Assembly (NCBI GenBank): GCA_016841605.1
Contig: JAENYV010000001.1
Coordinates: forward strand, 165,553-229,552
DNA from: Dethiobacter alkaliphilus
GTDB taxonomy: Bacteria; Bacillota; Dethiobacteria; DTU022; UBA8154
Reading direction: 5' to 3'
DNA length: 64,000 bases
Shown: positions 1-64,000 of the stretch, one piece after another
How positions within the stretch are numbered: position 1 is the stretch's first letter
Layout: each line of letters begins with the position of its first letter
The notes under the pieces: generated by a model
Databases searched by the model: none
Seen by the model: the letters and a program-made list of their open reading frames with translations, nothing else
Told to the model about the DNA's origin: nothing
Translations under genes and position numbers: made by a program

Positions 1-1094
1 ATTCTCCCCATGATGTTGTCTTTCTATTAAAGGAAATCGGCCTGCACATAGAAGAACAAGGCAATGAGGAGCGGGAGAGAGCCATCCAAAGAGGGACGCA
101 TTACTCTGAGATGCTTCCTATTGAGTACAGGCCGACAAAGGAGTATATTGACCTGTTCCATAAATCTTTAAAGGAAACGGGAGGCAGGCTTGCCCTGGCA
201 ACAGCCGTCGTAGCCGAGACTATCCTTAAAAGGTCGGGGCCAAGAGTAATTTTAGTCTCCCTGGCAAGGGCGGGCACACCGATCGGCGTTCTGATAAAAA
301 AATACCTGCGGCAGTTTCACGGAGTGGATGCGCCCCACTACAGTATTTCTATTATCCGGGATAAAGGAATTGATAAAAACGCCTTAATTTATCTGCTGCA
401 GCGATACCCTGGCTATGAGATTCAGTTTATTGATGGGTGGACGGGAAAAGGTTCTATTACCCGGGAGCTGAGCCGTTCCATCTCAAACTTCGAGCAGGAA
501 TTTAAATTGAACGCGGGCTGCATTAATCGGGACCTGGCGGTCCTGGCAGATCCGGGTTACTGCGCCAATATCTTTGGGACCAGGGATGACTTTTTAATCC
601 CCAGCGCCTGCCTGAATTCAACCGTATCCGGGCTGATGTCGCGGACGGTCTACAGGGATGACCTTATTAAGGGGCTTGATTTTCACGGGGCTAAATTTTA
701 TGCGGAGCTTAGGGGCGAGGATCTCTCCAACTACTTTGTTGATACCGTTGCAGGACACCTGAACGAGGCTCATCAACGGTCCTTAATGCTTCTGGAGGCA
801 AAACCCCGTCTGGGTGTGGATAATGCTCCCGCCTGGGTTGGTTTAAAAGAAGTAAGAGCTATTCAGCTGGCATTTGGTATTCAAAATGTTAATCATGTTA
901 AACCGGGGGTAGGGGAAACAACAAGGGTTCTCCTGCGGCGCGTACCCTGGAAGATCTTAGTAAGGGACGCTGCCGGCCCGGATGTCAGGCACGTTTTACT
1001 GCTGGCTGAGGATCGGAAGGTAGAGGTGCAGGAGTATCCCCGGATGAGCTATTCCTGCTGCGGGCTAATTAAGTCGGTAGGTGAAGCTGAATGA
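1..1094 (+). CDS. PRTase-fold protein of the Ter-associated biosynthetic module (StiP-family-like); 5' end probably off-window
   Basis: The same frame is open from nt 3 up to the listed ATG at 111 (..HDVVFLLKEIGLHIEEQGNEERERAIQRGTHYSE-MLPIEY), so the gene likely starts left of the window. Motifs RVILVSLARAGTPIGVLIKKY and IDGWTGKGSI look like PRTase-type loops. ATGA overlap with the next gene. Family call is from memory. Confidence 0.55.
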   Translation, partial: SPHDVVFLLKEIGLHIEEQGNEERERAIQRGTHYSEMLPIEYRPTKEYIDLFHKSLKETGGRLALATAVVAETILKRSGPRVILVSLARAGTPIGVLIKKYLRQFHGVDAPHYSISIIRDKGIDKNALIYLLQRYPGYEIQFIDGWTGKGSITRELSRSISNFEQEFKLNAGCINRDLAVLADPGYCANIFGTRDDFLIPSACLNSTVSGLMSRTVYRDDLIKGLDFHGAKFYAELRGEDLSNYFVDTVAGHLNEAHQRSLMLLEAKPRLGVDNAPAWVGLKEVRAIQLAFGIQNVNHVKPGVGETTRVLLRRVPWKILVRDAAGPDVRHVLLLAEDRKVEVQEYPRMSYSCCGLIKSVGEAE

Positions 1095-1906
1095 TTTTTG
1101 CCAGTGACCTTGACCGCACCCTGATTTACTCGGAAAAATTTCTTGAAGGCACTTCCTGCGCGGTCAGTTTGGTTGAGAGGGGCAAGTACAGATCATATAT
1201 GACCAGGCCGGCCGTTGAATTGCTGCGTCAGATTGCCGGGGAGATGACTTTTGTACCCTGCACTACCAGAACCATAGAGCAGTACCATCGCATTCAGCTT
1301 TTCCAGACGGAAATTGTTCCCCGGTACGCGGTAGTCAGTAATGGGGCTAATCTTCTTATCCGCGGCACGCCGGATATTAGTTACCGGACAAAGATGAGCC
1401 GAATGCTGGCAACAGACTGCCTGGCACCTGAGGATATGTTTGTTGAATTCAACAAAATCGCTTCAGAAGAATGGGCCGCCCCCATGCGGCAAGCGGACGG
1501 TGTCTTTTATTACTGCATTATTGACCGCCTGAAGGCCCCCCTCGGCTTGGTGCAGGCTTTTGCCCAATGGGCCGAAAGGAAAGGTTGGGCTGTATCTGTT
1601 CAGGAAAGGAAGCTGTATTTAGTTCCTCAACTGGTAAATAAGTGGACCGCCTTAAAAAGAGTTATGGAATTAACGGGCGATAATAGGGTTGTGGCTGCCG
1701 GCGACTCCCTCCTGGATCTACCGCTTGTTAAGGGAGCGGAGTATGCAATTTCCCCGTCACATGGCGAGCTATACTTGCAGCAAAAAGAGCTGAATGCCGG
1801 CAATGCCGGCTGGGATTTTACAAAGGCCTGCGGCATTGCAGCGGGGGAAGAGCTATTAAGAGCTGTTCTTAACAAAAACACCACTACAGAACAAGGGGGC
1901 TATTAG
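1091..1906 (+). CDS. HAD-superfamily phosphatase (Ter-module associated)
   Basis: N-terminal MIFASDLDRTLIYS (DxDxT-type motif I) and late GDSLLDL (motif IV-like). Translationally coupled (ATGA) to the upstream gene. Confidence 0.7.
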   Translation: MIFASDLDRTLIYSEKFLEGTSCAVSLVERGKYRSYMTRPAVELLRQIAGEMTFVPCTTRTIEQYHRIQLFQTEIVPRYAVVSNGANLLIRGTPDISYRTKMSRMLATDCLAPEDMFVEFNKIASEEWAAPMRQADGVFYYCIIDRLKAPLGLVQAFAQWAERKGWAVSVQERKLYLVPQLVNKWTALKRVMELTGDNRVVAAGDSLLDLPLVKGAEYAISPSHGELYLQQKELNAGNAGWDFTKACGIAAGEELLRAVLNKNTTTEQGGY

Positions 1907-2590
1907 GTGGAATATAAAATACTTTATCCAGGTGCATCTCCGCTAGTTCAAATATTTCTCACAGGGGGGGAGACCATAAAGGCTGAATCAGATGCTATGG
2001 TTGCCATGTCCTCATCTGTAGATGTAGAAGGGAAACTGGATGGGGGGCTGCTGGGAGGCCTGGCCCGGATGGTTGCAGGTGAGAGTTTTTTTCTGCAAAC
2101 GCTTACGGCCGGCCGCGGGCCGGGGGATGTTTTGTTGGCCCCGTCAACACCAGGAGACATTATTGACGTGGAGCTTGATGGCTCTTACAGTCTGATTATT
2201 CAAAAGGACGGCTTTTTGGCCGGCTCGGAAAATCTGCAAATATCTACTAAGCTGCAAAATCTCGCGCAGGGCATGTTTTCAGGGGAAGGTTTCTTTGTTG
2301 TGAAAGTCTCCGGCAAGGGATTTGTTTTCTTAAGTAGCTATGGCAGTATTCATGTCGTTAATCTGGAACCGGACCAGGAGTATGTTGTAGATAATAGTCA
2401 TCTGGTAGCGTGGCCCGACTATATGAACTATACGATAGAAAAAGCCTCCAAGGGCTGGATTTCCAGTTTTACATCCGGCGAGATGGCTGTCTGCCGTTTC
2501 CGGGGTCCTGGCCCGGTTATTATTCAAACCCGTAACCCCAGGGGCTTTGGAAACTGGATAAAAAGATTTATCCCTCAAAAAAAAGCATAA
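1907..2590 (+). CDS. TIGR00266/AIM24 (DUF124) family protein
   Basis: GTG start directly after the stop of the HAD gene. Sequence MEYKILYPG..GETIKAESDAMVAMSSSVDVEGKL..GESFFLQTLTG is typical of AIM24/TIGR00266 proteins. Confidence 0.7.
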   Translation: MEYKILYPGASPLVQIFLTGGETIKAESDAMVAMSSSVDVEGKLDGGLLGGLARMVAGESFFLQTLTAGRGPGDVLLAPSTPGDIIDVELDGSYSLIIQKDGFLAGSENLQISTKLQNLAQGMFSGEGFFVVKVSGKGFVFLSSYGSIHVVNLEPDQEYVVDNSHLVAWPDYMNYTIEKASKGWISSFTSGEMAVCRFRGPGPVIIQTRNPRGFGNWIKRFIPQKKA

Positions 2591-2692
2591 AAGTGCAAAA
2601 AAGAGGATATATGAAAGGTGAACTATTCCATTTAAAGCAATAATAAACTATTATAATATATTTATACGTCCGGACTATAAGAATGAAAGGGT

Positions 2693-5140
2693 ATGCTCTG
2701 GATGGAAATTAATAGAAATAAAAGCATTGTTTTTAAGCAATCTAACGACATATATAATGACATATTGCTGCCATTAGAAGAACGTTCTCAGGAGCAAGGT
2801 AAAAGATCTGTCTATTTTTATAGGATGATAGGTTTTAACAACCAGACGGAATTTGTCAAGAAAACAGCCATGCTTCATGAGAAATTAGTCAATCTGGGTA
2901 ATCTCTATCTATATTTTATCAATGAAATCCCGCTTCCTTTTAATGAACAACTAACCGGCCAAATAAATAAAACCTTTACTTCATTAAATATATCTTTTGA
3001 GACTTTGCAAGCAGAAACTTTATGCCATACTATTGAAACGGCGGATTTATTTCCTTTACCTGCTGTGGAATTAAAAAATTCTTTCAAAACTGTTCTAGGC
3101 GAATATCTAAAAAAAGAGAAACCTGCAAACATAGGGATGATAAAAAATTTTGTTTCCAAGTTAATCTTATGGATACACGAGTATATTCCAGGGTTTTATG
3201 CCTCTAAATCTCCCTGGAATCCCAAAATACTATATTACGGTGATATTAAAAAACACTCTGTTTACTTCCTGATTTTGTTATCACAACTCGGTTGTGATGT
3301 TTTGTATATCAACCCTTACTCTGATGAGGAATATATAAAAGTAGACAATAATAACCGTTTTTCTATGCTCCATGAAGAAAATATTAAAAGTAAGCTTAGC
3401 AGTCCGCCCATAAAAGTAATTAGTAGACCTGAGCAGCCCCTTAACATGGAACAGCTAAATCAAGTAGTGCCGATAACGGGTCATTCGGTTATTGTTAAAT
3501 TAAAAAGCTCCAACGACATATTTAAGGACTTACTGATGCCGTTAAGTAAAAGAAGCGGTTTTCTTGGTAACCCAGCTCCAATTGTGCCGGTATATTTTTA
3601 TAGGTACATTGGTATAAACGGGAAAATTGATCCGGCAGTTGATGAGTATTACAATAACCTTTACCAACTTGATAAAACTTTAAGGAGCAGGCAAAATGGC
3701 TATATAAGATTAACGGACCAATTAGCTGCACCTGAGAATAAGGAAATCTCCACTTACAAGTCTAAATTACAGCATGCCGGGACAACACTACTTTATGGCA
3801 GCGAAAAGGATCTTTTCATAAACAGAATAATCAATGCGAAAATTTTACCTTCCACCATAAACCAGCCATTAAACAACACCATAAAAAAAGCTTTTATGGA
3901 TATAATGAACTTGTTTGACAAATTGGAGCCCAACAGTGGCATTTACAAAATGGAGAGTTTTGCACTTAAAATGCTCTGCTGGATTAATAATTATTTCAAA
4001 TATTTATACAAATCCTTTGATTTTAAAGAAAACCCTCGAATCTTGTATTACGGCGACATTAAAAACCATGAGATATGCCTGTTAATCTATTTTTCAAAAA
4101 TTGGGTGTGATGTTCTATATGTTAATTCCGACATAGAAAAAGATGATATTTTTAAACAAATCGATATAAAACAAGAATACACAAAACTGATACAAAATGA
4201 GTTTAGTAAAGAGTTGGAAAAGTTTCCGGAACATGAAAGAAAAGTTAGGAAAGCTACCGTTGCCTATAATGCATCCCAGGAAATACAGCAGGTTATTTAC
4301 AACGAGGATGTAGGGTTATTTAAACCCTGGCAGTTTGAGAATAGTATGACAAGAACGGTAACTTTAAAAACCACTTATGATGAACTTAAAATTTTGTGGA
4401 ATGAAGAAGCCAAAATTAGACCCGAGTTTAAAGTTGTGGAGAACACTGTTTATGTGCCGAATCTTTTTGCTAAAATTAAGGGTACCCATGAGAATTTAGC
4501 ACAGTATTGGCAAGATTATAAAAAGCTGGCTGCTGCTAAGAATACCCACGTAATAACCTCTGTTCCTTTCACGAAAATAAATTACAGTAAGCGGGATTTA
4601 TATGCATCAGCTTTTTTAATCAATGATTCCGGCTTAATAGATAGAGAGAAACTATTTAGTAGTAATTTCTATAAGTACGGCTATTTAAGAACATCGTTGC
4701 AAGAATTTATCATTAATAAGACGGAGGAGTTAATTAAAGCAGATTTATTTATCAATAGCAATAAAGAGTTGCCTTTAAAGATACTGATGACCATCCTGAC
4801 CATGGATGAAAACGTATTAAACTTGATAGAATTCTTTGATTATCCCGGTGATATACCAAAACTGGTTATTTTTGACGGGACTAAAGATGTTTTCAGCGAT
4901 GAAGACGCCATAATTATAGCCTTTCTTAACCTGGTCGGAATAGATATGGCCGTTTTTACACCAACTAATTATAACAATATTGAACTTAAATTGAAGAAAG
5001 GGTTGCTGGATATCCATCAGTTGTCATCAGTACACCTGGATTTACAAGCACCTGATATTACTATTAAGCCGGCTGAAGAAAACAAAATTAGTTCTTTCTT
5101 AAACAGCTTTTCACAAAAAATTAGGAGGAAATTTAATTGA
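2693..5140 (+). CDS. YceG-like 'biosynthetic module' protein, internally duplicated (815 aa)
   Basis: It sits directly upstream of telA, as yceG/yceH do in Bacillus. Two paralogous halves are visible: ..IVFKQSNDIYNDILLPLEERS..VYFYRMIGFN..ILYYGDIKKHSVYFLILLSQLGCDVLYINP versus ..VIVKLKSSNDIFKDLLMPLSKRS..VYFYRYIGIN..ILYYGDIKNHEICLLIYFSKIGCDVLYVNS. An alternative ATG lies at 2702. Confidence 0.6.
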   Translation: MLWMEINRNKSIVFKQSNDIYNDILLPLEERSQEQGKRSVYFYRMIGFNNQTEFVKKTAMLHEKLVNLGNLYLYFINEIPLPFNEQLTGQINKTFTSLNISFETLQAETLCHTIETADLFPLPAVELKNSFKTVLGEYLKKEKPANIGMIKNFVSKLILWIHEYIPGFYASKSPWNPKILYYGDIKKHSVYFLILLSQLGCDVLYINPYSDEEYIKVDNNNRFSMLHEENIKSKLSSPPIKVISRPEQPLNMEQLNQVVPITGHSVIVKLKSSNDIFKDLLMPLSKRSGFLGNPAPIVPVYFYRYIGINGKIDPAVDEYYNNLYQLDKTLRSRQNGYIRLTDQLAAPENKEISTYKSKLQHAGTTLLYGSEKDLFINRIINAKILPSTINQPLNNTIKKAFMDIMNLFDKLEPNSGIYKMESFALKMLCWINNYFKYLYKSFDFKENPRILYYGDIKNHEICLLIYFSKIGCDVLYVNSDIEKDDIFKQIDIKQEYTKLIQNEFSKELEKFPEHERKVRKATVAYNASQEIQQVIYNEDVGLFKPWQFENSMTRTVTLKTTYDELKILWNEEAKIRPEFKVVENTVYVPNLFAKIKGTHENLAQYWQDYKKLAAAKNTHVITSVPFTKINYSKRDLYASAFLINDSGLIDREKLFSSNFYKYGYLRTSLQEFIINKTEELIKADLFINSNKELPLKILMTILTMDENVLNLIEFFDYPGDIPKLVIFDGTKDVFSDEDAIIIAFLNLVGIDMAVFTPTNYNNIELKLKKGLLDIHQLSSVHLDLQAPDITIKPAEENKISSFLNSFSQKIRRKFN

Positions 5141-6246
5141 AAATTGAACGATCAAAAAAACAACCTGAACAGGCAGTGGAAGTAGTTCCTTTTGATTTAG
5201 AGAAGCAAAAAAAAGAAGTGGCGGCAAAAATTCAAAACTCTCCGGAGGTAGACCATATTTTGGAACAGATCGATCTGGATAACGCAGATACAATTATGAC
5301 CTTTGGAGCTAACATTACCGAGGAGATAGCTAAGTTTTCCGATCAGATTCTCCATAGCATGGAAACTACCAAAGTGGAAGATTCCGGGGATATGCTCATT
5401 CAACTCAACCAGATCATGGACAAGTTTGATATTAAGGATTTTGAAGAAAAAAAACAGGGAATTTTAACCAAATTGTTTAATAAGGCTAAGGATTCCATTG
5501 AGGCATTATTCAAGAAATACCACACCATGGGTGACGAGGTGGACAAGATTTATGTTACCCTAAAGCAGTATGAGTCTGAAATCAATATAACCAATAATAA
5601 TCTGGAAGAAATGTTCGTTAAGAACCTGGAATACTACGAGCAGTTAGGGGAATACATTTTTGCCGGGGAGCTAGCCGTTAATGAAATAAAAAGCAACGTA
5701 ATTCCCCAAATGCAAGTAAATGCTGAAAGCAGCGGTAATCAGCTGGATCAGTTGGCGGTAAATAATGCCAACAGAATGTTGGAGATGATGGAACAGCGGG
5801 TTCATGATTTAAAATTAGCCGAGAATATCGCCATTCAAACCATGCCCAGCATTAAGTCCATTCAAAATGGCAACTATAATTTAATCCGTAAAATAAATTC
5901 GGCTTTCATTATTACGCTGCCCATATTTAAGCAATGCCTGATCCAATCAATCATGCTAAAGAGGCAGGCGGTTCAAGCCAAGGCCATGCAGGCATTGGAT
6001 GACAAAACCAATGAACTGCTTTTAAGAAATGCCCAAAATACAGCTCTGCAGTCCAAAATGACCGCTAAACTGGCTTCCGGTAGTTTTGTCAGCATTGAAA
6101 CACTACAGCAGTCGTGGGAGACAATTGTTAAAGGCATTGAAGAAACCAAGCAAATTCAAGAGGATATGCGTCAAAAAAGGTACGAGGACAGTAAAAAATT
6201 GCAGGCTTTTAAAGAAGAGTTTGAAAGTAAGAAAATGCTCAATTAA
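5137..6246 (+). CDS. telA: TelA/KlaA toxic-anion-resistance family protein
   Basis: TTG start 9 nt after AGGAGG, with a 4-nt overlap on the upstream gene. A 369-aa coiled-coil-rich protein with DNADTIMTFGANITEEIAKFSDQIL.., typical of TelA/YceH. Confidence 0.8.
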   Translation: MKIERSKKQPEQAVEVVPFDLEKQKKEVAAKIQNSPEVDHILEQIDLDNADTIMTFGANITEEIAKFSDQILHSMETTKVEDSGDMLIQLNQIMDKFDIKDFEEKKQGILTKLFNKAKDSIEALFKKYHTMGDEVDKIYVTLKQYESEINITNNNLEEMFVKNLEYYEQLGEYIFAGELAVNEIKSNVIPQMQVNAESSGNQLDQLAVNNANRMLEMMEQRVHDLKLAENIAIQTMPSIKSIQNGNYNLIRKINSAFIITLPIFKQCLIQSIMLKRQAVQAKAMQALDDKTNELLLRNAQNTALQSKMTAKLASGSFVSIETLQQSWETIVKGIEETKQIQEDMRQKRYEDSKKLQAFKEEFESKKMLN

Positions 6247-6269
6247 TTATCTCATGGCCGGAAAAGTAA

Positions 6270-6298
6270 AAATCGGGAGTTTGATAACTCCCGATTTT
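6270..6298 (+). terminator. Rho-independent (potentially bidirectional) terminator after telA
   Basis: AAATCGGGAGTT-tgat-AACTCCCGATTT is a perfect 12-bp stem with a 4-nt loop, flanked by an A-run and a T-run, 24 nt after the stop. Confidence 0.75.
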
Positions 6299-6302
6299 AC
6301 GA

Positions 6303-6345
6303 TGGTGGGGCTGCCGGGGATCGAACCCGGGACCTTGAAGCCCAA
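6303..6345 (-). pseudogene. Orphan tRNA 3' fragment (T-arm + acceptor 3' strand + CCA)
   Basis: The reverse complement reads ..GGTC CCGGG TTCGATC CCCGG CAGCCCC A CCA: a perfect T-stem/loop, 7-nt acceptor strand, discriminator and CCA. No matching 5' acceptor strand (GGGGCTG), D-arm or paired anticodon stem could be found in the next 40 nt. Confidence 0.55.
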
Positions 6346-6779
6346 CCGGCAAAATTTGATCCCAAAAAGTTAAATTCCTCCTCATTAAAAAATTCATCAA
6401 CAGTAATCATCTTCCGCTAACTAAATTTTTTACTAATGCCCCCCCCCTTTTTTTTATTGTTAACAAATACTACACTGTTTTAAAACAGGACGGTTTGAAT
6501 AAAAGCACATTTAATCGATATAAGAAAGCCGAGTCCAATCTAAACTATTAAGATTGTTACAACTATGGACAGGCTTTTTTTTATTTGTAATATTAGCCAT
6601 ATAAATCAAGAGAAAAAATCAAATAATTTTATGATTTATTCATGCTTACAACAGCAAAGTTCCCCCTATCCCTAATTTTAATAAATCTCAGTAATCTTTT
6701 TTAGCATTATATTACAAAAATTAAGTATTGGCATGAATGTTGCAAAAATGAGGATTGAGAAAGGTAAATGTAATGTTAA

Positions 6780-7259
6780 CTACAAAGGCAGGAAACTGCA
6801 AAGACCACCGCAATGCTTATGTTTTTAATTATATTCGGCATGGGTTTTGCCTACCTGGTTAGTTCCTTAGGAATACCGCGAGAAGTTTCAAGTGCACTGG
6901 TAAGCATTGACGCAAGCAAATGGGTTATTTTTACCTTTATCCTCATATTCTGGATACTGGCGGGTTGCTTTTTGGACCCTACGGGCTTGCTTGTTGTAAC
7001 ATTGCCCATATTGTATCCGCCTCTGGTTGAATTAGGATTTGAGCCTATTTGGATAGGTATTATTGCAACGCTTGCTATTTGTATCGGGATGATAACCCCC
7101 CCCGTTGGACTAAATTTATACGTTGTTAAGGGAATTACAAATAGTTCCTTTGAAGAAGTTGTCTCCGGATCACTTCCGTTTCTGCTTGTTATCCTGGTTA
7201 TAATGTTCTTATTGATAGTTTTCCCTCAGATTGTTATGTTTGTGCCCAATACAATGTGA
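6780..7259 (+). pseudogene. dctM: 5'-truncated TRAP transporter large permease (DctM) fragment
   Basis: Only the C-terminal ~160 aa are present. The frame opens right after a TAA at 6777 and reads LQRQETAKTTAMLMFLIIFG...LDPTGLLVVTLPILYPPLVELGFEPIWIGIIATL..ITPPVGLNLYVVKG, matching the DctM C-terminus. No N-terminal part, dctQ or dctP lies nearby. Confidence 0.7.
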
Positions 7260-7351
7260 TTTTGAGAATAAAATAACTCACCCCCTGCCGTGGGAGGTAG
7301 GGGGTGAAAAACTAAATAACTAAATAACATTTTGTTCAATGGGAGTAGCCC

Positions 7352-9292
7352 TTATGCTTCAGTATGCTCAATCCGATACTCATATATTTTACGGTATAAA
7401 GTTGTCCTGGAAATTCCCATGAATTCTGCAACCTTTGATTTATTTCCTTTATTCTTATTCAGAAGAGAAATAATTAGTTCTTTTTCATAATTATCCAGAG
7501 GTACTAGCATCGGTTCATCTTTTTCCTCAACAGTATTGCGAATAGTAGCGGGTAGATCCGAAGTAGTTATAATATTGCCGGTTACGATGTTTATTGTCCT
7601 TTCCAAAACGTTTTGCAGTTCTCTCGCATTTCCCGGCCAACGGTAACGGGTTAGCACATCTAAAGCATCCTTGCTGATTTGCGAAACATCTTTATTTAAG
7701 CGCTGATTTAATTTGTTTAAGAAATGTTCAGCTAAAATAACAATATCATCAGGTCTTTCTCTGAGTGATGGAATATTAATTCGCAATACATTTAACCTGT
7801 AAAAAAGGTCTTCTCTAAAGTGCCCCAATTTAATTTCTTCTTCCAGTTTTTTATTAGTAGCAGCAATTATTCTGACATCTATGGGAATTAATTTCCCTCC
7901 ACCTATTCTGGTAATAGAATTTTCTTGTAATACTCGCAATAAGACAGCTTGGAATTCAAGGGGCATTTCTCCTATCTCATCTAAAAAAAGTGTCCCGCCG
8001 TCAGCCAATTCAAATTTTCCCGGATTCCCGCCTTTTTTTGCCCCGGTAAATGCACCATCTGCATAACCGAATAATTCACTTTCAATTAAATTTCTGGGAA
8101 GGGCAGCGCAATTTATCGCCAGGAACGGATTGTTTTTACGGTTGCTTGCATTATGAATTGCCTGTGCAAAAATTTCTTTTCCGGTTCCGCTTTCGCCTAC
8201 GAGCAATACATTTGAAATACTGTTGGCAGCTGTTTTACCCAGCATTACTGTTGATAAAAAGAGGTCGTTTTGACCAATTAAATCTTCAAAAGTATATGTG
8301 GCCATTGCTCCTACAAACCTGTTAACGAATTTTTTTACTTTCTTCATTTCCCTTAATACCAGTAAAAGGCCGATAATCTCATTATTTGTTGAGTAAATCA
8401 GCTTGTAATTTGCCGTATAATCATTTGCATCCAGAGAGAAACCGGTTTTTTTTTGTTCAAAACAGTTTTCAATACCTTGATAAAGTGGATGGTTCTTTCC
8501 AAGAAGAGTATTAATCGGTTGAGATAATATTTTATCTTCCGGTTTGGTAATTTTAAGTAGATTTTTTGCGCACTTATTTATATGCATAATAGTTCTATCT
8601 GTTTTTAAAGCTAATATTCCATCACTAATGGATTCCATCATGGAGGTTTTAAACGCATCGACAATTGCAATTTCAATATAAGATTTTTGTATTCGCCAGC
8701 TGTTTTCTATCGCGCTTGCTGCGGCGACAATCATACCCAGCGTATGAGGATGAACTTTGTCATAATCACCAACCATTGTTAGAACGCCGAGAAGATTATT
8801 ATCTTCATCAAAAATTGGAGCTGAGGATGCAGCCCAATCATGTCCGGTTATACAAAAATGTTCAGCGGCAAATACCTGGCTGGGTTTCTGAGTTAAAAGG
8901 CATAATCCGATGGAGTTTGTTCCTGCTGATTCCTCTGTCCAATTGTCACCCAAACGTACTTTTGTATTTTTTATGATATTATGATCCCCTTCAATAGCAA
9001 TATATACTCCTTTGCTATTCGTCAGGGAAATGAGGAAAAATGAACCTTTAACAATATTATATAAATTTTTCATTATTGGAACTGCTGTTTCCAATAAAGC
9101 ATGTTGTTTTCCTAATTCATCTTCCGATAAACTGGTTCTCAGTATTCTATTAGTAAAAGGTGAAAGCTGGTTATCGGAACATCTTTGCCAGGATTTAGCA
9201 ATAACCGGCCTTACAGAGGAAGTAATTTTTCCTGTTGTTACAAAGATATCCCATGCCTTTTCCAGGCTTTTTCTCATGCTTAAATTATCCAT
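7352..9292 (-). CDS. Sigma-54-dependent transcriptional activator (GAF/PAS sensor - AAA+ - Fis HTH; AcoR-like)
   Basis: Walker A is VLLVGESGTGKE and the sigma-54 contact loop is GAFTGA (YADGAFTGAKK). Also present are GTLFLDEIGEM and the C-terminal HTH SKVAEFMGISRTTLYRKI. Confidence 0.9.
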   Translation of the reverse strand: MDNLSMRKSLEKAWDIFVTTGKITSSVRPVIAKSWQRCSDNQLSPFTNRILRTSLSEDELGKQHALLETAVPIMKNLYNIVKGSFFLISLTNSKGVYIAIEGDHNIIKNTKVRLGDNWTEESAGTNSIGLCLLTQKPSQVFAAEHFCITGHDWAASSAPIFDEDNNLLGVLTMVGDYDKVHPHTLGMIVAAASAIENSWRIQKSYIEIAIVDAFKTSMMESISDGILALKTDRTIMHINKCAKNLLKITKPEDKILSQPINTLLGKNHPLYQGIENCFEQKKTGFSLDANDYTANYKLIYSTNNEIIGLLLVLREMKKVKKFVNRFVGAMATYTFEDLIGQNDLFLSTVMLGKTAANSISNVLLVGESGTGKEIFAQAIHNASNRKNNPFLAINCAALPRNLIESELFGYADGAFTGAKKGGNPGKFELADGGTLFLDEIGEMPLEFQAVLLRVLQENSITRIGGGKLIPIDVRIIAATNKKLEEEIKLGHFREDLFYRLNVLRINIPSLRERPDDIVILAEHFLNKLNQRLNKDVSQISKDALDVLTRYRWPGNARELQNVLERTINIVTGNIITTSDLPATIRNTVEEKDEPMLVPLDNYEKELIISLLNKNKGNKSKVAEFMGISRTTLYRKIYEYRIEHTEA

Positions 9293-9571
9293 AAATTAAC
9301 TCCTCTGACAATAAACAGAAAAACATTATTGTTTAAAGAATTATTTACATTTTTAATATATAAAGCTTAGCATAAAAAAGGCAGTCTTTCAATCCATAAT
9401 TGAAAATGCAGCATTATATTGTCCATTAATGTTACACTGTCCATAAAGTGTGCGTTAAGATGTTACAGTTATCATCCCGAACAATAGAAGAACAATATAC
9501 TTAGGATAATTTTTCCCGGCCTGCCGGCACTCCTGCCTTCGGGCCTCTGCATTTTCAGGGCGGGGCATGTT

Positions 9572-9587
9572 TGGTACGGTAGTTGCA
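9572..9587 (+). promoter_or_regulatory. Sigma-54 (-24/-12) promoter of the hbd operon
   Basis: TGGTAC-GGTAG-TTGCA matches the TGGCAC-N5-TTGCW consensus with exact spacing. It lies ~90 nt upstream of the 9676 start and next to the divergent sigma-54 activator. Confidence 0.7.
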
Positions 9588-9675
9588 CAATATCTCTGTG
9601 TCGAGAAAAAAAATTAAGCTCTAACACCTTGGCAAAACGATCTAAGGCTATTTTTAAAAAAGGAGGTATGTACAG

Positions 9676-10527
9676 TTGGAAATTTCTACTATAGGTGTTC
9701 TTGGAGCCGGAACAATGGGAGGTGGTATTGCACTTGTCGCTGCACAGACAGGGTTCAAGGTTTTATTGAAGGGCACTGAATTGTCACGTGTTAAGAATTC
9801 AATCAAACGTTTGGAAGCTTTTTTGGAGAAAAGCGTTCAAAAAGGTAAGTTAACTGAAGAAGAGAAGCAGGAAACCCTTGTGCGTATTAAACCTACCAAT
9901 GAATTATCAGACTTTAAAGAAGCTGATCTGGTAGTTGAAGCCATAGTTGAAAATCTTGAACGAAAGAAAAAAGCCTTTGGCGAACTGGATAATGTTTGTA
10001 AACCGGAAACAATTATTACGACAAACACTTCCTCCATGTCCATAAATATGCTTGCCGGTGTTACGAAGAGACCTGATCGTGTGGCCGGCATGCATTTCTT
10101 TAATCCTACTCCGATTATGAAATTGGTAGAGGTAGTTCGAGGGTATGATACAAGCGACGAAACCATAAAAGTGATTTTTGATGTTGCAAAAAAAATGGGT
10201 AAAATTACGGTTGAAGTCAAAAAGGATTACCCCGGGTTTATTGTTACAAGGGTTAATATGGCTCAGGTTATTGAAGCAATCCGTCTGGTCGAAGAAGGTG
10301 TGGCAACACCTGAAGATATTGATACCGCGATGAAGTTAGGGCTTAACTGGCCCATGGGTCCATTTGAAATGCAAGATTTTATCGGACTGGATGTGACGAG
10401 TTCGATTCTGGGATATTTTAATGATGAATTTAAAGAGGCCCGCTGGAATCCTCCCCAATCTCTCAAGGCTTTAATCAGGTCGGGAAAATTAGGTAAAAAA
10501 TCTAATTCAGGCTGGTTTCACTATTAA
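9676..10527 (+). CDS. hbd: 3-hydroxyacyl/3-hydroxybutyryl-CoA dehydrogenase
   Basis: TTG start after AAGGAGGT. Rossmann motif VLGAGTMGGGIA and the typical HFFNP..MKLVEV core. Confidence 0.85.
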   Translation: MEISTIGVLGAGTMGGGIALVAAQTGFKVLLKGTELSRVKNSIKRLEAFLEKSVQKGKLTEEEKQETLVRIKPTNELSDFKEADLVVEAIVENLERKKKAFGELDNVCKPETIITTNTSSMSINMLAGVTKRPDRVAGMHFFNPTPIMKLVEVVRGYDTSDETIKVIFDVAKKMGKITVEVKKDYPGFIVTRVNMAQVIEAIRLVEEGVATPEDIDTAMKLGLNWPMGPFEMQDFIGLDVTSSILGYFNDEFKEARWNPPQSLKALIRSGKLGKKSNSGWFHY

Positions 10528-10553
10528 TTAATCAACCAATTGATTAAAAAGGG

Positions 10554-11345
10554 GTGAACAAAAAAATGGTTTCCGAAGTGGTTAAGCTGGAAAGAGAAGA
10601 CGATATCGCCATCATTACCTTAAATCGGCCTCCTTTTAATCCGCTCAGCAGCCGGGTTTTTTCTGATTTAAATAAAGCCCTTGCGGAAATTGAAGCTGAT
10701 TCTTCGTTTAAGTCGGTAATTATTACAGGATCAGGTGAAAAAGCTTTTGCAGCCGGGGCTGATGTTAACGAAGTGGCCGCCAATACTTCAGTTGCACAGC
10801 ATGACTTCTTAAAATTAATACTATCTGTTTTCAACAGGCTGGAAAACCTGGAGAAGCCAACCATTGCCGCTGTAAATGGTCTTGCGCTCGGAGGCGGATG
10901 TGAACTGACGTTAGCATGCGATTTTCGTATCGCCGCGGAAAATGCCAAGTTCGGGCAACCCGAAATTAACATCGGTGTTATCCCGGGGGGCGGAGGTACA
11001 CAGCGTTTGCCCAGGTTAATAGGGCTTACCCGTGCCAAAGAAATGTTGTTTTTGGGAGAGGTAATCGATGCAGTTACTGCTGAGAAATATGGACTGGTAA
11101 ACAAGGTTGTTCCGAAAGACCAGTTACTCAACGAAGCTAAAAAATATGCCCGAAAAATTGCTTCCAAGCCGCCCGTGACAATGAAGGTTCTTAAGAAAAC
11201 AGTAAATGCAGGGCAAAACATTGATTTACCTTCGGCTCTTAACCTGGAAATAGATAGCTTTATAGTTGCCTTTTCCAGCGATGATCGTGTCGAAGGAATA
11301 AAGGCAATGTTGGAAAAACGTAAACCAAACTTTCAGGGGAAATAA
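10554..11345 (+). CDS. Enoyl-CoA hydratase/isomerase (crotonase) family
   Basis: ITLNRPP..NPL, GSGEKAFAAGADV, AAVNGLALGGGCELTLACDFRIA and FGQPEINIGVIPGGGGTQRL are classic crotonase oxyanion-hole segments. The start may instead be the ATG at 10566. Confidence 0.85.
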   Translation: MNKKMVSEVVKLEREDDIAIITLNRPPFNPLSSRVFSDLNKALAEIEADSSFKSVIITGSGEKAFAAGADVNEVAANTSVAQHDFLKLILSVFNRLENLEKPTIAAVNGLALGGGCELTLACDFRIAAENAKFGQPEINIGVIPGGGGTQRLPRLIGLTRAKEMLFLGEVIDAVTAEKYGLVNKVVPKDQLLNEAKKYARKIASKPPVTMKVLKKTVNAGQNIDLPSALNLEIDSFIVAFSSDDRVEGIKAMLEKRKPNFQGK

Positions 11346-11401
11346 AAAAGTTAATTTTACCACATTAAGCCAAATCAGTACAAAGAAAGGGGTACTTTAA
11401 A

Positions 11402-12493
11402 ATGTTGCTTTCTCCGGTAAATTTTAGAAATTTGAGTTTAAAAAACAGGATCGTCTGGCTGCCTATTGTCAGCTGGTTGGCAGAAGATGACGGTTTTGTT
11501 ACCGATGCAGTTATCGAACGTTACAGCCGCAGGGCAGAAGGTGGAGTAGGGATGGTTGTTATTGAAGCGACAGGAGTCCTGGACAGGAGAAGCCCGAAAC
11601 TGATAAAGATTTGTGATGATAAATATATGCCGGGTTTGGAAAAGTTGGTACAAGCCATTCACGATGCGGGAGCAAAAGTATCCGTTCAGCTGATTCACTA
11701 CGCCAAGAAATCTAAAAAAACAGGATGGAAACAAAAGGTTGAAGATTTAAGTCCGGAAGATATCCGGCAGGTCAAGAAAGAATATGTAGAAGCGGCAATC
11801 AGGGCAAAAAAAGTCGGGTTTGATGCTATTGAATTACATGTGGCTCACAGCTATACCCTTGCCTCTTTCGTTTCCCTTCTGAACAAGCGGCAAGATGAAT
11901 ATGGCCGTGATATATGGGGAAGAAGTAAAATTGTTCTGGAGATTATGGAAATGATTCGAGAAAAAGTCGGTGATGACTATGCTGTATGTGCCAGAATCAG
12001 CGGTGAAGAATTTGTAAAAGGTGGCAACACTTTGAAGCAAACCAGAGTAATCTCCAGGTTAATGGCCGGGAAAGGCCTGGACTATTTAAGCGTATCGGCC
12101 GGAGGGAAAGATGAAGATGGTGATTGGTACACAGGATATAGTTCAACGAGAAGCATGCCAACTGCCAACCTGACGGATGGATGCCATGTATACCTGGCGG
12201 AAGCTCTTCGGGAAGAAATGGCACCATATGGAGTACCGGTCATTGCTTCCGGAAAAATAAATACCCTTAAACAGGCTGAAGAAATTTTAGCCGGGGGACA
12301 GGCTGATTTGATCGGTGTGGCCAGGCCGTTGCTGGCTGATCCCGATTGGATATTAAAACTTAAAGAAAATAAGGAAGACGAACTTGTTACGTGCACATAC
12401 TGTAATACCTGCCTGGATAGAGACCGCCGCTTTGAGCCTGTCGAATGTATTGAAGCAGAGAAAAAAATCAGAAAAGAAGCCAGGATGGCATAA
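11402..12493 (+). CDS. Old-Yellow-Enzyme-type FMN oxidoreductase with C-terminal 4Fe-4S motif (enoate / 2,4-dienoyl-CoA reductase N-domain-like)
   Basis: LSLKNRIVWLPI.., GGVGMVVIEAT and GFDAIELHVAHSYTLASF (OYE TIM barrel), then C-x2-C-x2-C-x11-C (CTYCNTCLDRDRRFEPVEC). No C-terminal FAD/NAD domain. Confidence 0.75.
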   Translation: MLLSPVNFRNLSLKNRIVWLPIVSWLAEDDGFVTDAVIERYSRRAEGGVGMVVIEATGVLDRRSPKLIKICDDKYMPGLEKLVQAIHDAGAKVSVQLIHYAKKSKKTGWKQKVEDLSPEDIRQVKKEYVEAAIRAKKVGFDAIELHVAHSYTLASFVSLLNKRQDEYGRDIWGRSKIVLEIMEMIREKVGDDYAVCARISGEEFVKGGNTLKQTRVISRLMAGKGLDYLSVSAGGKDEDGDWYTGYSSTRSMPTANLTDGCHVYLAEALREEMAPYGVPVIASGKINTLKQAEEILAGGQADLIGVARPLLADPDWILKLKENKEDELVTCTYCNTCLDRDRRFEPVECIEAEKKIRKEARMA

Positions 12494-12538
12494 AGGAAGG
12501 ACTGTATTCTGTTCAGCTATGCAGAAGGAGGGAAAGAT

Positions 12539-14197
12539 ATGCTGCAAGGTTGTGTTCCATGGCCGGATGAATTTGTTGAAAAATATGTAGAAGGGGGGTA
12601 TTGGGAGAATATCACCCTTGGAGACGCATTTGACAGGATTGCCGGCTCTTTTCCCCATAAAGAGGCGTTGGTTTTTAAAGATGAGAGAATAACCTACAGC
12701 CGGCTAAAAAAAATGTCCGATCAATTGGCTACCGGTTTTCTAAAGTCCGGCTTGAAACCCTTAGACCGGGTTATTGTTCAATTGCCGAACATTACTGAAT
12801 TTGTTACATGTTATTTGGCATTTCTAAAGATAGGTGTAATTCCGGTAATGTGCCTGCCTCAGCACCGTCTTGCAGAGATAGAATATATTGCAAACCAGTG
12901 TGAGGCTAAAGGATATTTAATTTCTGATAAAATCGGTAAATTTAACTTCCTGGAGCTGGCGGTAGAAGTGTGCCGGGAAGTACCTTCTCTAGAGAAAGTC
13001 TTTGTAGCAGGTCAAGATTGCCCGGAGGGGTATATATCTATTGAAAGTTTGCTTGAAGATGCCATTGAAGAAAAGCAAATATCTAAAACGCTGGAGAACA
13101 ATAAACCAAGCCCTTATGAAGTTGCCGTTTTTTTGCTCTCAGGGGGTACAACAGGCTTACCTAAGATAATTCCAAGAACGCACAATGATTACAGATATAC
13201 TTCTCAAATAACGGGTATGCATATGGGTGTCAGCAAATATACTACGTACCTGGCTATAGCACCTTTAGCTCATAATATGACTTTGGCCTGTCCCGGAATA
13301 ATGGGTGTTTTTCAGCGGGGAGGAAAAGTCGTTTTAACAGATTCAACGGCTCCGGAAAATATTTGTAAGGTTGTTGAGAAAGAAAAAGTTACAAATATGG
13401 GGCTGGTGCCGGCGTTAATAATCGGCTTATTAAATCTTGAGAAAAGAAAGGATTACGATCTTTCTTTTCTGGTTGCCATTGTATCCGGCGGCTCCAAATT
13501 AAATCCCGAAGTAGCAAAAAGGGTTAAGCCCGAATTGGGCTGTAATTTAATCCAGCAATTCGGCATGGGGGAAGGTTTGTTGACGATGACGGATGATACC
13601 AGTGATAGCGACAGACTAACTTTTGAAACGATCGGTCGTCCACTGTCTCCTGCTGATGAGGTAAAGATTGTAGATGATAAAGGCCTGGAAGTACCTGCCG
13701 GTGAAGTCGGAGAACTGTTATGCCGGGGGCCTTACACCATCAGGGGTTATTATAAAGCACCCGAGCATAATAAAAAAGCTTTTACAGAAGATGGTTTTTA
13801 TAAATCGGGAGATATGGTCGTAATAGATCCGAAAAGTGGGTATTTCTCTATTGGGGGTAGAGTTAAGGATATAATTAACAGGGGTGGAGAAAAAATCAGT
13901 GCGGAGGAGATCGAAAATCTGATTTTGGCACACCCCAAGGTAAAGAATGCTGCTGCCATTGCCATGCCGGATGCTTTAATGGGAGAAAAATGCTGCGCTT
14001 ACGTTATATTAAAAGAGAATGAAAGTCTGGATCTGGCTGAGCTAAACGCTTTCTTAGTGGATAAAAAAATTGCCAAGTTCAAACTGCCTGAGCGTCTTGA
14101 AGTTGTCGACAGTTTTCCCATGACCAATATTGGAAAAATCTCCAAGAAAGATTTACGTGATGATATTGAGGAAAAATTAAAAGAAAAAGTAAATTAA
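12539..14197 (+). CDS. AMP-dependent aryl/acyl-CoA ligase (EntE/DhbE-like adenylate-forming enzyme)
   Basis: N-terminus WPDEFVEKYVEGGYWENITLGD is EntE/DhbE-like. The AMP-binding motif is LLSGGTTGLPKIIPRTH, followed by later GEKISAEEIE and a C-terminal lysine (GKISKKDL). Confidence 0.8.
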   Translation: MLQGCVPWPDEFVEKYVEGGYWENITLGDAFDRIAGSFPHKEALVFKDERITYSRLKKMSDQLATGFLKSGLKPLDRVIVQLPNITEFVTCYLAFLKIGVIPVMCLPQHRLAEIEYIANQCEAKGYLISDKIGKFNFLELAVEVCREVPSLEKVFVAGQDCPEGYISIESLLEDAIEEKQISKTLENNKPSPYEVAVFLLSGGTTGLPKIIPRTHNDYRYTSQITGMHMGVSKYTTYLAIAPLAHNMTLACPGIMGVFQRGGKVVLTDSTAPENICKVVEKEKVTNMGLVPALIIGLLNLEKRKDYDLSFLVAIVSGGSKLNPEVAKRVKPELGCNLIQQFGMGEGLLTMTDDTSDSDRLTFETIGRPLSPADEVKIVDDKGLEVPAGEVGELLCRGPYTIRGYYKAPEHNKKAFTEDGFYKSGDMVVIDPKSGYFSIGGRVKDIINRGGEKISAEEIENLILAHPKVKNAAAIAMPDALMGEKCCAYVILKENESLDLAELNAFLVDKKIAKFKLPERLEVVDSFPMTNIGKISKKDLRDDIEEKLKEKVN

Positions 14198-14425
14198 TTT
14201 ACTACCGGTAGACTACCTCAACTAAATAATCTTTCCTTACAGGAAAACCTTGGTAACTCCAGGGTTTTCTTGTTTCAAAGACCTAATTTTGTGTTGGAAC
14301 GTTAAAAATTATATACATCCCTGCAGCTATAGAAAATATCTATTGGTTTTCTTTGTTGCCCTTTGATAGACTACTTTGAAGATTAAACGAAACATAATAT
14401 TGCTTAAAAAAAGTGAAGGGGTGAG

Positions 14426-15046
14426 GTGATGCTCATCGATATTCATGTGCATACCTGCAAACATTCTCCATGCAGCCGCATTGAACCGCAAGAGGCGGTT
14501 TTGAAGGCCAGGGAGATGGGCCTAGACGGGATATGCATAACAGACCACGATAACTGCCATTTTCGGTCCGAGGCCGAAGTGCTAAGCAGGGAAACGAACT
14601 TTTTGATTTTAGTCGGAATGGAAGTGTTGAGTTACGAAGGGGATCTGCTTATCTTTGGGCTGGACGAAGCTCCGGCACAAAAAATGCACGCCAGGGATTT
14701 AATTGCTCTGGTCAACAGGAAAAGCGGTGTCGCTATTGCTGCGCACCCTTTTCGCGACAACGGGCGAGCTTTGGGCGAGTCTATCAGGGAACTGGAAGGT
14801 TTGTCAGGGGTGGAGAGTTTTAACGGCAATACTTCATTGGCCGATAACTACCGGGCAGACGCTCTGGGGAAGTCACTGTTTTTGCCCTTATTGGGCGGGA
14901 GCGATGCTCACTCGGTTGAGCGCGTCGGGTGCTACGCTACATATTTTTCTGCAGATATTAATAGTACTGCCGCTTTTATCAGTGCTGTCAAAGGTGGACT
15001 TGTTTGCCCGGTGGCTCATGAGGTAAACGGCTTTTATAAGCTTTAA
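14426..15046 (+). CDS. PHP-domain metal-dependent phosphoesterase
   Basis: IDIHVHT..SPCS, ICITDHD, AAHPF and GGSDAHS form the PHP His/Asp pattern. The real start is probably the ATG at 14429. Confidence 0.75.
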   Translation: MMLIDIHVHTCKHSPCSRIEPQEAVLKAREMGLDGICITDHDNCHFRSEAEVLSRETNFLILVGMEVLSYEGDLLIFGLDEAPAQKMHARDLIALVNRKSGVAIAAHPFRDNGRALGESIRELEGLSGVESFNGNTSLADNYRADALGKSLFLPLLGGSDAHSVERVGCYATYFSADINSTAAFISAVKGGLVCPVAHEVNGFYKL

Positions 15047-15091
15047 TTTGTTTTATTAAACGGAAAAGCAAAACGAGGGGGAACGAAGTTA

Positions 15092-16213
15092 ATGAAAAAG
15101 GTTCTAATTTTGTTGCTGGCTGTGATGCTGGTCTTTACTTTGGCTTCCTGTTCACCAAAAGAAACAGAGACAGAGAACGGAACGGGAGCGGAAGTAGGGA
15201 CAGAAACAGGCACAGAGCCGGAGATCTATGTCGGTGAGGGCTGGTCCTCGGAGTATTACAATCCGGAAACCATGAAAGGTGTTGTTCTGAATCTTTATGG
15301 TGTAACGGATGTCGTCAGACCTATCCTTGATATTTTTGAAGAAGATACGGGTATCAAAGTGGAACACCTGACCTTGAAAAATGCGGAAATTCTGCAAAGA
15401 TTAAGCAATGAGTTTGACGTAGGGGTCTCCATTGCGGATATTTGGTTTACAGGCGGTGCGGATACTTTTATTAATGCCGCGCAGAATGGACTGCTAATTC
15501 CTTACAAATCACCGCCCGGCGCAGAACTCGACGATATTATGAAAGATACCGAAGGGTATTGGCATGGGACATCCTTAACCATTGTCAACTGGGTTGTCAA
15601 CAAGGAGCTTATTGAACAGAAAGGTCTTAAAATGCCGGAAACCTGGGAGGATCTTTTGCAGGAAGGCTTAAAGGGCGAAGTAGCCATGCCCAATCCGGCT
15701 TCTTCAGGAACCGGTTATAATACTATCAGCGCGATTATCGAAGTAAAAGGTGAAGAAGCGGGCTGGGCTTACCTGGAGAAACTCATTGAGCAAGTTTCCT
15801 TTTTTAGCCCCAGGGGCAGCGACCCGGCCCAGCATGTTGTCAACGGCGAGGCAATTGTCGGTATTAATCCCACAGACGGCGGCAGGGAGTTGGAGATTAA
15901 CAACCCCCATATAGCCCTTGTTTACCCCGAAGATGGAACCGGATGGTGGCCACAGCCGGTGGCTATCGTTAATGGCACCAAAAATGAAGAAGCAGCCAAA
16001 GTTTTTGTTGACTGGCTTTTATCGAAGAGGGGTATGGAGACGATAGCGAGAGAAAGGTATGCAGCTGTTGCCAGACAAGATGTGGAAAGGCCGGAAGGAA
16101 TTGTTGATATCAGCACGATAAACCTTTTTGCTACTGATTTTCAACTTAATGCCGAAAGGCGAGATGAGATTTTAGCAGAATGGGAAAAACGGGTCAGCGC
16201 TGCCGCAAGGTAG
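15092..16213 (+). CDS. ABC transporter substrate-binding lipoprotein (Fe3+/2-aminoethylphosphonate/thiamine FbpA-type family)
   Basis: Signal peptide plus lipobox (LVFTLASCS) and an E/T-rich linker. The SBP_bac_1/6-like body contains NPASSGTGYN. Confidence 0.7.
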   Translation: MKKVLILLLAVMLVFTLASCSPKETETENGTGAEVGTETGTEPEIYVGEGWSSEYYNPETMKGVVLNLYGVTDVVRPILDIFEEDTGIKVEHLTLKNAEILQRLSNEFDVGVSIADIWFTGGADTFINAAQNGLLIPYKSPPGAELDDIMKDTEGYWHGTSLTIVNWVVNKELIEQKGLKMPETWEDLLQEGLKGEVAMPNPASSGTGYNTISAIIEVKGEEAGWAYLEKLIEQVSFFSPRGSDPAQHVVNGEAIVGINPTDGGRELEINNPHIALVYPEDGTGWWPQPVAIVNGTKNEEAAKVFVDWLLSKRGMETIARERYAAVARQDVERPEGIVDISTINLFATDFQLNAERRDEILAEWEKRVSAAAR

Positions 16214-16235
16214 AGAGAGCTCAAATAAAATTTAT

Positions 16236-16280
16236 GGCAAAGAGAAAGCCGGGGCTTCGCTTTCCGGCTTTCTCTTTGCC
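16236..16280 (+). promoter_or_regulatory. Strong intra-operon stem-loop between SBP and permease genes
   Basis: GGCAAAGAGAAAGCCGG-(11 nt)-CCGGCTTTCTCTTTGCC is a perfect 17-bp stem with no T-tract after it. It could be an mRNA stabiliser or partial terminator giving SBP excess. Confidence 0.55.
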
Positions 16281-16330
16281 GTTAACATGGCAAGTATTCT
16301 CTTTGCAACTATGCTCTTCGAGGTGTACCG

Positions 16331-18076
16331 ATGTCTTTACAAGCCAGTAAACCGGTTATAGTCTTATACATTTTAATATTAATTTCTGTTGTCTATTTTG
16401 TTTTGGTGCCCGTTGTCAGTGTGGTTTACTACGGGATTAGCTCCGGCGAGCCGGGGGTTGTTTTCCAGGGAACAGGCCGGGCCCTTTTGTATTTAAAGAA
16501 TAGTTTGCAGGTTTCAATGCCTGTTACCTTGATTGCCACTGCTTTTGGATTATTGGCCGCGCTTACCCTGTGGCGTGTAAAGTTTTGGGGCAGGTCCTTG
16601 ATGAGGCTGATGGTTTTATTTCCTTTGATCAATCCTCCTTTTGTGGGAAGTATTGCCTTTATTATGCTTTTTGGGAAAAGGGGTCTTATCAGCCATAATC
16701 TACTCGGGTTGACGGTCAGCCCCTTTGGCTATTATGGTATTGTCGTCATGCAGTGTATCGGGCTTTCAACGCTGGCTTACCTGATTATCTCCAGTGCTAT
16801 CCAGGAAATAAATATTGACTATGAAGAAGCGGCACGCAATCTTGGTGCTTCGGAAGGGCGCATCTTCTTTTCCGTAACTTTGCCGTTGATGATTCCGGAA
16901 ATAACGGTTGCTGCCATGTTGGTTTTTCTTTCCTCCATGTCGGATTTTGGGACGCCCCTCATTATTGGGGGAAATTATCAAACCCTTGCTTCAGATTTAT
17001 ATTTACAGATAACGGGCTTGTACAATATGCGCACAGCATCGCTTTCCGGCATCTTCCTTTTAATACCCTGCCTCATTGCCTTTTTCATACAAAAGTACTT
17101 TTCCGGTCGCCAAGCATACTATAGTCAGTCTGTTGCCTCTGAAAACATTGAATATACGAGCATACCTGCAGCAGTAAAAGGTATTTTAATTTCTTTGACA
17201 GGTCTCTTTATTTTTTTTGTCATCATCAAATACGGCTTTATTGCTTTGGGAGCCTTTACCGAGCACTGGGGTTATGACTTTTCTCTTACGCTCCGGCACT
17301 TTTATAAGTTGCTTGGCAGGGAATTTGCTCCTTTTATCAACAGTGTCAAGCTGGCGTTGGGTGTGGCTGTGGTTTCTTCCTTATTGGGGGTTGTCATCGC
17401 TTATCTGTTAAAAACCAGGAAGTTGTTCTGTGTCCGACAGCTGGACTTCCTGGCTACTGTCCCGGCGGCAGTACCGGGGATTCTTTTTGGTATCGGCTAT
17501 CTGGTTACTTTTAAATATCCACTGTTCGGTGTGGGCAGGTTTATTTTTCCGGAGATGTCTCCTGTTATTTTGTTGGGAACAGGTATAATTATTTACATAA
17601 TTTGTGTGTTCCGATATTTATATGTAGGCCTGAAAACCGGTTATGCTCTCCTGGAACACCTTGATCCAAACCTGGAACCTGCTGCCAATAATCTCGGAGC
17701 CGGCGATCTGAAAACATTTGTCCATATTATCTTTCCACAGCTCAAACCTGCTTTTGCCGCCGCGTTTTTGCGCAACTTTACTTCCACCATGACGACCCTG
17801 GGCGCCATAATTTTTTTATTGTTGCCCCGGAATAAAGTTGCAACGCAACAAATTCTGCAAGTTGCCGGCAGTTCGGAAATCGGTTTTGCCGCAACATTGG
17901 CCTTGATGCTCTCTTTGCTCTCCCTTTTGTTGCTCATTGTCTTTCAGATAATTGTTAACTACCAGGGGCTTATCGGTTGGTTTAAAAGCAAATGGGGCCG
18001 GGTAAGGCGTGTCAGGAATGTTAAAATGCTTACTGGGAGCAACTTTTCAGGAGAAAAAAACCGGGAGACAACTTGA
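16331..18076 (+). CDS. ABC transporter permease, duplicated (two MetI-like domains; FbpB/PhnU2-type)
   Basis: A 581-aa polytopic protein. Two EAA-like loops are present (DYEEAARNLGASEGRIFFSVTLP and EPAANNLGAGDLKTFVHIIFP). Confidence 0.8.
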   Translation: MSLQASKPVIVLYILILISVVYFVLVPVVSVVYYGISSGEPGVVFQGTGRALLYLKNSLQVSMPVTLIATAFGLLAALTLWRVKFWGRSLMRLMVLFPLINPPFVGSIAFIMLFGKRGLISHNLLGLTVSPFGYYGIVVMQCIGLSTLAYLIISSAIQEINIDYEEAARNLGASEGRIFFSVTLPLMIPEITVAAMLVFLSSMSDFGTPLIIGGNYQTLASDLYLQITGLYNMRTASLSGIFLLIPCLIAFFIQKYFSGRQAYYSQSVASENIEYTSIPAAVKGILISLTGLFIFFVIIKYGFIALGAFTEHWGYDFSLTLRHFYKLLGREFAPFINSVKLALGVAVVSSLLGVVIAYLLKTRKLFCVRQLDFLATVPAAVPGILFGIGYLVTFKYPLFGVGRFIFPEMSPVILLGTGIIIYIICVFRYLYVGLKTGYALLEHLDPNLEPAANNLGAGDLKTFVHIIFPQLKPAFAAAFLRNFTSTMTTLGAIIFLLLPRNKVATQQILQVAGSSEIGFAATLALMLSLLSLLLLIVFQIIVNYQGLIGWFKSKWGRVRRVRNVKMLTGSNFSGEKNRETT

Positions 18077-18115
18077 CGTATCAACTTGACGTATTGCCTG
18101 CGAAGGAGTTTTTTT

Positions 18116-19174
18116 ATGAAAATTGAATTGCGAGACATTACACAAAAATATGGGGACAAAATAGCCGTTAACAATGTAAGCTTTTCTATTGATGATGGAG
18201 AGCTGGTCGCTCTCCTAGGTCCCTCCGGTTGCGGCAAGACGACATTGCTGAGAACCATTGCCGGCATGATACCTCTATTTAAAGGTGCAATTTACCTGAA
18301 TGGGGTAAATATCAGTGTCTGGCCTGCGCAGAGACGCAATACGGCTATGGTTTTTCAAAATTATGCCCTGTTTCCCCATATGACTGTGGAAGAAAATATT
18401 GCTTATGGTCTGAGAGTGAAAAAAATAAAGAAAAACGTTCAAAGACAAAAGGTTGAGGAAATACTGAGCAAGGTCCGGCTGGAGGGATACAATAAACGTA
18501 AAATATATGAACTCAGCGGCGGAGAGCAACAAAGAGTGGCTCTGGCCAGAGCCCTGGTTATTGAGCCCGGTGTTTTGCTCTTTGATGAACCTTTAAGCAA
18601 TCTGGACGAAAAGCTGCGGGTCTCCATGCGCCGGGAGATTAGAAAGATTCAACAGGAATATGGGATAACCAGCATTTATGTAACTCATGACCAGGAAGAG
18701 GCCATGTCTATCGCAGACCGAATTGTCATTATGAAAGACGGTCTGCTTCAGCAAATGGGCTCTCCCCGTGAAATTTATTTTCATCCGGCCAACACGTTTG
18801 TGGCGGATTTTATGGGTGTTGCCAATATTATTGAACCGGGAGAAATAAGAATAAACCGCGATCATCAACTTGTTTTTAAAATCTTCGGAAATACTTATGC
18901 CATACCGTCCAACAACTATCAGGAAAAAGGAAATCTAAAAGGAAAGATTATGTTCAGACCGGAAGACGTTGAGCTGAAAGAGAACGGAGAATGCAGGGGC
19001 GTTGTCAGATGGTACGAGAACCTCGGGGCGACCGGCAGAGTTGCCATTGATTGCCAAGGCATCTCTCTTATCGCTGAAATATTCAATCGCTATGGAAATA
19101 TCCGGGAATATTGTTTTGGTGAAGAGGTGCGATTTACTATTATTCCGGACGCCTTTCATTTGCTTGCAGAATAA
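18116..19174 (+). CDS. ABC transporter ATP-binding protein (FbpC/PotA-type with C-terminal TOBE-like domain)
   Basis: An ATG 4 nt after AAGGAG is preferred over the listed TTG at 18086. Walker A GPSGCGKTT, signature LSGGEQQRVALARA and Walker B LLFDEPLSNLD. Confidence 0.85.
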   Translation: MKIELRDITQKYGDKIAVNNVSFSIDDGELVALLGPSGCGKTTLLRTIAGMIPLFKGAIYLNGVNISVWPAQRRNTAMVFQNYALFPHMTVEENIAYGLRVKKIKKNVQRQKVEEILSKVRLEGYNKRKIYELSGGEQQRVALARALVIEPGVLLFDEPLSNLDEKLRVSMRREIRKIQQEYGITSIYVTHDQEEAMSIADRIVIMKDGLLQQMGSPREIYFHPANTFVADFMGVANIIEPGEIRINRDHQLVFKIFGNTYAIPSNNYQEKGNLKGKIMFRPEDVELKENGECRGVVRWYENLGATGRVAIDCQGISLIAEIFNRYGNIREYCFGEEVRFTIIPDAFHLLAE

Positions 19175-19197
19175 TACTGCCGTTTGCCTGTATCAAA

Positions 19198-19695
19198 TTA
19201 TGAACGCTTATTATCTTGCAAAGTTTCCCCCGGTTCGGGGAAAAGGGACGGATCTCCGAGTTTTGATGTCAACAAAGCGGCAGTAATACCATACAGCCCG
19301 TGATTTATAAAAGCTGATAAATTTGTGGAAGCATTAAGAGGAAATAAGCCCTTGATGCCGAACATGCGGCCTACTGCCCCGTATAAAGAAACCCAGGCAA
19401 GATTACCGAAGCCCAAACCTTTGAGGGTAGCATGGTCTCTGCCCGTATAACGTAATATGTAAACCATGGGTACCCCCATCATTGCTCCGATGGCAAAGTC
19501 TGCCAGCGCGCCGACAAATAAACCGACCGGTTTTTTGCGTTCTTTTTGGGCCATAAAAAGCCCTGCGGCAATTTCCGGATAAGTTACATTGGAAATTTTT
19601 AAGATTTTCCTGTTGAATTCATTTCCCACAAATTTTACAAGATTTGCTACTATACCCACGGTAGCGCCAAGAACCAGCGGATCTTTTATTTTCAT
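19198..19695 (-). CDS. Small polytopic membrane protein, unknown function (last gene of the lanM-lanA transcription direction; immunity candidate)
   Basis: A 165-aa protein with about 4 hydrophobic segments and no recognisable motif. It is co-oriented with and 125 nt downstream of the precursor gene. Confidence 0.45.
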   Translation of the reverse strand: MKIKDPLVLGATVGIVANLVKFVGNEFNRKILKISNVTYPEIAAGLFMAQKERKKPVGLFVGALADFAIGAMMGVPMVYILRYTGRDHATLKGLGFGNLAWVSLYGAVGRMFGIKGLFPLNASTNLSAFINHGLYGITAALLTSKLGDPSLFPEPGETLQDNKRS

Positions 19696-19820
19696 TATTT
19701 ATCCGCCTTTCATGTTATGGTACAGTTTATTGTGCCCGGATTTAGCGTTTTTAGTCTTGGTAAATGATAGCTATTTCGCTTGACGCTTTGATGCAGTTAA
19801 ATAAAATAGTAATTGTTCTT

Positions 19821-20189
19821 CTATTCTCTTTCTATTACACAGTTATAATTATTTCCAAATTTAGACTTATAAATAGCTGACGTAACAGCTGCTATTCCGC
19901 AGAGGACACCCAAAGTAACCATGGAATATACTACCCATGTGCTTCCCCCCGCCACATTTTCTAATTCCTCATCACTTAATTCTCCTTCATTTTGGGCTTG
20001 CCGGACTGCTTCCGTGATGTACGTATAGAAGTCTTCTTCTGTAAACCGGAGGCCCTGTTTTTCTCCTATTTTGATTATTTCTTTGATCACTTCTTCGTTC
20101 ATTTCGCTGTGCAAATTTTTTAGTTGCTCTTGCAGACTTTCATCCCCGGCCACTTTTTCTAATAATAACTTCACATTCTCTACTGCCAT
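19821..20189 (-). CDS. lanA: Nif11-type leader lanthipeptide precursor (LanA)
   Basis: The leader MAVENVKLLLEKVAGDESLQEQLKNL...FTEEDF...ELSDEELENVAGG matches the Nif11/N11P leader architecture and ends in a double-Gly cleavage motif. The 40-aa core STWVVYSMVTLGVLCGIAAVTSAIYKSKFGNNYNCVIERE has 7 Ser/Thr and 2 Cys. AAGGAG RBS. It lies 87 nt downstream of lanM. Confidence 0.8.
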   Translation of the reverse strand: MAVENVKLLLEKVAGDESLQEQLKNLHSEMNEEVIKEIIKIGEKQGLRFTEEDFYTYITEAVRQAQNEGELSDEELENVAGGSTWVVYSMVTLGVLCGIAAVTSAIYKSKFGNNYNCVIERE

Positions 20190-20276
20190 ACTGTTATCAT
20201 CTCCTTGTAAACTGTAAATAGTGTAATTTCTAAAGGTATATACGAAAAAACGTCTATTCTATTACAGGGTCTATTT

Positions 20277-23200
20277 TTACGTTAGAATACTTGGTATACC
20301 CTCTCTGTTGAAAAGGCGCAACAGTTCATATCCTATTCCGGCCAGGCCCTGAAATAAGGAGGGATTAAACAAAGCCCCCGCCTCTTTATCCTCCCCGTGG
20401 AAGACATAATGTCCCAATTTCCTCTTACGCTGCAGCATCCAGCTTAGCCTCTTTCCGGCTTCCGTCAATAGTTCCGGTTGATTCAGCCTGTGGCCGGCTT
20501 CGATCAGCAGTTCAATCCGGCCTCCATTGCCGCAACAGATATGGTCGCTGTAATACGGAGGATAATTTAAGGTAAAGGTAAGGGCATTAGCAATATCCTC
20601 GTGCACTTTTTGTGTATGATGAACGGAAAGAGTGCCCAATCTTGCCAAGCCGATTCCCGGTGCCCCGCTGCACCACCCTGCCATGAAAGCTTTTTCTCCT
20701 TTCTTTAAATTCGGGTTTTTTCGTAAATCCGGCCAGTTGTTTTTCTCCCGGTCATACAAGGTATCTTCGTGATGGAGCGCCTCTTCGGCTGCATGATAAT
20801 ACCTGTCCTCCCCCGTGATTTGATAGAGCCTTAATAAAGAATTGGCAATTCCTGCGGAGCCGTGCCCCATTCCTGTCAAGGGCGCAGTTCCCATGCCCGT
20901 ATCCCAGACCTGCTGACCCGAAGCAGCTCTGACCCGCTGTTTTAAAAGGTGTTCCCCGCATGTTTCGGATAAAGATAATACCTTTGGTGATTTTTCCTGA
21001 GTGTATAGTTGCGTCAGGACAGAAAGGAGGCCTGCACATCCTCCCAATATATCCAGATGAGCGTCTTCCCTAATTTGTCCCTGTTCCAACCTGCTAATTA
21101 TCGTAGAGATATCTTTTTGAAAAGAAGAATCTCCTAAAAAGTTGCCAATCAGAATGAGAGACTTTAATATTCCGGCAAGGCCGTTTCCCAGACCCAGGGG
21201 CAAGCGATGGAGAGGAAGGGGGTTAGAGGGATCATGCAATTGGTTTCTGAATTTTTCTAATGCTTTGAGCGTATCATGTTTAATTTGTTTTTTTCCGGTA
21301 CAGTGATACAGGGCTGCCATAAAAACGGCGATCCCCAAAATTCCATCATATAGCAGCGGACCGATAAGGTCTAAAGCCATCTTCTGCGTTTGGATATCAT
21401 GTTGCCTGACCACCCAGGTAAAATCTCCATCCGCCCCTTCAATCCTCCGCTCCATAATATGGCGATAAATGTTTAGGGCTTCTTCCAACAGAGTTTCGTT
21501 ATCTATGGGGAGAATATCTTCTACTTTTGTGGATAGTATACGATCTCCACCTGCTGCCTCTTCCCCATGGGAGGTGACTTCATGCATAGATAAGGATGAA
21601 AGGATTAAGTTCATTTGCAGCTTTTTATCTTGGGGGTTCATTCCTTTAAGCAATTTCTGCGCTCTGTCTGTGGCGCTTTGCCAAAAATATTGACCGTATA
21701 AATAACCCCTATGATCCTGTACTGATAGGTCGCCGGCATCACCGAAGAAAACCGGAATATCCCTTTGTTCCAGTGCATCTCTTTCAGAAAGATATATCTT
21801 CCAGAGTTCTTTTAATTTGGCTGCAGGGGCAGATAATAGATAAGCACTGCCCATCCTTTCCAGTTCAAAGGAATAGTCAAGCCCGGTCCGGAGGTAAGCC
21901 GGGTGTGTCGTATGATGCAATAGATCCGCATAGATCTGTGTGGATCTGATCAGAAAGCGAAACCGGCAGTCCTGAAACTTGCGGAAAGGGGAAGCTTCGA
22001 GGAGTGTGTCTCTATGTTGAAGCAGGAAATCATAGATCGTCGCAAAACCCTGGAGAATCTCTTCCCGATAGCGGCTGCTTTGCTGCTTTTCTCCTTGATA
22101 CAGGGGAAGATTTTTCATTCTGTCATTATTAGCGGTCAATGCTCCGATATCTTGCGTATTCCCATTTCCGTCCATCCGCCAAACAGGTAAAAGCCCTATC
22201 CGGAGGACGGAATCACCAAGCATATTCAGGGCCTTCTGTATACCGTCCAAACCCTGTTCAGCTTCAGTTAGCTGAAAAGGCCTTACCCGGTGAAGCAAAA
22301 GCGTTTCCAGGTCGATCAAAACAGGATGGGAACCCCAGGCAATGAGGTTTTCACAGTGAAAATCATTTCCTCCCAGGGCATAAACCAACCCCAGCAGAAC
22401 ACCTCCCCGGTAATAAAATTCTCTCACTTCTTTTTCTTCCTCAACAGGTTTTTGCTCGATGTACTCCACCCAGCCGCGGCTTCCTCGATCCAACAGCAAG
22501 GGAGTCCTGAAATAACATGGGAAGCCTTTTTCTCCGAGCCACTCCAGCAGTTCGTCCCAGATCCGATCAATCTGCAGGCTTCTGGGTTTAAAGACTATTT
22601 TTACCCCCGAAGAGAACGTCAAAGCCTTTACACATCTTCCTTGTTGATGGAAATCGGAGAGGTTGTCTTCAACGCGGTTAATTTGTCCTAAAGGCCGGCT
22701 ATTATTAAATATTTTTTCCAGTTTTACCCTGTCTTCTTCCAAAAATTTGACCAATTCCCGGATCGCCTCGGCCCAATTGTTCACTGCTGTTACCAGCAGT
22801 CTGGCGAGAACGGGATACTCCATAAAATGCTCCTTCCATTCTCCCCCCAGCATCTCATTTGTAAAAGCGTGCAGATGCTTTCTATATTCCTTTTCCGTAG
22901 GTTTCATTTCCAGAAAGCAGTAGAGGGGGTTTTTCTTCAGAAAAGACGTGCTGAATTTGTTTAAAAGGGTATTAAAACAGAGTGAACTCAAGGTTTTAAG
23001 CAGCCCGTCATGGAGATGATGCAGGGCGTTGCAGGTGAAGGCGGCTGCCCTGCTTCCCAATCCTGCTGCGAGCTTCTGTGCTGCATAGGCAATGAAAGGG
23101 GAAAAACAGGGAGAAAAGGATAGGGGAGAGAGGGTATATGTTTTATCTTTTTCTTCTTCTTCTTCTTCTTCTTCAAAGCATTGCACAGCCGGTATTTCCG

Positions 23201-23546
23201 ATTCTGACGCCGGAAAAAAGTGAAATATTGTCTCAATTTCTCTCACCCATGCAGGAAGGGGATATTTCGTATTCCATATAACAGCGCCTGTCAGTGTTTC
23301 TGCTTGTTCCAGGGTAATATCCTCTGCTGACAATCTTTTTGCAAAAGCCGCCTTGCCCCCGTTTCCCCCGGCTTTTTGCATCCACCTGTCAATTTGCCGG
23401 ACAGATCCTGCGGCAGATCCTTTGGAAATTGTCATTCCCTGAAGCCGTTCTTTGAGAAAAGCAGCCCTGGCTGCCAGTTCATTCTGTTGTTCTGTTGTTA
23501 AGAACATAATATCAACCAGCCTCTCTCCGGTCCCCTTAAGAGCCAT
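20277..23546 (-). CDS. lanM: Class II lanthipeptide synthetase LanM (dehydratase + LanC-like cyclase)
   Basis: 1089 aa. The N-terminal DUF4135-like region contains VKIVFKPRSLQIDRIWDELLEWL. The C-terminal LanC-like region has GHGSAGIA, the zinc-ligand motifs AGWCSGAPGIGLA and HICCGNGG, and GLAGIGYELL. Confidence 0.9.
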   Translation of the reverse strand: MALKGTGERLVDIMFLTTEQQNELAARAAFLKERLQGMTISKGSAAGSVRQIDRWMQKAGGNGGKAAFAKRLSAEDITLEQAETLTGAVIWNTKYPLPAWVREIETIFHFFPASESEIPAVQCFEEEEEEEEKDKTYTLSPLSFSPCFSPFIAYAAQKLAAGLGSRAAAFTCNALHHLHDGLLKTLSSLCFNTLLNKFSTSFLKKNPLYCFLEMKPTEKEYRKHLHAFTNEMLGGEWKEHFMEYPVLARLLVTAVNNWAEAIRELVKFLEEDRVKLEKIFNNSRPLGQINRVEDNLSDFHQQGRCVKALTFSSGVKIVFKPRSLQIDRIWDELLEWLGEKGFPCYFRTPLLLDRGSRGWVEYIEQKPVEEEKEVREFYYRGGVLLGLVYALGGNDFHCENLIAWGSHPVLIDLETLLLHRVRPFQLTEAEQGLDGIQKALNMLGDSVLRIGLLPVWRMDGNGNTQDIGALTANNDRMKNLPLYQGEKQQSSRYREEILQGFATIYDFLLQHRDTLLEASPFRKFQDCRFRFLIRSTQIYADLLHHTTHPAYLRTGLDYSFELERMGSAYLLSAPAAKLKELWKIYLSERDALEQRDIPVFFGDAGDLSVQDHRGYLYGQYFWQSATDRAQKLLKGMNPQDKKLQMNLILSSLSMHEVTSHGEEAAGGDRILSTKVEDILPIDNETLLEEALNIYRHIMERRIEGADGDFTWVVRQHDIQTQKMALDLIGPLLYDGILGIAVFMAALYHCTGKKQIKHDTLKALEKFRNQLHDPSNPLPLHRLPLGLGNGLAGILKSLILIGNFLGDSSFQKDISTIISRLEQGQIREDAHLDILGGCAGLLSVLTQLYTQEKSPKVLSLSETCGEHLLKQRVRAASGQQVWDTGMGTAPLTGMGHGSAGIANSLLRLYQITGEDRYYHAAEEALHHEDTLYDREKNNWPDLRKNPNLKKGEKAFMAGWCSGAPGIGLARLGTLSVHHTQKVHEDIANALTFTLNYPPYYSDHICCGNGGRIELLIEAGHRLNQPELLTEAGKRLSWMLQRKRKLGHYVFHGEDKEAGALFNPSLFQGLAGIGYELLRLFNREGIPSILT
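23151..23174. repeat. (TTC)8 / (GAA)8 microsatellite inside lanM (encodes Glu8)
   Basis: Eight perfect TTC units on the + strand. They translate as FEEEEEEEEKDK in LanM. Confidence 0.95.
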
Positions 23547-23705
23547 GGGAATGAAGAGTCATGAAGACGGTTCCATTGTCTTCCCTTCGGACCTCTTCTT
23601 CGCTTCGGTGACGCTCGAACCGTCCCCTTGGCTTAAGTCAACCGGTTTAACTAAATATATACGGTGCCGTTATTTACTGCAAACCGACAAGTTGGCAAAA
23701 ACATT

Positions 23706-23730
23706 TTATTCCATATAAATTATGGAATAA
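23706..23730. promoter_or_regulatory. Perfect 10-bp inverted repeat in the lanM / methyltransferase divergent intergenic region (operator candidate)
   Basis: TTATTCCATA-taaat-TATGGAATAA, AT-rich, located 160 nt from the lanM start and 236 nt from the 23966 start. Confidence 0.4.
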
Positions 23731-23965
23731 AAACGAATGGAGAGCAAGGGGCAATTTAACAAAGCTAAACGGATACGGGTCATTTTAGCAGGTCAGGGCG
23801 GTATGTATGGCTCTAAAAAGCAAAATAAATATGCAGCTAATCCTGATCCGAGCTTTTCTACAAAAAATTCATTAAGTTTATCAAAATATGGAGGTTTTTC
23901 TATTTTTAATGTAGAATGGGAAATAAAAGAGAGGTACATTAATTAATTTCAATAATAAGTAAATT

Positions 23966-24781
23966 ATGCTAAATAACGGCAGAATATTGGGGAGACAAAC
24001 CTCAGGAGTGCAACTTGACATGGAAGTGGAGAAAGCATTATGGAAAGTATATGCCACCGTCTATGACGGTATCCTGTTGCGTTTCCTACCATACCTTACA
24101 TTGCTTGGCCGGGTGAAGGAAGCCCTGGGTGTGAAGGATAGGCGGCGAGTGCTTGATGCCGGCTGCGGGACGGGTAATTTAATACAATCTATGATTAAAT
24201 CGTCTGTAAGTATTTCCATAGTCGGTATTGATTTTGACAGAGCCATGCTGGAGCGAGCCAGGGCTAAAATTGGAGTAAACGGCCGAGTTACCCTTCGGAA
24301 AGGAAGTTTGGATCACCCTTTACCCTTTGCGAACGAGGAGTTTGACGGTATTGCCTGTGTCAATGTTCTCTATGCCTTAGCCGACCCCTCCCACTTTATG
24401 AAGGAATGCCGGAGGGTTTTAAAGGCAAAAGGGAAAATGGTCCTGGTCACGCCACCGGAACAACCGAAGATGGGACCTGTTTTTTGGGAACATCTTCAGG
24501 CGCTGGGGCAAAAGCAAAAGTATCCCCTCTTTCGGTTTTTTACCCTCTGCTGTCTGATGCTCCAATTGAGCCCATCCTTAGTGCCTTTCTTGTTCATCAA
24601 CCGTATCATCCAGGGTCAAAGTTCGTTTACCTTTTTCGGCGAAAAGGAGCTTATCTCACTGGTAACCCGATGCGGTTTTTTAATTCAAAAGCTGGAAAAA
24701 GCTTACGGAGGACAGGCCTGGTTTCTTGTTTGCATAAAACCGGCAAATGCTGAGGACGGCATTGCAGGGAAAGGAGCATAA
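23966..24781 (+). CDS. Class I SAM-dependent methyltransferase with hydrophobic C-terminal segment
   Basis: Motif I VLDAGCGTGNL and the post-I acidic residue (VGIDFD). Motif II-like FDGIACVNVLYAL. A late hydrophobic stretch reads FRFFTLCCLMLQLSPSLVPFLFI. Confidence 0.8.
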   Translation: MLNNGRILGRQTSGVQLDMEVEKALWKVYATVYDGILLRFLPYLTLLGRVKEALGVKDRRRVLDAGCGTGNLIQSMIKSSVSISIVGIDFDRAMLERARAKIGVNGRVTLRKGSLDHPLPFANEEFDGIACVNVLYALADPSHFMKECRRVLKAKGKMVLVTPPEQPKMGPVFWEHLQALGQKQKYPLFRFFTLCCLMLQLSPSLVPFLFINRIIQGQSSFTFFGEKELISLVTRCGFLIQKLEKAYGGQAWFLVCIKPANAEDGIAGKGA

Positions 24782-24782
24782 G

Positions 24783-26006
24783 ATGAAAAGCGTGGTCATA
24801 ACGGGGCTTGGGGTAGTAGCACCAAACGGCCTGGGCAAAGAAGCCTACTGGCATGCTCTGGCAAACGGTAAATCGGGGATACGATCCATTAGTAAATTTG
24901 ACCCTTCTCCCTTTCCCTGCCGCATTGCCGGAGAAATCCCGGCAGAATGGTTCGCGGAAAAGGGACTTGCCTCGGGGGGAGAAGAATATTCCTGGAGCAC
25001 AATTTATGCTCTCCAGGCAGCCAGGCTGGCCCTCAAGGATGCCATGCTCAGCTCTGAAGCGATAAAAGACTGCTCCACCGGTGTTTACATGGGGATCAGC
25101 AGCACCGACATGGGAGTTGTACAGGATGAATATGCGGTTTTTCAAAAAAATAAAACAACTTCTGCCGGAGCAATCGCGGCGTCTTTTCCCCATGCACCGG
25201 CAAGTCAACTGGCGAAGGAAATTAACTGTGCGGGAAATGTGTTTACCGTTTCCACAGGGTGTTCTTCCGGGCTGAACAGCCTTATTCTGGCAGCCGAGAG
25301 TATTATACACGGCGAAGCGGAAGTTGTGCTGGCCGGAGGGGTGGATGCCCCCCTAACACCCCTGCTCCTGGCAGGTTTTTGTGCCACAGGTTTACTCCCC
25401 ACCAGCTTTAATGATACTCCGGAAACAGCCAGCCGACCTTTTGATGCAAAGCGACAGGGGGGAGTACTCTCGGAGGGTGCCGGGGTCCTGGTCTTGGAAG
25501 AGGAGGAGGGTGCCCGGCGGCGTGGCGCCCCCCTTTATGCCAGGATAAGCGGGTGGGGAGCGACCAACACCTTTTCTCCAACCGGTTTGCGCGCTTCCTC
25601 CAATGAGTGTATTATTCAGGCTTTGCATAGCGCGGGCCTTAAACCGGAACAAATTGATTATATCAGTGCCCATTCCCCCGGGGACCCTGTCATGGACCGG
25701 GTGGAAACCCGGGTTATTAAGGAAGTGTGGGGTAAATATGCCTACAATATTCCGGTAAGTTCCGTCAAATCCATGATCGGCAACCCCCTGGCGGCATCAG
25801 GACCGTTGCAGACGATCGCAACGGTCCTGGCACTGCAAAACCAGTTTATTCCGCCGACCGTGAATTACCGTTATCCCGATCACCGCTGCGACCTCGATTA
25901 TGTCCCGAATACGGGGCGGGTTGCCAGGGTTGCCAGGGCCTTAATCAATGTACAGGGGTTTGGCGGTGGGATTACAGCTTTGGTTATCAGCAAACCTTCA
26001 ATATAA
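24783..26006 (+). CDS. Stand-alone beta-ketoacyl synthase (FabF/KAS-II fold) with atypical Cys-His-Asn triad
   Basis: The ATG after AAGGAGCATAAG is preferred over the listed 24747. Sequence runs MKSVVITGLGVVAPNG.. with active-site Cys in FTVSTGCSSGLNS and first His in ISAHSPGD. The position of the second His (KSMxGH in FabF) reads KSMIGNPLAASG (codon AAC 25782-25784). Confidence 0.8.
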   Translation: MKSVVITGLGVVAPNGLGKEAYWHALANGKSGIRSISKFDPSPFPCRIAGEIPAEWFAEKGLASGGEEYSWSTIYALQAARLALKDAMLSSEAIKDCSTGVYMGISSTDMGVVQDEYAVFQKNKTTSAGAIAASFPHAPASQLAKEINCAGNVFTVSTGCSSGLNSLILAAESIIHGEAEVVLAGGVDAPLTPLLLAGFCATGLLPTSFNDTPETASRPFDAKRQGGVLSEGAGVLVLEEEEGARRRGAPLYARISGWGATNTFSPTGLRASSNECIIQALHSAGLKPEQIDYISAHSPGDPVMDRVETRVIKEVWGKYAYNIPVSSVKSMIGNPLAASGPLQTIATVLALQNQFIPPTVNYRYPDHRCDLDYVPNTGRVARVARALINVQGFGGGITALVISKPSI

Positions 26007-26028
26007 TTTTGGGAGCGGGTTATATCTT

Positions 26029-28500
26029 TTGACAAATCCAAACATCTGGCTATTATCTATTATAGCTTTGGCGAACTTAACGCTGGGTTTGCTGGTTCTC
26101 CTAAAAAACCGCCGGGGGACGTTGAACCGCCTTTTATTCAGGTTGAGTATCAGCGCCGCTCTCTGGAGCCTGACGGTTTTGTTCATCGTGTCACATCATG
26201 ATTATCCCATAGTCCTGTTTTGGGTCCGGGCATCCCATGCGGCAGCTATTATTATCCCCTGGCATATCCTTCTTATAGCTTTTGCCGTAGCCGGAATTAA
26301 TCCCCGGCAGCAAAGATGGGCCGGGTTTGTCAGTCTATGCTGTTTTCTCCTCGTTTTCCTCTCCTTTACTCCGGCTATTATCCGCGGCCTGGATTTACCT
26401 TTGGAAAACAAAGATATAGTATTGGGATTTCTTTACCCTTTTTATTCGCTTTTTTTCCTGGGCGTAATACTGGCTGCTCTGGGGAAGTTATTCCGGCAGC
26501 TTCGCTCTGCCAGGGGACTGTTGCGTTTGCAGCTGCGTTACCTTTTCTGGGGAATTGCCATATCACTGGTGCTCGGCAGCTTATCCAATATGTTGTTGCC
26601 TTTAATGGGGATTACAGCAGTAGACCTGCGACCCTTCGGTCCCACTTTCAGCATCATCATGATTGGAGCTATCAGCTATGCTATTATTAAATACCGGCTG
26701 ATGGACATCCGCCTTGTTGTCCGTAACGGCCTGGCCATCGTCATGACTGCCCTTATTTTTAGCGTAGCTTTTGGGCTGGTTTTTTCTTTGCTCCAGTGGG
26801 TGGAACTGCTTGCGACCACAAACTTTGTCCTGGTGGTCGTCGTATTTATTGTTGCCTTTTTCTTTGGACCTCTAAGGATTAAAGTGCAGAAGATCGTTGA
26901 TAAATACTTCTTCCGGGGAGCCTATGACTACCATGCTTCTTTGTTAAAAATCGGCAAAGATATGGTTTCTTTGCTCAGACTGGAGAAGCTTATTACTGTT
27001 ATTTCCCAAAACTTGTTTGAAAAAATGATGCTGGAAAACTGTTCTTTTTTTAGACAGAGTAAAGAAGGGGAGTTTGTTTTATCTGCCTTTTATTGTTCCA
27101 ATGAAGGAAATGTCTTTTCCCAGGAAGCGGTTATTTCCCGGGAAAACCCCCTTGTACAGTTTTTAAATGAAAAGGCGGAACTCTTTTTTATTACGGATAT
27201 CCCTGACATTGCGCCGCCGGAAGACAGAGAATCCCTATCCCGGGCCATGCAGGATTTGCGTGGTGAAGTTGCTATTCCCATCATCCTGGATAATAAATTG
27301 GAAGGTATCTTTCTGCTTGGTCCCAAGCTTTCCGGTGAACCGTATTCCATGAAGGACGGGAATATCCTGACAGCCCTGACCGCGCAGCTAACTGTAGCAT
27401 GGCGAAATGCTCAGCTCTATCAGGAGGTTCTGGCTGTTAAACAGCACCTGGAAAATGTTTTGGAAAATATGGGTAATGCTTTAATCGCTGTTAATTGTGA
27501 GGGTCTGGTAACACTGTTTAACAGTGCTGCAGAGCATTTTACCGGCTTCAAGGCGGAAAATATTTTAGGAAGAAAAGCAGAGGACATTTTACCCGGCGGC
27601 CTCAGCAAGCTTTTTATGCAGGCCCTTGCGGAACAACAGGATCTAAAAGAAGTGGAGCAGGTTTTTTCCGATAACGAAAGGGAAATGCACTTTTCCTGCA
27701 GCATTACGCTGGTTGGGTCTGCTGAATCCCGGGAAAAAGGGGCAATTATGGTACTTAGCGATGTAACTCGAATTAAAGAGCTGGAAAAAGAAAAAGCTCA
27801 GGCACTCAGGCTGGCTTCCCTGGGTGAAGTTGCTGCGGGCATGGCTCACGAAATTAAAAACCCCCTGGTTTCCATTAAAACTTTTGCCGAGTTATTACCC
27901 GAGAAATACAATGACCATGAGTTTCGTCATACTTTTTCTCACATTGTCATTCAAGAGATCGAACGGATCAATACGCTTATTTTACGGCTGCTGGATTTAA
28001 CGGCAGATCCGTCTCTCATCTTTCAAAAAACAAAGCTCCAAGACCTCATGGATGAAGTTCTTTTTCTCTTGTCTCCATACCTGGAGACGTTTAAGATCTC
28101 CCTGATGAAGGAATATTATTCCAGGATCCCTCCTGTAAATGTTGATCGCAGCCATATTAAGCAGGCTCTCTTCAACATTTGCCTAAACGGCGTACAGGCC
28201 ATGGGGGAAGGCGGAAATTTAAATATTCGGCTTATGCCCGTTTGGCAGGAAAACCTTAATCAGACCGGGCCGGACGATAAAGAGGAAGTAAAGATCATCA
28301 TCAAGGATACAGGGCCGGGTATTCCCGGAGAGATAGCACAGAGGATTTTTGATCCCTTCTTTACCACCAAGGCCGATGGTATGGGGATGGGTCTTGCCCT
28401 CAGTCATAAAATTATCTCAGCTCACGGAGGAGCCATACAGTTCAGCAGTAATGGTGCAGGAACCATGTTTGAAATATCCATTCCCGTATTGTCGGAATGA
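26029..28500 (+). CDS. Sensor histidine kinase: N-terminal 7TM-type membrane domain - GAF-like - PAS - HisKA - HATPase_c
   Basis: The start is uncertain. TTG 26029 after GGGAG is preferred over the listed 25948, which would overlap the KS gene by 59 nt. About 8 hydrophobic helices. H-box [16 protein letters not shown]-box [12 protein letters not shown]1 IKDTGPGIP and G2 GMGMGLALS. Confidence 0.85.
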
Positions 28501-28504
28501 AAGG

Positions 28505-30502
28505 ATGATCAGCTTGAAGTTAATTATTTTAATTTCAGACATAAACAGCACCGGTCAGATCCTAAAGTCGTATGTTCCTCAGGATTTTGTCCTCCTGGAA
28601 GGCAGCGCGGACAACAGGGGAGCTGAGTTGCTTAAAAATATTTCCTCAGGTATTGTCCTTGTGGATACAAACGTTGCCGGAGCCTTGTCGTGGATGAAAG
28701 AGGTATACCCCTTCAAACCGGACCTTACATACATCGGCATCACCGGCGATGAAAGGAAAACAAACGACCTCTTTCACCTTTTTTATGAGATACTTTCTCC
28801 TCCCTTTAATCCTGCACAGGTCCAAAACCTGCTTAATCGCTCCTGGGAGAGGACTGTTTTACTGATGCAAAAAAATATGGAGCATGGTATCAGCGTGGAG
28901 AGGAGAAGCCGTAACTATGCTGCCGGCAGCGCTTACAGCCACAAAGAGCATATTCTGTGTAAGTTTTCGCGGGCTCTCGGAACAGACTTTAACTGCCGGC
29001 ATCTAATAGATCTTTTTCTCAGCATGCTGGAAGAATTGGTGCCTGTGAATAAGATATCGCTTTTACTGGCCGGCAGCAAGGATGGAGTTTATGAGATCGC
29101 CGCTCAAAGGGGGCTTGATTTGCAAATTGCTTCCAAACTGCGCTTCCATGCCAATGGGGGGTTAATTGCCTGGTTGTCAAGGGAGGGACGTATCCTCTAT
29201 TCCGATGGACGGCCCGCACAAGGGTTATTTGTTCAGGAGGCACTCCAGGAAATGAGCCTCCTCCACTCTCTGATCTCTATTCCTCTGCTGGCGCGGGGAC
29301 GCCTGGTGGGAGCACTAAATCTCGGCCCCAAGGTAACCGGCTATCTTTATAGCGATGATGAACTGGAGATCCTTTATATGCTGTCGGGAAACGTAGCTAC
29401 AGCCCTGCTGGACATAGATTTGCACCATCAGTTGCGCTATCAGAAACTTTATACCGAAAATATCCTTTTACGTATGAATAGCGGAGTTATTGGAATCGAC
29501 ATGCATGATAAAATTACAACTTTTAACGAACGAGCGGCAGAGATTTTGAAAATGAACTCAAGCGAGGTCATGCAGAAAGACTTACGCTGTTTACCCAGCC
29601 CTCTTGGCGATATGCTTTATCGGACCCGTTCCAGCGGAGAGGGTTGCGACCGGGAAAAACTTGAGCTGGTCAAAAATCGGCTTCCTCTGGAAATAAGTAC
29701 CTATCAGCTGGTTGACGAGGGGGATAATATTCTGGGCAGCGTGATGATTTTTGATAATATTTCCGAGCGGCGCCAGTTGGAACTGGAAAGACGCAAAGCC
29801 GACCAGCTTGATGTTCTCAATCGCTTTGTCGGCCAGCTTGCCCATGAAATTAAAAATCCCATGGTTGCCATTTTAACCTTTGCCGAGTTGCTACCGGAGA
29901 AATACAGTGATGAATCTTTCCGGGAACAGTTTGCCGGGACCGTGCAAAAAGAGGTTAAACGTTTAAATGATCTTGTGGAGCAACTTATTGATTTTTCCAC
30001 CCCCCTTTCTTATAAATACAGTGTGGAGGATATTCATGAAATTGTTGAACAGGGTCTACTCCTCGTACAGGAACAGGACAGTACGGTTGAAGTTACTATT
30101 AAATTTACCCGTCATGAAAAGAAATTGCTTGTAAGGGCCGACCGGACACTTCTTTCCAGGGCTTTCGCCTATCTGATCCATCTTTTTGGTCACACCCTGT
30201 CACGGGGCAACGTTTTATTTATTCAAGTAGAGCTTCGCCCTTCTCTTTTTGCGGAAGGCGGCATCAGCCTTTCCTTCCGGTCCCCTGAGGCAAAGTTGGA
30301 AAAAGAACACGTGGAGAAGATTTTTGACCCCCTTTTATTTCCACAGGAGCAGAGCATCTCGTTGGGACTGCCCGTTAGCAGGAAGATTGTAGAAGACCAT
30401 GGCGGAAGGATGAAAGCGTCTTTAAGCCGGGATGGATATCTGATCATTGATGTAGAGCTTCCTATCACAGATAACAAAGCGCAGGTGAAATCTCTTGACT
30501 AA
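28505..30502 (+). CDS. Cytoplasmic kinase-like protein: pseudo-receiver - GAF - PAS - HisKA - degenerate HATPase_c
   Basis: The ATG at 28505, 5 nt after the upstream stop, is preferred over the listed 28349. The H-box is intact (VGQLAHEIKNPMVAI). The N-box Asn is absent (AFAYLIHLFGHTL) and the DxGxG G1 box is absent (LSFRSPEAKLEKEHVEKIFDP). The N-terminal REC-like fold lacks the conserved Lys (EILSPPF). Confidence 0.75.
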   Translation: MISLKLIILISDINSTGQILKSYVPQDFVLLEGSADNRGAELLKNISSGIVLVDTNVAGALSWMKEVYPFKPDLTYIGITGDERKTNDLFHLFYEILSPPFNPAQVQNLLNRSWERTVLLMQKNMEHGISVERRSRNYAAGSAYSHKEHILCKFSRALGTDFNCRHLIDLFLSMLEELVPVNKISLLLAGSKDGVYEIAAQRGLDLQIASKLRFHANGGLIAWLSREGRILYSDGRPAQGLFVQEALQEMSLLHSLISIPLLARGRLVGALNLGPKVTGYLYSDDELEILYMLSGNVATALLDIDLHHQLRYQKLYTENILLRMNSGVIGIDMHDKITTFNERAAEILKMNSSEVMQKDLRCLPSPLGDMLYRTRSSGEGCDREKLELVKNRLPLEISTYQLVDEGDNILGSVMIFDNISERRQLELERRKADQLDVLNRFVGQLAHEIKNPMVAILTFAELLPEKYSDESFREQFAGTVQKEVKRLNDLVEQLIDFSTPLSYKYSVEDIHEIVEQGLLLVQEQDSTVEVTIKFTRHEKKLLVRADRTLLSRAFAYLIHLFGHTLSRGNVLFIQVELRPSLFAEGGISLSFRSPEAKLEKEHVEKIFDPLLFPQEQSISLGLPVSRKIVEDHGGRMKASLSRDGYLIIDVELPITDNKAQVKSLD

Positions 30503-31568
30503 TGATTCATGCATACTCATTGTAGACGATGAACTTGGACCGCGTGAAGCGCTACGTATGATTTTACGGGACAATTACCGGGTTACCGTGGCGGCTTCCG
30601 GAAAAGAAGCACTGGATTGTTTTGCCGGAAAGGAATACGACCTGGTTATCCTGGATATTAGAATGCCTGATATAAATGGCGTTGATCTTCTGGCGGAGAT
30701 AAAAAAGAAAGCACCGGAGACCGAGGTTGTAATGATAACTGCTTATGCTTCCGTGGAAACGGCTACAAAAGCCTTGCGCTACGGTGCCCTTGATTACCTG
30801 ATTAAACCTTTTGACCGTGCTTCAGTGCTGAATGTTGTGGAGAAAGGCCTGTCGCGCCGCAGCAATACGCGCGGCATGAGGGATAAACTGAAAGAACTTC
30901 AGCTCGCCAATAAAACTCTTGAGAAAGAAGTGGAGTATGCTTATAAAAACATTCAAGGCCATTATTCGGAAACCGTATCATCCCTGGTGGCGGCAGTAGA
31001 TGCCAAGGATGCTTATACCAAGGGACATCAGGAAAGAATCGCCAGGTTTGCACAGCTTATCGGCCAAAAAATCGGTTGCTCCGCAGAAGAAACGGAGTTA
31101 ATCAAGCAGGCCGCTATCCTTCATGATATAGGCAAAATTGGTGTTCCGGAAGCAATTCTCATGAAACAGGACGCTTTAACCGACGAAGAATATGAGATCA
31201 TAAAAAAACACCCTGTGATCGGGGCAAAAATTCTTTCTCCCGTGCAGTTCTTAAAAGAAGTGGTTCCGCTGGTTTTCTTTCATCATGAAAGGTTTGATGG
31301 AACAGGATACCCCAGGGGTCTTAAGGGATCCCAAATACCCCTGAGTGCCCGGGTCATTTGTATTGCCGACGCAGTGGATGCCATGCTTTCCCAACGGCCA
31401 TATTCCCGTGCAAAAACAGTAGAAAAAGTAAAGGAAGAGTTGCTGCGCTGCTCGGGAACGCAATTTGATCCCCAGTTGGTGGATGTTATCATCAAAAACG
31501 ACCTTCTTTCTGTTTACCTTCTTTTAGTAGAGACCCATGAAGCTTCGTCTTCATCATCGGACGGATGA
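30495..31568 (+). CDS. Response regulator with HD-GYP domain (RpfG-type c-di-GMP phosphodiesterase)
   Basis: REC features: ILIVDDE, LVILDIRMPDING and LIKPF. HD-GYP features: GHQERIA, ILHDIGKIGVPEAIL and HHERFDGTGYPRGL. The TTG start overlaps the upstream stop. Confidence 0.9.
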   Translation: MTNDSCILIVDDELGPREALRMILRDNYRVTVAASGKEALDCFAGKEYDLVILDIRMPDINGVDLLAEIKKKAPETEVVMITAYASVETATKALRYGALDYLIKPFDRASVLNVVEKGLSRRSNTRGMRDKLKELQLANKTLEKEVEYAYKNIQGHYSETVSSLVAAVDAKDAYTKGHQERIARFAQLIGQKIGCSAEETELIKQAAILHDIGKIGVPEAILMKQDALTDEEYEIIKKHPVIGAKILSPVQFLKEVVPLVFFHHERFDGTGYPRGLKGSQIPLSARVICIADAVDAMLSQRPYSRAKTVEKVKEELLRCSGTQFDPQLVDVIIKNDLLSVYLLLVETHEASSSSSDG

Positions 31569-31661
31569 AAATAGAAGAACATTAGAAGCCGAGGTTTGCT
31601 TTCAAAAGAGCGGTTTTTTTGCTATAATGTACCACAATGAGCGGTGTCGGGAGGATGACAC

Positions 31662-32828
31662 ATGGTTAAAAATTTTTCCAATGAATTTAAAATAGCTCTC
31701 CAGCTGGAAGGGGAAAAGTCTCTTTCCGGAAATGACCTTTTTACTCTCTTAGAAAATATCATGCTTTCCGGTTCGATCAGCAGTGCAGCGGCGCGGATGG
31801 GTGCCTCTTACCGCTATTGCTGGGGGCTGATCCAGGGGGCGGAAAAAACTCTGGGTCTTACATTGGTAGATAAGCAGGTAGGCGGGGTAGCCGGTGGGGG
31901 AACTTCACTGACACCTCAGGGAAAAGAGTTGCTTGAGCAGTATAAGGCTTTTAAACAGGAAGTTGACAGTCAGTTAAAACACTTCCTGGCCCGGACCGGT
32001 AGTACGCCCTCTCAAGATGTTTTTGTCTCAGCCGGACAGCCCGAAAAAGCGGATGAGAGGACTGCTGTGCGGCACCTCTTACTGGCCAGTACTATGGAAG
32101 CAGTGGAAACCGGGCTGATGGATCTTTTGGAAGAGGCTTTTTTCCATACCAGCAGTATCCTGGTCAGGCATATCTCCATCGGCAGCGGACGAGCTTTGCA
32201 GATTGCCAGGGAAGGCCGCGTCGATGTGGTGCTTTCTCATGCTCCGGAACTGGAGAAGTCCTTTATGGACGAGGGCTGGGGAGTAGAAATGATCCCCATC
32301 ATGGCCAATGATTTTGTTATTGCCGGCCCTCTATCCGACCCGGTGGGGGTATCTGAACTGTCCGGTGCGGTAGAGGCTTTCAGAAAGATCGCTTCCTCCC
32401 AGGTGCCCTTTATTAGCCGCGGCGACAGTTCGGGGACCCACCAGCGGGAAAAGGAAATTTGGAAACAGGCGGGGATAATTCCCGAAGGACAGTGGTATAC
32501 CAAATCTTCGGGAATGGTGGGAAATCTGGGAGCCTTACATCTGGCCAGGGAAAAAGAGGGCTATACTCTTGTTGACCGGGCGACCTTTCTTATTTCCCGT
32601 GAGGAAAAAATGATTATTTTTCCTCCTGGAGAAAAAGCAAATGATCCGGCCTGGACCCTGGAAAATATTTTTGTCCTAACCATAGTCAACCCGGAGCGTG
32701 TTCCCGGAGTCAAACTCGCTGATGCGCGGCTTTTTGCCCGCTGGCTGCTGGAAAGGGAAGGGCAGGAGCTTATTTCCTCTTTCGGCCGTGAAACTTTTGG
32801 AACCCCTCTTTTTTCCAGAGTTACCTGA
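31662..32828 (+). CDS. ModE-type winged-helix regulator fused to a tungstate/anion PBP-like domain
   Basis: The N-terminus LLENIMLSGSISSAAARMGASYRYCWGLIQGAEKTLGLTLVDKQVGGVAGGGTSLTPQGKELL is the ModE/LysR-like HTH_1 domain. The C-terminal ~250 aa (..ISRGDSSGTHQREKEIW..) resembles TupA/PBP_like_2 binding proteins. No signal peptide. Confidence 0.7.
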   Translation: MVKNFSNEFKIALQLEGEKSLSGNDLFTLLENIMLSGSISSAAARMGASYRYCWGLIQGAEKTLGLTLVDKQVGGVAGGGTSLTPQGKELLEQYKAFKQEVDSQLKHFLARTGSTPSQDVFVSAGQPEKADERTAVRHLLLASTMEAVETGLMDLLEEAFFHTSSILVRHISIGSGRALQIAREGRVDVVLSHAPELEKSFMDEGWGVEMIPIMANDFVIAGPLSDPVGVSELSGAVEAFRKIASSQVPFISRGDSSGTHQREKEIWKQAGIIPEGQWYTKSSGMVGNLGALHLAREKEGYTLVDRATFLISREEKMIIFPPGEKANDPAWTLENIFVLTIVNPERVPGVKLADARLFARWLLEREGQELISSFGRETFGTPLFSRVT

Positions 32829-32902
32829 TCCGCCTTATTAGGCCGTGCGGATTTTTTTGTAACCGCTATGCAATTTAATGCATATCCGATGACTTGATAA
32901 TA

Positions 32903-32931
32903 TTGACACCCATTTCTTTTTTAAATATAAT
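32903..32931 (+). promoter_or_regulatory. Consensus sigma-A promoter (TTGACA-17 nt-TATAAT) ahead of the 33096 operon
   Basis: TTGACA at 32903-32908, an exactly 17-nt spacer, and TATAAT at 32926-32931. This leaves a ~160-nt leader before the TTG start at 33096. Confidence 0.65.
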
Positions 32932-33095
32932 AGCACATGGAAGGTTCATCGCGGTGGACACTACTTGAAGGAGATGAAACAAACAGAAAAAAGAAAAATT
33001 AAGGGGCAGGCTGAAATTCTATCTTTTTGTACCGGTATATGCTGTCGTTATGTCAAAATAGGCATAATGCCTGCTTAATAAAGGAGGAGGAGACA

Positions 33096-34253
33096 TTGAA
33101 AAAGTTTATCCAATTACTACTTATTGCAGTAATGATTTTATCAATCTTTATGGGAACCTGGGGTTGTACGGCCCAGCCGGAGGAAACTGCCCCGGCGACG
33201 TCCGGTGAGGAGATATCGGCAACTCCTGAGGAGACTACACCCGCGACACGGGAGGTAGTGGACCTCGCGGAGAGAACCGTGACCGTTCCTGCGGAACCAA
33301 AGAAAGTAGCAACAATGCAGGGCCCAACGTATGAGATGGTTTTTATGCTGGGAGCCAAAGACCGGATAGGTCTTGTCAGGGATGACCATCCAACTGCTTA
33401 TCCTCTCGCCCTGTTGACCAATCCTGACCTTGCGAACTATCCGACCATTGCCGGTGTCGGGCCCCAGAGCCCGGTTAATGTGGAAGAATTTATTAATAAA
33501 GGGGTTGACCTGGTTATCTACTGGAACATTGAACAGGAACTCACGAAGTTTGATAATGCCGGCATCCCCGCGCTTGTGATAAACTGGTCGACTTTTCAGC
33601 CGACTAATATTGAGGAAGCTCTTATGGACTCCAAGAAACAGATTTCATTCCTTGCGGACGTGCTGGGCGGCAAGGCGCCCGAGCGCTATGCAGATTGGGA
33701 AAGCTATCTTGACGAGACCGTTGAATTTATCCGGTCCCGTACGGCACAAATTCCGGAAGATGAACGCCCTGTTGTCTACTGGGGCAATAGTTGGGGTCCC
33801 AATATCCTTTCCACATGGCCTCTTACGCCGAAACAATTTGAAGTGGAACTTTGCGGCGGCAAGCTTGTCAGCGTAGAAAAGGGCGGCCAGTTTCCGGAGA
33901 CAACCAAAGAACAGTTGCTCGCCTGGGAGCCTGAAGTAATTATTGTTGATAATCACGGAGGGAGTCCGGAACAAGTTATTGAAGAGCTTAAGAGCAGCGC
34001 AGACTGGGCTTCATTGCCCGCGGTCAAGAATGACCGTCTCTATCGCATACCTGCCGGCGTCTTCTTCCTGGATAAAGGAACCAGCCGTACTGTCTATTAC
34101 TACTGGCTGGCAAAACAACTGCATCCCGATCTGTTCGAAGATGTTGACTTGATTAAGGAATTAAAGTACTACTTCAAGACTTTCTATGATTATGAGCTGA
34201 CCACGGAGGAGGGCGAAAAAGTGCTCGCGGGCTGGGCGGAAACAAGAAAATAA
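33096..34253 (+). CDS. ABC transporter substrate-binding lipoprotein, FecB/BtuF (cluster A/type III) family
   Basis: TTG start 6 nt after AAGGAGGAGGAG, in frame with the listed 33027. Signal peptide plus Cys (MGTWGCTAQ) and an E/T/P-rich linker. The Peripla_BP_2-like body contains PEVIIVDN. Confidence 0.75.
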   Translation: MKKFIQLLLIAVMILSIFMGTWGCTAQPEETAPATSGEEISATPEETTPATREVVDLAERTVTVPAEPKKVATMQGPTYEMVFMLGAKDRIGLVRDDHPTAYPLALLTNPDLANYPTIAGVGPQSPVNVEEFINKGVDLVIYWNIEQELTKFDNAGIPALVINWSTFQPTNIEEALMDSKKQISFLADVLGGKAPERYADWESYLDETVEFIRSRTAQIPEDERPVVYWGNSWGPNILSTWPLTPKQFEVELCGGKLVSVEKGGQFPETTKEQLLAWEPEVIIVDNHGGSPEQVIEELKSSADWASLPAVKNDRLYRIPAGVFFLDKGTSRTVYYYWLAKQLHPDLFEDVDLIKELKYYFKTFYDYELTTEEGEKVLAGWAETRK

Positions 34254-34277
34254 TCGGATAAAATCGGAGGGAAGGTC

Positions 34278-35366
34278 ATGCGCACTACAACGAATACGAT
34301 AAAGCCAACGCCGGTCCAAAAACAGAAGAACCTGAACGAACAAACGGAGACGGAGAAACTTTCCTGCACTAAAATGGCATTGCTCATCGGCCTTCCCCTG
34401 CTTTTCTTCTTTATTTCTCTATTTTTGGGTCGTCACTTCATAGACCCGCTTACCGTTTTAAAGATCCTGGGGCAAAAGTTGCTCTCCTTACCTCTAGAGA
34501 CGACATGGACCGATACCATGGAAACGGTTGTCCTGCGCATCAGAATGCCCCGTGCCATCATGGCGGGTGCGGTCGGTGCCGGTCTTTCCATTTCCGGCGC
34601 CGCGTTTCAGGGGATGTTCCATAATCCTTTGGTGAGCCCCTTTGTCCTAGGCGTTTCTTCCGGAGCCGGCTTTGGCGCTGCACTGGCTATAGTTATGGAG
34701 GGCTCCATGCTGATGATTCAGCTGTTGGCATTTTTATTCGGTATAATCGCCGTCACCATCACCTATTGTACAAGCCGTATCTACAAAACAACCCCCATTT
34801 TGATGCTCGTCCTCTCCGGTATTGTTGTCTCCGCGCTCTTTCAGTCTCTGCTTTCTTTGCTCAAGTATACGGCAGATACGGAAGACAAGCTTCCTGCCAT
34901 TGTCTTCTGGTTAATGGGGAGTATGGGCAGTGTTAGCCTGGAGAATTTGCTCCCGGCTGTTGCCTCAATTGCCGCGGGCTGTCTTGGTCTGCTTCTTATC
35001 CGCTGGCGTTTCAACGTACTCTCTATGGGGGACCAGGAAGCCAGGTCTATGGGGATGAATACGGAATTGCTCAAGGGTATTATTATCGTCTGTACCACCA
35101 TTATCTCTTCCGTAGTAGTTGCTTTTTGCGGTATTATCGGCTGGGTGGGGCTGGTTATTCCCCACTTATGCCGTATGCTGGTAGGTCCCGATCACCGCGT
35201 GCTCATGCCCACTACTCTCTGTGTGGGAGCTGCCTATCTGATTTTTGTTGACAATATAGCCCGCATCATATCGCCGGCCGAGGTGCCTCTGGGTATTCTG
35301 ACCGCGCTGGTGGGCGCCCCGTTTTTTATGATTATGCTCAGGAAGACGAGAGGAGGCTGGGGATAA
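34278..35366 (+). CDS. FecCD/BtuC-family iron-chelate/corrinoid-type ABC permease
   Basis: A polytopic 362-aa protein. RMPRAIMAGAVGAGLSISGAAFQG and GILTALVGAPFFMIML are hallmark FecCD segments. Confidence 0.85.
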   Translation: MRTTTNTIKPTPVQKQKNLNEQTETEKLSCTKMALLIGLPLLFFFISLFLGRHFIDPLTVLKILGQKLLSLPLETTWTDTMETVVLRIRMPRAIMAGAVGAGLSISGAAFQGMFHNPLVSPFVLGVSSGAGFGAALAIVMEGSMLMIQLLAFLFGIIAVTITYCTSRIYKTTPILMLVLSGIVVSALFQSLLSLLKYTADTEDKLPAIVFWLMGSMGSVSLENLLPAVASIAAGCLGLLLIRWRFNVLSMGDQEARSMGMNTELLKGIIIVCTTIISSVVVAFCGIIGWVGLVIPHLCRMLVGPDHRVLMPTTLCVGAAYLIFVDNIARIISPAEVPLGILTALVGAPFFMIMLRKTRGGWG

Positions 35367-36184
35367 TGACGGCAAAGGTATCGGTTAGCTCTGCCTGCTT
35401 CAGCTATGGTGAGAAGGAAGTATGGAGGGATATCAATCTGAACGTGGAAAAAGGGGAAACCATCTGCCTGCTTGGTCCAAACGGCTGTGGTAAAACCACC
35501 CTTCTCAACTGCATACACGGGGACCTTGCCTTAAAAAGCGGAGATATCTATATTGACGGGCGCAATATCAAAACAATGGCGGTTACGGAGATTGCACGCA
35601 GCGTGGGTTACGTCTTTCAGGAGCACAGAGCGCCGTTTCCGTACAGTTCTCTTGAAGTGGTGAGAATGGGGCGTGCTCCTCATCTGGGTCTTTTCCAGGC
35701 TCCCTCCCGCGATGATACGGAGCTGGCTAGAAGCATCATGGAGGAGATGGGTATCGGTTACCTTGCGGCAAAACGCTATACCAACATATCGGGCGGGGAA
35801 CGTCAGCTTGTGCTTATCGCGCGGACGCTTTGTCAGCAACCGGAGATGATTTTGTTTGATGAACCGACCTCTCATCTTGATTTTAAGAACCAGGCACTTG
35901 TTCTCCGGACGATTAGCCGTCTGACCCGGAAAGGTCTCACCATTATTATGACAAGTCATTTTCCCAATCACGCCTGGCTGCTCAGCAGCAGGGTGGCCAT
36001 GATGGACAATAACGGCTTTGTGGCTCTGGGACCGGCGGAAGAGGTTATGACCGAAGAAAACCTGAGTGAAACTTACGGGGTGAGGGTTAAAGTCTACGAG
36101 GCCAAGGACGACCACAAGACTGTCAACTTCTGTACTCCGGAGTTCGTTCCGACGTCAAAGGGAGAGGGAGTCGATGATGATTAA
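35366..36184 (+). CDS. ABC ATP-binding protein (FecE/BtuD-type)
   Basis: Walker A GPNGCGKTT, signature ISGGERQLVLIART and Walker B ILFDEPTSHLD. One-nt overlap with the permease gene. Confidence 0.85.
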   Translation: MTAKVSVSSACFSYGEKEVWRDINLNVEKGETICLLGPNGCGKTTLLNCIHGDLALKSGDIYIDGRNIKTMAVTEIARSVGYVFQEHRAPFPYSSLEVVRMGRAPHLGLFQAPSRDDTELARSIMEEMGIGYLAAKRYTNISGGERQLVLIARTLCQQPEMILFDEPTSHLDFKNQALVLRTISRLTRKGLTIIMTSHFPNHAWLLSSRVAMMDNNGFVALGPAEEVMTEENLSETYGVRVKVYEAKDDHKTVNFCTPEFVPTSKGEGVDDD

Positions 36185-36222
36185 GCACGAAAATTTAAAA
36201 ACCTTTCAGCGGGGGAGATAAG

Positions 36223-36813
36223 ATGAAAAAGACGTTTTATAATCTTCTTCAGCCGATTTATCCTTTGCTTGCGCAGCAGTTTGTGGATGATTACGGTTTG
36301 CAAAGCGGCAGGTGTATTGATATAGGAGCCGGTCCCGGCTTTATCGGTATCGAACTGGCCAAAATAACCGATATGGAAATATATTTTGTCGACACTGTTG
36401 ATGAACAGCTGAAACTGGCGCAGGCTAATTTTTTAGCATCCGGAAGCGAAAATAAAGCGCATTTTATTAATTCCGATGTTCACCAATTGGCCTTTGAAGA
36501 TAACTTTGGCGATTTTATTGTCAGCAGGGGTTCGATCTGGTTTTGGCGGGAGCCCCGGGAAGCGTTAAAGGAAATATACCGTGTCCTTAAACCCGGAGGG
36601 ACAGCCTTAATTGGAGGAGGGCTCGGCAGATACGTTCCTGAAACAATGAGAAAACGCTTGATGGAAGCGAATCAGAAAAGACTGGCTGAGCGAGGAGAAA
36701 AAAGACCTACTTTGGCAGAGTTTCAGTTGATGGTGGAAGAGGCCCATTTACCCCATTATCTCGTTATCAGTGAAGAACCGGGAGTGGGAAGATGGGTCGA
36801 GATCAAGAAGTAA
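36223..36813 (+). CDS. Class I SAM-dependent methyltransferase
   Basis: CIDIGAGPGFIGIELA (motif I), FVDTVDE and LKPGGTALIGGG. Confidence 0.75.
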   Translation: MKKTFYNLLQPIYPLLAQQFVDDYGLQSGRCIDIGAGPGFIGIELAKITDMEIYFVDTVDEQLKLAQANFLASGSENKAHFINSDVHQLAFEDNFGDFIVSRGSIWFWREPREALKEIYRVLKPGGTALIGGGLGRYVPETMRKRLMEANQKRLAERGEKRPTLAEFQLMVEEAHLPHYLVISEEPGVGRWVEIKK

Positions 36814-36866
36814 GCGAAAATGAGTAGAGGAATAAATTTAAAGAAAGAAAGGGGAGTGAGAAACCT

Positions 36867-37757
36867 GTGAACCGCATACTTATTCACACCCCCATCAACA
36901 TCCGGAAAGCCCTTGTAGACGCTTTAAAACAGCATCTTAAGGAATTTAGGAATAAGCACGGGATGGAGATAAGCGTAGAAACTCCCGGCCATAACCATGC
37001 GGAAAACTGGCTGGTTAAGTGTATGGAAGAAGGTTCATTTCCGGATATGGTGATAGCCCATGCTACTGATTTCGCTCCTTTAAACCGGCAGCAGCTTAAA
37101 GAAATATTCCTGCCCGTCGGGGAACGGTTTCCTTTGCGGAGGGAGTTGGATAGGTTCCGGGAAGAAGGAGGGCTTTTAAATCCTGTTTTCCTCGTTCCCC
37201 TTGTCATTGCTTGCAACACCGACATGGTCGATGAGGCAAAGAGGCCGGAAAAATGGGAAGACCTGCTTAAATCTGAATGGGAAAATATGGTAACTTTTCC
37301 TGCCGGTGAAACGCCCATCTCCCAGGCGGTCCTCTCTTTCCTTGCCGACAAGTATCCGGATAAATTCAGAGATTTTTTCCCTTCCATTGTCTTTCAGAGC
37401 TCTGTTCCGGAGGTTCTCCAGTCTATGGGAGCGGGAAATTTCCCCCTGGCTGTGGCCAATATTTCTTTTGCCAAAATGCTCCGTCAGAAACATGTCATAC
37501 CTTTATGGCCCCGGGAAGGAGCCGTGTGTATTCCCCAGGTAGCGGTCTGGTCCCGCAACGCCGATAAAAGACTGCTGGAGCTTGGCGAATTTTTCCGCAG
37601 CCGGCAGTTGCAGGAACTGTTTGCCCACCAGGGCTTTATTCCGGTAATTCCCGAAGTTTCTTTGCCGGCGGAATTGCCCGGTCGGAATTTTTCTTTCACC
37701 TGGGAAGGCTGGGACCCGTTTCTGGAAAGTATCAGGAAAGGTTGTGGCGCCCGGTGA
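36867..37757 (+). CDS. Cytoplasmic periplasmic-binding-protein-like protein (no signal peptide), function unknown
   Basis: GTG start and no hydrophobic N-terminus. Overall resemblance to type II SBPs (..PDMVIAHATDFAP..VPLVIACNTDMV..WEDLL..). Weak call. Confidence 0.4.
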   Translation: MNRILIHTPINIRKALVDALKQHLKEFRNKHGMEISVETPGHNHAENWLVKCMEEGSFPDMVIAHATDFAPLNRQQLKEIFLPVGERFPLRRELDRFREEGGLLNPVFLVPLVIACNTDMVDEAKRPEKWEDLLKSEWENMVTFPAGETPISQAVLSFLADKYPDKFRDFFPSIVFQSSVPEVLQSMGAGNFPLAVANISFAKMLRQKHVIPLWPREGAVCIPQVAVWSRNADKRLLELGEFFRSRQLQELFAHQGFIPVIPEVSLPAELPGRNFSFTWEGWDPFLESIRKGCGAR

Positions 37758-38449
37758 AGTTGCTTACGGTCTGTGGCCCACCTTCTTCAGGGAAAACTTC
37801 CGTTATCACGAAAACCATAGAGATCCTGCGGCAGCAGGGGCTGAACGCGGGAGTGGTTAAATTTGATTGCCTGACAACTCATGATGATGCTTTATACGAA
37901 GAAAAAGGAATCAAAAATAAAGTCGGTCTCTCCGACAGCCTTTGCCCCGATCATTTTCTGGTGAGCAATATTGAGGGGTGTCTTCGCTGGGGCATCGATC
38001 AGGGTTTCGATCTTCTCATCACCGAAAGCGCAGGCCTCTGCAGCCGGTGTTCTCCTCATATTAAGGGTGTTCCGGCCGTGTGCGTGATGGATAACCTGAT
38101 GGGAATCAATACCCCGAAAAAAACCGGCCCCATGCTGAGATTCGCCGATATCGTCGTTATTACTAAAGGAGATATTGTTTCTCAGGCCGAAAGAGAAGTG
38201 TTTGCCTTCAGGATTAAACAGGTAAACCCCCGGGGCAAGATCCTGCATATAAACGGAATTACCGGGCAGGGAACGTTTCAATTGGCCGGGTTGTTTATGG
38301 AGGCCGGGGATATCCGGACCCTTAAAGACAAAGAGCTCCGCTATTCCATGCCTTCGGCCCTTTGTTCCTACTGCCTGGGGGAAAGACAAATCGGAGAAGA
38401 ATTTCAAATGGGAAGCGGAAAAAAAATGGTTTTTGATGAGGTAAAGTGA
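37754..38449 (+). CDS. G3E-like (HypB/UreG/CobW-type) P-loop metallochaperone GTPase candidate
   Basis: The GTG at 37754 overlaps the upstream TGA (GTGA coupling). P-loop CGPPSSGKTS, ITESAGL (like the ExxG Mg site), ITKGD (NKxD-like), and Cys/His-rich CPDH and CSRCSPH. Confidence 0.55.
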   Translation: MKLLTVCGPPSSGKTSVITKTIEILRQQGLNAGVVKFDCLTTHDDALYEEKGIKNKVGLSDSLCPDHFLVSNIEGCLRWGIDQGFDLLITESAGLCSRCSPHIKGVPAVCVMDNLMGINTPKKTGPMLRFADIVVITKGDIVSQAEREVFAFRIKQVNPRGKILHINGITGQGTFQLAGLFMEAGDIRTLKDKELRYSMPSALCSYCLGERQIGEEFQMGSGKKMVFDEVK

Positions 38450-38450
38450 G

Positions 38451-39452
38451 ATGGGTTTACAACAAAATTCTTTCCTGAAAATGGAACAGCTCATAAAAGA
38501 GTATCCGCCGCTGAGAGGTTTTTTAGAGAACATGAACCTGCCTCTTGACAAGATTACGCTTCTCCCGGAAGAGTATTTTCGCTCTCTGGATAGCTTTGTT
38601 TTGGAAGAAACAGGTTTGGGGCGGGTGGAGTTGCAGGATCTTTTCCAGTCTTACCTCCAACACCTGCAAATGATCAAGGAGGATCAGGGAAGCATCGGTT
38701 CCTTGACCCTATGGGGCGGTCAGGATAAAGCGGGAAAGCCGGAAGAGGTGCATCTGCATATACAAAGGGGGGAGATAGTCTGTCTTGTGGGTCCCACCGG
38801 TTCGGGCAAGAGCAGGCTTTTGGAGGATATTGAGTGGCTGGCGCAGCAAGATACCGTCACCCGCAGAAAAGTAACCATCGACGGAAATGTTCCCCGTGAG
38901 GAGTTGAGGTTTTCCTCCGGACGAAAATTGGTCGCGCAGCTGTCGCAGAATATGAATTTTGTGATGGATGTCACTGTTTATGAATTTCTTAAGATGCACG
39001 CTGAAAGCCGCTTGATGAAAAATATAGAAGAACTGGTGGATATCGTGGTTGAACAGGCCAATCTCCTTACCGGGGAAAGTTTTGGGAAGGATGTGCCGGT
39101 CACATCATTGAGCGGCGGGCAGTCACGCGCTTTGATGATTGCCGATACGGCCGCGTTAAGCGTAGCACCGGTCGTTCTCATTGACGAAATTGAGAATGCC
39201 GGTATTAACAGGAGTAAAGCGCTGGAGCTGCTGGTCAGCCGGGATAAGATCGTCTTTATCGCCACCCATGATCCCATTTTGGCTCTCATGGGCCACAAAA
39301 GGCTAGTAATGAAAAACGGGGGAATGATCAAAGTCCTGGAAAGATCGGAAAAAGAACTTGAGGCTCTTGAGAAACTTCAAATGATAGATAGAAAAATTAA
39401 TGAAGCCCGGCAACTACTGAGGGAAGGTGCGAAACTGGAAAGTTTATTTTAG
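38451..39452 (+). CDS. Soluble ABC-type ATPase with ~100-aa N-terminal extension (no cognate permease adjacent)
   Basis: Walker A GPTGSGKSRLL, signature LSGGQSRALMIAD, Walker B VLIDEIENAGI and an H-loop-like ATHD. Confidence 0.65.
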   Translation: MGLQQNSFLKMEQLIKEYPPLRGFLENMNLPLDKITLLPEEYFRSLDSFVLEETGLGRVELQDLFQSYLQHLQMIKEDQGSIGSLTLWGGQDKAGKPEEVHLHIQRGEIVCLVGPTGSGKSRLLEDIEWLAQQDTVTRRKVTIDGNVPREELRFSSGRKLVAQLSQNMNFVMDVTVYEFLKMHAESRLMKNIEELVDIVVEQANLLTGESFGKDVPVTSLSGGQSRALMIADTAALSVAPVVLIDEIENAGINRSKALELLVSRDKIVFIATHDPILALMGHKRLVMKNGGMIKVLERSEKELEALEKLQMIDRKINEARQLLREGAKLESLF

Positions 39453-39545
39453 AGTAGCACATATAAACGGGTTTCATAAATAGGACGCTCGTACGGCGCT
39501 ATTTTTTGCTTTACTTAAATATTTATATTATTGGGAGGTTTTTTA

Positions 39546-40367
39546 GTGAAAAGGTTTTTTGGGATTTGTGTTGCAGTTTTCTTTATTGTCTTGTTGGGGG
39601 TAACAGGCGGTTGCGGGTCCGGGAATACGGATGACGCTTCCGGTGCAGGTCAAGAAATACAGCCGGGCAGCACGGGAGAAGAGCTCCTGGTCTACAGTGG
39701 TGCCGGATTACGCAAACCAATGGAAGAAATTGCGGGAATGTTCCAGGAAGAAACCGGTATTTTGGTTCAATTTTCCTTTGGTGGTTCAGCTCAGTGTGTC
39801 GGTCAGATTCTGACCGTCGATAAGGGGGATGCCTTTTTGCCGGGGGATGTGGTAGAATTAGATAAATTGATTGAAAAAGATAAGATTGACCTGCAAAAAC
39901 CGGTAGTTCTGCATGTCCCTGTGCTCGCTGTTCCTGCGGGTAATCCCGCCGGGATAACCGGAATAGAAGATCTTGCCGAACCGGGAATTAAGGTTGTTTT
40001 GGGCGACCCTGAGGCCAATCCGATCGGTAAACTGGCTGATAAGGCATTGCAAGAGCTTGGCCTTTTTGAAAAAGTGCAGGCTAATGTCGTGGCCCGGGCA
40101 GCTACGGTCAATGAGCTCTTTGCTTACCTTGCCCTGGGACAGGCAGATGTTGCCGTCATTTGGGAAGACAATCTGGTCGGCAATGAAAAGATCGAACTGA
40201 TTCAGACTTCGGATTTTGATAACTTTATCAAAACTATCCCTGTTGTCTCTTTGAAATGCTCGACCAACCCTGAAGCGGCCAACCGGTTTGTTGAGTTCGT
40301 ATCAAGTGAAAAAGCGATGGGCGTTTGGGAGAAATGCGGGTTTAAACCGGCACCGGAGGCCGAGTAG
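39546..40367 (+). CDS. modA: Molybdate/tungstate ABC transporter substrate-binding lipoprotein (ModA family)
   Basis: GTG 8 nt after GGGAGG, in frame with the listed 39531. Lipobox LLGVTGGCGS. The ModA-like body contains LLVYSGAGLRKPMEEI..FSFGGSAQ..GDPEANPIGK..QADVAVIWE. Confidence 0.75.
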   Translation: MKRFFGICVAVFFIVLLGVTGGCGSGNTDDASGAGQEIQPGSTGEELLVYSGAGLRKPMEEIAGMFQEETGILVQFSFGGSAQCVGQILTVDKGDAFLPGDVVELDKLIEKDKIDLQKPVVLHVPVLAVPAGNPAGITGIEDLAEPGIKVVLGDPEANPIGKLADKALQELGLFEKVQANVVARAATVNELFAYLALGQADVAVIWEDNLVGNEKIELIQTSDFDNFIKTIPVVSLKCSTNPEAANRFVEFVSSEKAMGVWEKCGFKPAPEAE

Positions 40368-40370
40368 TAA

Positions 40371-41180
40371 ATGAAGAAACTTTGGTGGAAAGACAAATTT
40401 AACATCTTTATGGCTGCAATAGCTTATCTTACTCTTCTTTTTATTATTGCTGCTATTGGAACGGTAATAATGAAGGGGTTTCCGCATATCGGTAAATCCC
40501 TTGCCACCCCGGAGATTCAATTTGCCGTCAAGCTAAGTCTTTATACTTCGCTGATTTCCACGGTTCTCTGTATTGTAATTGCCATTCCTGTAGCATTTGT
40601 TCTGGCCAGGGTGGATATCCCTTTTAAATCTCTTTTCAATACCCTGTTGGATTTACCCCTGGCCTTGCCGCCGGTGGTATCGGGTGTCTGTCTCCTGCTC
40701 TTTTTTGGGACGACAGCTTTCGGAGCCTGGCTGGAAGAGATCGGTCTCCCCTTTGTCTTCACGATAAAAGGAATCATCATTGCCCAAATTTTTGTCAACC
40801 TTCCTTTTATGATCCGGGTCATGAAGTCGACAATTCTCTCGGTGAGCCCGCGTCTGGAATTTATCGCGCGGACCCTGGGCTGTACTCCGACTCAGGCTTT
40901 CTGGAAGATAACCCTCCCTCTTTCAAGAAACGGAATCATTGCCGGGACTGTCATTACCTGGGCAAGAGCGTTAGGGGAGTTCGGAGCAGCGTTGATGCTG
41001 GCCGGAGCAACACGCTTTCGCACGGAGACTTTGCCGATCTCCCTTTTTCTCAACATGTCGACCGGAGATTTGGAAGAGGCGATGGCAGCAGCAAACCTGT
41101 TGATAATAATATCTATTATCTCTCTCTATATCTTTAACAAATTAGGCGGTGATTTTATCGGAGGGACCCGCGGTGTTTAA
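40371..41180 (+). CDS. modB: Molybdate/tungstate ABC permease (ModB/CysTW family)
   Basis: Six hydrophobic segments. The EAA loop is EFIARTLGCTPTQAFWKITLPLSRNG and ARALGEFGAALMLAG is ModB-typical. Confidence 0.75.
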   Translation: MKKLWWKDKFNIFMAAIAYLTLLFIIAAIGTVIMKGFPHIGKSLATPEIQFAVKLSLYTSLISTVLCIVIAIPVAFVLARVDIPFKSLFNTLLDLPLALPPVVSGVCLLLFFGTTAFGAWLEEIGLPFVFTIKGIIIAQIFVNLPFMIRVMKSTILSVSPRLEFIARTLGCTPTQAFWKITLPLSRNGIIAGTVITWARALGEFGAALMLAGATRFRTETLPISLFLNMSTGDLEEAMAAANLLIIISIISLYIFNKLGGDFIGGTRGV

Positions 41181-41229
41181 ATTTTAGGCGGTTAAGTAAA
41201 ACAAGCATTTTTGTTGGGGAGGACGGCAA

Positions 41230-41958
41230 ATGATAAAACTTGCAGATGTGTCAATAACGCTGGGGGATTTTTCACTGAAGAATGTTCATCTGGAAATAAG
41301 AAAAGGAGAATTCTTTACTATCCTGGGGCCGACGGGTACCGGAAAAACCGTCATCCTGGAGCTGATTGCCGGGTTGTACAGGCCGGACGCCGGTAAAGTG
41401 TTAATTAACGGAGCAGACTCTGAAAACATTCCTCCCGAAAAAAGAGAAATCGGTTTTGTTTATCAGGATTATGCACTTTTTCCCCATCTTAATGTATATA
41501 AAAACATTGCCTTTGGGCCACGACTTCGCAAAATGCCGCCTTCTGCGATTAAAGAAAATGTCCAGGGCCTGGCGGATATGCTGGAAATTACGCACCTGTT
41601 GGCCCGTTTTCCCGGTACTTTGAGCGGTGGTGAGCAGCAGCGTGTTTCACTGGCCAGAGCCCTTATCATGAAACCAAAAATACTTTTAATGGATGAACCG
41701 CTCAGTGCTCTTGATCCCAATACAAAAAGGATGTTATGCGGGGAACTGAAAAGAGTACATGAAAAATACCGCTGTACTGTTGTCCATGTTACCCATGATT
41801 TTAACGAAGCGGCTATGCTGGCGGACCGGATCGGGGTTATACTGAAGGGAAAGGTAAAGCAAGTAGGAGTTCCCAGGGAGGTCTTTGAAAGACCCCGGGA
41901 TCAAGAAGTAAAAAATTTCCTGGGCGTTGAGCCCTTAAAAGCCGTCTATGCACGATAA
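41230..41958 (+). CDS. modC: ABC ATP-binding protein (ModC-like, lacks TOBE domain)
   Basis: Walker A GPTGTGKT, signature LSGGEQQRVSLARA and Walker B LLMDEPLSALD. 242 aa. Confidence 0.75.
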   Translation: MIKLADVSITLGDFSLKNVHLEIRKGEFFTILGPTGTGKTVILELIAGLYRPDAGKVLINGADSENIPPEKREIGFVYQDYALFPHLNVYKNIAFGPRLRKMPPSAIKENVQGLADMLEITHLLARFPGTLSGGEQQRVSLARALIMKPKILLMDEPLSALDPNTKRMLCGELKRVHEKYRCTVVHVTHDFNEAAMLADRIGVILKGKVKQVGVPREVFERPRDQEVKNFLGVEPLKAVYAR

Positions 41959-42028
41959 AGAAACTTTTAGGGAATGAAAGAGGGGCATCCCTGATTTTTA
42001 ATAACTTGAACAGGTTAAAAAGGGGTGA

Positions 42029-43030
42029 GTGAAGATTATGCAGTGCGGGTATTGCGCAAGCAGGTGTGAGCTTGAAGGGAAAAAAGCAGGTGTGTGCGGG
42101 ATGTATGCTGTAGTGGATGGTGAGATCAGAGAGCGTTTTCCCAACACGTGGTCGACATATCATGCGACACATATTGAGCAGATACCGTTTTTCCATGCTT
42201 ATCCGGGCAGCAGAAGTCTTCTTGTGGGAACGGCAGGATGTAATTTTAGCTGCAGCTATTGTATGAATGCCTATGTAGCTAAGGAAAAACCCGAAAACCT
42301 GGATTTGTTTGAACTGACACCGGAAAAGCTGGTCAAAACGGCAAAATTGTCAGGCTGCCATAATATTGTGTTTGGAGTAAATGAGGTAACAGTATCGCTA
42401 CCCTCAGCCATAAATTTGGCCAAAGAGGCCAAATTGCACAACTTGCCCATGGGATGCCTCTCAAATGGATATATGACAGAGGAAGCGGCAGGTTTGCTTG
42501 CTGATCATATGTCATTTTTAAATATCAGTTTAAAATCTCTTTCTCCGGAATTTTACCAAAAATATGCCGGAGTAACCGATATAAAGCCTGTCCTGCGCAA
42601 TATTGAAAAATTTGCCGTAAAGAATCATCTGGAAATTACAACTCCGATAGTTCAGTCTGTCAATGATCATGAGATAGAGGAAATAGCAAAATATATCCGT
42701 GACATTGATCCCAATATACCCTGGCATGTATTCAGACTTCTTCCGGAGTATAAAATGAAGGATTATGCCTATCCTGACATTGAAAAAATAAGCGAGGCTT
42801 TGCAAAAAGCCGGAGAAATACTTCCTTACATCTATTTCAGTAATTTTGTCGGTTCCCCCTGGGTAAGCACAAACTGTCCTGAATGCGGTAAAACCGTCAT
42901 TAATCGTATCAGTCTGGGCACCTGTGGAGCTAAGCTGCTGAATAATCTTTTACTTGAGAACAGGTGTCCCGGCTGCGGTGAAAAAATAGCTGTTTTGGAA
43001 GATTATGAAAAGGGAATTCCGGGAAGGTGA
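42029..43030 (+). CDS. Radical SAM enzyme (PflA/AmmeMemoRadiSam-like activase fold) with N- and C-terminal Cys clusters
   Basis: The CxxxCxxC motif is GTAGCNFSCSYCMN. The N-terminus has CGYCASRC..GVCG and the C-terminus has a zinc-ribbon-like CPECG..(x)..CPGCG. Confidence 0.8.
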   Translation: MKIMQCGYCASRCELEGKKAGVCGMYAVVDGEIRERFPNTWSTYHATHIEQIPFFHAYPGSRSLLVGTAGCNFSCSYCMNAYVAKEKPENLDLFELTPEKLVKTAKLSGCHNIVFGVNEVTVSLPSAINLAKEAKLHNLPMGCLSNGYMTEEAAGLLADHMSFLNISLKSLSPEFYQKYAGVTDIKPVLRNIEKFAVKNHLEITTPIVQSVNDHEIEEIAKYIRDIDPNIPWHVFRLLPEYKMKDYAYPDIEKISEALQKAGEILPYIYFSNFVGSPWVSTNCPECGKTVINRISLGTCGAKLLNNLLLENRCPGCGEKIAVLEDYEKGIPGR

Positions 43031-43034
43031 GAGT

Positions 43035-44177
43035 ATGAGTACAGGAATAATTGATGTCAGGGACTGGCAGGTAACCGTAGATTTCCAAACAGGAAATAAA
43101 ATTGAGCTGGAAAATGAACTTACCGGTATGGTCAGGGAGATTATCCGGAACAACAGATATCCCGGGGATATGGATCTGCGAAGTATTGACTGGGTTACTG
43201 ATATGGGATTAAGGCTGGCGGACAAATACAATCCCGATTTTATGTTCCTCAGCTATGCGCAGCCGTATTTTTTTTCCGCCTATGGGCAGGGTACGCCCGG
43301 GGAATGGGAATCAGTTATGAAAAGAATATTTGACAATGTAGAAAAGTTTCTCGCGGGGACGGACTTTTGGCCTGTTGTGGTCGGACTGGGCCGTATGACC
43401 GATCTGCTGGGAAAAATTGATTTAAGTATTCTTGACTGTTTGGCAATTGCTACCAACTGGTCTTTACAATATGCAGGCCTCTTCAATCCCACGGCGGAGG
43501 ATGTAGAAAAAGTAATGGCCATGCCAAAGCTTGAAAAGGTAATTAGTAAGGAAGATTTTGTTAAGGAGTATGGCGGGAGTGAGAGCTTCATCAAAAGATT
43601 CCCCGACTATCTGCTTACTGCTGAAGAGGGTTATACCTTCAAAGGATTTGAAAGTACCTCCAGAAAAATAAAAAAAATACCTGCTAAAAATATTGAAATA
43701 CCAATATATACTACTTTGGGTGAAGTAAATTCCCTTATTGATATCAGAGGATTAATTGACAGTGTACTGCCGGAGAAAAAAGTAGCCCTGATAGTTATTG
43801 AGGCAATAGGAGCCGGAGACTTCGAGTATGAATATAAGCTATGTTCCAATAAATTAAACTCCTATATATATGAACATATTGAAAGTCAGTACCTGGCCAT
43901 GACAACGGGCAAACACTTTCAGTATCATCCTTTTCCTCCTGTTTTTAAATTTTTCGAAGAAGACAATGAAAATAAAAGTTATCCGTTTTCAGGAAGCCAC
44001 TATACACTTCCACAGGATACCATCGGCAGACGGAAGGATATTAAGAGCGGCGCGGTCGGAACAAGAGGAATGGTAACACATGTGGCAAGTGGAGCGGATA
44101 TTTGTATTGAATGTTATGCCAGACAGCTTTCCAATATGGGAACGCTGGCAGTTATTAATGATACAAAAAATGAATAA
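43035..44177 (+). CDS. Hypothetical protein (380 aa), co-transcribed with the radical SAM gene
   Basis: An ATG after AAGGTGAG, 5 nt past the rSAM stop, is preferred over the listed 43005. No motif recognised by eye. Confidence 0.5.
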   Translation: MSTGIIDVRDWQVTVDFQTGNKIELENELTGMVREIIRNNRYPGDMDLRSIDWVTDMGLRLADKYNPDFMFLSYAQPYFFSAYGQGTPGEWESVMKRIFDNVEKFLAGTDFWPVVVGLGRMTDLLGKIDLSILDCLAIATNWSLQYAGLFNPTAEDVEKVMAMPKLEKVISKEDFVKEYGGSESFIKRFPDYLLTAEEGYTFKGFESTSRKIKKIPAKNIEIPIYTTLGEVNSLIDIRGLIDSVLPEKKVALIVIEAIGAGDFEYEYKLCSNKLNSYIYEHIESQYLAMTTGKHFQYHPFPPVFKFFEEDNENKSYPFSGSHYTLPQDTIGRRKDIKSGAVGTRGMVTHVASGADICIECYARQLSNMGTLAVINDTKNE

Positions 44178-44251
44178 CAGTAATAATAAAGAAGGGATAG
44201 AAGAGAAGCCCGCAGAACGTACTGTTTTTTACACTTCCGCGAAAATTTTTG

Positions 44252-44305
44252 TTGACACCCCTTGTTTATACATATATAATTTTCCTGTAGTGGTAAAAAA
44301 GACTA
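44252..44305 (+). promoter_or_regulatory. Conserved promoter/leader element, copy 1 (TTGACA-17-TATAAT + GTAGTGGTAAAAAAGACTA box)
   Basis: TTGACA 44252-57, 17-nt spacer, TATAAT 44275-80, then TTTCCTGTAGTGGTAAAAAAGACTATTTTT. Near-identical elements occur at 52732 and 57257. Confidence 0.7.
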
Positions 44306-44464
44306 TTTTTTTTGCCGCGCAGTTTAAATCCAAGAAGTCCGGTTGTTCGTTTTTTCTATATTATGAAGAAAGTAATATGGGAAAAATATGTTTTGCAAGC
44401 ATTATGCCTGTTCAGGCATAATGCGACAGATTTTGACGTTATAAAGATAAGGGGTGTCTGAATA

Positions 44465-47400
44465 ATGCTGATTACTAACAAAAATTGGTGGTACAGGCTC
44501 CTGCCGTCTATTTTGATTGTGCTCCTGCTTCCCTGTTTCTTCGGCCTGCCGGTACCGGCCGCTGTTCATTCCGAAGGGGGCATTGTTACAATAACAGAGC
44601 CCACCGGGAATATCAAGAATACCGTTAGCAAGGAAACAGCAAGCGGACCAGGCGGTTCGGCCGGCAACAATGTCACTTTTAAGGACCAGGTTCCCGTATT
44701 TTTGAACATGAATAATCCTGACGGTGTAACCGGGAAAGAAGTGTATGCAGGGCATACCTTATCCGGAACCGACGGCGCAACCCCCGCGGATACAGACAGC
44801 CGTGGATTTATCGTGGTAATGGATGAAGCCGGAATACCAGCTCCGGCTTTGACTGCCGATACCAGCGATAACCTGCTTGGGAAGTCCATAGATATTACCT
44901 TTACGGATAATGCCTCCTGGCGGGCGGCGATTAGCGGTGTGCTTGTGGACGGGGTAGCGCTGCAGTCCGGCAAATACACGGTAAGCGCCGGCAAAATCAG
45001 CATTTCCGGCAGCGTTTTCCAGGAATCGAAAGAATACGCCATTGTAGTTGCAGCCAATGGTTACACCGATGCAAGTGTGAGCCAGATAATCGGTACATTG
45101 ATAATTACCGGAGACGGGGTGACGGATCCCCAAATTTTTACGCAGCCCCAACTCGAGGCAATGCAGCCCCAGCTCGAGGAAATGGAGCCCCAGCATGTTG
45201 TTTACAGTTGCATTAATACCTGGCCCAGCAAGAAATGGTATGTGGGAAAAGGGGTCAAATTAGAAGACCTGCTCACCCAGGCGGGACTGAAAGAAACCGC
45301 CGAACAGATTAAATTCAGTTCCGTTGATGGCTACTATATGACGCTTACAGTCAAGGAGTTATTAACGGACAAGCGTTATTGTTTTCCCAATTTCAAAACC
45401 GGTGGCGACGGAGACGGGCATATTCCCGGTGACCCGTCGGGTGCATTCGAGGTGGAGACTATTCTAGGCCTGGTCAGCGCCGAGGGCACCGACGAATCTT
45501 CCTCTATGAACGATACAAATGCCCTGTTGCTGATGCTGGGGCAGCGGTCAGTTACCGAGCAAACAGGCCCCATATTTGTTAAATACGTCAATAAAATTGA
45601 AGTATTGACTGCTGCACCGGCTAAATGGGATAATCCGACGGCGAGCCCGGATAGTGGCATAGTATCTGCGGGGACCATGGTGGAACTGCATAGCAAGTAC
45701 AACGATTTGGATAAGGTCCATTATACGACGGACGGCAGTACTCCAACCATAGAAAGTCCCATGTATAACTGGATTGCCAGCCGGTGGTGGTCCTCGCGAC
45801 AGGATGTTAAGGACGAAATAAACCACCCGATTGAAATTACAAAGAACACCGCTATTAAGGCAATAGTAATCGGTCCAGGCAAAGAGGACAGCGATATTGT
45901 CACCTTCGAGTACCAGGTTCCTGTTATTATGAACACAGATAATCTTGCCGATGCAACCGAAAACGAAGCATACGCAGGTCATACCTTCACAGCGACAGGC
46001 GGAGCTGAGCCATACAGTTTTGCAGTAACTGCCGGGACACTGCCGGCAGGCATGGTTTTAAACGGTGCCGTATTGGAAGGAACGCCGACTGAGAGTGGGA
46101 CATTTCTCTTCACTGTAACCTTAACGGACAGTGCAGATCCCGCGGATGCAGACAGCCATGAGTTTACCCTGGCGGTTGATGAGGCTGAAGTAGTCACGCC
46201 GGTCTTGAATGCCGATACGACGGACAATAAAGTTGGACAGCCGATCGAGCTGACCTTTACGGATGATGGGCTCTGGCGTTCGGCGATTAGCGGTGTGTTT
46301 GTGGACGAAGTGGTGCTTCAGCCGGAGGAATACACGGTAAGCGCCGGTAAGATTAACATAGCTGCCGGAGTCTTCACGTCAGCAAAAGATTACAGTATCG
46401 TAGTGGAAGCCGAAGGGTACGAAGATGCGGCCGTGACGCAGATTATCACTACGTCGTCAACGCCGGAGACTAAGGAACCACCGGTTCTGACCGCCGATAG
46501 TAGCGATAACCTGAAGGGACGGCCGATCGAGCTGACTTTTACGGATGATGGGCTCTGGCGTTCGGCGATTAGCGGTGTGCTGGTGGACGAAGTGGTGCTT
46601 CAGCCGGAGGAATACACGGTAAGCGCCGGTAAGATTAACATAGCTGCCGGAGTCTTCACGTCAGCAAAAGATTACAGTATCGTAGTGGAAGCCGAAGGGT
46701 ACGAAGATGCGGCCGTGACACAGATTATCACTACGTCGTCAGCGCCGGAAACTAAGGAACCACCGGTTTTGACCGCCGATAATAGCGATAACCTGCTTGG
46801 GCAGGGTATAGATATTACCTTTACGGATGATGGCTCCTGGCGTTCGGCGATTCAAGAGGTTAGTGTGGACGGCGCGGTGCTTCAGCCGGAGAAATACACG
46901 GTTAGTGCCGGTAAGATTGCCATTGTTTCCGGCGTTTTCAAGGAATCGAAAGAATACGCCATCGTAGTTAAAGCAGGCGGGTACCCCGATGCAAGTGTGA
47001 GCCAAACGATTAATAGATTGGTAATTACAGGAGCCGGGGTGACTGAATCCAAGATGTTTACGCAGTCCCAGCTCGAAGCAATGTCGCAGCGCCAGTATGT
47101 GTACAGTTGCATCAATACCTGGCCCAGCAAAAAGTGGTATGTGGGAAAAGGGGTCAAATTGAGCGATCTGCTCACACAGGCGGGGATGAAGGGAAACGCC
47201 AAGCTCATTAAATTTTCTGCCGGCGATGGTTATGCCATGACACTTACTGTTCAGGAAATATTAACGGACAAGCGTTATCGTTTTCCTAATTTCAAGACCG
47301 GTGGCGATGGAGACGGGCATATTCCCGGCGATCCGTCGGGCAAAGTAGAGGTGGAAACTATTCTTGGGCTGGTCAGCGCCGAGGGCACGGACGACCCCTC

Positions 47401-49567
47401 TTATATGAACGACACAAATTCCCTGCTGCTGATGCTGGGACAGCGCTCAGTCATCGAGCAAACCGGCCCCTTATTTGTTAAAAACGTCAATAGAATTGAG
47501 GTACTTACTACTACTCCCGGCAAATGGGATACTCCAAAGGTGACTCCGAGTGGTGGAGAGGTGCCTGTTGGAACCATGGTGGAGCTGCACAGCCTTTTTG
47601 ACGACATGGATAAGGTTCATTACACGATGGACGGCAGTACTCCAACCATAGAAAGTCCCATGTATAACTGGATTGCCAGCCGATGGTGGTCTTCACGGGG
47701 CGAAGAAAAAGTAGCCGAGATTAATCACCCGCTTGAGCTGACAAAAGATACGGTAATCAAAGCAATCACAATTGGTTCCGGTAAGATGAACAGTGATGTT
47801 GTCACCTTTTCCTACAAGGTCAGAACAAGTGCGGACAGCAAAATTACCTCCGGAGAAGGCGGTACAATCAGCCTTGGAGAAGAAGCCGTTCTTGAAATAC
47901 CGGGAGGAGCGCTGACCGGAAGCGGAGCGAGGGAAGTAAAAATAGAACGTGTGGAAACAACTCTCTCGGCCCCGAAGGGCTTCAAGCTACTGGGTAGTGT
48001 ATATGAGTTCAGCGTGGGAGGCAAAAACAGCTACAATTTTGCCAAGAAAGTAACCATTAAGCTCAGCTTTGATGCCGGGGCTGTAAATGCGGACGAGACA
48101 CCGGCCATCCACTATTATGACGAAGCTGCCGGCGAGTGGATAAACCTGGGCGGGGAAGTAAGCGGGAATATAATTACTGTGCAGGTGGATCACTTTACTA
48201 AGTTTGCTGTTATTGCAGCCCTTCCCAGTACTGTGACTGTCAAAGTTGAGCCCCGCGAAGGGGGTACAGTAAGCCTTGGAGAAGAAGCTGTTCTTGCAAT
48301 ACCGGGAGGAGCGCTGACCGGAAGCGGAGCGAGGGAAGTAAAAATAGAACGTGTGGAAACAACTCTCTCGGCCCCGAAGGGCTTCAAGCTACTGGGTAGT
48401 GTATATGAGTTCAGCGTGGGAGGCAAAAACAGCTACAATTTTGCCAAGAAAGTAACCATTAAGCTCAGCTTTGATGCCGGGGCTGTAAATGCGGACGAGA
48501 CACCGGCCATCCACTATTATGACGAAGCTGCCGGCGAGTGGATAAACCTGGGCGGGGAAGTAAGCGGGAATATAATTACTGTGCAGGTGGATCACTTTAC
48601 TAAGTTTGCTGTTATTGCGGCGCTTCCCAGTACTGTGACTGCCAAAGTTGAGCCCCGCGAAGGGGGCACAGTAAGCCTTGGAGAAGAAGCTGTTCTTGCA
48701 ATACCTGAAGGAGCGCTGACCGGAAGCGAAGCACTGGAGGTAAAAATAGAGCGGGTGGTTGTACCTCCTGCTCCACCAGCGGGCTTCAAGCTGCTGAGCG
48801 ATATGTTTGATTTCAGTGTGGACGGCAAGAAGTGGTATCGCTTTGCCGGGGAAGTTACCATCAAGCTCAGCTTCGCTCCTGAGGTAAGAAAAGCGGAAGA
48901 GATCCCGGTTATTTATTGCTACGACGAATTCTCGCGGCGTTGGATAAACCTGGGCGGGGAGATAAACGGGACCACTGTTACTGTACAGGTGGACCACTTC
49001 ACCAAATTTGCCGTAATGGCAGCAATGGAGCAGGGATTGGCAGATATCGCCGGGCACTGGGCGGAATACAGTATTAAAGAACTGCTTACCCTTGGGGCTA
49101 TTAGCGGTTATCCGGACGGCACCTTTAAGCCCGACAAGATAATAACCAGGGCTGAATTTACCACAGTGCTGGCGAAGTCCTTTCAGCTTGAAAACAGGGG
49201 CGAAAAGACCTTTATCGACACTGAGGCACACTGGGCCAAAAATTACATAGCTGCGGCAGTAGCGGAGGGTATTGTCAATGGCTATGACACCGCGACCTTC
49301 GGACCGGATAATCCGGTCACCCGCGAGCAGATGGCTGTGATGACCGTCAAGGCGGCCAAAGTATCTCCGGAAGCAGGAGAGCCCCTCTTTGACGACAGCG
49401 GCAGTATCTCCGCGTGGGCCGGGGAAGCCCTGGTCACAGCGATGGAGAACGGGCTCATAGAGGAATATGCCGATAACACCGTCCGGCCTCAGAACAGTGC
49501 CACCAGGGCCGAAGCTGTTACAGTTATTGTGAATGCGTTGCATAAGGCGGGAGAGAGGAAAATATAA
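44465..49567 (+). CDS. Giant S-layer-homology (SLH) surface protein, 1700 aa, multi-module
   Basis: Signal peptide MLITNKNWWYRLLPSILIVLLL..AAVHS. Two super-modules each comprise He_PIG-like Ig (EAYAGHT..GG..PYSF..GTLPAG..L.G.L.GTPT), DUF1533/Shr-like repeats (LTADTSDN..G..I.ITFTDD..WR.AI), an Oxidored_molyb-like domain and CHB_HEX_C (VHYTTDGSTPT..SPMYN). These are followed by 3 x 134-aa repeats and 3 C-terminal SLH domains (AGHWAEYSIKELL.., EAHWAKNYIAAAV.., ISAWAGEALVTAM..). Confidence 0.9.
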   Translation: MLITNKNWWYRLLPSILIVLLLPCFFGLPVPAAVHSEGGIVTITEPTGNIKNTVSKETASGPGGSAGNNVTFKDQVPVFLNMNNPDGVTGKEVYAGHTLSGTDGATPADTDSRGFIVVMDEAGIPAPALTADTSDNLLGKSIDITFTDNASWRAAISGVLVDGVALQSGKYTVSAGKISISGSVFQESKEYAIVVAANGYTDASVSQIIGTLIITGDGVTDPQIFTQPQLEAMQPQLEEMEPQHVVYSCINTWPSKKWYVGKGVKLEDLLTQAGLKETAEQIKFSSVDGYYMTLTVKELLTDKRYCFPNFKTGGDGDGHIPGDPSGAFEVETILGLVSAEGTDESSSMNDTNALLLMLGQRSVTEQTGPIFVKYVNKIEVLTAAPAKWDNPTASPDSGIVSAGTMVELHSKYNDLDKVHYTTDGSTPTIESPMYNWIASRWWSSRQDVKDEINHPIEITKNTAIKAIVIGPGKEDSDIVTFEYQVPVIMNTDNLADATENEAYAGHTFTATGGAEPYSFAVTAGTLPAGMVLNGAVLEGTPTESGTFLFTVTLTDSADPADADSHEFTLAVDEAEVVTPVLNADTTDNKVGQPIELTFTDDGLWRSAISGVFVDEVVLQPEEYTVSAGKINIAAGVFTSAKDYSIVVEAEGYEDAAVTQIITTSSTPETKEPPVLTADSSDNLKGRPIELTFTDDGLWRSAISGVLVDEVVLQPEEYTVSAGKINIAAGVFTSAKDYSIVVEAEGYEDAAVTQIITTSSAPETKEPPVLTADNSDNLLGQGIDITFTDDGSWRSAIQEVSVDGAVLQPEKYTVSAGKIAIVSGVFKESKEYAIVVKAGGYPDASVSQTINRLVITGAGVTESKMFTQSQLEAMSQRQYVYSCINTWPSKKWYVGKGVKLSDLLTQAGMKGNAKLIKFSAGDGYAMTLTVQEILTDKRYRFPNFKTGGDGDGHIPGDPSGKVEVETILGLVSAEGTDDPSYMNDTNSLLLMLGQRSVIEQTGPLFVKNVNRIEVLTTTPGKWDTPKVTPSGGEVPVGTMVELHSLFDDMDKVHYTMDGSTPTIESPMYNWIASRWWSSRGEEKVAEINHPLELTKDTVIKAITIGSGKMNSDVVTFSYKVRTSADSKITSGEGGTISLGEEAVLEIPGGALTGSGAREVKIERVETTLSAPKGFKLLGSVYEFSVGGKNSYNFAKKVTIKLSFDAGAVNADETPAIHYYDEAAGEWINLGGEVSGNIITVQVDHFTKFAVIAALPSTVTVKVEPREGGTVSLGEEAVLAIPGGALTGSGAREVKIERVETTLSAPKGFKLLGSVYEFSVGGKNSYNFAKKVTIKLSFDAGAVNADETPAIHYYDEAAGEWINLGGEVSGNIITVQVDHFTKFAVIAALPSTVTAKVEPREGGTVSLGEEAVLAIPEGALTGSEALEVKIERVVVPPAPPAGFKLLSDMFDFSVDGKKWYRFAGEVTIKLSFAPEVRKAEEIPVIYCYDEFSRRWINLGGEINGTTVTVQVDHFTKFAVMAAMEQGLADIAGHWAEYSIKELLTLGAISGYPDGTFKPDKIITRAEFTTVLAKSFQLENRGEKTFIDTEAHWAKNYIAAAVAEGIVNGYDTATFGPDNPVTREQMAVMTVKAAKVSPEAGEPLFDDSGSISAWAGEALVTAMENGLIEEYADNTVRPQNSATRAEAVTVIVNALHKAGERKI
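46241..46804 (+). repeat. Near-identical 282-bp tandem duplication (2 units; DUF1533-like module)
   Basis: Anchor CCGATCGAGCTGAC occurs at 46241 and 46523. Both units encode PIELTFTDDGLWRSAISGV(F/L)VDEVVLQPEEYTVSAGKINIAAGVFTSAKDYSIVVEAEGYEDAAVTQIITTSS(T/A)PETKEPP. Confidence 0.9.
47861..49030 (+). repeat. 402-bp tandem repeat x3 (134-aa Ig-like module); units 1 and 2 almost identical, unit 3 diverged
   Basis: Anchor CGGGAGGAGCGCTGACCGGAAGCGGAGCGAGGG occurs at 47901 and 48303, with the diverged unit-3 counterpart (CTGAAGGAGCGCTGACCGGAAGCGAAGC) at 48705. Antisense ORFs 47812-48024 and 48190-48426 share identical translations, confirming DNA identity. Confidence 0.9.
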
Positions 49568-49620
49568 CGGCACAACCTGTTGAGAAACCAAGATTTTCCG
49601 AAACGGAGTGAAAGTGAAAA

Positions 49621-50205
49621 TTGAGTAAAATGTACCGGAAAAGAATTTCCTTTATAACAACTATAACAACGCTATCGTTATTGTTTTTTCTTCTAATGCT
49701 TTACCTTACGTTTTTGGCCGGATGTCAGGGTGGTCAGCCGACTTCAGCCGGAGAAGGTATTCTAGTAATACGGGGGGATGCTGTGGAAGGTGAAGTTTGC
49801 CTTACCCTGGATGAATTAAAGTCCATGGAGGACGGCCTGATTGAAGACGATTATTTTTCCGTTAATTCATACGGGACAAAGGAGTATTTTCATTTCAAGG
49901 GCATCTGGATCTGGCATGTTTTACAAGAAAAAACGGACTTAAAGGATAATGCCTCCAAGGTGACTTTCATTGCAGAGGACGGTTACACAGTGGAATACAC
50001 GCTGGAAGAGGTCAAGAGGGAAGATTATATTGACGAGCAAAATCCTGCGACAAAGTACAAGATGATCCTGGCCTGGGAAGAAAATGGAAAAGAGTATGAT
50101 CCGGATGAAGGCAATCCCTTTCAACTGGTCGTCGGTCAAAAGGAGCCGGGTGATGAAAACAAACCATACTGGGTGCGCAATGTAAAGACCATCCGCATTG
50201 ATTGA
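49621..50205 (+). CDS. Small lipoprotein with divergent Oxidored_molyb-like domain
   Basis: Signal peptide plus lipobox (LTFLAGCQG). LVIRGDAVEGEVCLTLDELKSM...FIAEDGYTVEYTLEEV...PFQLVVGQ...WVRNVKTIRI parallels the cassette of the large proteins (L.ITGDGV....T...LE.M....DGY..TLTV.E.L....LMLGQ....FVK.VN.IEV). The start may be the ATG at 49630. Confidence 0.7.
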   Translation: MSKMYRKRISFITTITTLSLLFFLLMLYLTFLAGCQGGQPTSAGEGILVIRGDAVEGEVCLTLDELKSMEDGLIEDDYFSVNSYGTKEYFHFKGIWIWHVLQEKTDLKDNASKVTFIAEDGYTVEYTLEEVKREDYIDEQNPATKYKMILAWEENGKEYDPDEGNPFQLVVGQKEPGDENKPYWVRNVKTIRID

Positions 50206-50261
50206 AGAAAGCAGGCCGACAACCGGTGAGTGAGAATGGTTCCTAAACTGGAGGTTATAGC

Positions 50262-51344
50262 GTGGAAGAAAAAATGAAAAAACATAAGAACTATTACCTG
50301 AGCAATCGGGATCTGCTTATTGTTGCTGTTTTGAGCGGTATCGGAGGAGTGATGAGTACCTATATCGGCTATCTGGGCAATCTCCTGAACCGTATTTGCG
50401 GTGTTCCTTTCGGTGCGGGACAGTTCGTCTCCGGTTTGCATATTTTCTGGTTTATCCTGGTGGCGGGGCTGATCAGGCGACCGGGAGCTGTTACCGTCGC
50501 GGGTCTGCTCAAAGGAGTAATTGAATTGCTCACCGGCAGTACCCACGGGGTTGTCATTGTCTTGATTTCTCTGATACAGGGTCTTATCGTCGATGTTGTC
50601 CTTCTGATTGCCAGGCGCCGGAATTTGGGAAGCTATATGCTGGCCGGCGGGCTTTCCGCCGCCTCAAATGTTTTTGTCTTTCAGCTCCTCTACTTTTCCG
50701 GTGTCCCTTTCACCTATCTTCTCTTTATAGGACTTTTAGCCTTTGTTTCCGGAGTTCTTCTGGCAGGCAGCTTTGGTCACAGTGTGCTGGATATTGTGTT
50801 GCAGGCCAGGCCTTTTCGTTTGGCCGATGCTTCAAGGGAAGAGACAGCCGCAACAGCCGCGACCCCCGGGAGCAAAAAAAGAGTCCTCCCCCGTTTAAGG
50901 ATTGCTGCAACGGTTCTACTGGTTGTGCTGTTTTTTATTGGTGCGGTTTATTACTTTACCGCTGTCTTTGAACCTCCCTGGGTAGGCCCCAGCTGCCGGG
51001 TAGAAGGAGCGGTAGAAAACCCCCTCTCTTTCCAGCTTTCCCGTTTCGACCGGTATGAAACAACCATAACCGCCGAATTAAAGGGGCAGGTTAGCTACAT
51101 CCCTCCGCAGGAGTATACAGGCATCCCCTTAAGTATAATTCTCCAGGAGGCCTCTCCCCTGGATGAGGCTAAAAAGCTTAAAGTTATGGCAACGGATGGT
51201 TATATGGTGGAATTTGAACTGCAAGAAGTGTTAAATGACGACCTGATGGTACTGATCCGGGAAGAAGATATGCTTCGCCTTATAGCCGGAAATTACGAAG
51301 GAGGATACTGGGTGAAACTGGTAAACAGAATGATAGTGGAATAA
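50262..51344 (+). CDS. Polytopic membrane protein: ECF-transporter-S-component-like N-domain fused to divergent Oxidored_molyb-like C-domain
   Basis: About 6 TM helices (LSNRDLLIVAVLSGIGGVMSTYIGY..GAGQFVSGLHIFWFILVAGL..LLKGVIELLTGSTHG..) plus a 7th TM. The extracytoplasmic part reads CRVEGAVENPLSFQLSRFD...VMATDGYMVEFELQEV...YWVKLVNRMIVE. Confidence 0.65.
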   Translation: MEEKMKKHKNYYLSNRDLLIVAVLSGIGGVMSTYIGYLGNLLNRICGVPFGAGQFVSGLHIFWFILVAGLIRRPGAVTVAGLLKGVIELLTGSTHGVVIVLISLIQGLIVDVVLLIARRRNLGSYMLAGGLSAASNVFVFQLLYFSGVPFTYLLFIGLLAFVSGVLLAGSFGHSVLDIVLQARPFRLADASREETAATAATPGSKKRVLPRLRIAATVLLVVLFFIGAVYYFTAVFEPPWVGPSCRVEGAVENPLSFQLSRFDRYETTITAELKGQVSYIPPQEYTGIPLSIILQEASPLDEAKKLKVMATDGYMVEFELQEVLNDDLMVLIREEDMLRLIAGNYEGGYWVKLVNRMIVE

Positions 51345-51656
51345 ATAAATCTTATTACTGAGGAAGAGCCGGACCAATGGGATGAGCCGACCTCATCGCA
51401 TGTATCGGGGACGGTAACGGCCGGGACACAGGTAACGCTCAATCATACCGGTATCAACGAGGTGAGAATTTATTATACAACTGACAGCAGCACCCCGGAT
51501 GTGAACAGTACCATGTACAATGTAAGCGCTACCTACTACCAGCCGCAGTTGAACGTACCTATTACGATCAACCAAACTGCTACAATTAAGGCTATCGCCA
51601 TCGGACCGGGTAAAACCGATAGCGATGTAGCTGTTTGGACCTATATGTTGGAATAA
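51345..51656 (+). pseudogene. In-frame post-stop extension of the 50262 gene encoding a complete CHB_HEX_C-like domain (nonsense-split or readthrough segment)
   Basis: A single TAA (51342-51344) separates ..VNRMIVE from the in-frame INLITEEEPDQWDEPTSSHVSGTVTAGTQVTLNHTGINEVRIYYTTDSSTPDVNSTMYN...ATIKAIAIGPGKTDSDVAVWTYMLE. That is the same junction (..IEVLT..P.KWD.P..) and domain order as in the intact paralogs. There is no RBS or ATG at its beginning. Confidence 0.6.
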
Positions 51657-51697
51657 CTGTTTTGGCTAAAGACAGCTAATGTTGTTGTCTAAAACGG

Positions 51698-52543
51698 TTA
51701 AACGGCTATCATGGTTACACCGATATTTACAGGCCGGCCAAAATACATGGAAGTGGTAACGATGGCATCCACTCCTGTTGCCGCATATTTTTCAACATTA
51801 GTTTCGTTTATTCCCCCGGCGGCAATGGTCAGAATGTGCGGGAAATCTTTTTTTATCTCCCGGACCAGGTCGGCTATTTTTTCGGGAGACAATTTATCAA
51901 ACTGTAACCCGTCAATACCCGCGTTGCATAAATAATCTGCTTCTTCCGGTTGTTCAATTTCTACGATTATCTTTTTTTCACAGGTTTTTGTTTTTAATTC
52001 CTGTATTTTTGCAGCCAGTTTGTCCTCCGATTCCAGGAAAACCCGGTGATGCTTAAAAATAAGTATTGTTTCCGATAAGCCGAGCCGGTGAGGAAAACCT
52101 CCGCCGCTCAAAACAGCCTTAATGGATAATTCTTTTGTTCCCGGGAATACCTTTCTTGTTGATAGTATAGAGACGTTCCGGTTTACTTTCTTCGCTTTTT
52201 CTACCAGCTTGTTGGTGCGAGAAGCCACTGCACTGGCATACTCCAGGATATTCTGGGAAGGTTTCCAGAGCAGGTGCAAAACATCTGCTTTACCGCTAAT
52301 TTTCATAAAGATCTGTCCGGGAAGGACTTTCGAACCTGAAGGGGTATATTCGAGCACCCGGCCTCCCTTTAGCTCACACAAACGTGCAATTTCCTCCGTG
52401 CCGCAAAGAACGGCTTCATCCCTGCTGAGGAAGTGCATTTCTCCGTCCCGGCTACCGATATTCAACATAAAGGTAGTGAGATCCATGTAAGGAGTATCTT
52501 CTTTAAGCCATTTTTCTAAAGTATCATTGGTGATATTAACCAT
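51698..52543 (-). CDS. modD: ModD-like protein (quinolinate/nicotinate-nucleotide phosphoribosyltransferase family)
   Basis: LEKWLKEDTPYMDLTT.., GKADVLHLLWKPSQNILEYASAVAS, TRKVFPGTKELSIKAVLSGGGFPHRLGLSETILIFKHH and a C-terminal TIM-barrel part (AAGGIN..N). It fits the ModD/QPRTase pattern. Confidence 0.7.
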   Translation of the reverse strand: MVNITNDTLEKWLKEDTPYMDLTTFMLNIGSRDGEMHFLSRDEAVLCGTEEIARLCELKGGRVLEYTPSGSKVLPGQIFMKISGKADVLHLLWKPSQNILEYASAVASRTNKLVEKAKKVNRNVSILSTRKVFPGTKELSIKAVLSGGGFPHRLGLSETILIFKHHRVFLESEDKLAAKIQELKTKTCEKKIIVEIEQPEEADYLCNAGIDGLQFDKLSPEKIADLVREIKKDFPHILTIAAGGINETNVEKYAATGVDAIVTTSMYFGRPVNIGVTMIAV

Positions 52544-52731
52544 GTTAAATCCTCCTGTATAGAATTAAGAGACCATCAAGCATTTAACAGACCGGACATT
52601 ACACGAAAGGACTGTTGATTTAGGGGAAGTATACCAAATTTCCTCCTTTATGTAAAGATATGCATATCCATGTGTCTCAATATGATTATATTAAGGGGCA
52701 AAATAAGCTGCAAATCAAAGTAGTTTTTCTG

Positions 52732-52785
52732 TTGACCCTCTTATTTTTATCATATATAATTTTCATGTATTGGTAAAAAAGACTA
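52732..52785 (+). promoter_or_regulatory. Conserved promoter/leader element, copy 2
   Basis: TTGACC 52732-37, 17-nt spacer, TATAAT 52755-60, then TTTCATGTATTGGTAAAAAAGACTAACTTTT. Confidence 0.7.
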
Positions 52786-52906
52786 ACTTTTGTGGTTACC
52801 AGCAATATGCATGCCGAAACATATCGCGCCTCAAGAGAGCGCTACCAGGTCCGGGACTGTTAATTATTTTTAATATACTGAATAAGACGGGAGAGAGGAG
52901 AGTATA

Positions 52907-54655
52907 ATGGCGCAGGGAAATAATCTTCAATTAAAAAAATGGTTGTATAAGCAATTAATAACCATTCCAGCTCTGTTATTACTTACTGCTTCGTTTTATC
53001 TGACGGCGCCTGCGGTTGCTTTGGCCATACAGTCGGACTCGCTGGAAATTATCGGGGACGGGGTGACGACTCCTGTGACGTTCACCTTGGCCGAGCTTGA
53101 GGCGATGAAGCAATACGAGCAAGTCTACAGTACGATCAACACTTATCCGACCAAGAGATGGTACACGGCAAGAGGGGTTAAATTGAGGAACCTGCTTGCT
53201 TTGGCAGGAATGACAGAAGAAGCCGAAATGATTAAGTTTATATCCAATGATGGCTACGATGTGACCCTTACGGTTAAAGAACTGCTGGAAGACAAACGGT
53301 ATTATTTTCCGGGTTTAAAGGAGAATCATCCCAGTGATGGAAGCATTCCAGGTTCTCCGGAGGGGGCGCAGGAGGTTGAGCCTATCCTTGCCCTTATCAG
53401 TGCCGAGGGCAGTGACAATCCGGCTAATATGAACGACAGGGATTTCTTGCTGCTGATGCTGGGGCAGCGGGCCGTAACCGAGCAGACGAATAATTTGTTT
53501 TTAAAATATACAAGTAGAATCGAGGTGCTTACCACTGCTCCGGAAAAATGGGATAGTCCGAAGACGAGTATTCCGGACGGCACCGTGCTGCCTCCGGGGA
53601 TCATGCTGGAATTGAGCAATAAGGGCAATGACGATGATAAAATTTATTATACCCTGGACGGCAGCACTCCCACGGTGAACAGCCCTATGTTTAACTGGAG
53701 CGCCAGTCGCTGGTGGCCTTTACGAGCGAATGACCTGGAGAGTGTCAACAGGCCGATCGAGCTTACGGAGGACACCGTCCTCAAGGCCATCACCATCGGT
53801 CCCGGCAGGGAGGATAGCGATGTGGTCACGTTTACCTTCACTACTGATCCCACGGCTGTGGACCCGACGAAGATCCCCGGCGGACCGCCGACCGGCGTGA
53901 CCCTCGACCGCAATGCAATTGACCTCAAAGTCGGCGCCACTTTTCAGCTGCAGGCGACGATAGCTCCGTACAATGCCACGGACCGGAGCGTAACCTGGAG
54001 TTCCAGTGATACCAGGACGGCCACGGTGGATAACAATGGCCTGGTAACCGTTGTCGGCCCGGGCTCGGCTACCATCACCGTAAAAACTTTAGTCGGCAAA
54101 TATATATCCTCCTGCATCGTGAACGGTCCTGAACAGGATGATGATGAAGGGGGCGCTATAATTGCCGGTCCCGTTTCTCCGGAAAATGAAGCCCAGGAGG
54201 ATCCTTTGGAGCCGTCGGCGGAAGAACCATTGGTGGAAGAGATTCAAGAAGAGGAGCTTTCAGTAGAGGAGCCGCCGCCATTACCGGAAGATGATCAGCA
54301 GTTCGTGGAAGATAAGGTTACGGCTGATCCCGCGACAGCACCTTCAAAAACCCCTGATAAAGCACCGGACTCTTCCGATGAACCACCAGTGGATGAGTTG
54401 CCTGTACCGGATGTCAAAGGGCAGTATTTGGCGGAAAAGGATGCAGTAGCACTCGCTTCACCCGCTGGCGATGTTTCCTCAGAACAGCCGGGTAGCCTTA
54501 CCCGGCAGATATTCGAAATGTCGCTTGATGTTACTGTACCATTGCCATTACAGGAGGTGCAAAACGAACTGAATATTTATACTGCTGCTATTTTCCTGTT
54601 TCTTTTTCTTTCCGGTATAAGCAAAAAAATCGTAGAATATGCAAAGGAGCTTTGA
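52907..54655 (+). CDS. Envelope protein: signal/TM - Oxidored_molyb-like - CHB_HEX_C - Big_2 Ig - acidic P/E-rich spacer - C-terminal TM anchor
   Basis: The cassette runs LEIIGDGVTTPVTFTLAELEAM..YSTINTYPTKRWY..IYYTLDGSTPTVNSPMFN. The Big_2-like part is VTLDRNAIDLKVGATFQLQATIAPYNATDRSVTWSSSD..ATVDNNGLVTVVGPGSATITV. The C-terminal helix is IYTAAIFLFLFLSGI. Confidence 0.8.
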   Translation: MAQGNNLQLKKWLYKQLITIPALLLLTASFYLTAPAVALAIQSDSLEIIGDGVTTPVTFTLAELEAMKQYEQVYSTINTYPTKRWYTARGVKLRNLLALAGMTEEAEMIKFISNDGYDVTLTVKELLEDKRYYFPGLKENHPSDGSIPGSPEGAQEVEPILALISAEGSDNPANMNDRDFLLLMLGQRAVTEQTNNLFLKYTSRIEVLTTAPEKWDSPKTSIPDGTVLPPGIMLELSNKGNDDDKIYYTLDGSTPTVNSPMFNWSASRWWPLRANDLESVNRPIELTEDTVLKAITIGPGREDSDVVTFTFTTDPTAVDPTKIPGGPPTGVTLDRNAIDLKVGATFQLQATIAPYNATDRSVTWSSSDTRTATVDNNGLVTVVGPGSATITVKTLVGKYISSCIVNGPEQDDDEGGAIIAGPVSPENEAQEDPLEPSAEEPLVEEIQEEELSVEEPPPLPEDDQQFVEDKVTADPATAPSKTPDKAPDSSDEPPVDELPVPDVKGQYLAEKDAVALASPAGDVSSEQPGSLTRQIFEMSLDVTVPLPLQEVQNELNIYTAAIFLFLFLSGISKKIVEYAKEL

Positions 54656-54661
54656 AGCAAG

Positions 54662-55333
54662 GTGACGGAATCTATTTTATTATCCTTAAAAGATACCATG
54701 CATGTCATCTCGTCAAATTTATTGATACCTACTATTATTATCCTGCTCCTACTTTTGGCTTTGACCGTAGTCGAACTCGGCGGTATTCTGGCGGAAACCC
54801 TGACGGAAAGACGCAGGATGAAAGTCGACGTGTCGGAGTTGGTTGACGCTTTTCAAGGGAAGGATGCCGGCAAGATTATGGACAAGATCGAGCATAGCCT
54901 TTTGTTACGGCGTCAGAAGAAGGTTCTCGGCAAGCTAATCAGGCACAGCAATTTGCCGTCTGCCTCGTTGCAGGCACTGGCGCGCCGCTTGCTTGCCGGT
55001 GAGGAACTGCATTATACCAAGATAACAAACAGGACCGATCTGGTGGTGCGTTTGGGTCCCATGTTCGGATTGATGGGCACTCTCATTCCACTAGGGCCGG
55101 GTATGATCGCCCTCGGCCAGGGGGATACCAAGACACTGGCAGATTCTCTGCTCATCGCCTTTGACACAACAATAACCGGCCTGGCAGCCGCGGGTATTGC
55201 TTTTGCCATTTCCCGGTTACGGAAACGGTGGTATGATGATTACTTGAGTAATCTGGAGGCCTTAATGGAGAGCCTATTGGAGGTGTTTGCTCATGAACGG
55301 GGGATTGAGAAGCAGGAGGTACAGGACGCATAG
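54662..55333 (+). CDS. MotA/TolQ/ExbB-family proton-channel protein
   Basis: GTG start. Three TM segments. LGPMFGLMGTLIPLGPGMIALGQG......LADSLLIAFDTTITGLAAAGIAFAISRL matches the ExbB/TolQ signature region. Confidence 0.8.
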   Translation: MTESILLSLKDTMHVISSNLLIPTIIILLLLLALTVVELGGILAETLTERRRMKVDVSELVDAFQGKDAGKIMDKIEHSLLLRRQKKVLGKLIRHSNLPSASLQALARRLLAGEELHYTKITNRTDLVVRLGPMFGLMGTLIPLGPGMIALGQGDTKTLADSLLIAFDTTITGLAAAGIAFAISRLRKRWYDDYLSNLEALMESLLEVFAHERGIEKQEVQDA

Positions 55334-55619
55334 GGAATCAGAAGATATCAATCCTCTGGAGGGCGTTATCAACATTGTAGATGCCATGCTGGTATTTGCC
55401 TGCGGACTTATGCTTGCTTTGGCTGTTTACTGGAACATCGACCTGGGCCCCATAGGAGAACGAATCAATATAAACCGTGGACGGGAGGTGACGGAAGTCC
55501 CGGAGTTACGTGACGACCTGATTGAAACCCAAGACCAGGGAAAGCTTTACGAAAGAATGGGCACCGTCTATAAAGACCCCGCAACCGGGCAGCTTTTTAT
55601 GCTGACCGACGAGGAATAA
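55293..55619 (+). CDS. DUF2149-like / ExbD-like single-pass partner of the ExbB-like protein
   Basis: ATG 9 nt after GGAGG, with a 41-nt overlap on the ExbB-like gene. EDINPLEGVINIVDAMLVFACGLMLALAV resembles the ExbD/DUF2149 N-terminal anchor. Confidence 0.6.
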   Translation: MNGGLRSRRYRTHRESEDINPLEGVINIVDAMLVFACGLMLALAVYWNIDLGPIGERININRGREVTEVPELRDDLIETQDQGKLYERMGTVYKDPATGQLFMLTDEE

Positions 55620-55643
55620 TAAAGATAAGGGGGGACTAGATCA

Positions 55644-57122
55644 ATGCAAGCTGATAAAAGGAAAGGGGAGACACCCCCGGCATATCCGCCGGAATCTTCT
55701 CAGTTAAAGAGATGGATTTACAGGTCCATGATGATTGTCCTGGGTATGTTAATGCTGGTAAGTATGTTTTACATGCCGTTGCCCGCGGTTGTCCATGCCG
55801 CGACGGACTCGCTGGAAATTACCGGAGACGGGGTGACGGACCCGCTGACCCTGACCCTGACCCAGTTAGAGGAAATGGAGCAATACCAGTATACATACAG
55901 TTGTATTAACACGTGGCCTACCAAAAAATGGTATGTAGGTAAAGGAGTTAAATTGAGCGATCTGCTCGCCAGGGCGGGGATGACCGATGAGGCCAGGCTG
56001 CTTAAATTTACGGCTGTCGACGGTTACACAGTGACGCTTACGGTCAAGGAACTGTTAAAAGATAAGCGTTATCGTTTTCCCAATTTCAAGAGCGGTGGCG
56101 GCGATGGTGACGGGCATACTCCGGGCGATCCTTCGGGTCAGGTGGAGGTAGTGACGATTATCGGCCTGGTCAGCGTCGAAGGCAGCGATAATCCCCAGTA
56201 TATGAACGATCTGAATACTTTGCTGTTGATGCTGGGGCAGCGTGCTGTAACTGAGCAGACAGGAAACCTTTTCGTTAAATATCTGAACAAGATCGAAGTA
56301 CTTACGGACGAGCCGGAAAAATGGGATGCACCGCAGGCCAATCCGGACAGTAGCACAGTGCCCGCGGGAACCATGGTGACACTGAGCAATCTCCACAATG
56401 ATGACGACAAAATTTATTATACCACGGACGGCAGTGAGCCGACCCGGAACAGCCCCATGTATAACTGGATTGCCAAGCGCTGGTGGTCATCACGGGCGGA
56501 TGTACTGGGAACCATCAATCACCCTATCGGACCCATTGAGAAAGATACAATCATCAAGGCGGTTACCATCGGACCCGGTAAAGCGGACAGCGATGTCGTT
56601 ACCTTCAAATATCAGGTTTCCGGGGCTGAGCCGGACAACGGGACATCAACGTCAACAGTCACACCCGGTCCGGAAGAGTCTGAGACAACAGAAGAACACG
56701 GGACAGATGAAATGAAAGGCGAAGTACCCGGGAAACCGTCGCAAAAAATTATCAAGCTTGCCATTGACCGGATGGAAGCGGATATTGACGGCAATACCTG
56801 CGCTCTGGAGGCAGCACCTTATCTCAACACCGAGGTCGGTCGTGTCCTGGTTCCGGTACGGTTTGTCAGCGAAGCCCTGGGTGCCGGAGTTAATTGGAAC
56901 CCGGAAAAAGGACAGATAACCGTCACCGATGAAGGAAAAGAAATTCTCCTGACCCTCGGTTCCGGCAATGTTCAGATCAACGGTATACCGCAGGCCGTTG
57001 ATTGTGTTCCGGTTACACTCCCGCCCGGCCGTACTTTTATCCCCCTCCGCTTTGTGAGTGAGACCCTTGGAGCGAAGGTGGGCTACAAAGCAGAGACCGG
57101 AGAGATCACCATCACAAGATAG
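55644..57122 (+). CDS. Envelope protein: signal/TM - Oxidored_molyb-like - CHB_HEX_C - T/E-rich linker - copper-amine-oxidase-N-like wall-binding domain
   Basis: The cassette runs LEITGDGVTDPLTLTLTQLEEM..YSCINTWPTKKWY..IYYTTDGSEPTRNSPMYN. The C-terminus reads VLVPVRFVSEALGAGVNWNPEKGQITV....TFIPLRFVSETLGAKVGY, the typical Cu_amine_oxidN1 repeat pair. Confidence 0.8.
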   Translation: MQADKRKGETPPAYPPESSQLKRWIYRSMMIVLGMLMLVSMFYMPLPAVVHAATDSLEITGDGVTDPLTLTLTQLEEMEQYQYTYSCINTWPTKKWYVGKGVKLSDLLARAGMTDEARLLKFTAVDGYTVTLTVKELLKDKRYRFPNFKSGGGDGDGHTPGDPSGQVEVVTIIGLVSVEGSDNPQYMNDLNTLLLMLGQRAVTEQTGNLFVKYLNKIEVLTDEPEKWDAPQANPDSSTVPAGTMVTLSNLHNDDDKIYYTTDGSEPTRNSPMYNWIAKRWWSSRADVLGTINHPIGPIEKDTIIKAVTIGPGKADSDVVTFKYQVSGAEPDNGTSTSTVTPGPEESETTEEHGTDEMKGEVPGKPSQKIIKLAIDRMEADIDGNTCALEAAPYLNTEVGRVLVPVRFVSEALGAGVNWNPEKGQITVTDEGKEILLTLGSGNVQINGIPQAVDCVPVTLPPGRTFIPLRFVSETLGAKVGYKAETGEITITR

Positions 57123-57150
57123 TTCTTTCTTACAATCAGGCCTTAACACT

Positions 57151-57186
57151 GCCAGAGCCGTTTGACGTAGTGAATACGGCTCTGGC
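57151..57186 (+). terminator. Candidate terminator hairpin after 55644 gene
   Basis: GCCAGAGCCGT-(14 nt)-ACGGCTCTGGC is an 11-bp perfect stem, but it has no downstream T-tract. Confidence 0.35.
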
Positions 57187-57256
57187 CTAGAAAACGGCTG
57201 TATTTGGGCAATATCCATGGTGACTGAAACATACGCTTTATGTTGACAACTTTTTG

Positions 57257-57310
57257 TTGACACCCCTTGTTTTTCCTATATAATTTAGTTGATTGGTAAA
57301 AAAGCCAACT
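57257..57310 (+). promoter_or_regulatory. Conserved promoter/leader element, copy 3
   Basis: TTGACA 57257-62, 16-nt spacer, TATAAT 57279-84, then TTAGTTGATTGGTAAAAAAGCCAACTTTTT. The spacer CCCCTTGTTT is identical to copy 1. Confidence 0.65.
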
Positions 57311-57439
57311 TTTTGCAGTAATATTAAATACAAACCGGTCAATTGTTATTTTAACAGGCACAATTAAGCATGAAGGGGTTTTTTTACGCACATTATGTCT
57401 GAATTGGCATATTGATGGCACTTAAACGGAAAACATTCG

Positions 57440-57740
57440 CCTTCGAGGAGAGATGTTCGCAGGGACCATGGTGGAATTGAGTTCTCTTGAGGCCTTGATG
57501 GATAGTCTGTTGAAGGTAGTTTTTCCGTGGACGGGGGATGGGAGCATAAGGCAATGCTTAAAGCTTCTGATGAGGATAATCCTCCGGATAAACTGACGAC
57601 ATCGTGAAAATTATGTCGGTAGTTGTTTGCAGTAGTATTTGCATCGGCTATTTATTGTTAGGAAGATCCCGGCCTGGCAGAGAGCTCAGTAGTTTAAAAT
57701 TATTGGACGGGAGGTGACATAAGTCCCGGAGATACGTATC
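57440..57740 (+). pseudogene. Degenerate relics of a second exbB-like 3' end and DUF2149-like gene
   Basis: 57486-57517 (CTTGAGGCCTTGATGGATAGTCTGTTGAAGGT) aligns with the intact CTGGAGGCCTTAATGGAGAGCCTATTGGAGGT at ~55253. 57705-57737 (GGACGGGAGGTGACATAAGTCCCGGAGATACGT) aligns with GGACGGGAGGTGACGGAAGTCCCGGAGTTACGT at ~55480. No intact ORF is present. Confidence 0.6.
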
Positions 57741-57783
57741 GTTCAAGAAGAAGAAAATCAAGTATTAAAGGAGTGTATGCTCA

Positions 57784-60700
57784 ATGCAAACAGTAAAAAA
57801 AAGATGGTGGTACAGGCTTGTACCATCCATCCTGAGTGTGCTGATGATCGTCTGTTCGTTCGGCATGGCGGCACCTGCGGCTGTTTATGCTGTGGACGAT
57901 ATTGAACCTCCTGCCTGGCCGGCAGAGAGCGAATTAACCGCGGATGTCTGCGGCAGCAGTGTGACCTTGAGCTGGCCTGCGGCAACCGATAACGTAGGGG
58001 TTGTCTGCTACGAGGTTTATAAAAACGACGGTCTCATTGATACGGTGACCGGTGCCACTCAGAGAAGCTGCACTGTCTCCGGACTCGATCCTTCTGTCTA
58101 CACCTTCGGCGTACAGGCTGTGGATGACGCCGGCAATCACAGCGAAGCCTTAACGGCCGACGCCACCGTAGAAGCCGTTGCCCTTACAGTTACCGGAGAC
58201 GGTGTAGAGACTCCCATGACCTTTAGCATGACCGATCTACAGGAAATGGAACAGTACCAGCATTTGTACAGTTCAATTAACACCTGGCCCACCAAAAAAT
58301 GGTATGCCGGAGAGGGCGTCAAGCTGACGGACCTTTTAGCCTCCGCCGGAATTAAGGATGAAGCCACGCTGATTACCGTAAAAGCAACTGATGGTTATAG
58401 AATGACGTTTACCCGTCAAGAACTGGTGGAGGACCCCCGCTATTATTATCCGGGTTTGAGAGAAAATGCGGAATATGACGGATCTATACCGGGCTCTCCG
58501 GAGGGGGCGCAGCAGGTGGAGACCATCATAGCACTGCGCAGCGCACAAAGCAATAGCTTAGCAAATATGAATACATCCGATGCTCTGCATTTGCTGATGG
58601 GGCAGAGGTGGGTTACCGAACAAACCAACAACGCGTTTGTGAAACATACCGGGACAATTGAAGTCTCTACTGAGGCCCCGGAAAAATGGGCAAATCCCAT
58701 CGCAGATCCGCCGTCCGGGATTGTGCCCGCGGGGACCGGGGTAATTTTTGACCCTGTCAATATAAATGACATGGACGGGGCCAATTTCCATTATACCACG
58801 GACGGCAGTGATCCTACTTTTGAGAGTCCCATGTATAACTGGATTAAATACCGGTGGTGGTTTAATCGCCCTGACGACCTGCCGATTATAAACCATCCCA
58901 TTAACGTAGACAAAAGTATGACAATTAAAGCGGTGGCTATCGGTTTTGGCAGGGAGGATAGCGATATCCTTACTTTCAATTACCAGGTTCCTCTGCTCAT
59001 TGACACCGGTAATCCTGCCAATGCAACCGAGAACGAAGCCTATGCGGGTCATACCTTTATAGCGGCAGGCGGAGTAGAACCGTACAGTTTTGCGGTAACT
59101 GAGGGAACACTGCCGGCAGGTATGGAACTGAACGGTGCGATATTGGAAGGAACACCGACGGCAAGCGGGACATCTGTTTTCACTGTAACCGTAACCGACA
59201 GTGCAAATCCTGCGAATACAGGCAGCCATGAGTTTACCATGGTGGTAGACGAAGCGGGCGCAGCACCGCCGGCCTTGACCGCCGATACTAGCGATAACAA
59301 AGTCGGACAGGCCATAGATATCACCTTTACCGACGATGCGGCCTGGCGGGCGGCTGTCGGCGGAATAAAAGTCAATGATACTGATTTAAACGGCGAGCAG
59401 TATACACTTGGCGAAGGTAACATCAATATTATTGCCGACGTATTCACCGCTGCCGGTGATTACGTAATTACGGTCCAGGCAACGGGATATGTCGATGCCG
59501 CAGTAACCCAGACCGTAACAGTTGCATCTTCGGACCCGGACGATTTTTATGTATACCAGGGTATATTGGTAGCATACTACGGTTCCGGTGGTGATGTGAT
59601 CATTCCGGATAATTTAGATATAACCGGCATTGGGGGGAGTGCGTTTAGTAATTTAACCAGCCTGACCTCCATAAGCATCCCCGAAGGAGTCACCAGCATT
59701 GACAATAGTGCCTTTCGTGACTGCAGCAACCTGGTTTCAGCCGTCATTCCCGGCACCATTACCAGCATTGGAAACGGTATTTTTTATGATTGCAGCAGCC
59801 TGACTTCGGTCACTATCTTCGAAGGAGTCACCGGCATTGGAGAGCAAATGTTTCGAAATTGTACCAGTCTGGCCTCGCTAACTATCCCCAATAGCGTTAC
59901 CGGTATTGGAGAAAATGCCTTTCTCGACTGCAGCGGCTTGACCTCGCTAACTATCCCCGGCAGCGTTACCGACATTGGCGAAGGTGCCTTTAGAGGTTGC
60001 AGCGGCCTGACTTCGCTAAGTATCCCCGGCAGCGTTACCAGTATGGGAAGGTATGCCTTTCGCGATTGCACTAGCCTGACCTCAGTTACTATCTCTGAAG
60101 GTGTTACCGACATTGGAGAGGATGCTTTTAACGGTTGTAGCGGTCTGACTTCGATAGCTATCCCCGGCAGTGTTACCGGCATTGGAGAAAGTGCCTTTAG
60201 CGGTTGCAGCGGCCTGACTTCAGTCACTATCTCTGAAGGTGTTATTAGCATTGGAGAAGATGCTTTTAGCGGTTGCAGCGGCCTGACTTCAGTTACTATT
60301 CCCGGTAGTGTCACCAGTATTGGAACTAGTGTCTTTAATGTGTGTACCAGTTTGACAACAATTAATGTAAATCCAAGTAACCTCAATTATACCGGTGATG
60401 GTGGGGTATTGTTCAATAAGCTTTTAACAGTACTTGAATGCTATCCGGCTGGAAAAACAGGGGAATATATTGTGCCTGACGGCGTTGAAGCTATTGGCGA
60501 AAGTGCTTTTTCTTCTTGCATCAACCTGGGCTCGCTAGTTTTTCCCGATAGTGTCACCAGCATTGGAGAGTATGCCTTCCGTAACTGTAGCGGCCTGACT
60601 GCGGTTACTATTCCCGGCAGCGTTACCAGTATGGGAAGATATGCTTTTAGAGGTTGCAGCGGCCTGACTTCACTTACTATCTCCGAAGGAGTCACCAGCA

Positions 60701-63700
60701 TTGGAGAGTATGCCTTCCGTGACTGTAGCGGCCTGACTGCGGTTACTATTCCCGGCACTATCACCAGCTTTGAGGATGATGCCTTCCAAGACTGCACTAG
60801 CCTGACTTCGGTCACTATTTCTGAAGGAGTTACCAGCATTGGGAGTGGTGCCTTCAATGGCTGCACTAGCCTGACCACGGTAACTATCCCCAACAGCGTT
60901 ATCAGCATTCAATCTAATGCATTTTCCGGCTGCAGCAGCCTGAATTCGGTAACTATCCCCAACAGCGTCACCATCATTGATACTTATGCGTTTTATGGCT
61001 GCAGTAACCTGAGTTCGTTTACTATCCCTGAAGGTGTCACCGGTATTGGAAGAGCTACGTTTTCCGGCTGCAGCAGCCTGAATTACGTAACTATCCCCGA
61101 AAGCGTTACCATCATTGACAGGGATGCCTTTAAAGACTGCGTCAGTCTGACTTTTATAAATATCCCCGATAACGTCACCAGCATAGGGAGATCTGCCTTT
61201 CAAGGTTGCACCGGCTTTAGTTTGGTTACTATTCCCGGTAGCGTCACCAGTATTGATAGAGATGCCTTTTCCGGATGCAGTAATTTAACATCCATAAATA
61301 TTCCCGAAAGCGTTACCACTATTGGAAGTAATGTGTTCAGCGGATGCAGTAGCTTAACCGTATACGGTTATGACGGTTCCTATGCGCAGAGCTATGCCTC
61401 CGACAATAGTATTCCCTTTGAAGTTATCAGCGGAGCGTTCGCACCGGTCTTGACCCCCGATACTAGCGATAACAAAGTCGGACAGGCCATAGATATCACC
61501 TTTACCGACGATGCGGCCTGGCGGGCGGCTGTCGGCGGAATAAAAGTCAATGATACTGATTTAAACGGCGAGCAGTATACACTTGGCGAAGGTAACATCA
61601 ATATTATTGCCGACGTATTCACCGCTGCCGGTGATTACGTAATTACGGTCCAGGCAACGGGATATACCGATGCCGTAGTAATCCAGACCGTAACAGTTGC
61701 ATCTTCGGACCCGGACGATTTTGTAGTAAACGAGGGTATTCTGTCAGCATACCAGGGTTCCGGCGGTGATGTGATCATTCCGGATAATCTGGGTATAACC
61801 GGCATTGGGGAAGCTGTGTTTGAAAATTTAATAAGCCTCACTTCGATAATTATTCCCGAAGGAGTTACCACCATTGGAGCCAGCGCCTTTCGTGGCTGCA
61901 GCAACCTGGGCTCCATAACTATTCCCGCCGGCGTTACCAGTATTGGAATTGGCGCTATTCGTGATTGCAGCAGTCTGACCTCGGTAACGATTCCCGAAGG
62001 GGTTGAGGATATCGGAAGCTATGCCTTCAGAGGTAGCAACCTGAGCTCCATAACTATTCCCGGCAGTGTCGCCGGTATTGGGAATAGTGCTTTTCGTGAG
62101 TGCAGCAACTTAAGTTCGGTGATCCTCTCCGAAGGAGTTAGCACCATGGGAACTTATGTCTTTAGCGAGTGCACTAGCCTGAGCTCCATAACTATTCCCG
62201 GCAGCGTTACCAGTATTGGAAGTCGCATGTTCAACGGTTGCAGCAGCCTGACCTCGGTAACCCTCTCCGAAGGGGTTGAGGAGATTGGAACTTATGTATT
62301 CTGGAATTGCAGCAGTCTGAGTTCCATAAGTATCCCCGGCAGCGTTACGAGCATTGGCAATTCAGCCTTTGGCGGCTGCACCGGCCTGATCTCCGTTATT
62401 ATTCCCGACAGCATTACCAGTCTGGGAACTAGCATCTTCAGCGGTTGCAGCAATTTGACAGAAGTAACTCTTCCCGACAACCTTACCGGTTTACCGAATA
62501 GTTTGTTTAAAGACTGCAGCAGCCTGATCACAGTAAATATCCCGGAAAGCGTTACGAGCATTGGAGACAGTGTCTTTTCCGGCTGCAGCAGCCTGACTTC
62601 CATAAATATTCCCGATAGTGTTACCTCTATATTGGGCAGTGCCTTTTATAATTGCAGCAGCCTGACTTCTATAAATATTCCTGACAACATTACCGATATT
62701 GCAGGATATCTGTTTTACAATTGTACCAGTCTAGTTTCCATAACCATCCCGGACAATGTTACCGGTATAGGATTTTATGCTTTTAAAAATTGCACCAATT
62801 TAAGCTCCATTATCATCCCCAGTAGTGTCAGCAACATTGCAAATGATGCTTTTCAAGAGTGCAGTAGCTTAACCATATACGGTTATGAAGGCTCTTATGC
62901 GCAGAGCTATGCCTCTGCCAACAGTATTCCTTTTGTAGCGATAGATCCCGTAATCTGGTATGTTGATGACTCCGGCAGCGCCGACTTTACCGCCATACAG
63001 GCAGCCGTGACAGCTGCCGACGCCGGTGATACCATCATTGTAAAAGACGGTACCTATACTGAGAACGTGGTTGTGGATAAAAGTCTGGTTATTCAGTCCG
63101 AAAACGGGGCGGAGCTGACTATTGTCCGGGCGGCCGCTTCAAATGCCGATGTCTTCAAGGTGACAGCAGAGAACGTTACCATTGACGGCTTTAGCATAAC
63201 CGGAGCAACGTCAATGGGGAAATCAGGTATTGCAGTCTTTGGTTCGACCAGTGGCTCCTGCACTATTATTAATAATCAGTGCAGCGAGAACAATCAAGGA
63301 ATAACCATTGAAGCACTGACAACAGATAATACGGTTGCCGATAACATCTGTACTCTCAGTGGCAGATACGGCATTTATCTGTCAAACACAACCGGCAACA
63401 TCATAACCGGTAACACTTGCTCAAACAACACGGCTAGCTCCGGTTTTGCTCTCTATCTGGCGGATAATGCTGATAATAATACTGTTAATGATAACATCAC
63501 AGACTCAAATAACATCGGTATACGGGTTAAAAACGCAGACTCTAATTTGCTCTTTAACAACACCTCCTCAAACAATAACTACGGCCTGGAAATTGCCACC
63601 GGCTCTCTAGACAATGTTTTTTACCTGAACAATTTTGTGGGAAATACCAGTAGTCAGTTATCCCTGGGGTACGGTGCGGTGGCCGGTAATTTCTGGAACT

Positions 63701-64000
63701 CCCAGACGGAACAGACCTACACGTTCAATGAAACTCAGTATACCGGTCAAGTGGGCAACTACTGGAGCGACTATACCGGTACGGATGCGGATAGTAACGG
63801 CATCGGTGATACGCCATACGGGACATTCACGAACGAGTATGACAACTATCCTTTGATGGGGCAATGGGAGAACGGCGTTATCACTGTGACCGAACCAACG
63901 CCGGTTTATTCAGTTCTTCCCGTAGCCGATGATGCTTATACTATTGGGACAACACCGGAAGGCATCAAAACCATGACCGTAAATGAAGGTAAAACAGGAT
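57784..64000 (+). CDS. Giant surface protein (at least 2072 aa, 3' end off-window): SP - FN3 - Oxidored_molyb-like - CHB_HEX_C - He_PIG - DUF1533 - BspA-type LRR block - DUF1533 - LRR block - NosD/PbH1 beta-helix
   Basis: It is not in the ORF track because no stop occurs before the window end. I translated frame 1 at lines 58141, 58201, 58261, 59581, 60361, 60421, 62941, 63601 and 63961 and found no stops. ATG 57784 lies 10 nt after AAAGGAG. The N-terminus MQTVKKRWWYRLVPSILSVLMIV..AAVYA is paralogous to the 44465 signal peptide. The 23-aa LRR unit is (LTS(V/I)TIP.SVTSIG..AF.GCS). The beta-helix part reads GDTIIVKDGTYTENVVVDKSLVIQSE... with N-rich turns. Confidence 0.85.
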   Translation, partial: MQTVKKRWWYRLVPSILSVLMIVCSFGMAAPAAVYAVDDIEPPAWPAESELTADVCGSSVTLSWPAATDNVGVVCYEVYKNDGLIDTVTGATQRSCTVSGLDPSVYTFGVQAVDDAGNHSEALTADATVEAVALTVTGDGVETPMTFSMTDLQEMEQYQHLYSSINTWPTKKWYAGEGVKLTDLLASAGIKDEATLITVKATDGYRMTFTRQELVEDPRYYYPGLRENAEYDGSIPGSPEGAQQVETIIALRSAQSNSLANMNTSDALHLLMGQRWVTEQTNNAFVKHTGTIEVSTEAPEKWANPIADPPSGIVPAGTGVIFDPVNINDMDGANFHYTTDGSDPTFESPMYNWIKYRWWFNRPDDLPIINHPINVDKSMTIKAVAIGFGREDSDILTFNYQVPLLIDTGNPANATENEAYAGHTFIAAGGVEPYSFAVTEGTLPAGMELNGAILEGTPTASGTSVFTVTVTDSANPANTGSHEFTMVVDEAGAAPPALTADTSDNKVGQAIDITFTDDAAWRAAVGGIKVNDTDLNGEQYTLGEGNINIIADVFTAAGDYVITVQATGYVDAAVTQTVTVASSDPDDFYVYQGILVAYYGSGGDVIIPDNLDITGIGGSAFSNLTSLTSISIPEGVTSIDNSAFRDCSNLVSAVIPGTITSIGNGIFYDCSSLTSVTIFEGVTGIGEQMFRNCTSLASLTIPNSVTGIGENAFLDCSGLTSLTIPGSVTDIGEGAFRGCSGLTSLSIPGSVTSMGRYAFRDCTSLTSVTISEGVTDIGEDAFNGCSGLTSIAIPGSVTGIGESAFSGCSGLTSVTISEGVISIGEDAFSGCSGLTSVTIPGSVTSIGTSVFNVCTSLTTINVNPSNLNYTGDGGVLFNKLLTVLECYPAGKTGEYIVPDGVEAIGESAFSSCINLGSLVFPDSVTSIGEYAFRNCSGLTAVTIPGSVTSMGRYAFRGCSGLTSLTISEGVTSIGEYAFRDCSGLTAVTIPGTITSFEDDAFQDCTSLTSVTISEGVTSIGSGAFNGCTSLTTVTIPNSVISIQSNAFSGCSSLNSVTIPNSVTIIDTYAFYGCSNLSSFTIPEGVTGIGRATFSGCSSLNYVTIPESVTIIDRDAFKDCVSLTFINIPDNVTSIGRSAFQGCTGFSLVTIPGSVTSIDRDAFSGCSNLTSINIPESVTTIGSNVFSGCSSLTVYGYDGSYAQSYASDNSIPFEVISGAFAPVLTPDTSDNKVGQAIDITFTDDAAWRAAVGGIKVNDTDLNGEQYTLGEGNINIIADVFTAAGDYVITVQATGYTDAVVIQTVTVASSDPDDFVVNEGILSAYQGSGGDVIIPDNLGITGIGEAVFENLISLTSIIIPEGVTTIGASAFRGCSNLGSITIPAGVTSIGIGAIRDCSSLTSVTIPEGVEDIGSYAFRGSNLSSITIPGSVAGIGNSAFRECSNLSSVILSEGVSTMGTYVFSECTSLSSITIPGSVTSIGSRMFNGCSSLTSVTLSEGVEEIGTYVFWNCSSLSSISIPGSVTSIGNSAFGGCTGLISVIIPDSITSLGTSIFSGCSNLTEVTLPDNLTGLPNSLFKDCSSLITVNIPESVTSIGDSVFSGCSSLTSINIPDSVTSILGSAFYNCSSLTSINIPDNITDIAGYLFYNCTSLVSITIPDNVTGIGFYAFKNCTNLSSIIIPSSVSNIANDAFQECSSLTIYGYEGSYAQSYASANSIPFVAIDPVIWYVDDSGSADFTAIQAAVTAADAGDTIIVKDGTYTENVVVDKSLVIQSENGAELTIVRAAASNADVFKVTAENVTIDGFSITGATSMGKSGIAVFGSTSGSCTIINNQCSENNQGITIEALTTDNTVADNICTLSGRYGIYLSNTTGNIITGNTCSNNTASSGFALYLADNADNNTVNDNITDSNNIGIRVKNADSNLLFNNTSSNNNYGLEIATGSLDNVFYLNNFVGNTSSQLSLGYGAVAGNFWNSQTEQTYTFNETQYTGQVGNYWSDYTGTDADSNGIGDTPYGTFTNEYDNYPLMGQWENGVITVTEPTPVYSVLPVADDAYTIGTTPEGIKTMTVNEGKTG
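59262..59547 (+). repeat. Dispersed direct repeat, copy A (DUF1533-like module), 2175 bp from copy B
   Basis: By eye, 59284-59490 is identical to 61459-61665 (207 bp), with few mismatches in the flanks. Antisense ORFs 59049-59447 and 61392-61622 share an identical 55-aa N-terminal translation. Confidence 0.85.
61437..61722 (+). repeat. Dispersed direct repeat, copy B
   Basis: See copy A. The offset is exactly 2175 bp (725 codons), so the frame is preserved. Confidence 0.85.

What the first reader, a model, noticed from the sequence alone, without database searches (positions are those of the whole stretch)
19198..23546. Class II lanthipeptide locus with a Nif11-type leader and a transmembrane-helix-like core, lacking a visible LanT/C39 exporter
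SEEN:
- LanM (1089 aa, zinc-ligand motifs intact) is followed by one precursor. Its 82-aa leader has the Nif11 architecture and ends ..ELSDEELENVAGG.
- The 40-aa core (STWVVYSMVTLGVLCGIAAVTSAIYKSKFGNNYNCVIERE) contains a ~22-residue uninterrupted hydrophobic stretch, 7 Ser/Thr and only 2 Cys.
- No ABC exporter with a C39 peptidase domain, LanP, LanFEG or LanKR is present within the window. Only a 165-aa membrane protein follows.

KNOWN: Nif11-leader LanM substrates are best known from cyanobacterial prochlorosins. GG-leaders are normally removed by a C39-domain transporter.

INFERENCE: This is an atypical, possibly membrane-inserting lanthipeptide in a Firmicute, with its processing/export component encoded elsewhere. 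Alternatively the product could be a retained, modified membrane peptide rather than a secreted lantibiotic.
Basis: partly seen in the sequence, partly recalled or inferred. Interest (0 to 1): 0.65.

Follow-up and report, generated by a model that had tools for sequence, protein, structure and literature searches.

The report
Minimal lanthipeptide gene pair, exporter absent
This is a real but stripped-down two-gene locus for a ring-stapled, greasy membrane-type peptide; the peptide belongs to a widespread, so far uncharacterised precursor family, and the dedicated export/cleavage pump that close relatives carry next door is missing here.

Summary
On the minus strand lie an intact class II lanthipeptide synthetase (LanM, 20277-23546; likely true start 23507), one Nif11-leader precursor (19821-20189) and a 165-aa membrane ORF. 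TIGR03897 and TIGR03798 both score above their cut-offs. No C39, HlyD, LanP, LanFEG or LanKR gene occurs anywhere in the 64 kb.

Three refinements:
- The LanM has the three-Cys (CCG) zinc site of the ProcM clade.
- The "transmembrane-like" core is not a one-off. It fits a conserved scaffold (W-hhh-S-x7-C ... C, about 38 aa, two Cys) found in 46 of the 150 best 50%-identity cluster representatives, and beside the closest LanMs in anaerobic Firmicutes.
- 10 of 11 well-flanked relatives encode the Nif11/NHLP export module (TIGR03794/96/97) within 10 kb, often with a GNAT and fatty-acid-synthase genes. The window has none of these.

The 165-aa gene is a resident neighbour: its homologues elsewhere never sit by LanM. 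In the only sister contig, lanM homology stops 423 nt before the stop codon.

Most likely this is a minimal lanM-lanA cassette that depends on an exporter encoded elsewhere. Its product would be a two-ring, helix-stapled, membrane-active peptide. A decaying orphan locus is the main rival. It is a new member of a known kind, of modest interest.

The parts
20277..23546 (-). lanM: class II lanthipeptide synthetase of the ProcM-like three-Cys (CCG) type. The maximal ORF is 1089 aa; the probable true start is the ATG at 23507 (1076 aa).
   Evidence: TIGR03897 scores 780.6 bits, with PF13575 and PF05147. The alignment to LicM2 (6st5) shows the KPRS, DFHxEN and IDLE kinase-like motifs and the GHG / WCSG / CCG cyclase motifs. 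All clade-invariant residues are present. Homologues align from residue 14, and a Shine-Dalgarno sequence precedes the ATG at 23507.
19944..20189 (-). lanA leader peptide: 82 aa, Nif11 type, ending ELSDEELENVAGG.
   Evidence: TIGR03798 scores 47.7 bits (cut-off 32.3) over residues 1-82, and PF07862 scores 37.4 bits. Against sister contig L001 there are 0 nonsynonymous and 7 synonymous differences.
19821..19943 (-). lanA core peptide (40 aa plus stop): STWVVYSMVTLGVLCGIAAVTSAIYKSKFGNNYNCVIERE. Ser7 and Cys15 are the family-invariant pair, Cys35 is the C-terminal ring acceptor, and a GxxxG motif lies at core residues 12-16.
   Evidence: The best 19-residue Kyte-Doolittle mean is 1.89 and 25 consecutive residues are uncharged. 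Alignment A2 of 17 cores from 11 loci has invariant Ser7 and Cys15. The same scaffold occurs in 46 of 150 representatives.
20201..20206 (-). Shine-Dalgarno sequence AAGGAG, 11 nt upstream of the lanA ATG.
   Evidence: Read directly from the sequence.
23654..23683 (-). Candidate sigma-70-type promoter upstream of lanM (TTTGCA, 18-nt spacer, TATATT).
   Evidence: Consensus scan only, 9 of 12 matches. This is weak evidence.
19198..19695 (-). 165-aa multi-pass membrane ORF. It is co-oriented, with no terminator between it and lanA. It is probably a resident gene and not a lanthipeptide component.
   Evidence: It has no Pfam or NCBIfam hit. Relatives match DUF6789 only below threshold. Homologues in Thermincola sp. 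and other Firmicute contigs have no LanM or Nif11 gene nearby. No terminator was found between it and lanA.

Best explanation
The locus is a minimal lanM-lanA cassette of the ProcM-like (three-Cys zinc site) branch of class II lanthipeptide synthetases. It sits in an anaerobic Firmicute.

Shown:
- The enzyme is intact and the leader is a bona fide Nif11 leader with a GG cleavage site.
- The core belongs to a conserved family of hydrophobic two-Cys cores of about 38 aa. A Ser eight residues before the first Cys is invariant in that family.

Inferred mechanism:
- LanM binds the Nif11 leader, phosphorylates and eliminates Ser/Thr in the core, and closes two thioether rings.
- One ring would join Dha7 to Cys15. 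The i, i+8 spacing is roughly two helical turns, so this ring would act as a staple inside the hydrophobic helix.
- The second ring would run from a C-terminal Ser/Thr (Ser27, or Thr21/Ser22) to Cys35.
- The leader is then removed at GG and the peptide exported by a TIGR03796-type C39 peptidase ABC transporter, working with its TIGR03794 and TIGR03797 partners and encoded elsewhere in the genome. Close relatives encode this module beside lanM.
- The mature peptide is a stapled helix of transmembrane length with a GxxxG motif. It would act by inserting into target membranes, in the manner of cytolysin subunits or class IIb bacteriocins.
For: Identity of the parts:
- LanM and the Nif11 leader both score above curated cut-offs.
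- The catalytic and zinc motifs are present, and the zinc site is C-C-G.

Function is retained:
- The 3.2-kb ORF is uninterrupted and carries every clade-invariant residue.
- lanA has a strong Shine-Dalgarno sequence.
- Against the sister contig, the leader shows 0 nonsynonymous and 7 synonymous changes, while the core shows 7 nonsynonymous and 3 synonymous. This is the usual RiPP pattern.

Family scaffold:
- Ser7 and Cys15 are invariant across 17 cores from 11 loci.
- 46 of the 150 best representatives share the scaffold; 39 of those 46 have two Cys, and their median best 19-residue Kyte-Doolittle mean is 1.76.

Export route:
- 10 of 11 well-flanked Firmicute-clade relatives carry a C39 ABC gene within 10 kb, in most of them together with HlyD, ABC2 and PBP6 genes.
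- In Desulfotruncus arcticus these genes score as TIGR03794, TIGR03796 and TIGR03797, all above cut-off.
- Haft 2010 (PMC2887384) reports that Nif11 precursors and LanM need not be clustered with each other or with the transporter.
- LahT150 work shows that such C39 domains are tolerant of diverse substrates (PMC6363468).

Membrane activity:
- Hydrophobicity is at transmembrane level and exceeds that of recalled known lantibiotics.
- The precursor gives weak sub-threshold similarity to class IIb/IIc bacteriocin models.
- A ProcM-clade lanthipeptide that disrupts membranes is documented (nostolysamide, PMC13060382).
Against: - No exporter, protease or immunity gene lies within 20 kb on one side or 40 kb on the other, although close relatives nearly always have them adjacent.
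- In the only sister contig, lanM homology ends 423 nt before the stop codon and is replaced by unrelated sequence containing stop codons. The locus therefore seems dispensable.
- Ring topology, dehydration count, export and bioactivity are all inferred. ProcM-type enzymes let the substrate dictate its rings, so the Ser7-Cys15 assignment rests on conservation alone.
- The AlphaFold model that shows a helix across core residues 2-29 has low confidence (pLDDT 46.9).
Confidence: 0.58

Rival explanations
1. The locus is an orphan remnant. A larger ancestral cluster (exporter module, possibly with GNAT and fatty-acid-synthase genes, plus LanM and precursors) was reduced to lanM-lanA. The pair is no longer able to yield an exported product and is on its way to loss.
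For: - Close relatives carry PBP6-HlyD-C39ABC-ABC2 next to lanM, and often GNAT, DUF7005 and KS/KR/ACP/FabA genes as well. The window has none of these.
- The sister contig keeps lanA but only the last ~141 codons of lanM.
- There is only one precursor, and no immunity gene.
Against: - lanM is an uninterrupted ORF of more than 1070 codons with all invariant residues.
- The leader is under clear purifying selection, with 0 nonsynonymous changes over about 198 nonsynonymous sites against 7 in the core.
- The apparent truncation in L001 lies 103 nt from a contig end, so it could be an assembly or strain-mixture artefact.
Confidence: 0.27
2. The peptide is retained rather than exported. LanM modifies the core, but the product (with or without its leader) inserts into the producer's own membrane and acts there, for example as a modified membrane anchor or regulator.
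For: - No exporter or protease is present in the window.
- The core is of transmembrane length and hydrophobicity.
- lanA is followed without a terminator by a membrane-protein gene.
Against: - The leader ends in the canonical GG export/cleavage motif.
- Every homologous scaffold with known context sits beside a C39 export system.
- The charge distribution argues against a tail-anchored topology with the leader in the cytoplasm: the N-flank is strongly acidic and the C-flank carries Lys-x-Lys. This is an inference.
- The 165-aa neighbour is unlinked to LanM in other genomes.
Confidence: 0.08
3. The 122-aa ORF is not the cognate substrate. LanM acts on precursors encoded elsewhere, and the adjacent gene is an unmodified class II-like bacteriocin or a Nif11-domain protein.
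For: - Nif11 leaders also precede Cys-free, transmembrane-like cores in clusters that have no LanM (L002; L066).
- ProcM-type enzymes commonly serve remote precursors (PMC2887384).
Against: - The same scaffold, with its invariant Ser and Cys, lies directly beside the closest LanM homologues in many loci.
- Both Cys are conserved between the window and the sister contig despite 6 substitutions in the core.
- lanA lies 87 nt downstream of lanM on the same strand.
Confidence: 0.05

Closest known systems
Prochlorosin system (ProcM with ProcA Nif11-leader precursors; marine cyanobacteria)
   Same: - It is a class II LanM with the three-Cys (CCG) zinc site.
- It has a long Nif11-type leader ending in GG.
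- Its transporter is not necessarily linked to the synthetase or the precursor.
   Different: - Here there is a single precursor, not dozens of hypervariable ones.
- The core belongs to a conserved scaffold.
- The host is an anaerobic Firmicute.
- The best LanM hits listed from cyanobacteria are about 29-33% identical; ProcM itself was not compared.
Nostolysamides / selidamides (NpuM-NpuA-NpuN; PMC13060382, PMC8784127)
   Same: - The LanM is of the ProcM clade and has one Nif11-leader substrate.
- The product is membrane-disrupting.
- Relatives of the window LanM also carry a GNAT next to lanM, and their cores often begin with Lys.
   Different: - The window has no GNAT and no Lys1 (its core starts with Ser-Thr).
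- The core has two Cys, not four, and is far more hydrophobic.
- No lipidation is expected.
lah cluster of Lachnospiraceae bacterium C6A11 (LahT; PMC6363468)
   Same: - The host is a Firmicute.
- The precursors carry Nif11-type double-Gly leaders that are processed by a C39 ABC transporter.
   Different: - lah has nine precursors and its own LahT transporter in the cluster.
- The window has one precursor and no transporter.
Haft 2010 Nif11/NHLP export system (TIGR03794, TIGR03796, TIGR03797; PMC2887384)
   Same: This is the export module found next to the closest LanM homologues, and it is the presumed processing route here.
   Different: It is absent from the 64-kb window.
Enterococcal cytolysin subunits (CylLL, CylLS; class II lanthipeptides) and class IIb GxxxG bacteriocins
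   Same: - They are hydrophobic, helical, membrane-active peptides with few rings, or none in the case of class IIb.
- They have a GG-type leader cut by a C39 transporter.
- CylLL is the nearest known lantibiotic in hydrophobicity (Kyte-Doolittle 1.65, against 1.89 here; comparator sequences recalled from memory).
   Different: - There is no sequence homology of the cores.
- CylM is a CHG-type LanM.
- Cytolysin has short leaders, two subunits, and the CylA, CylB and CylI genes.
- Bacteriocin HMM hits to the window precursor are below threshold.

Membership tests
Class II lanthipeptide synthetase (LanM, TIGR03897) | N-terminal DUF4135 dehydratase domain fused to a C-terminal LanC-like cyclase domain, scoring above the family cut-off | tested here: met
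   TIGR03897 scores 780.6 bits against a cut-off of 304. PF13575 has E = 1.1e-101 and PF05147 has E = 9.9e-60.
Class II lanthipeptide synthetase (LanM, TIGR03897) | Kinase-like catalytic motifs and zinc-binding cyclase residues present | tested here: met
   KPRS, DFHxEN, IDLE, GHG, WCSG and CCG all align to LicM2 (6st5). They are invariant in clade alignment A1.
Class II lanthipeptide synthetase (LanM, TIGR03897) | Dehydration and thioether cyclisation of the cognate LanA | not testable with these tools
   This needs co-expression and mass spectrometry.
ProcM clade of LanM | Three-Cys zinc ligand set (C-C-G instead of C-H-G) | tested here: met
   HICCGNGG aligns with HSLCHGLIGN of LicM2. C959, C1004 and C1005 are invariant. 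The criterion is as stated in PMC13060382.
ProcM clade of LanM | One enzyme serving many precursors with hypervariable cores | tested here: not met
   Only one Nif11 precursor occurs in the 64 kb, and its core belongs to a conserved scaffold. The rest of the genome was not available.
Nif11-leader RiPP precursor (TIGR03798) | Leader scores above the curated cut-off and ends in a Gly-Gly cleavage motif | tested here: met
   It scores 47.7 bits against a cut-off of 32.3 over residues 1-82, ending ENVAGG. PF07862 scores 37.4 bits against 23.8.
Nif11-leader RiPP precursor (TIGR03798) | Co-occurrence with the TIGR03794/03796/03797 export system | tested here: inconclusive
   The system is absent from the window in all six frames. 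It is present next to 10 of 11 related LanM loci. The rest of the genome could not be searched.
Selidamide / nostolysamide-type lipolanthipeptides | GNAT acyltransferase in the cluster and an acylatable Lys or Orn (Lys1) in the core | tested here: not met
   The window has no GNAT homologue, and the core starts with Ser-Thr. Relatives L013, L022-L025, L028 and L044 do have a GNAT.
Class IIb/IIc double-glycine bacteriocins (TIGR03949, PF10439) | Score above the family cut-off | tested here: not met
   TIGR03949 scores 16.6 bits against 21.5, and PF10439 scores 13.9 bits against 27.1. The resemblance is limited to the GG junction and a GxxxG-type hydrophobic helix.

The most novel reading that the evidence does not exclude
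The W-hhh-S-x7-C...C cores may define an uncharacterised, widely distributed family of lanthionine-stapled peptides of transmembrane-helix length. Some members would be lipidated by cluster-encoded GNAT and fatty-acid-synthase genes. The exporter-less window version would then be a variant that acts in or on the producer's own membrane, rather than as a secreted antibiotic.
Probability: 0.1. Interest if true: 0.65.

Novelty: new member of a known kind. Interest (0 to 1): 0.3.

Why it matters
The window locus itself is an ordinary, if unusually bare, ProcM-type lanthipeptide pair. What is worth keeping is the family it points to. That family is a conserved hydrophobic, two-Cys core scaffold of helix length with an invariant Ser-x7-Cys pair. 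It is common in anaerobic Firmicutes and is often embedded in clusters with a GNAT and dedicated fatty-acid-synthase genes. I found no experimentally characterised member in the literature searched.

The two-gene window version would be a convenient minimal system for determining the ring pattern of that scaffold: LanM plus one LanA, with leader removal by LahT150 in vitro. It would also let one test whether an i, i+8 lanthionine can staple a membrane-spanning helix.

Tried and rejected
- **165-aa membrane protein as immunity, export or protease component: rejected.** It has no family hit, and its relatives match DUF6789 only below threshold. Five homologue contexts at 59-71% identity contain no LanM or Nif11 gene.
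- **Divergent methyltransferase and FabF-like KS (23966-26006) as tailoring genes left over from the fatty-acid-synthase module of relatives: not supported.**
  - The KS is only 35% identical to the KS of L013.
  - Both genes overlap head-to-tail with a histidine-kinase / response-regulator operon on the other strand.
  - No ACP, KR, FabA or GNAT gene is present.
- **The OYE-type flavin oxidoreductase at 11402-12493 as a LanJ-like reductase: set aside.** It lies in an acyl-CoA metabolism operon.
- **Mobile-element signatures around lanMA: none.** There are no flanking repeats, no plasmid match, and GC content matches the neighbouring sequence.
- **Other searches that returned nothing useful:**
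  - Rfam on the whole window gave no match.
  - The first genome scan, using the single LanM sequence, found nothing. The alignment-based scan was needed.
  - Exact look-ups to name the source organism failed.
- **Single-sequence AlphaFold model of LanA: too low in confidence (pLDDT 46.9) to count as evidence.**
- **Literature searches for this core scaffold: only general Nif11, ProcM and selidamide work.**


Full report
**1. What is in the sequence**

Three co-oriented ORFs lie on the minus strand between plus-strand operons:
- lanM, 20277-23546
- lanA, 19821-20189, 87 nt downstream of lanM
- a 165-aa ORF, 19198-19695, 125 nt further downstream

LanM scores 780.6 bits on TIGR03897 (cut-off 304) and carries PF13575 and PF05147. 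Aligned to the solved LicM2 structure (6st5), it has the KPRS, DFHxEN and IDLE motifs of the kinase-like dehydratase. It also has the GHG and WCSG motifs of the cyclase. Where LicM2 has C-H-G, the window enzyme has C-C-G (HICCGNGG). That is the three-Cys zinc site that defines the ProcM clade (criterion as stated in PMC13060382). C959, C1004 and C1005 are invariant in an alignment with the 13 nearest homologues.

Homologues align only from residue 14. The ATG at 23507 is preceded by GGAGAGAGG, while the ATG at 23546 has no ribosome-binding site. The protein is therefore probably 1076 aa, not 1089.

TIGR03798 scores 47.7 bits against a cut-off of 32.3 over residues 1-82, and PF07862 scores 37.4 bits against 23.8. 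It has a strong AAGGAG ribosome-binding site.

The 40-aa core has 25 consecutive uncharged residues. Its best 19-residue Kyte-Doolittle mean is 1.89, and it carries a GxxxG motif at core residues 12-16.

**2. Absence of export, processing and immunity genes**

Pfam scans of essentially every ORF of 110 aa or more were run. A six-frame phmmer search of the whole window was also run, using C39-ABC, HlyD, second-ABC, PBP6, GNAT, DUF7005 and FAS reference proteins taken from related loci. The only hits were the ATPase subunits of binding-protein-dependent importers.

No C39 or S8 protease, LanFEG or LanKR was found. No second Nif11 precursor was found either.

**3. The 165-aa neighbour is not part of the system**

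- It has no family assignment, and its relatives match DUF6789 only below threshold.
- Its homologues at 59-71% identity were looked up in five different contig sets, including Thermincola sp. None lies near a LanM or a Nif11 gene.
- The linkage to lanA exists only in the window and in one 95%-identical metagenome contig (L001).
- No terminator separates it from lanA. It may be co-transcribed, but there is no comparative support for a role.

**4. Relatives of the enzyme and what they carry**

The nearest LanMs are only 45-46% identical. They come from:
- Pelotomaculum sp. DTU098
- a Desulfotomaculaceae MAG
- Desulfotruncus arcticus DSM 17038
- a Paenibacillaceae MAG

More distant relatives (33-36%) come from Oscillospiraceae, Anaerovoracaceae and Eubacteriales.

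Eleven loci of this Firmicute clade have about 10 kb of flank on at least one side. Ten of them encode a C39 ABC transporter within that distance. It usually forms part of a PBP6-HlyD-C39ABC-ABC2 block directly upstream of lanM.

In D. arcticus these genes score as follows, all above cut-off:

| Model | Score (bits) |
|---|---|
| TIGR03794 | 452 |
| TIGR03796 | 1172 |
| TIGR03797 | 1008 |

This is the three-gene Nif11/NHLP export system defined by Haft et al. (PMC2887384).

Many relatives (L013, L022-L024, L028, L044) also carry a GNAT, a DUF7005 protein and KS/KR/ACP/FabA genes. Their cores often start with Lys. This matches the selidamide/nostolysamide logic of Lys1 acylation (PMC8784127, PMC13060382).

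The window has none of these genes within 20.3 kb on one side and 40.4 kb on the other.

**5. The core is a member of a conserved family**

The Nif11 precursors next to the related LanMs have hydrophobic cores that align with the window core. In 17 cores from 11 loci, the only invariant core positions are Ser7 and Cys15 (window numbering; i, i+8). There is usually also a Trp four residues before the Ser, a Ser/Thr at -5 and a Gly at -3 relative to the Cys, and a second Cys near the C-terminus.

An exhaustive phmmer search of 1.84 billion cluster representatives gave 396 hits at E <= 1e-3. Among the best 150, 46 carry this scaffold:
- The median core length is 38 aa.
- 39 of the 46 have two Cys.
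- The median best 19-residue Kyte-Doolittle mean is 1.76.

The closest is P0126, with the core GVNWFALSIITIGIACAAGVASSVTYKAMHGEEYVCEIQK. The transmembrane-helix-like core is therefore a family trait, not an oddity of this locus.

Nif11 leaders also precede Cys-free, transmembrane-like cores in clusters without LanM (L002; L066). Greasy cores behind this type of leader are common.

**6. Is the pair functional?**

Evidence for function:
- The lanM ORF is uninterrupted and has all invariant residues.
- Between the window and L001 the flanking genes are 94-97% identical at the nucleotide level.
- The leader has 7 synonymous and 0 nonsynonymous differences, while the core has 3 synonymous and 7 nonsynonymous. 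A constrained leader with a freer core is the classical RiPP signature.
- Both Cys are retained.

Evidence against function:
- No exporter is present in the window.
- In L001, homology to lanM begins only at window position 20700. Just the last ~141 codons are kept. They are preceded by 103 nt of unrelated sequence with in-frame stops, running to the contig end.
- This may be a genuine disruption in the sister strain or an assembly break. I could not tell which.

**7. Most likely mechanism**

I commit to the following, at about 0.58 confidence.
1. LanM dehydrates Ser/Thr in the core and closes two rings.
2. The conserved ring is most simply Dha7-Cys15, a staple spanning two helical turns within the hydrophobic segment.
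3. The second ring joins a C-terminal Ser/Thr to Cys35.
4. A TIGR03796-type transporter encoded elsewhere cleaves after GG and exports the peptide.
5. The peptide acts on membranes.

The enzyme and leader identities and the scaffold conservation are shown. The ring pattern, trans-export and activity are inferred.

The rivals are:
- an orphan remnant of a larger cluster (about 0.27)
- a retained membrane peptide (about 0.08)
- a non-cognate neighbour (about 0.05)

**8. Comparison with what is known**

The system works like the ProcM/prochlorosin and NpuM/nostolysamide systems, and it belongs to the same LanM clade by the zinc-ligand criterion. It differs in several ways:
- It has one precursor, and that precursor has a conserved core rather than a hypervariable one.
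- It lacks the GNAT and Lys1 of the selidamides.
- It lacks the clustered exporter of its own closest relatives.

Nif11-leader lanthipeptide clusters in Firmicutes are already published (PMC6363468, PMC2887384). In physical character the core resembles cytolysin subunits and GxxxG class IIb bacteriocins, but it has no significant sequence relationship to them.

**9. Verdict**

The finding is real and correctly read at the level of parts. It is ordinary in kind: a new, minimal member of the ProcM-type Nif11 lanthipeptide systems. The mildly interesting residue is the uncharacterised conserved core scaffold and the exporter-less arrangement. Interest is 0.30.

Noticed in passing
window 23966-31568 (+): An operon with overlapping genes lies divergent from lanM. 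It encodes a SAM methyltransferase, a FabF-like ketosynthase, a 7TM (HisKA_7TM)-PAS histidine kinase, a GAF-PAS histidine kinase and a response regulator with an HD-GYP-type HD domain. The ketosynthase scores 335.7 bits, below the fabF cut-off of 493.75. Its second catalytic His appears to be replaced by Asn (GNPLAASG aligned to GHSLGAAS). A lone KS plus methyltransferase co-transcribed with signalling proteins is unusual.
   Followed up: partly
L013 5217-13198; L022, L023, L024, L028, L044 (about 1000-21000 in each): Relatives of the window LanM in anaerobic Firmicutes sit in larger clusters. These combine PBP6-HlyD-C39ABC-ABC2, several Nif11 precursors (cores often starting with Lys), LanM, a GNAT, a DUF7005 protein and KS/KR/ACP/FabA genes. 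They are candidate lipidated lanthipeptides with a dedicated fatty-acid synthase.
   Followed up: partly
L001 1-535 (sister contig Ga0366840_1005128; corresponds to window 20277-20800): In the 95%-identical sister contig, homology to lanM starts only at window 20700. The preceding 103 nt, up to the contig end, are unrelated and contain stop codons. There is also a 6-nt insertion (ALAFAFTL against ALTFTL). This is either a possible disruption of lanM in that strain or an assembly break.
   Followed up: partly
L002 8231-13331 (also L003-L006): Six precursors carry Cys-free, Gly/Ala/Val-rich, transmembrane-like cores; four of them have duplicated Nif11 leader domains and two have single ones. They lie in a cluster with a C39 ABC exporter, DUF7005, two radical-SAM enzymes (one B12-binding) and a YcaO protein. 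This is a different RiPP class that uses the same type of leader.
   Followed up: no
L066 656-7901: Thirteen tandem Nif11-type precursors on one 9-kb metagenome contig. All have core peptides of transmembrane-helix type, and nearly all of these are Cys-free.
   Followed up: no
window ~23140-23180 (-), LanM residues ~123-136: There is a poly-glutamate run (QCFEEEEEEEEKDK) in the N-terminal region of LanM. It was not examined in the homologue alignment.
   Followed up: no
window 111-6246 (+): A tellurite or stress-resistance-like gene set is present: StiP cysteine protease with a PELOTA domain, AIM24, a YceG_bac protein (815 aa) and TelA.
   Followed up: no
window 44465-57122 (+): A group of large surface proteins lies beside ABC_cobalt, MotA/ExbB and DUF2149 genes. 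One is a 1700-aa SLH-anchored protein with four Shr-like heme-binding HID domains. Several carry Fn3_assoc / CHB_HEX_C_1 domains and weak Oxidored_molyb domains. This may be a metal or heme uptake locus.
   Followed up: no

Follow-up and report, generated by a model that had tools for sequence, protein, structure and literature searches.

The quorum-sensing operon phcBSRQ of Ralstonia encodes a methyltransferase, PhcB, which yields methyl 3-hydroxymyristate or -palmitate, a membrane kinase, PhcS, a protein with receiver and histidine-kinase domains, PhcR, and a receiver protein, PhcQ (PMC8578825). Kinases of the CqsS/LqsS type sense a hydrophobic, acyl-derived alpha-hydroxyketone within the membrane (PMC3376566, PMC3285556). 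The locus considered here lies in a 64,000-nucleotide stretch of Dethiobacter alkaliphilus DNA (the window). Judged from sequence comparison, it probably represents an undescribed system that makes and senses a lipid-like signal. Its gene set (23966-31568, + strand) runs from a methyltransferase (MT) through a ketosynthase (KS) and two kinase-like proteins (HK1 and HK2) to a response regulator (RR), and is preceded by a long spacer:

23547..23965, no strand: AT-rich divergent intergenic region, a 419-nt spacer between lanM (-) and the operon (+)
23966..24781, + strand: MT, class I SAM-dependent methyltransferase, longest ORF 271 aa (Pfam Methyltransf_11/25/31)
24783..26006, + strand: KS, FabF-fold ketosynthase-like enzyme, 407 aa (Pfam ketoacyl-synt N and C domains)
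26029..28500, + strand: HK1, membrane sensor histidine kinase, about 823 aa (Pfam HisKA_7TM, GAF, PAS, HisKA, HATPase_c)
28505..30502, + strand: HK2, predicted soluble pseudokinase, 665 aa (Pfam GAF, PAS, HisKA; HATPase_c match weak)
30495..31568, + strand: RR, REC-HD-GYP response regulator, 357 aa (Pfam Response_reg 1.3e-30, HD_5 6.3e-36)

The preliminary description had reported five co-directional genes with tiny or overlapping junctions, and the coordinates, all five ORFs and their Pfam domain calls were upheld. The junctions measure 1, about 22, 4 and -8 nt. Read from the DNA, the MT stop (TAA, 24779-81) is separated by 1 nt from the KS start (ATG 24783; RBS aaaggag), the HK1 stop (TGA, 28498-500) by 4 nt from the HK2 start (ATG 28505), and the RR start (TTG 30495) overlaps the end of HK2 (stop at 30502) by 8 nt. 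A search of the cassette for internal terminators gave none that was convincing and, with such tight junctions, the architecture of the five genes is operon-like. Two starts merit comment. The HK1 ORF is open from ATG 25948 (25948-28500), which would overlap KS by 59 nt; the length of the orthologues (about 824 aa) and the DNA make TTG 26029, 22 nt past the KS stop, the most likely start. For MT, the source annotation places the start at ATG 24020 (253 aa; P0133, 100%/100%), and the orthologues start at the same site. The spacer 23547..23965 is presumed to hold the promoter of the cassette; it contains only weak sigma-70-like matches, and an Rfam search of it returned no family. The earlier view of KS as a stand-alone enzyme also held, since ACP, AT and KR are absent from the larger ORFs of the window and a small ACP-like ORF was sought in the spacer and not found. 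The window also offers no ACP, acyltransferase, thioesterase or exporter dedicated to the cassette; nothing in it accounts for how a substrate would be supplied or a product released, which counts against the synthesis of a signal.

Synteny in relatives had been set as a check on the preliminary reading, and the outcome is strongly positive: the five genes travel together in differing contexts. Their order is kept at KS identities of 84, 74, 72, 56, 49 and 47%, with unrelated flanks, in Dethiobacter, Syntrophomonadaceae, Ca. Desulfopertinax and other Bacillota MAGs. The core of the cassette is far more widespread. A full-length 7TM kinase immediately follows KS in about 38 of 80 GTDB species loci, and such loci span Bacillota, Omnitrophota, Ratteibacteria, Verrucomicrobiota, Rokubacteria, Tectomicrobia, Armatimonadota, Desulfarculaceae and Acidobacteriota; the pair occurs in Nitrospirota as well. 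Conversely, a metagenome scan seeded with the kinase membrane domain only, in which a KS was counted if it ended -200 to +400 nt from the kinase start, found KS directly upstream in 55 of the 71 loci with room upstream. The linkage is thus reciprocal, in more than 10 bacterial phyla, and KS invariably sits directly ahead of the kinase. Conserved across phyla, the arrangement is far beyond chance.

KS is confidently predicted to fold as a complete FabF: the top Foldseek match of its AF2 model (pLDDT 91) is B. subtilis FabF (TM 0.95, 36% identity). Sequence identity to FabF is 34-38%, and the fold, length, nucleophilic Cys, first His, Lys and GFGG loop are shared with FabF (beta-ketoacyl-ACP synthase II, TIGR03150). 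However, KS scores 336 bits against TIGR03150, below the equivalog cut-off of 494, and its triad is Cys160-His-Asn (motifs STGCSSG, AHSPGD and KSMIGNP). When it is aligned with T. thermophilus and B. subtilis FabF, Asn replaces the second catalytic His (KSMIGNP), and AHSPGD stands where FabF has AHGTST. Moreover, KS lies outside any fab cluster, whereas genuine FabFs from the same scan are located in plsX-fabH-fabD-fabG-acpP clusters and keep AHGTST/KSMxGH. By these sequence features KS is not a FabF but a member of a separate, kinase-associated KS clade. The nucleophilic Cys, Lys329 and an Asp/Glu network are kept in all members of this clade; the first His position is occupied by H, C, N, S or Y and the second by N, S, Q or H, and the Cys-His-His triad is intact in rokubacterial and other members.

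MT falls below every NCBIfam cut-off (the best model, the DVU_1556 family, gives 66 against 155 bits) and belongs to a small family of 68 proteins at E<=1e-10. The hydrophobic tail previously ascribed to it proved to be an internal insert of about 30 aa (residues ~188-215 of the 271-aa ORF), conserved in orthologues. These adjoin KS on its upstream side in 12 loci. In homologues of about 34% identity, the arrangement becomes MT - X - 7TM kinase, the place of KS being taken by a member of the PF12261 T_hemolysin family (L171) or by a 264-aa protein of unknown kind (L172). More generally, lineage-specific enzymes are found inside or beside the KS-kinase pair. In Bacillota this is the class I MT; other class I MTs adjoin the pair in L138 and L167, and L133 has an ICMT/PEMT-type membrane carboxyl-MT together with a FadL/TodX outer-membrane channel. 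Omnitrophota, Ratteibacteria and Armatimonadota cassettes carry a B12-radical SAM enzyme, and verrucomicrobial ones a BBE-type oxidase. An ACP and an NAD_binding_4 thioester-reductase-like protein sit between KS and kinase in L064 (Nitrospiraceae), an ACP and a FabA-like dehydratase occur in L167, and NAD-dependent reductases in L138 and L150. The methyltransferases near the pair are non-homologous (class I, ICMT, B12-radical SAM), five unrelated types having been counted; some cassettes (Dethiobacteria L014, L015) lack a tailoring gene altogether. The recurrence of non-homologous MTs, reductases, ACP and a FadL-type channel fits the synthesis and perception of a small molecule.

The three signalling proteins agree with their preliminary description as a membrane kinase with a 7TM-type input, a soluble REC-like/GAF/PAS kinase-like protein and a REC-HD-GYP regulator. 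In HK1, HisKA_7TM was confirmed and hydropathy indicates about 9 hydrophobic/TM segments with loops of at most 25 aa; the catalytic boxes are all intact, and NR, RLQxRY, YRLMDI and YDY are conserved motifs of the membrane domain. Since HK1 lacks an extracytoplasmic domain, its ligand is predicted to be membrane-borne. HK2, a paralogue of HK1, begins with a true receiver fold that is degenerate (its family profile matches the HupR receiver in the PDB, E 5e-13). It retains an intact H-box, AHEIKNP, but has no N-box Asn, G1 or G2, a state identical in all Bacillota orthologues; these losses mark HK2 as an ATP-site-dead kinase. RR has a complete motif set (HD at 210, HHE at 263, GYP at 271; REC with DD, D54, T and K) and is a predicted c-di-GMP phosphodiesterase. 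Its orthologues close the cassette in 18 loci, Omnitrophota and Nitrospiraceae among them.

We propose a single signalling cassette of all five genes, which would be both producer and sensor of a hydrophobic small molecule. The FabF-derived KS would take an acyl chain from the cellular acyl-ACP/CoA pool onto Cys160 and most likely carry out a single Claisen-type condensation, its His and Asn serving as a FabH-like oxyanion/decarboxylation pair. The membrane-associating MT would then methylate the KS product; the most economical guess is that a 3-oxo- or 3-hydroxy-acyl compound is converted at its carboxyl group into the O-methyl ester. This lipid might act between cells (quorum sensing) or on the producing cell only; either way, it would enter the membrane by partitioning and be read by the loop-less, ~9-TM sensor domain of HK1. 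Autophosphorylation of HK1 and phosphoryl transfer to the REC domain of RR would alter c-di-GMP hydrolysis. HK2, with the same DHp/H-box as HK1 and presumably unable to bind ATP, may bring a cytoplasmic GAF/PAS input to bear on RR too, whether as a phosphatase, as a phospho-sink or through heterodimer formation. The specific form of this proposal, that the cell itself makes an acyl-derived and probably methylated lipid whose perception in the membrane lowers c-di-GMP, is in our view about as likely as not. Synteny, the KS-kinase linkage, the tailoring genes and the HD-GYP motifs favour the lipid-signal synthesis and perception suggested previously, which is thereby supported in part; the lanthipeptide link finds no support, and Rpf is not the closest model. 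The tight junctions, the MT - X - kinase variants, the catalytic residues and complete fold kept by KS and the membrane-bound input of HK1 also argue for the cassette.

The drift of the His positions would be unexpected if one decarboxylative chemistry were conserved and counts against signal synthesis, as do the cassettes with no tailoring gene and the fact that the nearest PDB relative of MT is a lanthipeptide methyltransferase; because these positions vary across the clade, an acyl-sensing, non-biosynthetic role for KS is possible. KS could be an accessory co-sensor which, acylated on Cys160 by acyl-ACP/acyl-CoA or binding it, reports the status of fatty-acid/lipid synthesis to HK1 by contact, no free signal being released. 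LiaF, YycHI and BceAB act on their kinases in this direct way. The fixed place of KS before the kinase would suit such a partner, as would an invariant acyl-accepting Cys amid drifting His positions, reminiscent of non-elongating KS0-type domains, the lack of ACP, thioesterase and exporter in most cassettes, this window included, and the cassettes devoid of a tailoring enzyme. A pure sensor, however, has no need of the five MT types, reductases, oxidase, dedicated ACP and FadL channel that recur; the unrelated proteins filling the KS slot in MT-X-kinase variants resemble interchangeable synthases more than a specific binding partner, and some members, rokubacterial ones included, keep the full Cys-His-His triad. 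We regard this alternative as unlikely.

Somewhat more doubtful still is a membrane-lipid homeostasis loop, in which KS (with MT) would add or modify a bulk membrane lipid, HK1 would monitor a physical property of the membrane (thickness, fluidity, packing) as DesK does, and c-di-GMP would couple this to lifestyle. FabF-type enzymes of known systems govern the length and unsaturation of acyl chains, HK1 has the build of an intramembrane-type sensor (~9 TM segments, no periplasmic domain), the MT insert is hydrophobic and of membrane type, and phospholipid and ICMT-type MTs occur in variants. Yet the output in the window is an HD-GYP enzyme rather than a transcription factor able to regulate lipid genes, KS is well under the FabF equivalog cut-off with an altered triad, and the accessory enzymes vary more than a conserved bulk lipid would allow; in variants, the FadL outer-membrane channel, the thioester-reductase-like protein and ACP point instead to a discrete released product.

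Upstream of the operon, 420 nt away on the opposite strand, lie genes for LanM (781 bits against TIGR03897) and for a precursor with a Nif11 leader, formerly considered a possible output or co-regulated trait. One could imagine that MT and KS tailor this divergent class II lanthipeptide by methylation and/or lipidation, the two-component genes providing regulation or immunity; the best PDB relative of MT is indeed LahSB (6uak, E 1e-12), which methylates the C-terminus of a lanthipeptide, and a LanB-N-like gene adjoins verrucomicrobial cassettes. This is highly improbable: in every Bacillota relative that keeps MT-KS-HK1-HK2-RR, LanM and a precursor are missing from the neighbourhood, which leaves an output or co-regulation role unsupported, the likeness to LahSB is confined to the generic Rossmann core (residues 20-162) with hits to phospholipid/ubiquinone MTs almost as good, and the window has no GNAT, acyl-transfer enzyme or ACP for attaching a lipid to the peptide. 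That KS is an ordinary fabF paralogue in a coincidental two-component neighbourhood, as its best structural and sequence match to FabF might suggest, is effectively refuted by the reciprocal synteny across phyla, and the sub-cut-off score, Cys-His-Asn triad and distinct setting and motifs of genuine FabFs reduce its probability to next to nothing.

Considered as a signal-producing and signal-sensing cassette, the locus can be compared with several known systems, of which phcBSRQ, the ketosynthase-made photopyrones and the CqsA/CqsS and LqsA/LqsS pairs serve as precedents for the proposal. The photopyrones (PpyS/PluR) and dialkylresorcinols (DarB/PauR) of Photorhabdus likewise involve a stand-alone thiolase-fold condensing enzyme that turns fatty-acyl precursors into a cell-cell signal (PMC4578411). 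However, PpyS and DarB are FabH/KAS III-like, lie outside two-component operons, and are paired with cytoplasmic LuxR solos rather than membrane kinases. In CqsA/CqsS of Vibrio and LqsA/LqsS/LqsR of Legionella, a synthase gene adjoins a multi-pass membrane kinase (PMC3376566, PMC3285556), but that synthase is a PLP-dependent acyl-CoA transferase instead of a thiolase-fold KS, and there is no methyltransferase, pseudokinase or HD-GYP output. The Rpf/DSF system of Xanthomonas (RpfF, RpfB, RpfC, RpfG), proposed initially as the model, has in common the concept of a fatty-acid-derived signal and a membrane kinase acting on a c-di-GMP-degrading REC-HD-GYP protein. Only this output stands as a shared component: the operon has neither a crotonase-family RpfF nor an RpfB ligase, HK1 is not a hybrid kinase (no REC, no HPt) and its membrane domain is of a different family, and a pseudokinase is present.

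By analogy of gene content and order, the closest known operon architecture is phcBSRQ, not Rpf. Both operons combine a SAM methyltransferase for a fatty-acyl product (here putatively) with a polytopic membrane histidine kinase, followed by a soluble protein with receiver-fold and kinase-like parts and a final receiver protein (PMC8578825); the order here is MT, [KS], HK1, REC-like/GAF/PAS pseudokinase, REC-HD-GYP. Unlike phcBSRQ, the present cassette has an extra FabF-derived KS, an HK1 sensor made of HisKA_7TM plus GAF/PAS, an HK2 with a predicted dead ATP site and degenerate receiver, and a last gene with an HD-GYP output in place of a bare receiver, a PhcA-type LysR target being absent. 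The hosts differ too, phcBSRQ belonging to Betaproteobacteria and the cassette to Bacillota and many uncultured phyla.

Five open reading frames, all in one direction, occupy window 23966-31568 (+), according to a survey of the window's ORFs combined with Pfam. The domain call that the preliminary description had made for each gene was borne out by Pfam. In order, they are:

MT (+): methyltransferase; Methyltransf_11/25, class I SAM methyltransferase
KS (+): FabF-fold ketosynthase, 407 aa; ketoacyl-synt N and C domains, complete KAS I/II-type
HK1 (+): membrane kinase; HisKA_7TM, GAF, PAS, HisKA and HATPase_c
HK2 (+): pseudokinase; soluble, GAF-PAS-HisKA, with only a marginal HATPase_c match
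RR (+): regulator; Response_reg and HD_5 (HD-GYP)

Read directly from the DNA, the MT stop codon lies 1 nt from the KS ATG, which an aaaggag ribosome-binding site precedes; 4 nt lie between the HK1 stop and the HK2 ATG, and the HK2 and RR frames overlap by 8 nt. The gap between KS and HK1 is 22 nt if HK1 starts at TTG 26029, while the alternative ATG 25948 would give a 59-nt overlap. The TTG is suggested as the start because orthologues are about 824 aa long. In the source annotation MT starts at ATG 24020, giving 253 aa. The GC content of the MT/KS stretch (window 24001-26000) is 0.518, versus 0.444 upstream and 0.451 downstream. No ACP, AT or KR was found among the larger ORFs of the window or in the upstream spacer, where two small ORFs (23452-23718 and 23737-23946) were inspected by eye and rejected as ACPs. 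The second of these (+), located in AT-rich DNA just 5' of MT, encodes 69 aa without recognisable features. No RNA family, c-di-GMP riboswitches included, was detected by an Rfam gathering scan of the window; promoter and terminator counts were near shuffle expectation and thus uninformative.

The cassette had been proposed to form an Rpf/DSF-like lipid-signal circuit, with nearby lanthipeptide genes as a possible output, and synteny in relatives had been named as a check. Run on relatives, this check shows the five genes travelling together, which strengthens the signalling part of the proposal; the lanthipeptide link is without support (see below). A GTDB scan (one genome per species, KS-clade alignment as query) returned 80 loci, which were analysed by tblastn with the five window proteins and by ORF clustering. 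The full set is present in Dethiobacter sp., Syntrophomonadaceae, Ca. Desulfopertinax cowenii and other Bacillota MAGs. On traced contigs the order MT-KS-HK1-HK2-RR is kept at 84, 74, 56, 49 and 47% KS identity amid unrelated flanks, the nearest named relative being a Dethiobacter sp. MAG (84%). One Dethiobacter-type contig carries the other four genes without MT and has a PAS-GGDEF-HD-GYP protein just upstream. Among the loci from our scans (L-numbers), L004, L006, L017 and L018 encode a PAS, GGDEF and HD-GYP protein of about 858 aa immediately upstream of MT/KS. Its SelA match looks spurious. This protein gives several lineages of Bacillota another c-di-GMP enzyme in physical linkage with the cassette.

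The most likely mechanism, to which we give about as much credence as doubt, is that MT and KS make a molecule, HK1 senses it and RR acts on the result; what the data show is which genes and motifs are present and that their linkage is conserved. KS, with or without MT, would turn an acyl thioester drawn from primary metabolism into a product that is hydrophobic and probably methylated, to be read by HK1 within the membrane. HK1 would then phosphorylate the REC-HD-GYP regulator and so alter c-di-GMP hydrolysis. HK2, which shares the DHp of HK1 and is presumably unable to autophosphorylate, might modulate RR as a phosphatase, a sink or a heterodimer partner, under the control of its own GAF/PAS and receiver-like inputs.

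KS has the thiolase-fold, dimer-type KAS I/II architecture. The AF2 model of the full-length protein (pLDDT 91, pTM 0.93) finds its closest structure, by Foldseek, in B. subtilis FabF (4ls8; TM 0.95, 36% identity). The whole protein scores 335.8 bits on the fabF equivalog TIGR03150, below the curated cut-off of 493.75 bits. When KS is aligned to solved FabFs, whose triad is C163/H303/H340 in E. coli numbering, the nucleophilic Cys lies in STGCSSG and the first His in AHSPGD (versus AHGTST), while the second His is replaced by Asn (KSMIGNPL versus KSMIGHLL). By these motifs, the predicted triad is a FabH-like Cys-His-Asn on a FabF fold. KS also lacks the genomic association of a FabF: no acpP, fabD, fabG or fabH accompanies it in the window, and the genuine FabFs recovered by the same scan sit within plsX-fabH-fabD-fabG-acpP clusters. 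In a neighbour-joining tree, the kinase-linked KSs form one contiguous group, apart from housekeeping FabFs and from KS/CLF pairs. Throughout this clade the Cys, Lys329 and an Asp/Glu network are invariant. The first His position is occupied by H, C, N, S or Y and the second by N, S, Q or H; Cys-His-His is retained in the Rokubacterial and a few other members, and the full five-gene cassette is still present where KS has Cys at the first position.

In FabH, Asn polarises the thioester (compare the KAS III and CHS triads). By analogy, Asn or Gln at the second position of KS could still do so. That many lineages have lost the first His speaks against one uniform decarboxylative mechanism, and is compatible with acyl transfer or with no more than acyl binding. 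The latter bears on a rival reading, in which KS would serve the kinase as an acyl-sensing accessory subunit. We consider this unlikely, the small-molecule enzymes recruited around KS (see below) having to be set beside the drifting His and the invariant Cys. Were it true, there would still be novelty in a thiolase-fold protein that serves as an accessory to a kinase. Whichever reading holds, this KS clade, in which His drifts and Cys does not, represents a branch of condensing-enzyme chemistry still to be explored.

HK1 has about nine hydrophobic segments. The loops between them are of 25 residues or fewer, and the protein therefore has no extracytoplasmic sensor domain. Its H, N, G1 and G2 boxes are all intact. 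A match to PrsK of the PEP-CTERM/XrtA system was discarded, since HK1 scores 111.9 bits on TIGR02916, where 300 are needed, and over the kinase core alone; moreover, its partner in the window is an HD-GYP protein and not a PrsR-type sigma-54 regulator. With a sensor of this kind, the cassette might instead be a membrane-lipid homeostasis loop with DesK-like sensing, a reading we hold to be rather improbable and one to be weighed against the same recruited enzymes.

HK2 is paralogous to HK1 from the GAF end through PAS, DHp and CA. The H-box and alpha-1 helix are almost identical in the two proteins; HK2 is devoid of the N-box Asn, of G1 (DxGxG replaced by FRSPEAKL) and of G2. This state, His-intact and dead at the ATP site, is common to all Bacillota orthologues. 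A profile built from 14 orthologues reveals a receiver fold in the N-terminal 118 residues (HupR receiver at E 5e-13, followed by those of NtrC and CheY with weaker values); in Bacillota this receiver retains the Asp and has lost the conserved Lys. Some distant orthologues retain G1 and G2, have a bona fide REC, and even carry an HTH_8 tail. Whichever reading of the cassette holds, HK2 offers a clean case for pseudokinase roles in two-component signalling. RR (Response_reg 1.3e-30, HD_5 6.3e-36 in Pfam) has a canonical receiver with DD11-12, D54, T82 and K104-type residues, and HD-GYP motifs at 210 (HD), 263 (HHE) and 271 (GYP). It is thus predicted from its motifs to be an HD-GYP c-di-GMP phosphodiesterase response regulator. 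Its best NCBIfam match is the NosR-family PDE; at 231 bits against a cut-off of 400, membership of that subfamily is ruled out.

MT falls under the cut-off of every NCBIfam model. A hydrophobic insert some 30 residues long (W.F..GQ....P....F.IN..I) is conserved between its core strands, a feature that suggests membrane association or a lipophilic substrate. Its best PDB relative is the lanthipeptide methyltransferase LahSB. Upstream of the cassette lie:

19821-23546 (-): class II lanthipeptide pair, LanM of 1089 aa (TIGR03897, 781 bits) beside a Nif11-leader precursor of 122 aa with a VAGG double-glycine site and core STWVVYSMVTLGVLCGIAAVTSAIYKSKFGNNYNCVIERE; no LanT/C39 transporter adjacent
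19198-19695 (-): 165-aa membrane protein without a family match

That MT and KS belong to the lanthipeptide cluster is nonetheless very improbable. The likeness to LahSB is confined to the Rossmann core, and synteny contradicts the assignment: LanM and the Nif11 precursor are absent beside every orthologous cassette examined. The LahSB match was rejected on this ground as a tie between the two sets of genes, and the idea that the lanthipeptide genes are an output or a co-regulated trait likewise has no support, as they are not syntenic with the cassette in relatives. In Verrucomicrobia, L028, L038 and L058 have a Lant_dehydr_N-only protein of 809-841 aa (LanB-N/PEARL-like) on the minus strand, about 1.5-4 kb upstream of KS, accompanied by a protein of about 265 aa. 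The cassette thus has a second, independent RiPP-type enzyme next to it, although the placement may be coincidental.

The KS-kinase core is older and wider than the five-gene set. In the GTDB-species scan, a full-length HK1 homologue, membrane domain included, lies directly 3' of KS on the same strand in Omnitrophota, Ratteibacteria, Verrucomicrobiota, Rokubacteria, Tectomicrobia, Armatimonadota, Desulfarculaceae, Acidobacteriota and Clostridia. The genes that come next are, as a rule, those of a second kinase and a response regulator. The regulator varies in its output, being HD-GYP in Omnitrophota, Nitrospiraceae and others, and elsewhere a sigma-54 activator or a REC-kinase hybrid; sigma-54 regulators come after the pair in some other lineages. 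Metagenome contigs were scanned with the HK1 membrane-domain alignment alone, which removes the bias of seeding with KS. This recovered 78 loci (25-45% identity), 7 of them without room upstream. A KS ends -200 to +400 nt from the kinase start in 55 of the remaining 71, and occurs elsewhere in the locus in 3 more. That KS is a fabF paralogue adjacent by coincidence is, against such linkage, hardly credible.

The enzymes found around the pair differ between lineages, and some cassettes carry none of them:

Bacillota: class I MT beside KS
L138 and L167: other class I MT families
L133: ICMT/PEMT-type membrane carboxyl-methyltransferase, FadL/TodX outer-membrane channel and NAD-dependent reductase, all between KS and kinase
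Omnitrophota, Ratteibacteria, Armatimonadota: B12-binding radical SAM enzyme
L064, 9986-17996 (Nitrospiraceae MAG SURF_23): KS (Cys-Tyr-His), ACP, NAD_binding_4 thioester-reductase-like protein, 7TM kinase, second kinase, REC-HD-GYP
L167: ACP and FabA-like dehydratase
Verrucomicrobia: BBE-type FAD oxidase
L171, 6001-9412: MT, X, 7TM kinase; X, in place of KS, is a PF12261 T_hemolysin-family protein of 201 aa
L172, 2906-5257: MT, X, 7TM kinase; X, in place of KS, is an unannotated protein of 264 aa

The Nitrospiraceae locus is a minimal PKS-like unit with reductive release inside a signalling operon. That methyltransferases, reductases, carrier proteins and a channel for hydrophobic compounds have been recruited again and again, from unrelated families, is as expected if a small lipid product is diversifying. 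The last two loci are from outside Bacillota, where MT homologues of about 34% identity occur in the order MT-X-7TM kinase; they suggest interchangeable synthases in one slot. PF12261 is presumably a member of the GNAT/autoinducer-synthase-like clan.

The remainder of the window holds the following:

111-6246 (+): tellurite-resistance-like cluster (StiP/PELOTA_1, YceG_bac, TelA)
7352-14197: GAF-sigma-54 activator (minus strand) beside 3-hydroxyacyl-CoA dehydrogenase, old-yellow-enzyme-type reductase and acyl-CoA ligase; this acyl-CoA metabolism set is about 10 kb upstream of the cassette and not conserved with it
31662-32828 (+): ModE-type N-terminal HTH fused to a TupA/PBP-like tungstate/molybdate-binding domain, with its own promoter-like site at 31601-31628
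33027-36184: ABC-transporter genes, following the fusion
36223-36813: second small class I methyltransferase
44465-49567 (+): 1700-aa surface protein with four Shr-like haem-binding HID domains, He_PIG, CHB_HEX_C/Fn3_assoc and three SLH repeats
52907-54655 and 55644-57122: secreted proteins with Oxidored_molyb-like and Cu_amine_oxidN1 domains

The surface protein and the two secreted ones together are an unusual cell-surface set.

Extending the preferred reading, in which KS is a synthase, we tentatively propose, with doubt somewhat outweighing confidence, that KS acts as the synthase, and the HisKA_7TM kinase as the receptor, in an unrecognised, phylum-spanning family of lipid autoinducer systems. 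Lineage-specific methylation, reduction or oxidation would diversify the signal, which in Dethiobacter-like Bacillota would be wired to c-di-GMP turnover. The loci concerned are spread over Bacillota, Omnitrophota, Verrucomicrobiota, Rokubacteria, Nitrospirota, Tectomicrobia, Armatimonadota and others. To our knowledge, nearly all lipid-type bacterial signals (AHL, DSF, CAI-1/LAI-1, 3-OH-PAME, photopyrones) stem from Proteobacteria in culture. The cassette would be a synthase-receptor pair put together from other components, namely a FabF-derived enzyme and a 7TM kinase. It is widespread in anaerobic Bacillota and in phyla that are for the most part uncultured. A few genes (KS with or without MT, HK1 and RR) offer a testable entry to the molecule and its receptor, and their identification would tie lipid metabolism to c-di-GMP in Gram-positive anaerobes.

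The Rpf/DSF analogy holds only for the output, RR having the REC and HD-GYP domains of RpfG. RpfF is a synthase of the crotonase/enoyl-CoA-hydratase family, whereas Pfam finds no ECH-family domain in the five genes; RpfC is a HisKA-HATPase-REC-HPt hybrid, whereas HK1 is HisKA_7TM-GAF-PAS-HisKA-HATPase_c only. By analogy, the closest described architecture appears to be that of Ralstonia phcBSRQ, which encodes a methyltransferase signal synthase, a membrane kinase, a receiver+kinase protein and a receiver (PMC8578825). The first gene of the cassette encodes a class I methyltransferase, by position a candidate counterpart of the phc enzyme, and the membrane sensor kinase may be likened to HK1. 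PhcR combines receiver and histidine-kinase domains (PMC8578825), much as HK2 has a receiver fold, HisKA and a degenerate HATPase. The outputs differ: the phc system uses the stand-alone receiver PhcQ and the LysR regulator PhcA, of which the cassette has no homologue, whereas the cassette ends in REC-HD-GYP. In the open-access literature on HisKA_7TM, and on ketosynthases together with histidine kinases, HD-GYP or c-di-GMP, we found neither the cassette described nor any KS of FabF type paired with a HisKA_7TM kinase, which is weak evidence of novelty. Stand-alone ketosynthases that make signals are known in PpyS and DarB (PMC4578411), and synthase genes adjoin those of multi-pass sensor kinases in CqsA/CqsS and LqsA/LqsS (PMC3376566). 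The cassette is best classed with such cognate pairs of signal synthase and sensor kinase, as a type with unprecedented parts and an unusually broad spread in poorly studied phyla.

Follow-up and report, generated by a model that had tools for sequence, protein, structure and literature searches.

A predicted molybdenum/tungsten regulon with two conserved accessory modules in Dethiobacter alkaliphilus

Here, we describe a gene cluster in the anaerobic bacterium Dethiobacter alkaliphilus that we regard, with modest confidence, as a molybdenum/tungsten (Mo/W) acquisition-and-handling regulon, comprising a TunR-like regulator, two oxyanion importers, and two accessory modules. We establish its gene content, the homology of its importers to MolBC-A and ModABC, the conservation and pairing of its module genes, and the control of their relatives by Moco/Tuco riboswitches in other genomes. 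The substrates, and every biochemical step of the two modules, we infer. The analysis covers a 64,000-nucleotide stretch of one contig (hereafter, the window), for which a preliminary description had proposed a Mo/W unit beyond plain ModABC. That proposal is strengthened by our finding that the same modules are tied to Moco/Tuco riboswitches elsewhere.

Organization of the cluster

Thirteen genes, all on the forward strand and separated by short gaps or overlaps, occupy positions 31662 to 44177 (open reading frame listing of the window), as had been described. The regulator gene is followed by a perfect consensus promoter and then by 12 tightly packed genes. The promoter noted earlier matches the sigma-70 consensus at 12 of 12 positions, and the earlier domain calls agree with Pfam and NCBIfam profile searches. 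Judged from their sequences, the genes form a series of modules: a TunR-like regulator, a MolBC-A-like importer, module A, ModABC, and module B. Module A consists of a methyltransferase-fold protein, a cytosolic FbpA-like binding protein (g06), a G3E GTPase, and a soluble ABC ATPase; module B consists of a radical SAM enzyme (rSAM) and an alkaline phosphatase (AP)–fold protein (g13). An Rfam scan of the whole window returned zero families at threshold, and so zero riboswitch calls, which counts against the regulon reading. The features are as follows.

31662..32828, forward: regulator, ModE-type winged HTH fused to a TupA-like (PBP_like_2) oxyanion-binding domain (PF12849, TIGR00637, NF041772)
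32867..32884: candidate operator, TATGCA-N6-TGCATA, 18 bp upstream of the -35 box
32903..32931, forward: sigma-70 promoter of the 12-gene operon, TTGACA-17-TATAAT
33096..34253, forward: g02, lipoprotein substrate-binding protein, Peripla_BP_2, MolA-related (PF01497; lipobox read from sequence)
34278..35366, forward: MolB-like type II ABC permease, FecCD family (FecCD 281 bits; HI1471 best PDB match)
35366..36184, forward: MolC-like ATPase of the type II importer
36223..36813, forward: class I SAM-dependent methyltransferase-fold protein (Methyltransf_11, PF08241, 68.6 bits)
36867..37757, forward: g06, cytosolic solute-binding-fold protein, SBP_bac_6 (PF13343, 83.7 bits)
37754..38449, forward: G3E-superfamily P-loop GTPase (PF02492 cobW/HypB/UreG, 43.6 bits, above cut-off)
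38451..39452, forward: soluble ABC-type ATPase with a conserved ~95-aa N-terminal domain (profile and homologue comparison)
39531..41958, forward: ModA (lipoprotein), ModB, and ModC/WtpC-like ATPase (TIGR01256, TIGR01581, TIGR02141, WtpC)
42029..43030, forward: radical SAM enzyme, PflA/AmmeMemoRadiSam-like (PF04055, 72 bits; TIGR04337, 158.7 bits, below its cut-off of 220)
43035..44177, forward: g13, 380 aa, AP-superfamily fold, partner of the radical SAM enzyme
44252..44280, forward: second perfect consensus promoter, for an SLH surface-protein gene (44465-49567)
51698..52543, reverse: ModD, outside the cluster (TIGR01334, 218 bits, above its cut-off of 179)

Regulator and downstream neighborhood

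The regulator matches PF12849 (84 bits) and the TIGR00637 domain (70 bits), and its top NCBIfam match is TupA (NF041772; 154 bits, below the cut-off of 400). Its predicted architecture is TunR-like. TunR of Desulfovibrio, said to have been described by Kazakov et al. in J Bacteriol in 2013, reportedly joins a ModE-type HTH to a TupA-like PBP domain; the regulator in the window has the same arrangement, although its scores reach neither the ModE nor the TupA equivalog cut-off. Its homologues adjoin rSAM-g13 or mod genes in six non-redundant metagenome loci. The candidate operator motif occurs twice in the window against 0.16 matches expected, the second copy lying at 52649 in the modD intergenic region.

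ModD itself belongs to the Mo-flavored neighborhood, and four downstream secreted or surface proteins carry Oxidored_molyb-like domains. Furthermore, a leader hairpin (44399-44424) ahead of the SLH surface-protein gene and the importer leader at 33060 have the 11-mer AGGCATAATGC in common. A functional link between the cluster and this surface locus, suggested earlier, is thus upheld in part: ModD, the Oxidored_molyb-like proteins, and the common leader and operator-like motifs speak for it, but the surface genes have a consensus promoter of their own.

Two predicted oxyanion importers

The closest characterized relative of the type II importer is MolBC-A of Haemophilus influenzae (HI1470/HI1471/HI1472). 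In PDB searches, the permease is nearest to HI1471/MolB (2nq2_A; 248 bits) by ~70 bits, ahead of HmuU (175) and BtuC (130). The ATPase has HI1470 as its top single-NBD importer match (143.5 bits, versus 116.5 for HmuV), with every NCBIfam equivalog below its cut-off. The binding protein g02, a related cluster-A PBP, matches 4ovk (97 bits), 2etv (51.5 bits), and HI_1472/MolA (48 bits; E = 7.7e-12), all of which outscore BtuF and IsdE. Its similarity to MolA is distant, and 4ovk is uncharacterized, which counts against the Mo/W reading. Its start is most likely the TTG at 33096, behind AAAGGAGGAGGAG, which would give the lipoprotein signal MKKFIQLLLIAVMILSIFMGTWGC of a Gram-positive-type lipoprotein. 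Molybdate import by MolBC-A has been demonstrated experimentally, and the system carries free molybdate and tungstate (PMC4031551). We suggest that the importer in the window is likewise a type II importer of molybdate/tungstate. A ModABC system accompanies both; in contrast to MolBC-A, however, the window importer sits inside an operon with accessory enzymes, and its relatives are found under Moco/Tuco riboswitches.

The second importer is a predicted type I molybdate/tungstate system of the ModABC/WtpABC/TupABC kind. Its ModA (TIGR01256, 95 bits; cut-off 62.5) and ModB (TIGR01581, 249 bits, cut-off 210; TIGR02141, 191 bits, cut-off 183) pass curated cut-offs, whereas the 242-aa ModC/WtpC-like ATPase has no TOBE domain and falls below the cut-offs for both ModC and WtpC (331 bits, below 440, for the latter).

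Module A pairs a G3E GTPase with an ABC ATPase

The G3E product, recorded as 231 aa in the NCBI-derived collection, starts at a GTG (37754) that overlaps the TGA stop of g06 (37755-37757), the coupling noted earlier. The G3E-like call also held, with PF02492 above its cut-off, while the HypB (41 bits against 121), UreG (25 against 204), and MobB models are all far below theirs. Homologues form a compact family with invariant GPxxxGKT, C-P-D-H, ExAGLCxRCxP, TKxD, and C-terminal CxxC motifs (68 sequences). Like HypB, UreG, CobW (COG0523), and MeaB, the protein has a P-loop, an ExxG Walker B with Glu, and a TKxD guanine motif, as well as conserved Cys/His metal-type motifs that include a UreG-like C-P-(D)-H. 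It differs in its extra invariant CxRC and C-terminal CxxC, and in being paired with an ABC-type ATPase. We consider it a putative new, undescribed subfamily.

The first ~95 residues of this ATPase matched zero Pfam families, in line with the novel N-domain of the preliminary description, and homologues are 52-65% identical over their full length across phyla. The G3E and ABC genes are adjacent in ~70 of 77 surveyed loci, in both bacteria and archaea, which suggests an obligate partnership. Because the two are fused in some organisms, as natural G3E::ABC proteins, they are likely to form one machine. The partnership is absent from the first half of a survey of nucleotide-dependent metallochaperones published in Chem Rev in 2024 (PMC11672702).

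Homologues of the methyltransferase adjoin the G3E-ABC pair in ~11 loci and rSAM-g13 in six to seven. The pair is usually joined by a cytosolic SBP-fold protein, of which g06 is the short subtype of the DUF1858-SBP_bac_6 partner; a signal peptide is absent on sequence reading, as had been noted. Its AF2 model (pLDDT 89) has the ferric-binding proteins FutA1/FbpA/HitA as nearest folds (TM up to 0.79), and this resemblance to ferric-binding proteins rather than ModA/TupA counts against the Mo/W reading. It has just 12 homologue clusters, with invariant H7, N11, H65, D68, N117, N198, and E238. The triad and the rSAM-g13 pair occur together only in this window, among ~140 sampled loci, which also counts against Mo/W.

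Module B pairs a radical SAM enzyme with g13

The extra Cys clusters reported for the radical SAM enzyme are present at both termini, alongside a CNFSCSYC motif. The 380-aa product of g13, described as an unknown, had zero matches in Pfam and NCBIfam; its start is most likely the ATG at 43035 (MSTGIID...), as in homologues, with 43005 as the alternative. Of the 40 non-redundant loci with good coverage, 33 have a homologue of the radical SAM enzyme immediately upstream of the g13 homologue. The radical SAM enzyme anSME modifies sulfatases, which are AP-superfamily members, and in the window too a radical SAM gene stands directly beside an AP-fold gene as a conserved pair. However, the window enzyme is PflA/AmmeMemoRadiSam-like rather than SPASM-type, and g13 is without a C/S-x-P-x-R motif.

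Module relatives under riboswitch control

We surveyed 60 non-redundant g13 loci. Forty offered 8 kb of sequence or more and are termed well-covered; among these 40, Fec-type genes were found in 24, a Moco riboswitch in 12, any direct Mo/W marker in 19, and a direct marker or FmdE/DUF364 in 28. A second survey, of 77 G3E/ABC loci, recovered G3E in 72, ABC in 74, SBP in 51, and the methyltransferase in 11. Any FecCD was present in 17, including 12 with a MolB-like permease; the HTH_17+PBP_like regulator occurred in seven and ModA in five, and ~10 loci have mod genes or Mo-type regulators. The preliminary description had made its proposal depend on synteny of the middle genes with mod/fec genes and on their not belonging to an unrelated, well-known pathway. 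They are syntenic with both in some other genomes, and Pfam and NCBIfam file them under zero known pathways, so the proposal is contradicted on neither count.

In Aceticella (L085), RF01055 (the Moco/Tuco riboswitch) directly precedes an importer-rSAM-g13-DUF364 operon, and a second copy precedes modABC. It also lies directly before a homologous operon in Dethiobacteria (L086), a stand-alone g13 in Syntrophomonadaceae (L091), and an NTPase_1-FmdE-MTase-importer-G3E-ABC-DUF364 operon in Oscillospiraceae (L070). The permeases under this control are also MolB-like (249 bits in L086 and 244 bits in L070). Elsewhere, the type II importer is found directly behind Moco/Tuco riboswitches, either with the rSAM-g13 pair or with the G3E-ABC pair. 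DUF364 has been linked to W/Mo transporters (PMC2954201), and a modABC+DUF364 operon of M. maripaludis shows cofitness with nifH (bioRxiv 10.1101/2024.03.05.583561).

Proposed mechanism and alternatives

We propose that the regulator encoded just upstream, with its tungstate/molybdate-binding PBP domain, would control the 12-gene operon, which would supply the MolBC-A-like type II and ModABC/Wtp-like type I importers. By analogy with HypB/UreG, the G3E-ABC machine of module A may take over a metal species from the cytosolic binding protein and hand it to a client, powered by nucleotide hydrolysis and via the invariant Cys/His sites. For module B, we envisage a pair of enzymes whose target would be either the imported oxyanion or a pterin intermediate that bears phosphate; the AP-fold protein may, for example, be modified by the radical SAM enzyme, much as sulfatases are by anSME.

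It is unlikely, in our view, that the cluster instead co-supplies iron, with the type II importer taking an iron chelate and the FbpA-fold protein, G3E, and ABC proteins trafficking iron. Co-regulation with Mo/W would then reflect the abundance of Fe-S clusters in Moco/Tuco synthesis and in Mo/W enzymes. Such is the interpretation published for E. limosum FetABC (PMC11725836): in that organism, two "Fe ABC-type" transporters lie downstream of Tuco riboswitches, FetABC1 is up under W limitation, and cellular iron is up 12-fold on lactate. The authors interpret these transporters as iron transporters, which counts against the Mo/W reading. An Fe-ABC-type (type II) importer is common to both systems, although FetABC is under pyranopterin-cofactor control, whereas control in the window would be by a protein regulator rather than a riboswitch. 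The fold of g06 fits iron, as do the iron, haem, and B12 families among the top Pfam/NCBIfam matches of g02-g04, and FeoA, Rrf2, SufBD, and PF04060 Fe-S proteins near some G3E-ABC loci. Yet the permease is far nearer MolB than any haem, siderophore, or B12 permease, the Tyr pair of FbpA iron ligands is not conserved in g06, and stand-alone g13 genes lie directly behind Tuco-type riboswitches without a transporter. The reported FetABC1 response would also be expected of a W importer.

The preliminary description had favored import of a chelated or cofactor-like species that methylation and radical chemistry would process or insert. Spelled out, the type II importer would take up chelated Mo/W or a pterin/cofactor-like molecule, and the methyltransferase, radical SAM enzyme, AP-fold protein, and G3E-ABC machine would release, remodel, or insert it. 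Bulky chelates and cofactors are the usual cargo of type II importers, phosphate esters are substrates of AP-fold enzymes and Moco precursors carry phosphate, and the downstream Oxidored_molyb-like domains have a molybdopterin-binding fold. The frequent neighbor DUF364 in one case cyclizes a SAM derivative, yielding an azetidine carboxylate, a building block of the metallophore type (PMC12930334). However, all three importer components are nearest, among solved structures, to MolBC-A, and because this characterized relative carries free oxyanions, chelate or cofactor import is unsupported. DUF364, FmdE, NTPase_1, and chelator biosynthesis genes are all absent from the window, and the enzymatic steps are conjecture, with AP-fold catalysis putative. 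We judge this pathway quite improbable.

Equally doubtful is a composite of chance or convenience, in which module A is a general metallochaperone for Ni, Co, Zn, or Fe-S with no Mo/W role. Of the 77 G3E-ABC loci, the majority stand alone, ~65 have no Mo/W marker, and one has a Moco riboswitch; this counts against Mo/W and suggests that another metal may be what module A serves. The extra partner at stand-alone loci is a small HypA-like Zn-ribbon or PF04060 Fe-S protein, and the CPDH motif is reminiscent of the CPH motif with which UreG binds Ni. Module A accompanies rSAM-g13 in none of the 40 well-covered g13 loci, and in a 95%-identical relative this GTPase block is cleanly deleted with everything else kept, again counted against Mo/W. 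On the other hand, module A is embedded in one compact operon, flanked by two Mo/W importers, and elsewhere adjoins MolB-like importers (12 loci), molybdate-type regulators or ModA (~10), and once a Moco riboswitch (L070).

The two helper gene sets, never characterized, recur widely in anaerobes, where they are often under molybdenum-cofactor control.

Gene layout and leader elements

The cluster at 31662-44177 comprises 13 ORFs, all on the + strand and separated by short gaps or overlaps (ORF calls in the window). Pfam and NCBIfam profiles bear out every gene assignment of the preliminary description. The features of the cluster and its edges are:

31662-32828, + strand, regulator gene, TunR-like
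32867-32884, palindrome TATGCA-N6-TGCATA, 18 bp upstream of the operon's -35 box
32903-32931, sigma-70 promoter, 12/12 consensus, between the regulator gene and the remaining twelve genes
g02-g04, + strand, type II importer: Peripla_BP_2 / FecCD / ABC (Pfam/NCBIfam)
g05, + strand, Methyltransf_11 protein (Pfam/NCBIfam)
g06, + strand, cytosolic protein of solute-binding-protein (SBP) fold, SBP_bac_6 (Pfam/NCBIfam)
37754-38449, + strand, g07, G3E GTPase; its start codon, GTG at 37754, overlaps the TGA of the gene before it, and the 231-aa product is also recorded in an NCBI-derived collection
38451-39452, + strand, g08, soluble ABC ATPase
g09-g11, + strand, ModA, ModB and a ModC/WtpC-like ATPase
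g12, + strand, radical SAM protein
43035-44177, + strand, g13, 380-aa protein of AP fold
44252-44280, second sigma-70 consensus promoter, ahead of the surface-protein gene (44465-49567, SLH protein)

For the binding-protein gene, the most probable start is TTG 33096, a position with a strong RBS upstream that yields a lipoprotein signal peptide, and g13 most likely starts at ATG 43035, matching its homologues. No family reached threshold in an Rfam scan of the whole window, and the Moco/Tuco riboswitch (RF01055) is absent upstream of the window's operon. The palindrome TATGCA-N6-TGCATA recurs with one mismatch at 52649-52666, in the modD/52907 intergenic region. These two matches in 64 kb (0.16 expected) both lie in promoter regions of Mo-linked genes, and the TunR-like regulator may use the palindrome as its operator.

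The surface-gene leader contains a perfect hairpin with an 11-bp stem at 44399-44424, GCATTATGCCT-GTTC-AGGCATAATGC. The same 11-mer is found in the importer leader, within the 13-bp palindrome AGGCATAATGCCT at 33060-33072, just upstream of the first importer gene's RBS. Separately, the stretch 44252-44310, which holds the SLH-gene consensus promoter and the initial ~40 nt of that gene's leader, has a near-duplicate at 52732-52790, ahead of another surface-protein gene (52907; Big_2/Fn3_assoc), with the strings CATATATAATTTTC and TGGTAAAAAAGACTA common to both. This near-duplication suggests co-regulated or duplicated expression signals.

Domain annotation indicates that the genes upstream of the cluster are unrelated to Mo/W and that the Mo flavour continues downstream of it. 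The wider neighbourhood includes:

111-6246, StiP / PELOTA_1 / YceG_bac group (tellurite-like stress-resistance cluster), at the window's left end
15092-19174, FbpABC/AfuABC-like importer: secreted SBP_bac_6 protein, fused double permease, ATPase
20277-23546, - strand, class II lanthipeptide synthetase, LanM-type (DUF4135 + LANC_like), unrelated to the cluster
upstream of the cluster, histidine kinases and an RR-HD protein
49621-50205, 50262-51344, 55644-57122 and residues 851-933 of the 1700-aa SLH product of 44465-49567, Oxidored_molyb-like proteins
51698-52543, - strand, ModD (TIGR01334, 218 bits, above cut-off), a quinolinate-phosphoribosyltransferase-like protein of mod operons

The importer at 15092-19174 is a candidate separate iron(III) uptake system. 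The Oxidored_molyb-like (sulfite-oxidase/YedY-fold) domains, with weak-to-moderate scores of 24-35 bits, occur in four secreted, membrane or surface proteins, in one of which the domain is joined to a PF09819 'ABC_cobalt' membrane domain. Extracytoplasmic molybdopterin-fold domains adjoin the Mo/W uptake operon.

Two importers and a TunR-like regulator

We compared the type II importer subunits against all PDB sequences. The best match of the permease (34278-35366) is HI1471/MolB (2nq2_A; 248 bits, E 1.3e-72, residues 35-360), ahead of HmuU (175 bits), FhuB (139) and BtuC (130); it is a MolB-orthologous permease of the BtuC/FecCD fold. HI1470/MolC is the best single-domain importer match of the ATPase. 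For the binding protein, HI_1472/MolA (3psa; 48 bits, E 7.7e-12) ranks third in the PDB, below two uncharacterised or putative structural-genomics proteins and above BtuF and IsdE. MolBC-A is a type II importer for which molybdate transport was demonstrated experimentally (PMC4031551). Because the type II proteins resemble MolBC-A and MolBC-A carries molybdate, the operon most likely encodes two oxyanion importers, one type II and one type I. A corrinoid or haem importer was set aside as the main interpretation: BtuC and HmuU are both more distant from the permease than MolB is, and no cobalamin or other riboswitch was found in the window or in seven loci combining Fec-type genes, the methyltransferase and the G3E-ABC-SBP triad.

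The type I importer includes a ModA (TIGR01256, 95.3; cut-off 62.5) and a ModB (TIGR02141, 191.2, cut-off 182.6; TIGR01581, 249, cut-off 210.3) that both score as equivalogs. Its 242-aa ATPase is ModC-like and lies under the equivalog cut-offs for modC_ABC (201 against 285) and WtpC (331 against 440), with no Pfam TOBE match at the C-terminus. The regulator has a TIGR00637 domain at residues 23-112 and PBP_like_2 and TupA-like matches at residues 136-375. This is the TunR/ModE-type architecture of a ModE-like N-terminal HTH joined to an oxyanion-binding domain, and the protein is far from the ModE equivalog itself (40.8 against a cut-off of 369).

A distinct G3E GTPase paired with an ABC ATPase

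The G3E protein matches PF02492 at 43.6 bits (cut-off 20.7). Its P-loop (GPPSSGKT; pattern GPxxxGKT), ESAG and TKGD motifs are invariant in 68 G3E sequences, which places it in the G3E superfamily; C-P-D-H, ExAGLCxRCxP and a C-terminal CxxC are also invariant. It belongs to none of the HypB, UreG, CobW or MeaB subfamilies. Scores are below cut-off for the NCBIfam models of HypB (41.4/121), UreG (24.6/204) and a CobW-related family (20.7/180), and for MeaB in Pfam (15.8/23.1); the CxCC motif that marks COG0523 was not found in the protein, and PDB matches are no better than E 1e-4. The subfamily is compact, with 60 representatives (50% identity, E <= 1e-30) out of 1.84 billion, and judged by these profiles it is distinct from known subfamilies. 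To our knowledge, none of HypB, UreG, CobW or MeaB works with an ABC ATPase.

The ABC ATPase family is large and conserved over its full length, with 52-65% identity from Bacillota to Deferribacterota; the closest homologue (64%) comes from a Syntrophomonadaceae MAG. The first ~95 residues match no Pfam or NCBIfam family. The first helix-turn of this N-domain (38451-38700) gives a weak partial profile-profile match (hhalign probability 68%, 31 columns) to DUF1858, the domain that heads the long SBP partners, and the two may represent a shared docking domain. Natural G3E::ABC fusion proteins exist (P0203, 613 aa; P0206, 509 aa), and therefore the G3E and ABC proteins act together.

A scan for the ABC ATPase with one genome per species returned 80 loci, ~75 of which held a true relative. 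These relatives are distributed among Bacillota, Synergistota, Geobacter, Ignavibacteria, Chlorobi, Fusobacteria, Bacteroidales, Spirochaetes, Vibrio, Verrucomicrobia and many methanogens. Of 77 loci surveyed, drawn from the scan and from look-ups, 72 contained the G3E gene and 74 the ABC gene, side by side in nearly all. An SBP_bac_6 protein accompanied them in 51/77, mostly as a ~410-aa DUF1858 fusion. FecCD-type permeases were less frequent (17/77, of which 12 are g03/MolB-like), as were g05-like methyltransferases (~11/77), small HypA-like Zn-ribbon proteins (10/77), PF04060 Fe-S proteins (9/77), HTH_17+PBP_like regulators (7/77), ModA (5/77), DUF364 (5/77), NTPase_1 (4/77) and FmdE (2/77). 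A single Methanospirillum stamsii locus (L064, CP176366) carries two G3E-ABC-SBP modules on opposite strands (locus positions 6078-8868 and 10426-13498), one with the long and one with the short ABC type, and a ModC-like ATPase gene adjoins the short-type copy.

A link of the triad to hybrid-cluster protein and NO stress was considered because of DUF1858 and a YgbA_NO neighbour in Calditerrivibrio; only one Prismane neighbour occurred among 254 flanking ORFs. A 'Sao'/DVU_1556-type system was rejected: the scores were 34 for the methyltransferase (cut-off 155) and 173 for SaoA (cut-off 360).

A radical SAM and AP-fold pair linked to riboswitches

The g12 product matches PF04055 at 72 bits (cut-off 29.5) and its CNFSCSYC fits CxxxCxxC, which identifies it as a member of the radical SAM superfamily; it also has extra Cys clusters. 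Its score against the AmmeMemoRadiSam model TIGR04337 is 158.7 (cut-off 220), and annotated neighbours include neither AMMECR1 nor Memo. The AmmeMemoRadiSam assignment was thus rejected, and the conserved neighbour is g13. The g13 product has the AP/NPP core fold of the alkaline phosphatase superfamily. Its sequence matches no Pfam or NCBIfam family, and its 66 homologue clusters in 5.8 billion proteins are all unnamed and have no Pfam matches. The conserved residues considered for a bimetal site are D55, E266, R354, H359, D365 and E369, among which there is no clear motif for a Ser/Thr/FGly nucleophile.

We collected g13 contexts from five look-ups and a metagenome scan of 80 loci, and analysed them by phmmer and a covariance model. 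Counts refer to the 40 of 60 non-redundant loci that had at least 8 kb of sequence. A radical SAM homologue lies directly upstream of g13 in 33/40, and the loci without one are chiefly stand-alone g13 genes directly behind a riboswitch. Fec-type genes, nearly all g03-like, occur in 24/40, and a Moco/Tuco riboswitch in 12/40. Direct Mo/W markers, for which we counted riboswitches, ModA/B, HTH_17+PBP_like regulators and proteins homologous to the window's regulator, occur in 19/40; counting FmdE or DUF364 as well, this rises to 28/40.

Rfam confirmed RF01055 in four homologous loci. In the Aceticella autotrophica locus (L085, CP060096; positions are those of the locus), it scores 61 bits before an importer-rSAM-g13-DUF364 operon and 75 bits before modABC. 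These two riboswitches lie 6 kb apart: the longer one, at 5881-6024, belongs to the type II importer operon, and the one at 12110-12232, before modABC, lacks the P3 stem. The same locus has a c-di-AMP riboswitch at 21003-21132. The other elements score 60 bits (L086, Dethiobacteria), 74 bits (L091, Syntrophomonadaceae) and 64.6 bits (L070); P3 is missing in the L091 element and present in that of L070. P3-less members of the Moco riboswitch family have been associated with tungsten-cofactor sensing (Regulski et al., PMC2408646). Moco riboswitches precede MolB-like permeases in L086 and L070, which lends indirect support to molybdate/tungstate transport by importers of this type.

At L070, the riboswitch heads a co-directional series encoding NTPase_1, FmdE, methyltransferase, binding protein, permease (MolB-like, 244 bits to HI1471), ATPase, G3E, ABC and DUF364. 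This one locus ties the middle block (g05-g08) directly to the pyranopterin cofactor. A Moco covariance model run over all 77 G3E-ABC loci found the riboswitch at L070 only (1/77), and on that basis we reject a general link between the triad and Moco riboswitches. Genomic context has long connected DUF364 with transporters of W, Mo, V and Fe (PMC2954201). In M. maripaludis a modABC operon that includes DUF364 is cofit with nifH (bioRxiv 10.1101/2024.03.05.583561), and the first reported DUF364 activity, in 2026, is the cyclisation of a SAM derivative (PMC12930334).

Interpretation

We read the region, at somewhat better than an even chance, as a Mo/W acquisition and handling regulon with a TunR-like regulator, MolBC-A-like and ModABC-like importers, and two conserved accessory modules. 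The adjacent regulator would control the operon, and the importers would carry Mo/W oxyanions. The G3E-ABC machine would be a nucleotide-driven device for transfer, supplied by the cytosolic binding protein, and the radical SAM/AP-fold pair could act on an oxyanion or a phosphate-bearing pterin intermediate.

Iron co-supply is an unlikely alternative that draws on g06 and on related transporters. g06 is a rare short SBP type with 12 homologue clusters, and its sequence reads without a signal peptide. The nearest folds of its model (pLDDT 89) are ferric-binding proteins (FutA1, TM 0.79; FbpA/HitA, ~0.7), with PotD at 0.63 and neither ModA nor TupA in the top 50 fold matches. The Tyr ligands of FbpA are replaced in g06, which has no Tyr pair and instead has invariant H7, H65, D68 and N198; it falls outside the FbpA/FutA family, whose defining features are a His/Glu/Tyr/Tyr iron site and a place in the periplasm. 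Eubacterium limosum has five Tuco riboswitches ahead of WOR1, tupABC, focA and two 'Fe ABC-type' transporters; expression of FetABC1 rises when tungsten is limiting, and the authors regard both transporters as iron importers (PMC11725836). The pathway proposed in the preliminary description, in which a chelate or cofactor is imported and processed, is quite improbable; the permease is nearest to a molybdate system.

That the middle block is functionally unrelated to the rest we likewise regard as quite improbable. The modules do separate: the metagenome contig L088, at 95% identity to the window, shares its regulator, importer, modABC, radical SAM, g13 and surface genes and lacks window 36459-39291. 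This 2.8-kb deletion (junction L088 5664-5665) begins within the methyltransferase gene, takes the SBP and G3E genes and most of the ABC gene, and ends within the 3' end of the latter. Between modB and modC, L088 is ~340 bases longer than the window, and its SLH protein has 927 aa against 1700 aa. The G3E-ABC pair is found in 0/40 well-covered g13 loci, and therefore the window is the only sampled locus with both accessory modules. On the other side stands the riboswitch-headed operon of L070, in which the block adjoins a MolB-like importer.

The cluster is real, and the preliminary view that it is more than ordinary molybdate uptake is supported. It has two importers and two widespread accessory modules. 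The importer part adds a new member to known kinds; the modules, G3E-ABC and the riboswitch-linked radical SAM/AP-fold pair, are uncharacterised. The first half of a 2024 survey names only UreG, HypB, MeaB and COG0523 as nucleotide-dependent metallochaperones (PMC11672702). We tentatively put forward, as possible rather than probable, a joint proposal. G3E and ABC, usually with the cytosolic SBP-fold protein, would form a fifth class of nucleotide-driven metallochaperone machine that has so far gone unrecognised and is conserved in both anaerobic Bacteria and methanogenic Archaea; in this cluster it would deliver Mo/W that has been imported, or else a partner metal, for cofactor synthesis. The radical SAM/AP-fold pair, in turn, would be a new step in W/Mo metabolism that Moco/Tuco riboswitches control and that is coupled to MolBC-A-type importers.

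Little is understood of how anaerobes take up Mo and W, tell them apart and insert them, above all in sulfidic habitats and the gut, where the importance of tungsten enzymes is now recognised. This locus and ~140 related loci suggest that riboswitch-linked 'iron-type' ABC importers may be MolBC-A-like Mo/W importers, and that the conserved radical SAM/AP-fold pair is a possible missing player in Mo/W metabolism. Both ideas are now testable, as is the role of the G3E subfamily, which is compact, highly conserved and invariably partnered with an ABC ATPase, and for which L088, a natural variant without the G3E block, provides a ready comparison. The accessory modules offer direct experimental handles on how anaerobes handle W and Mo.
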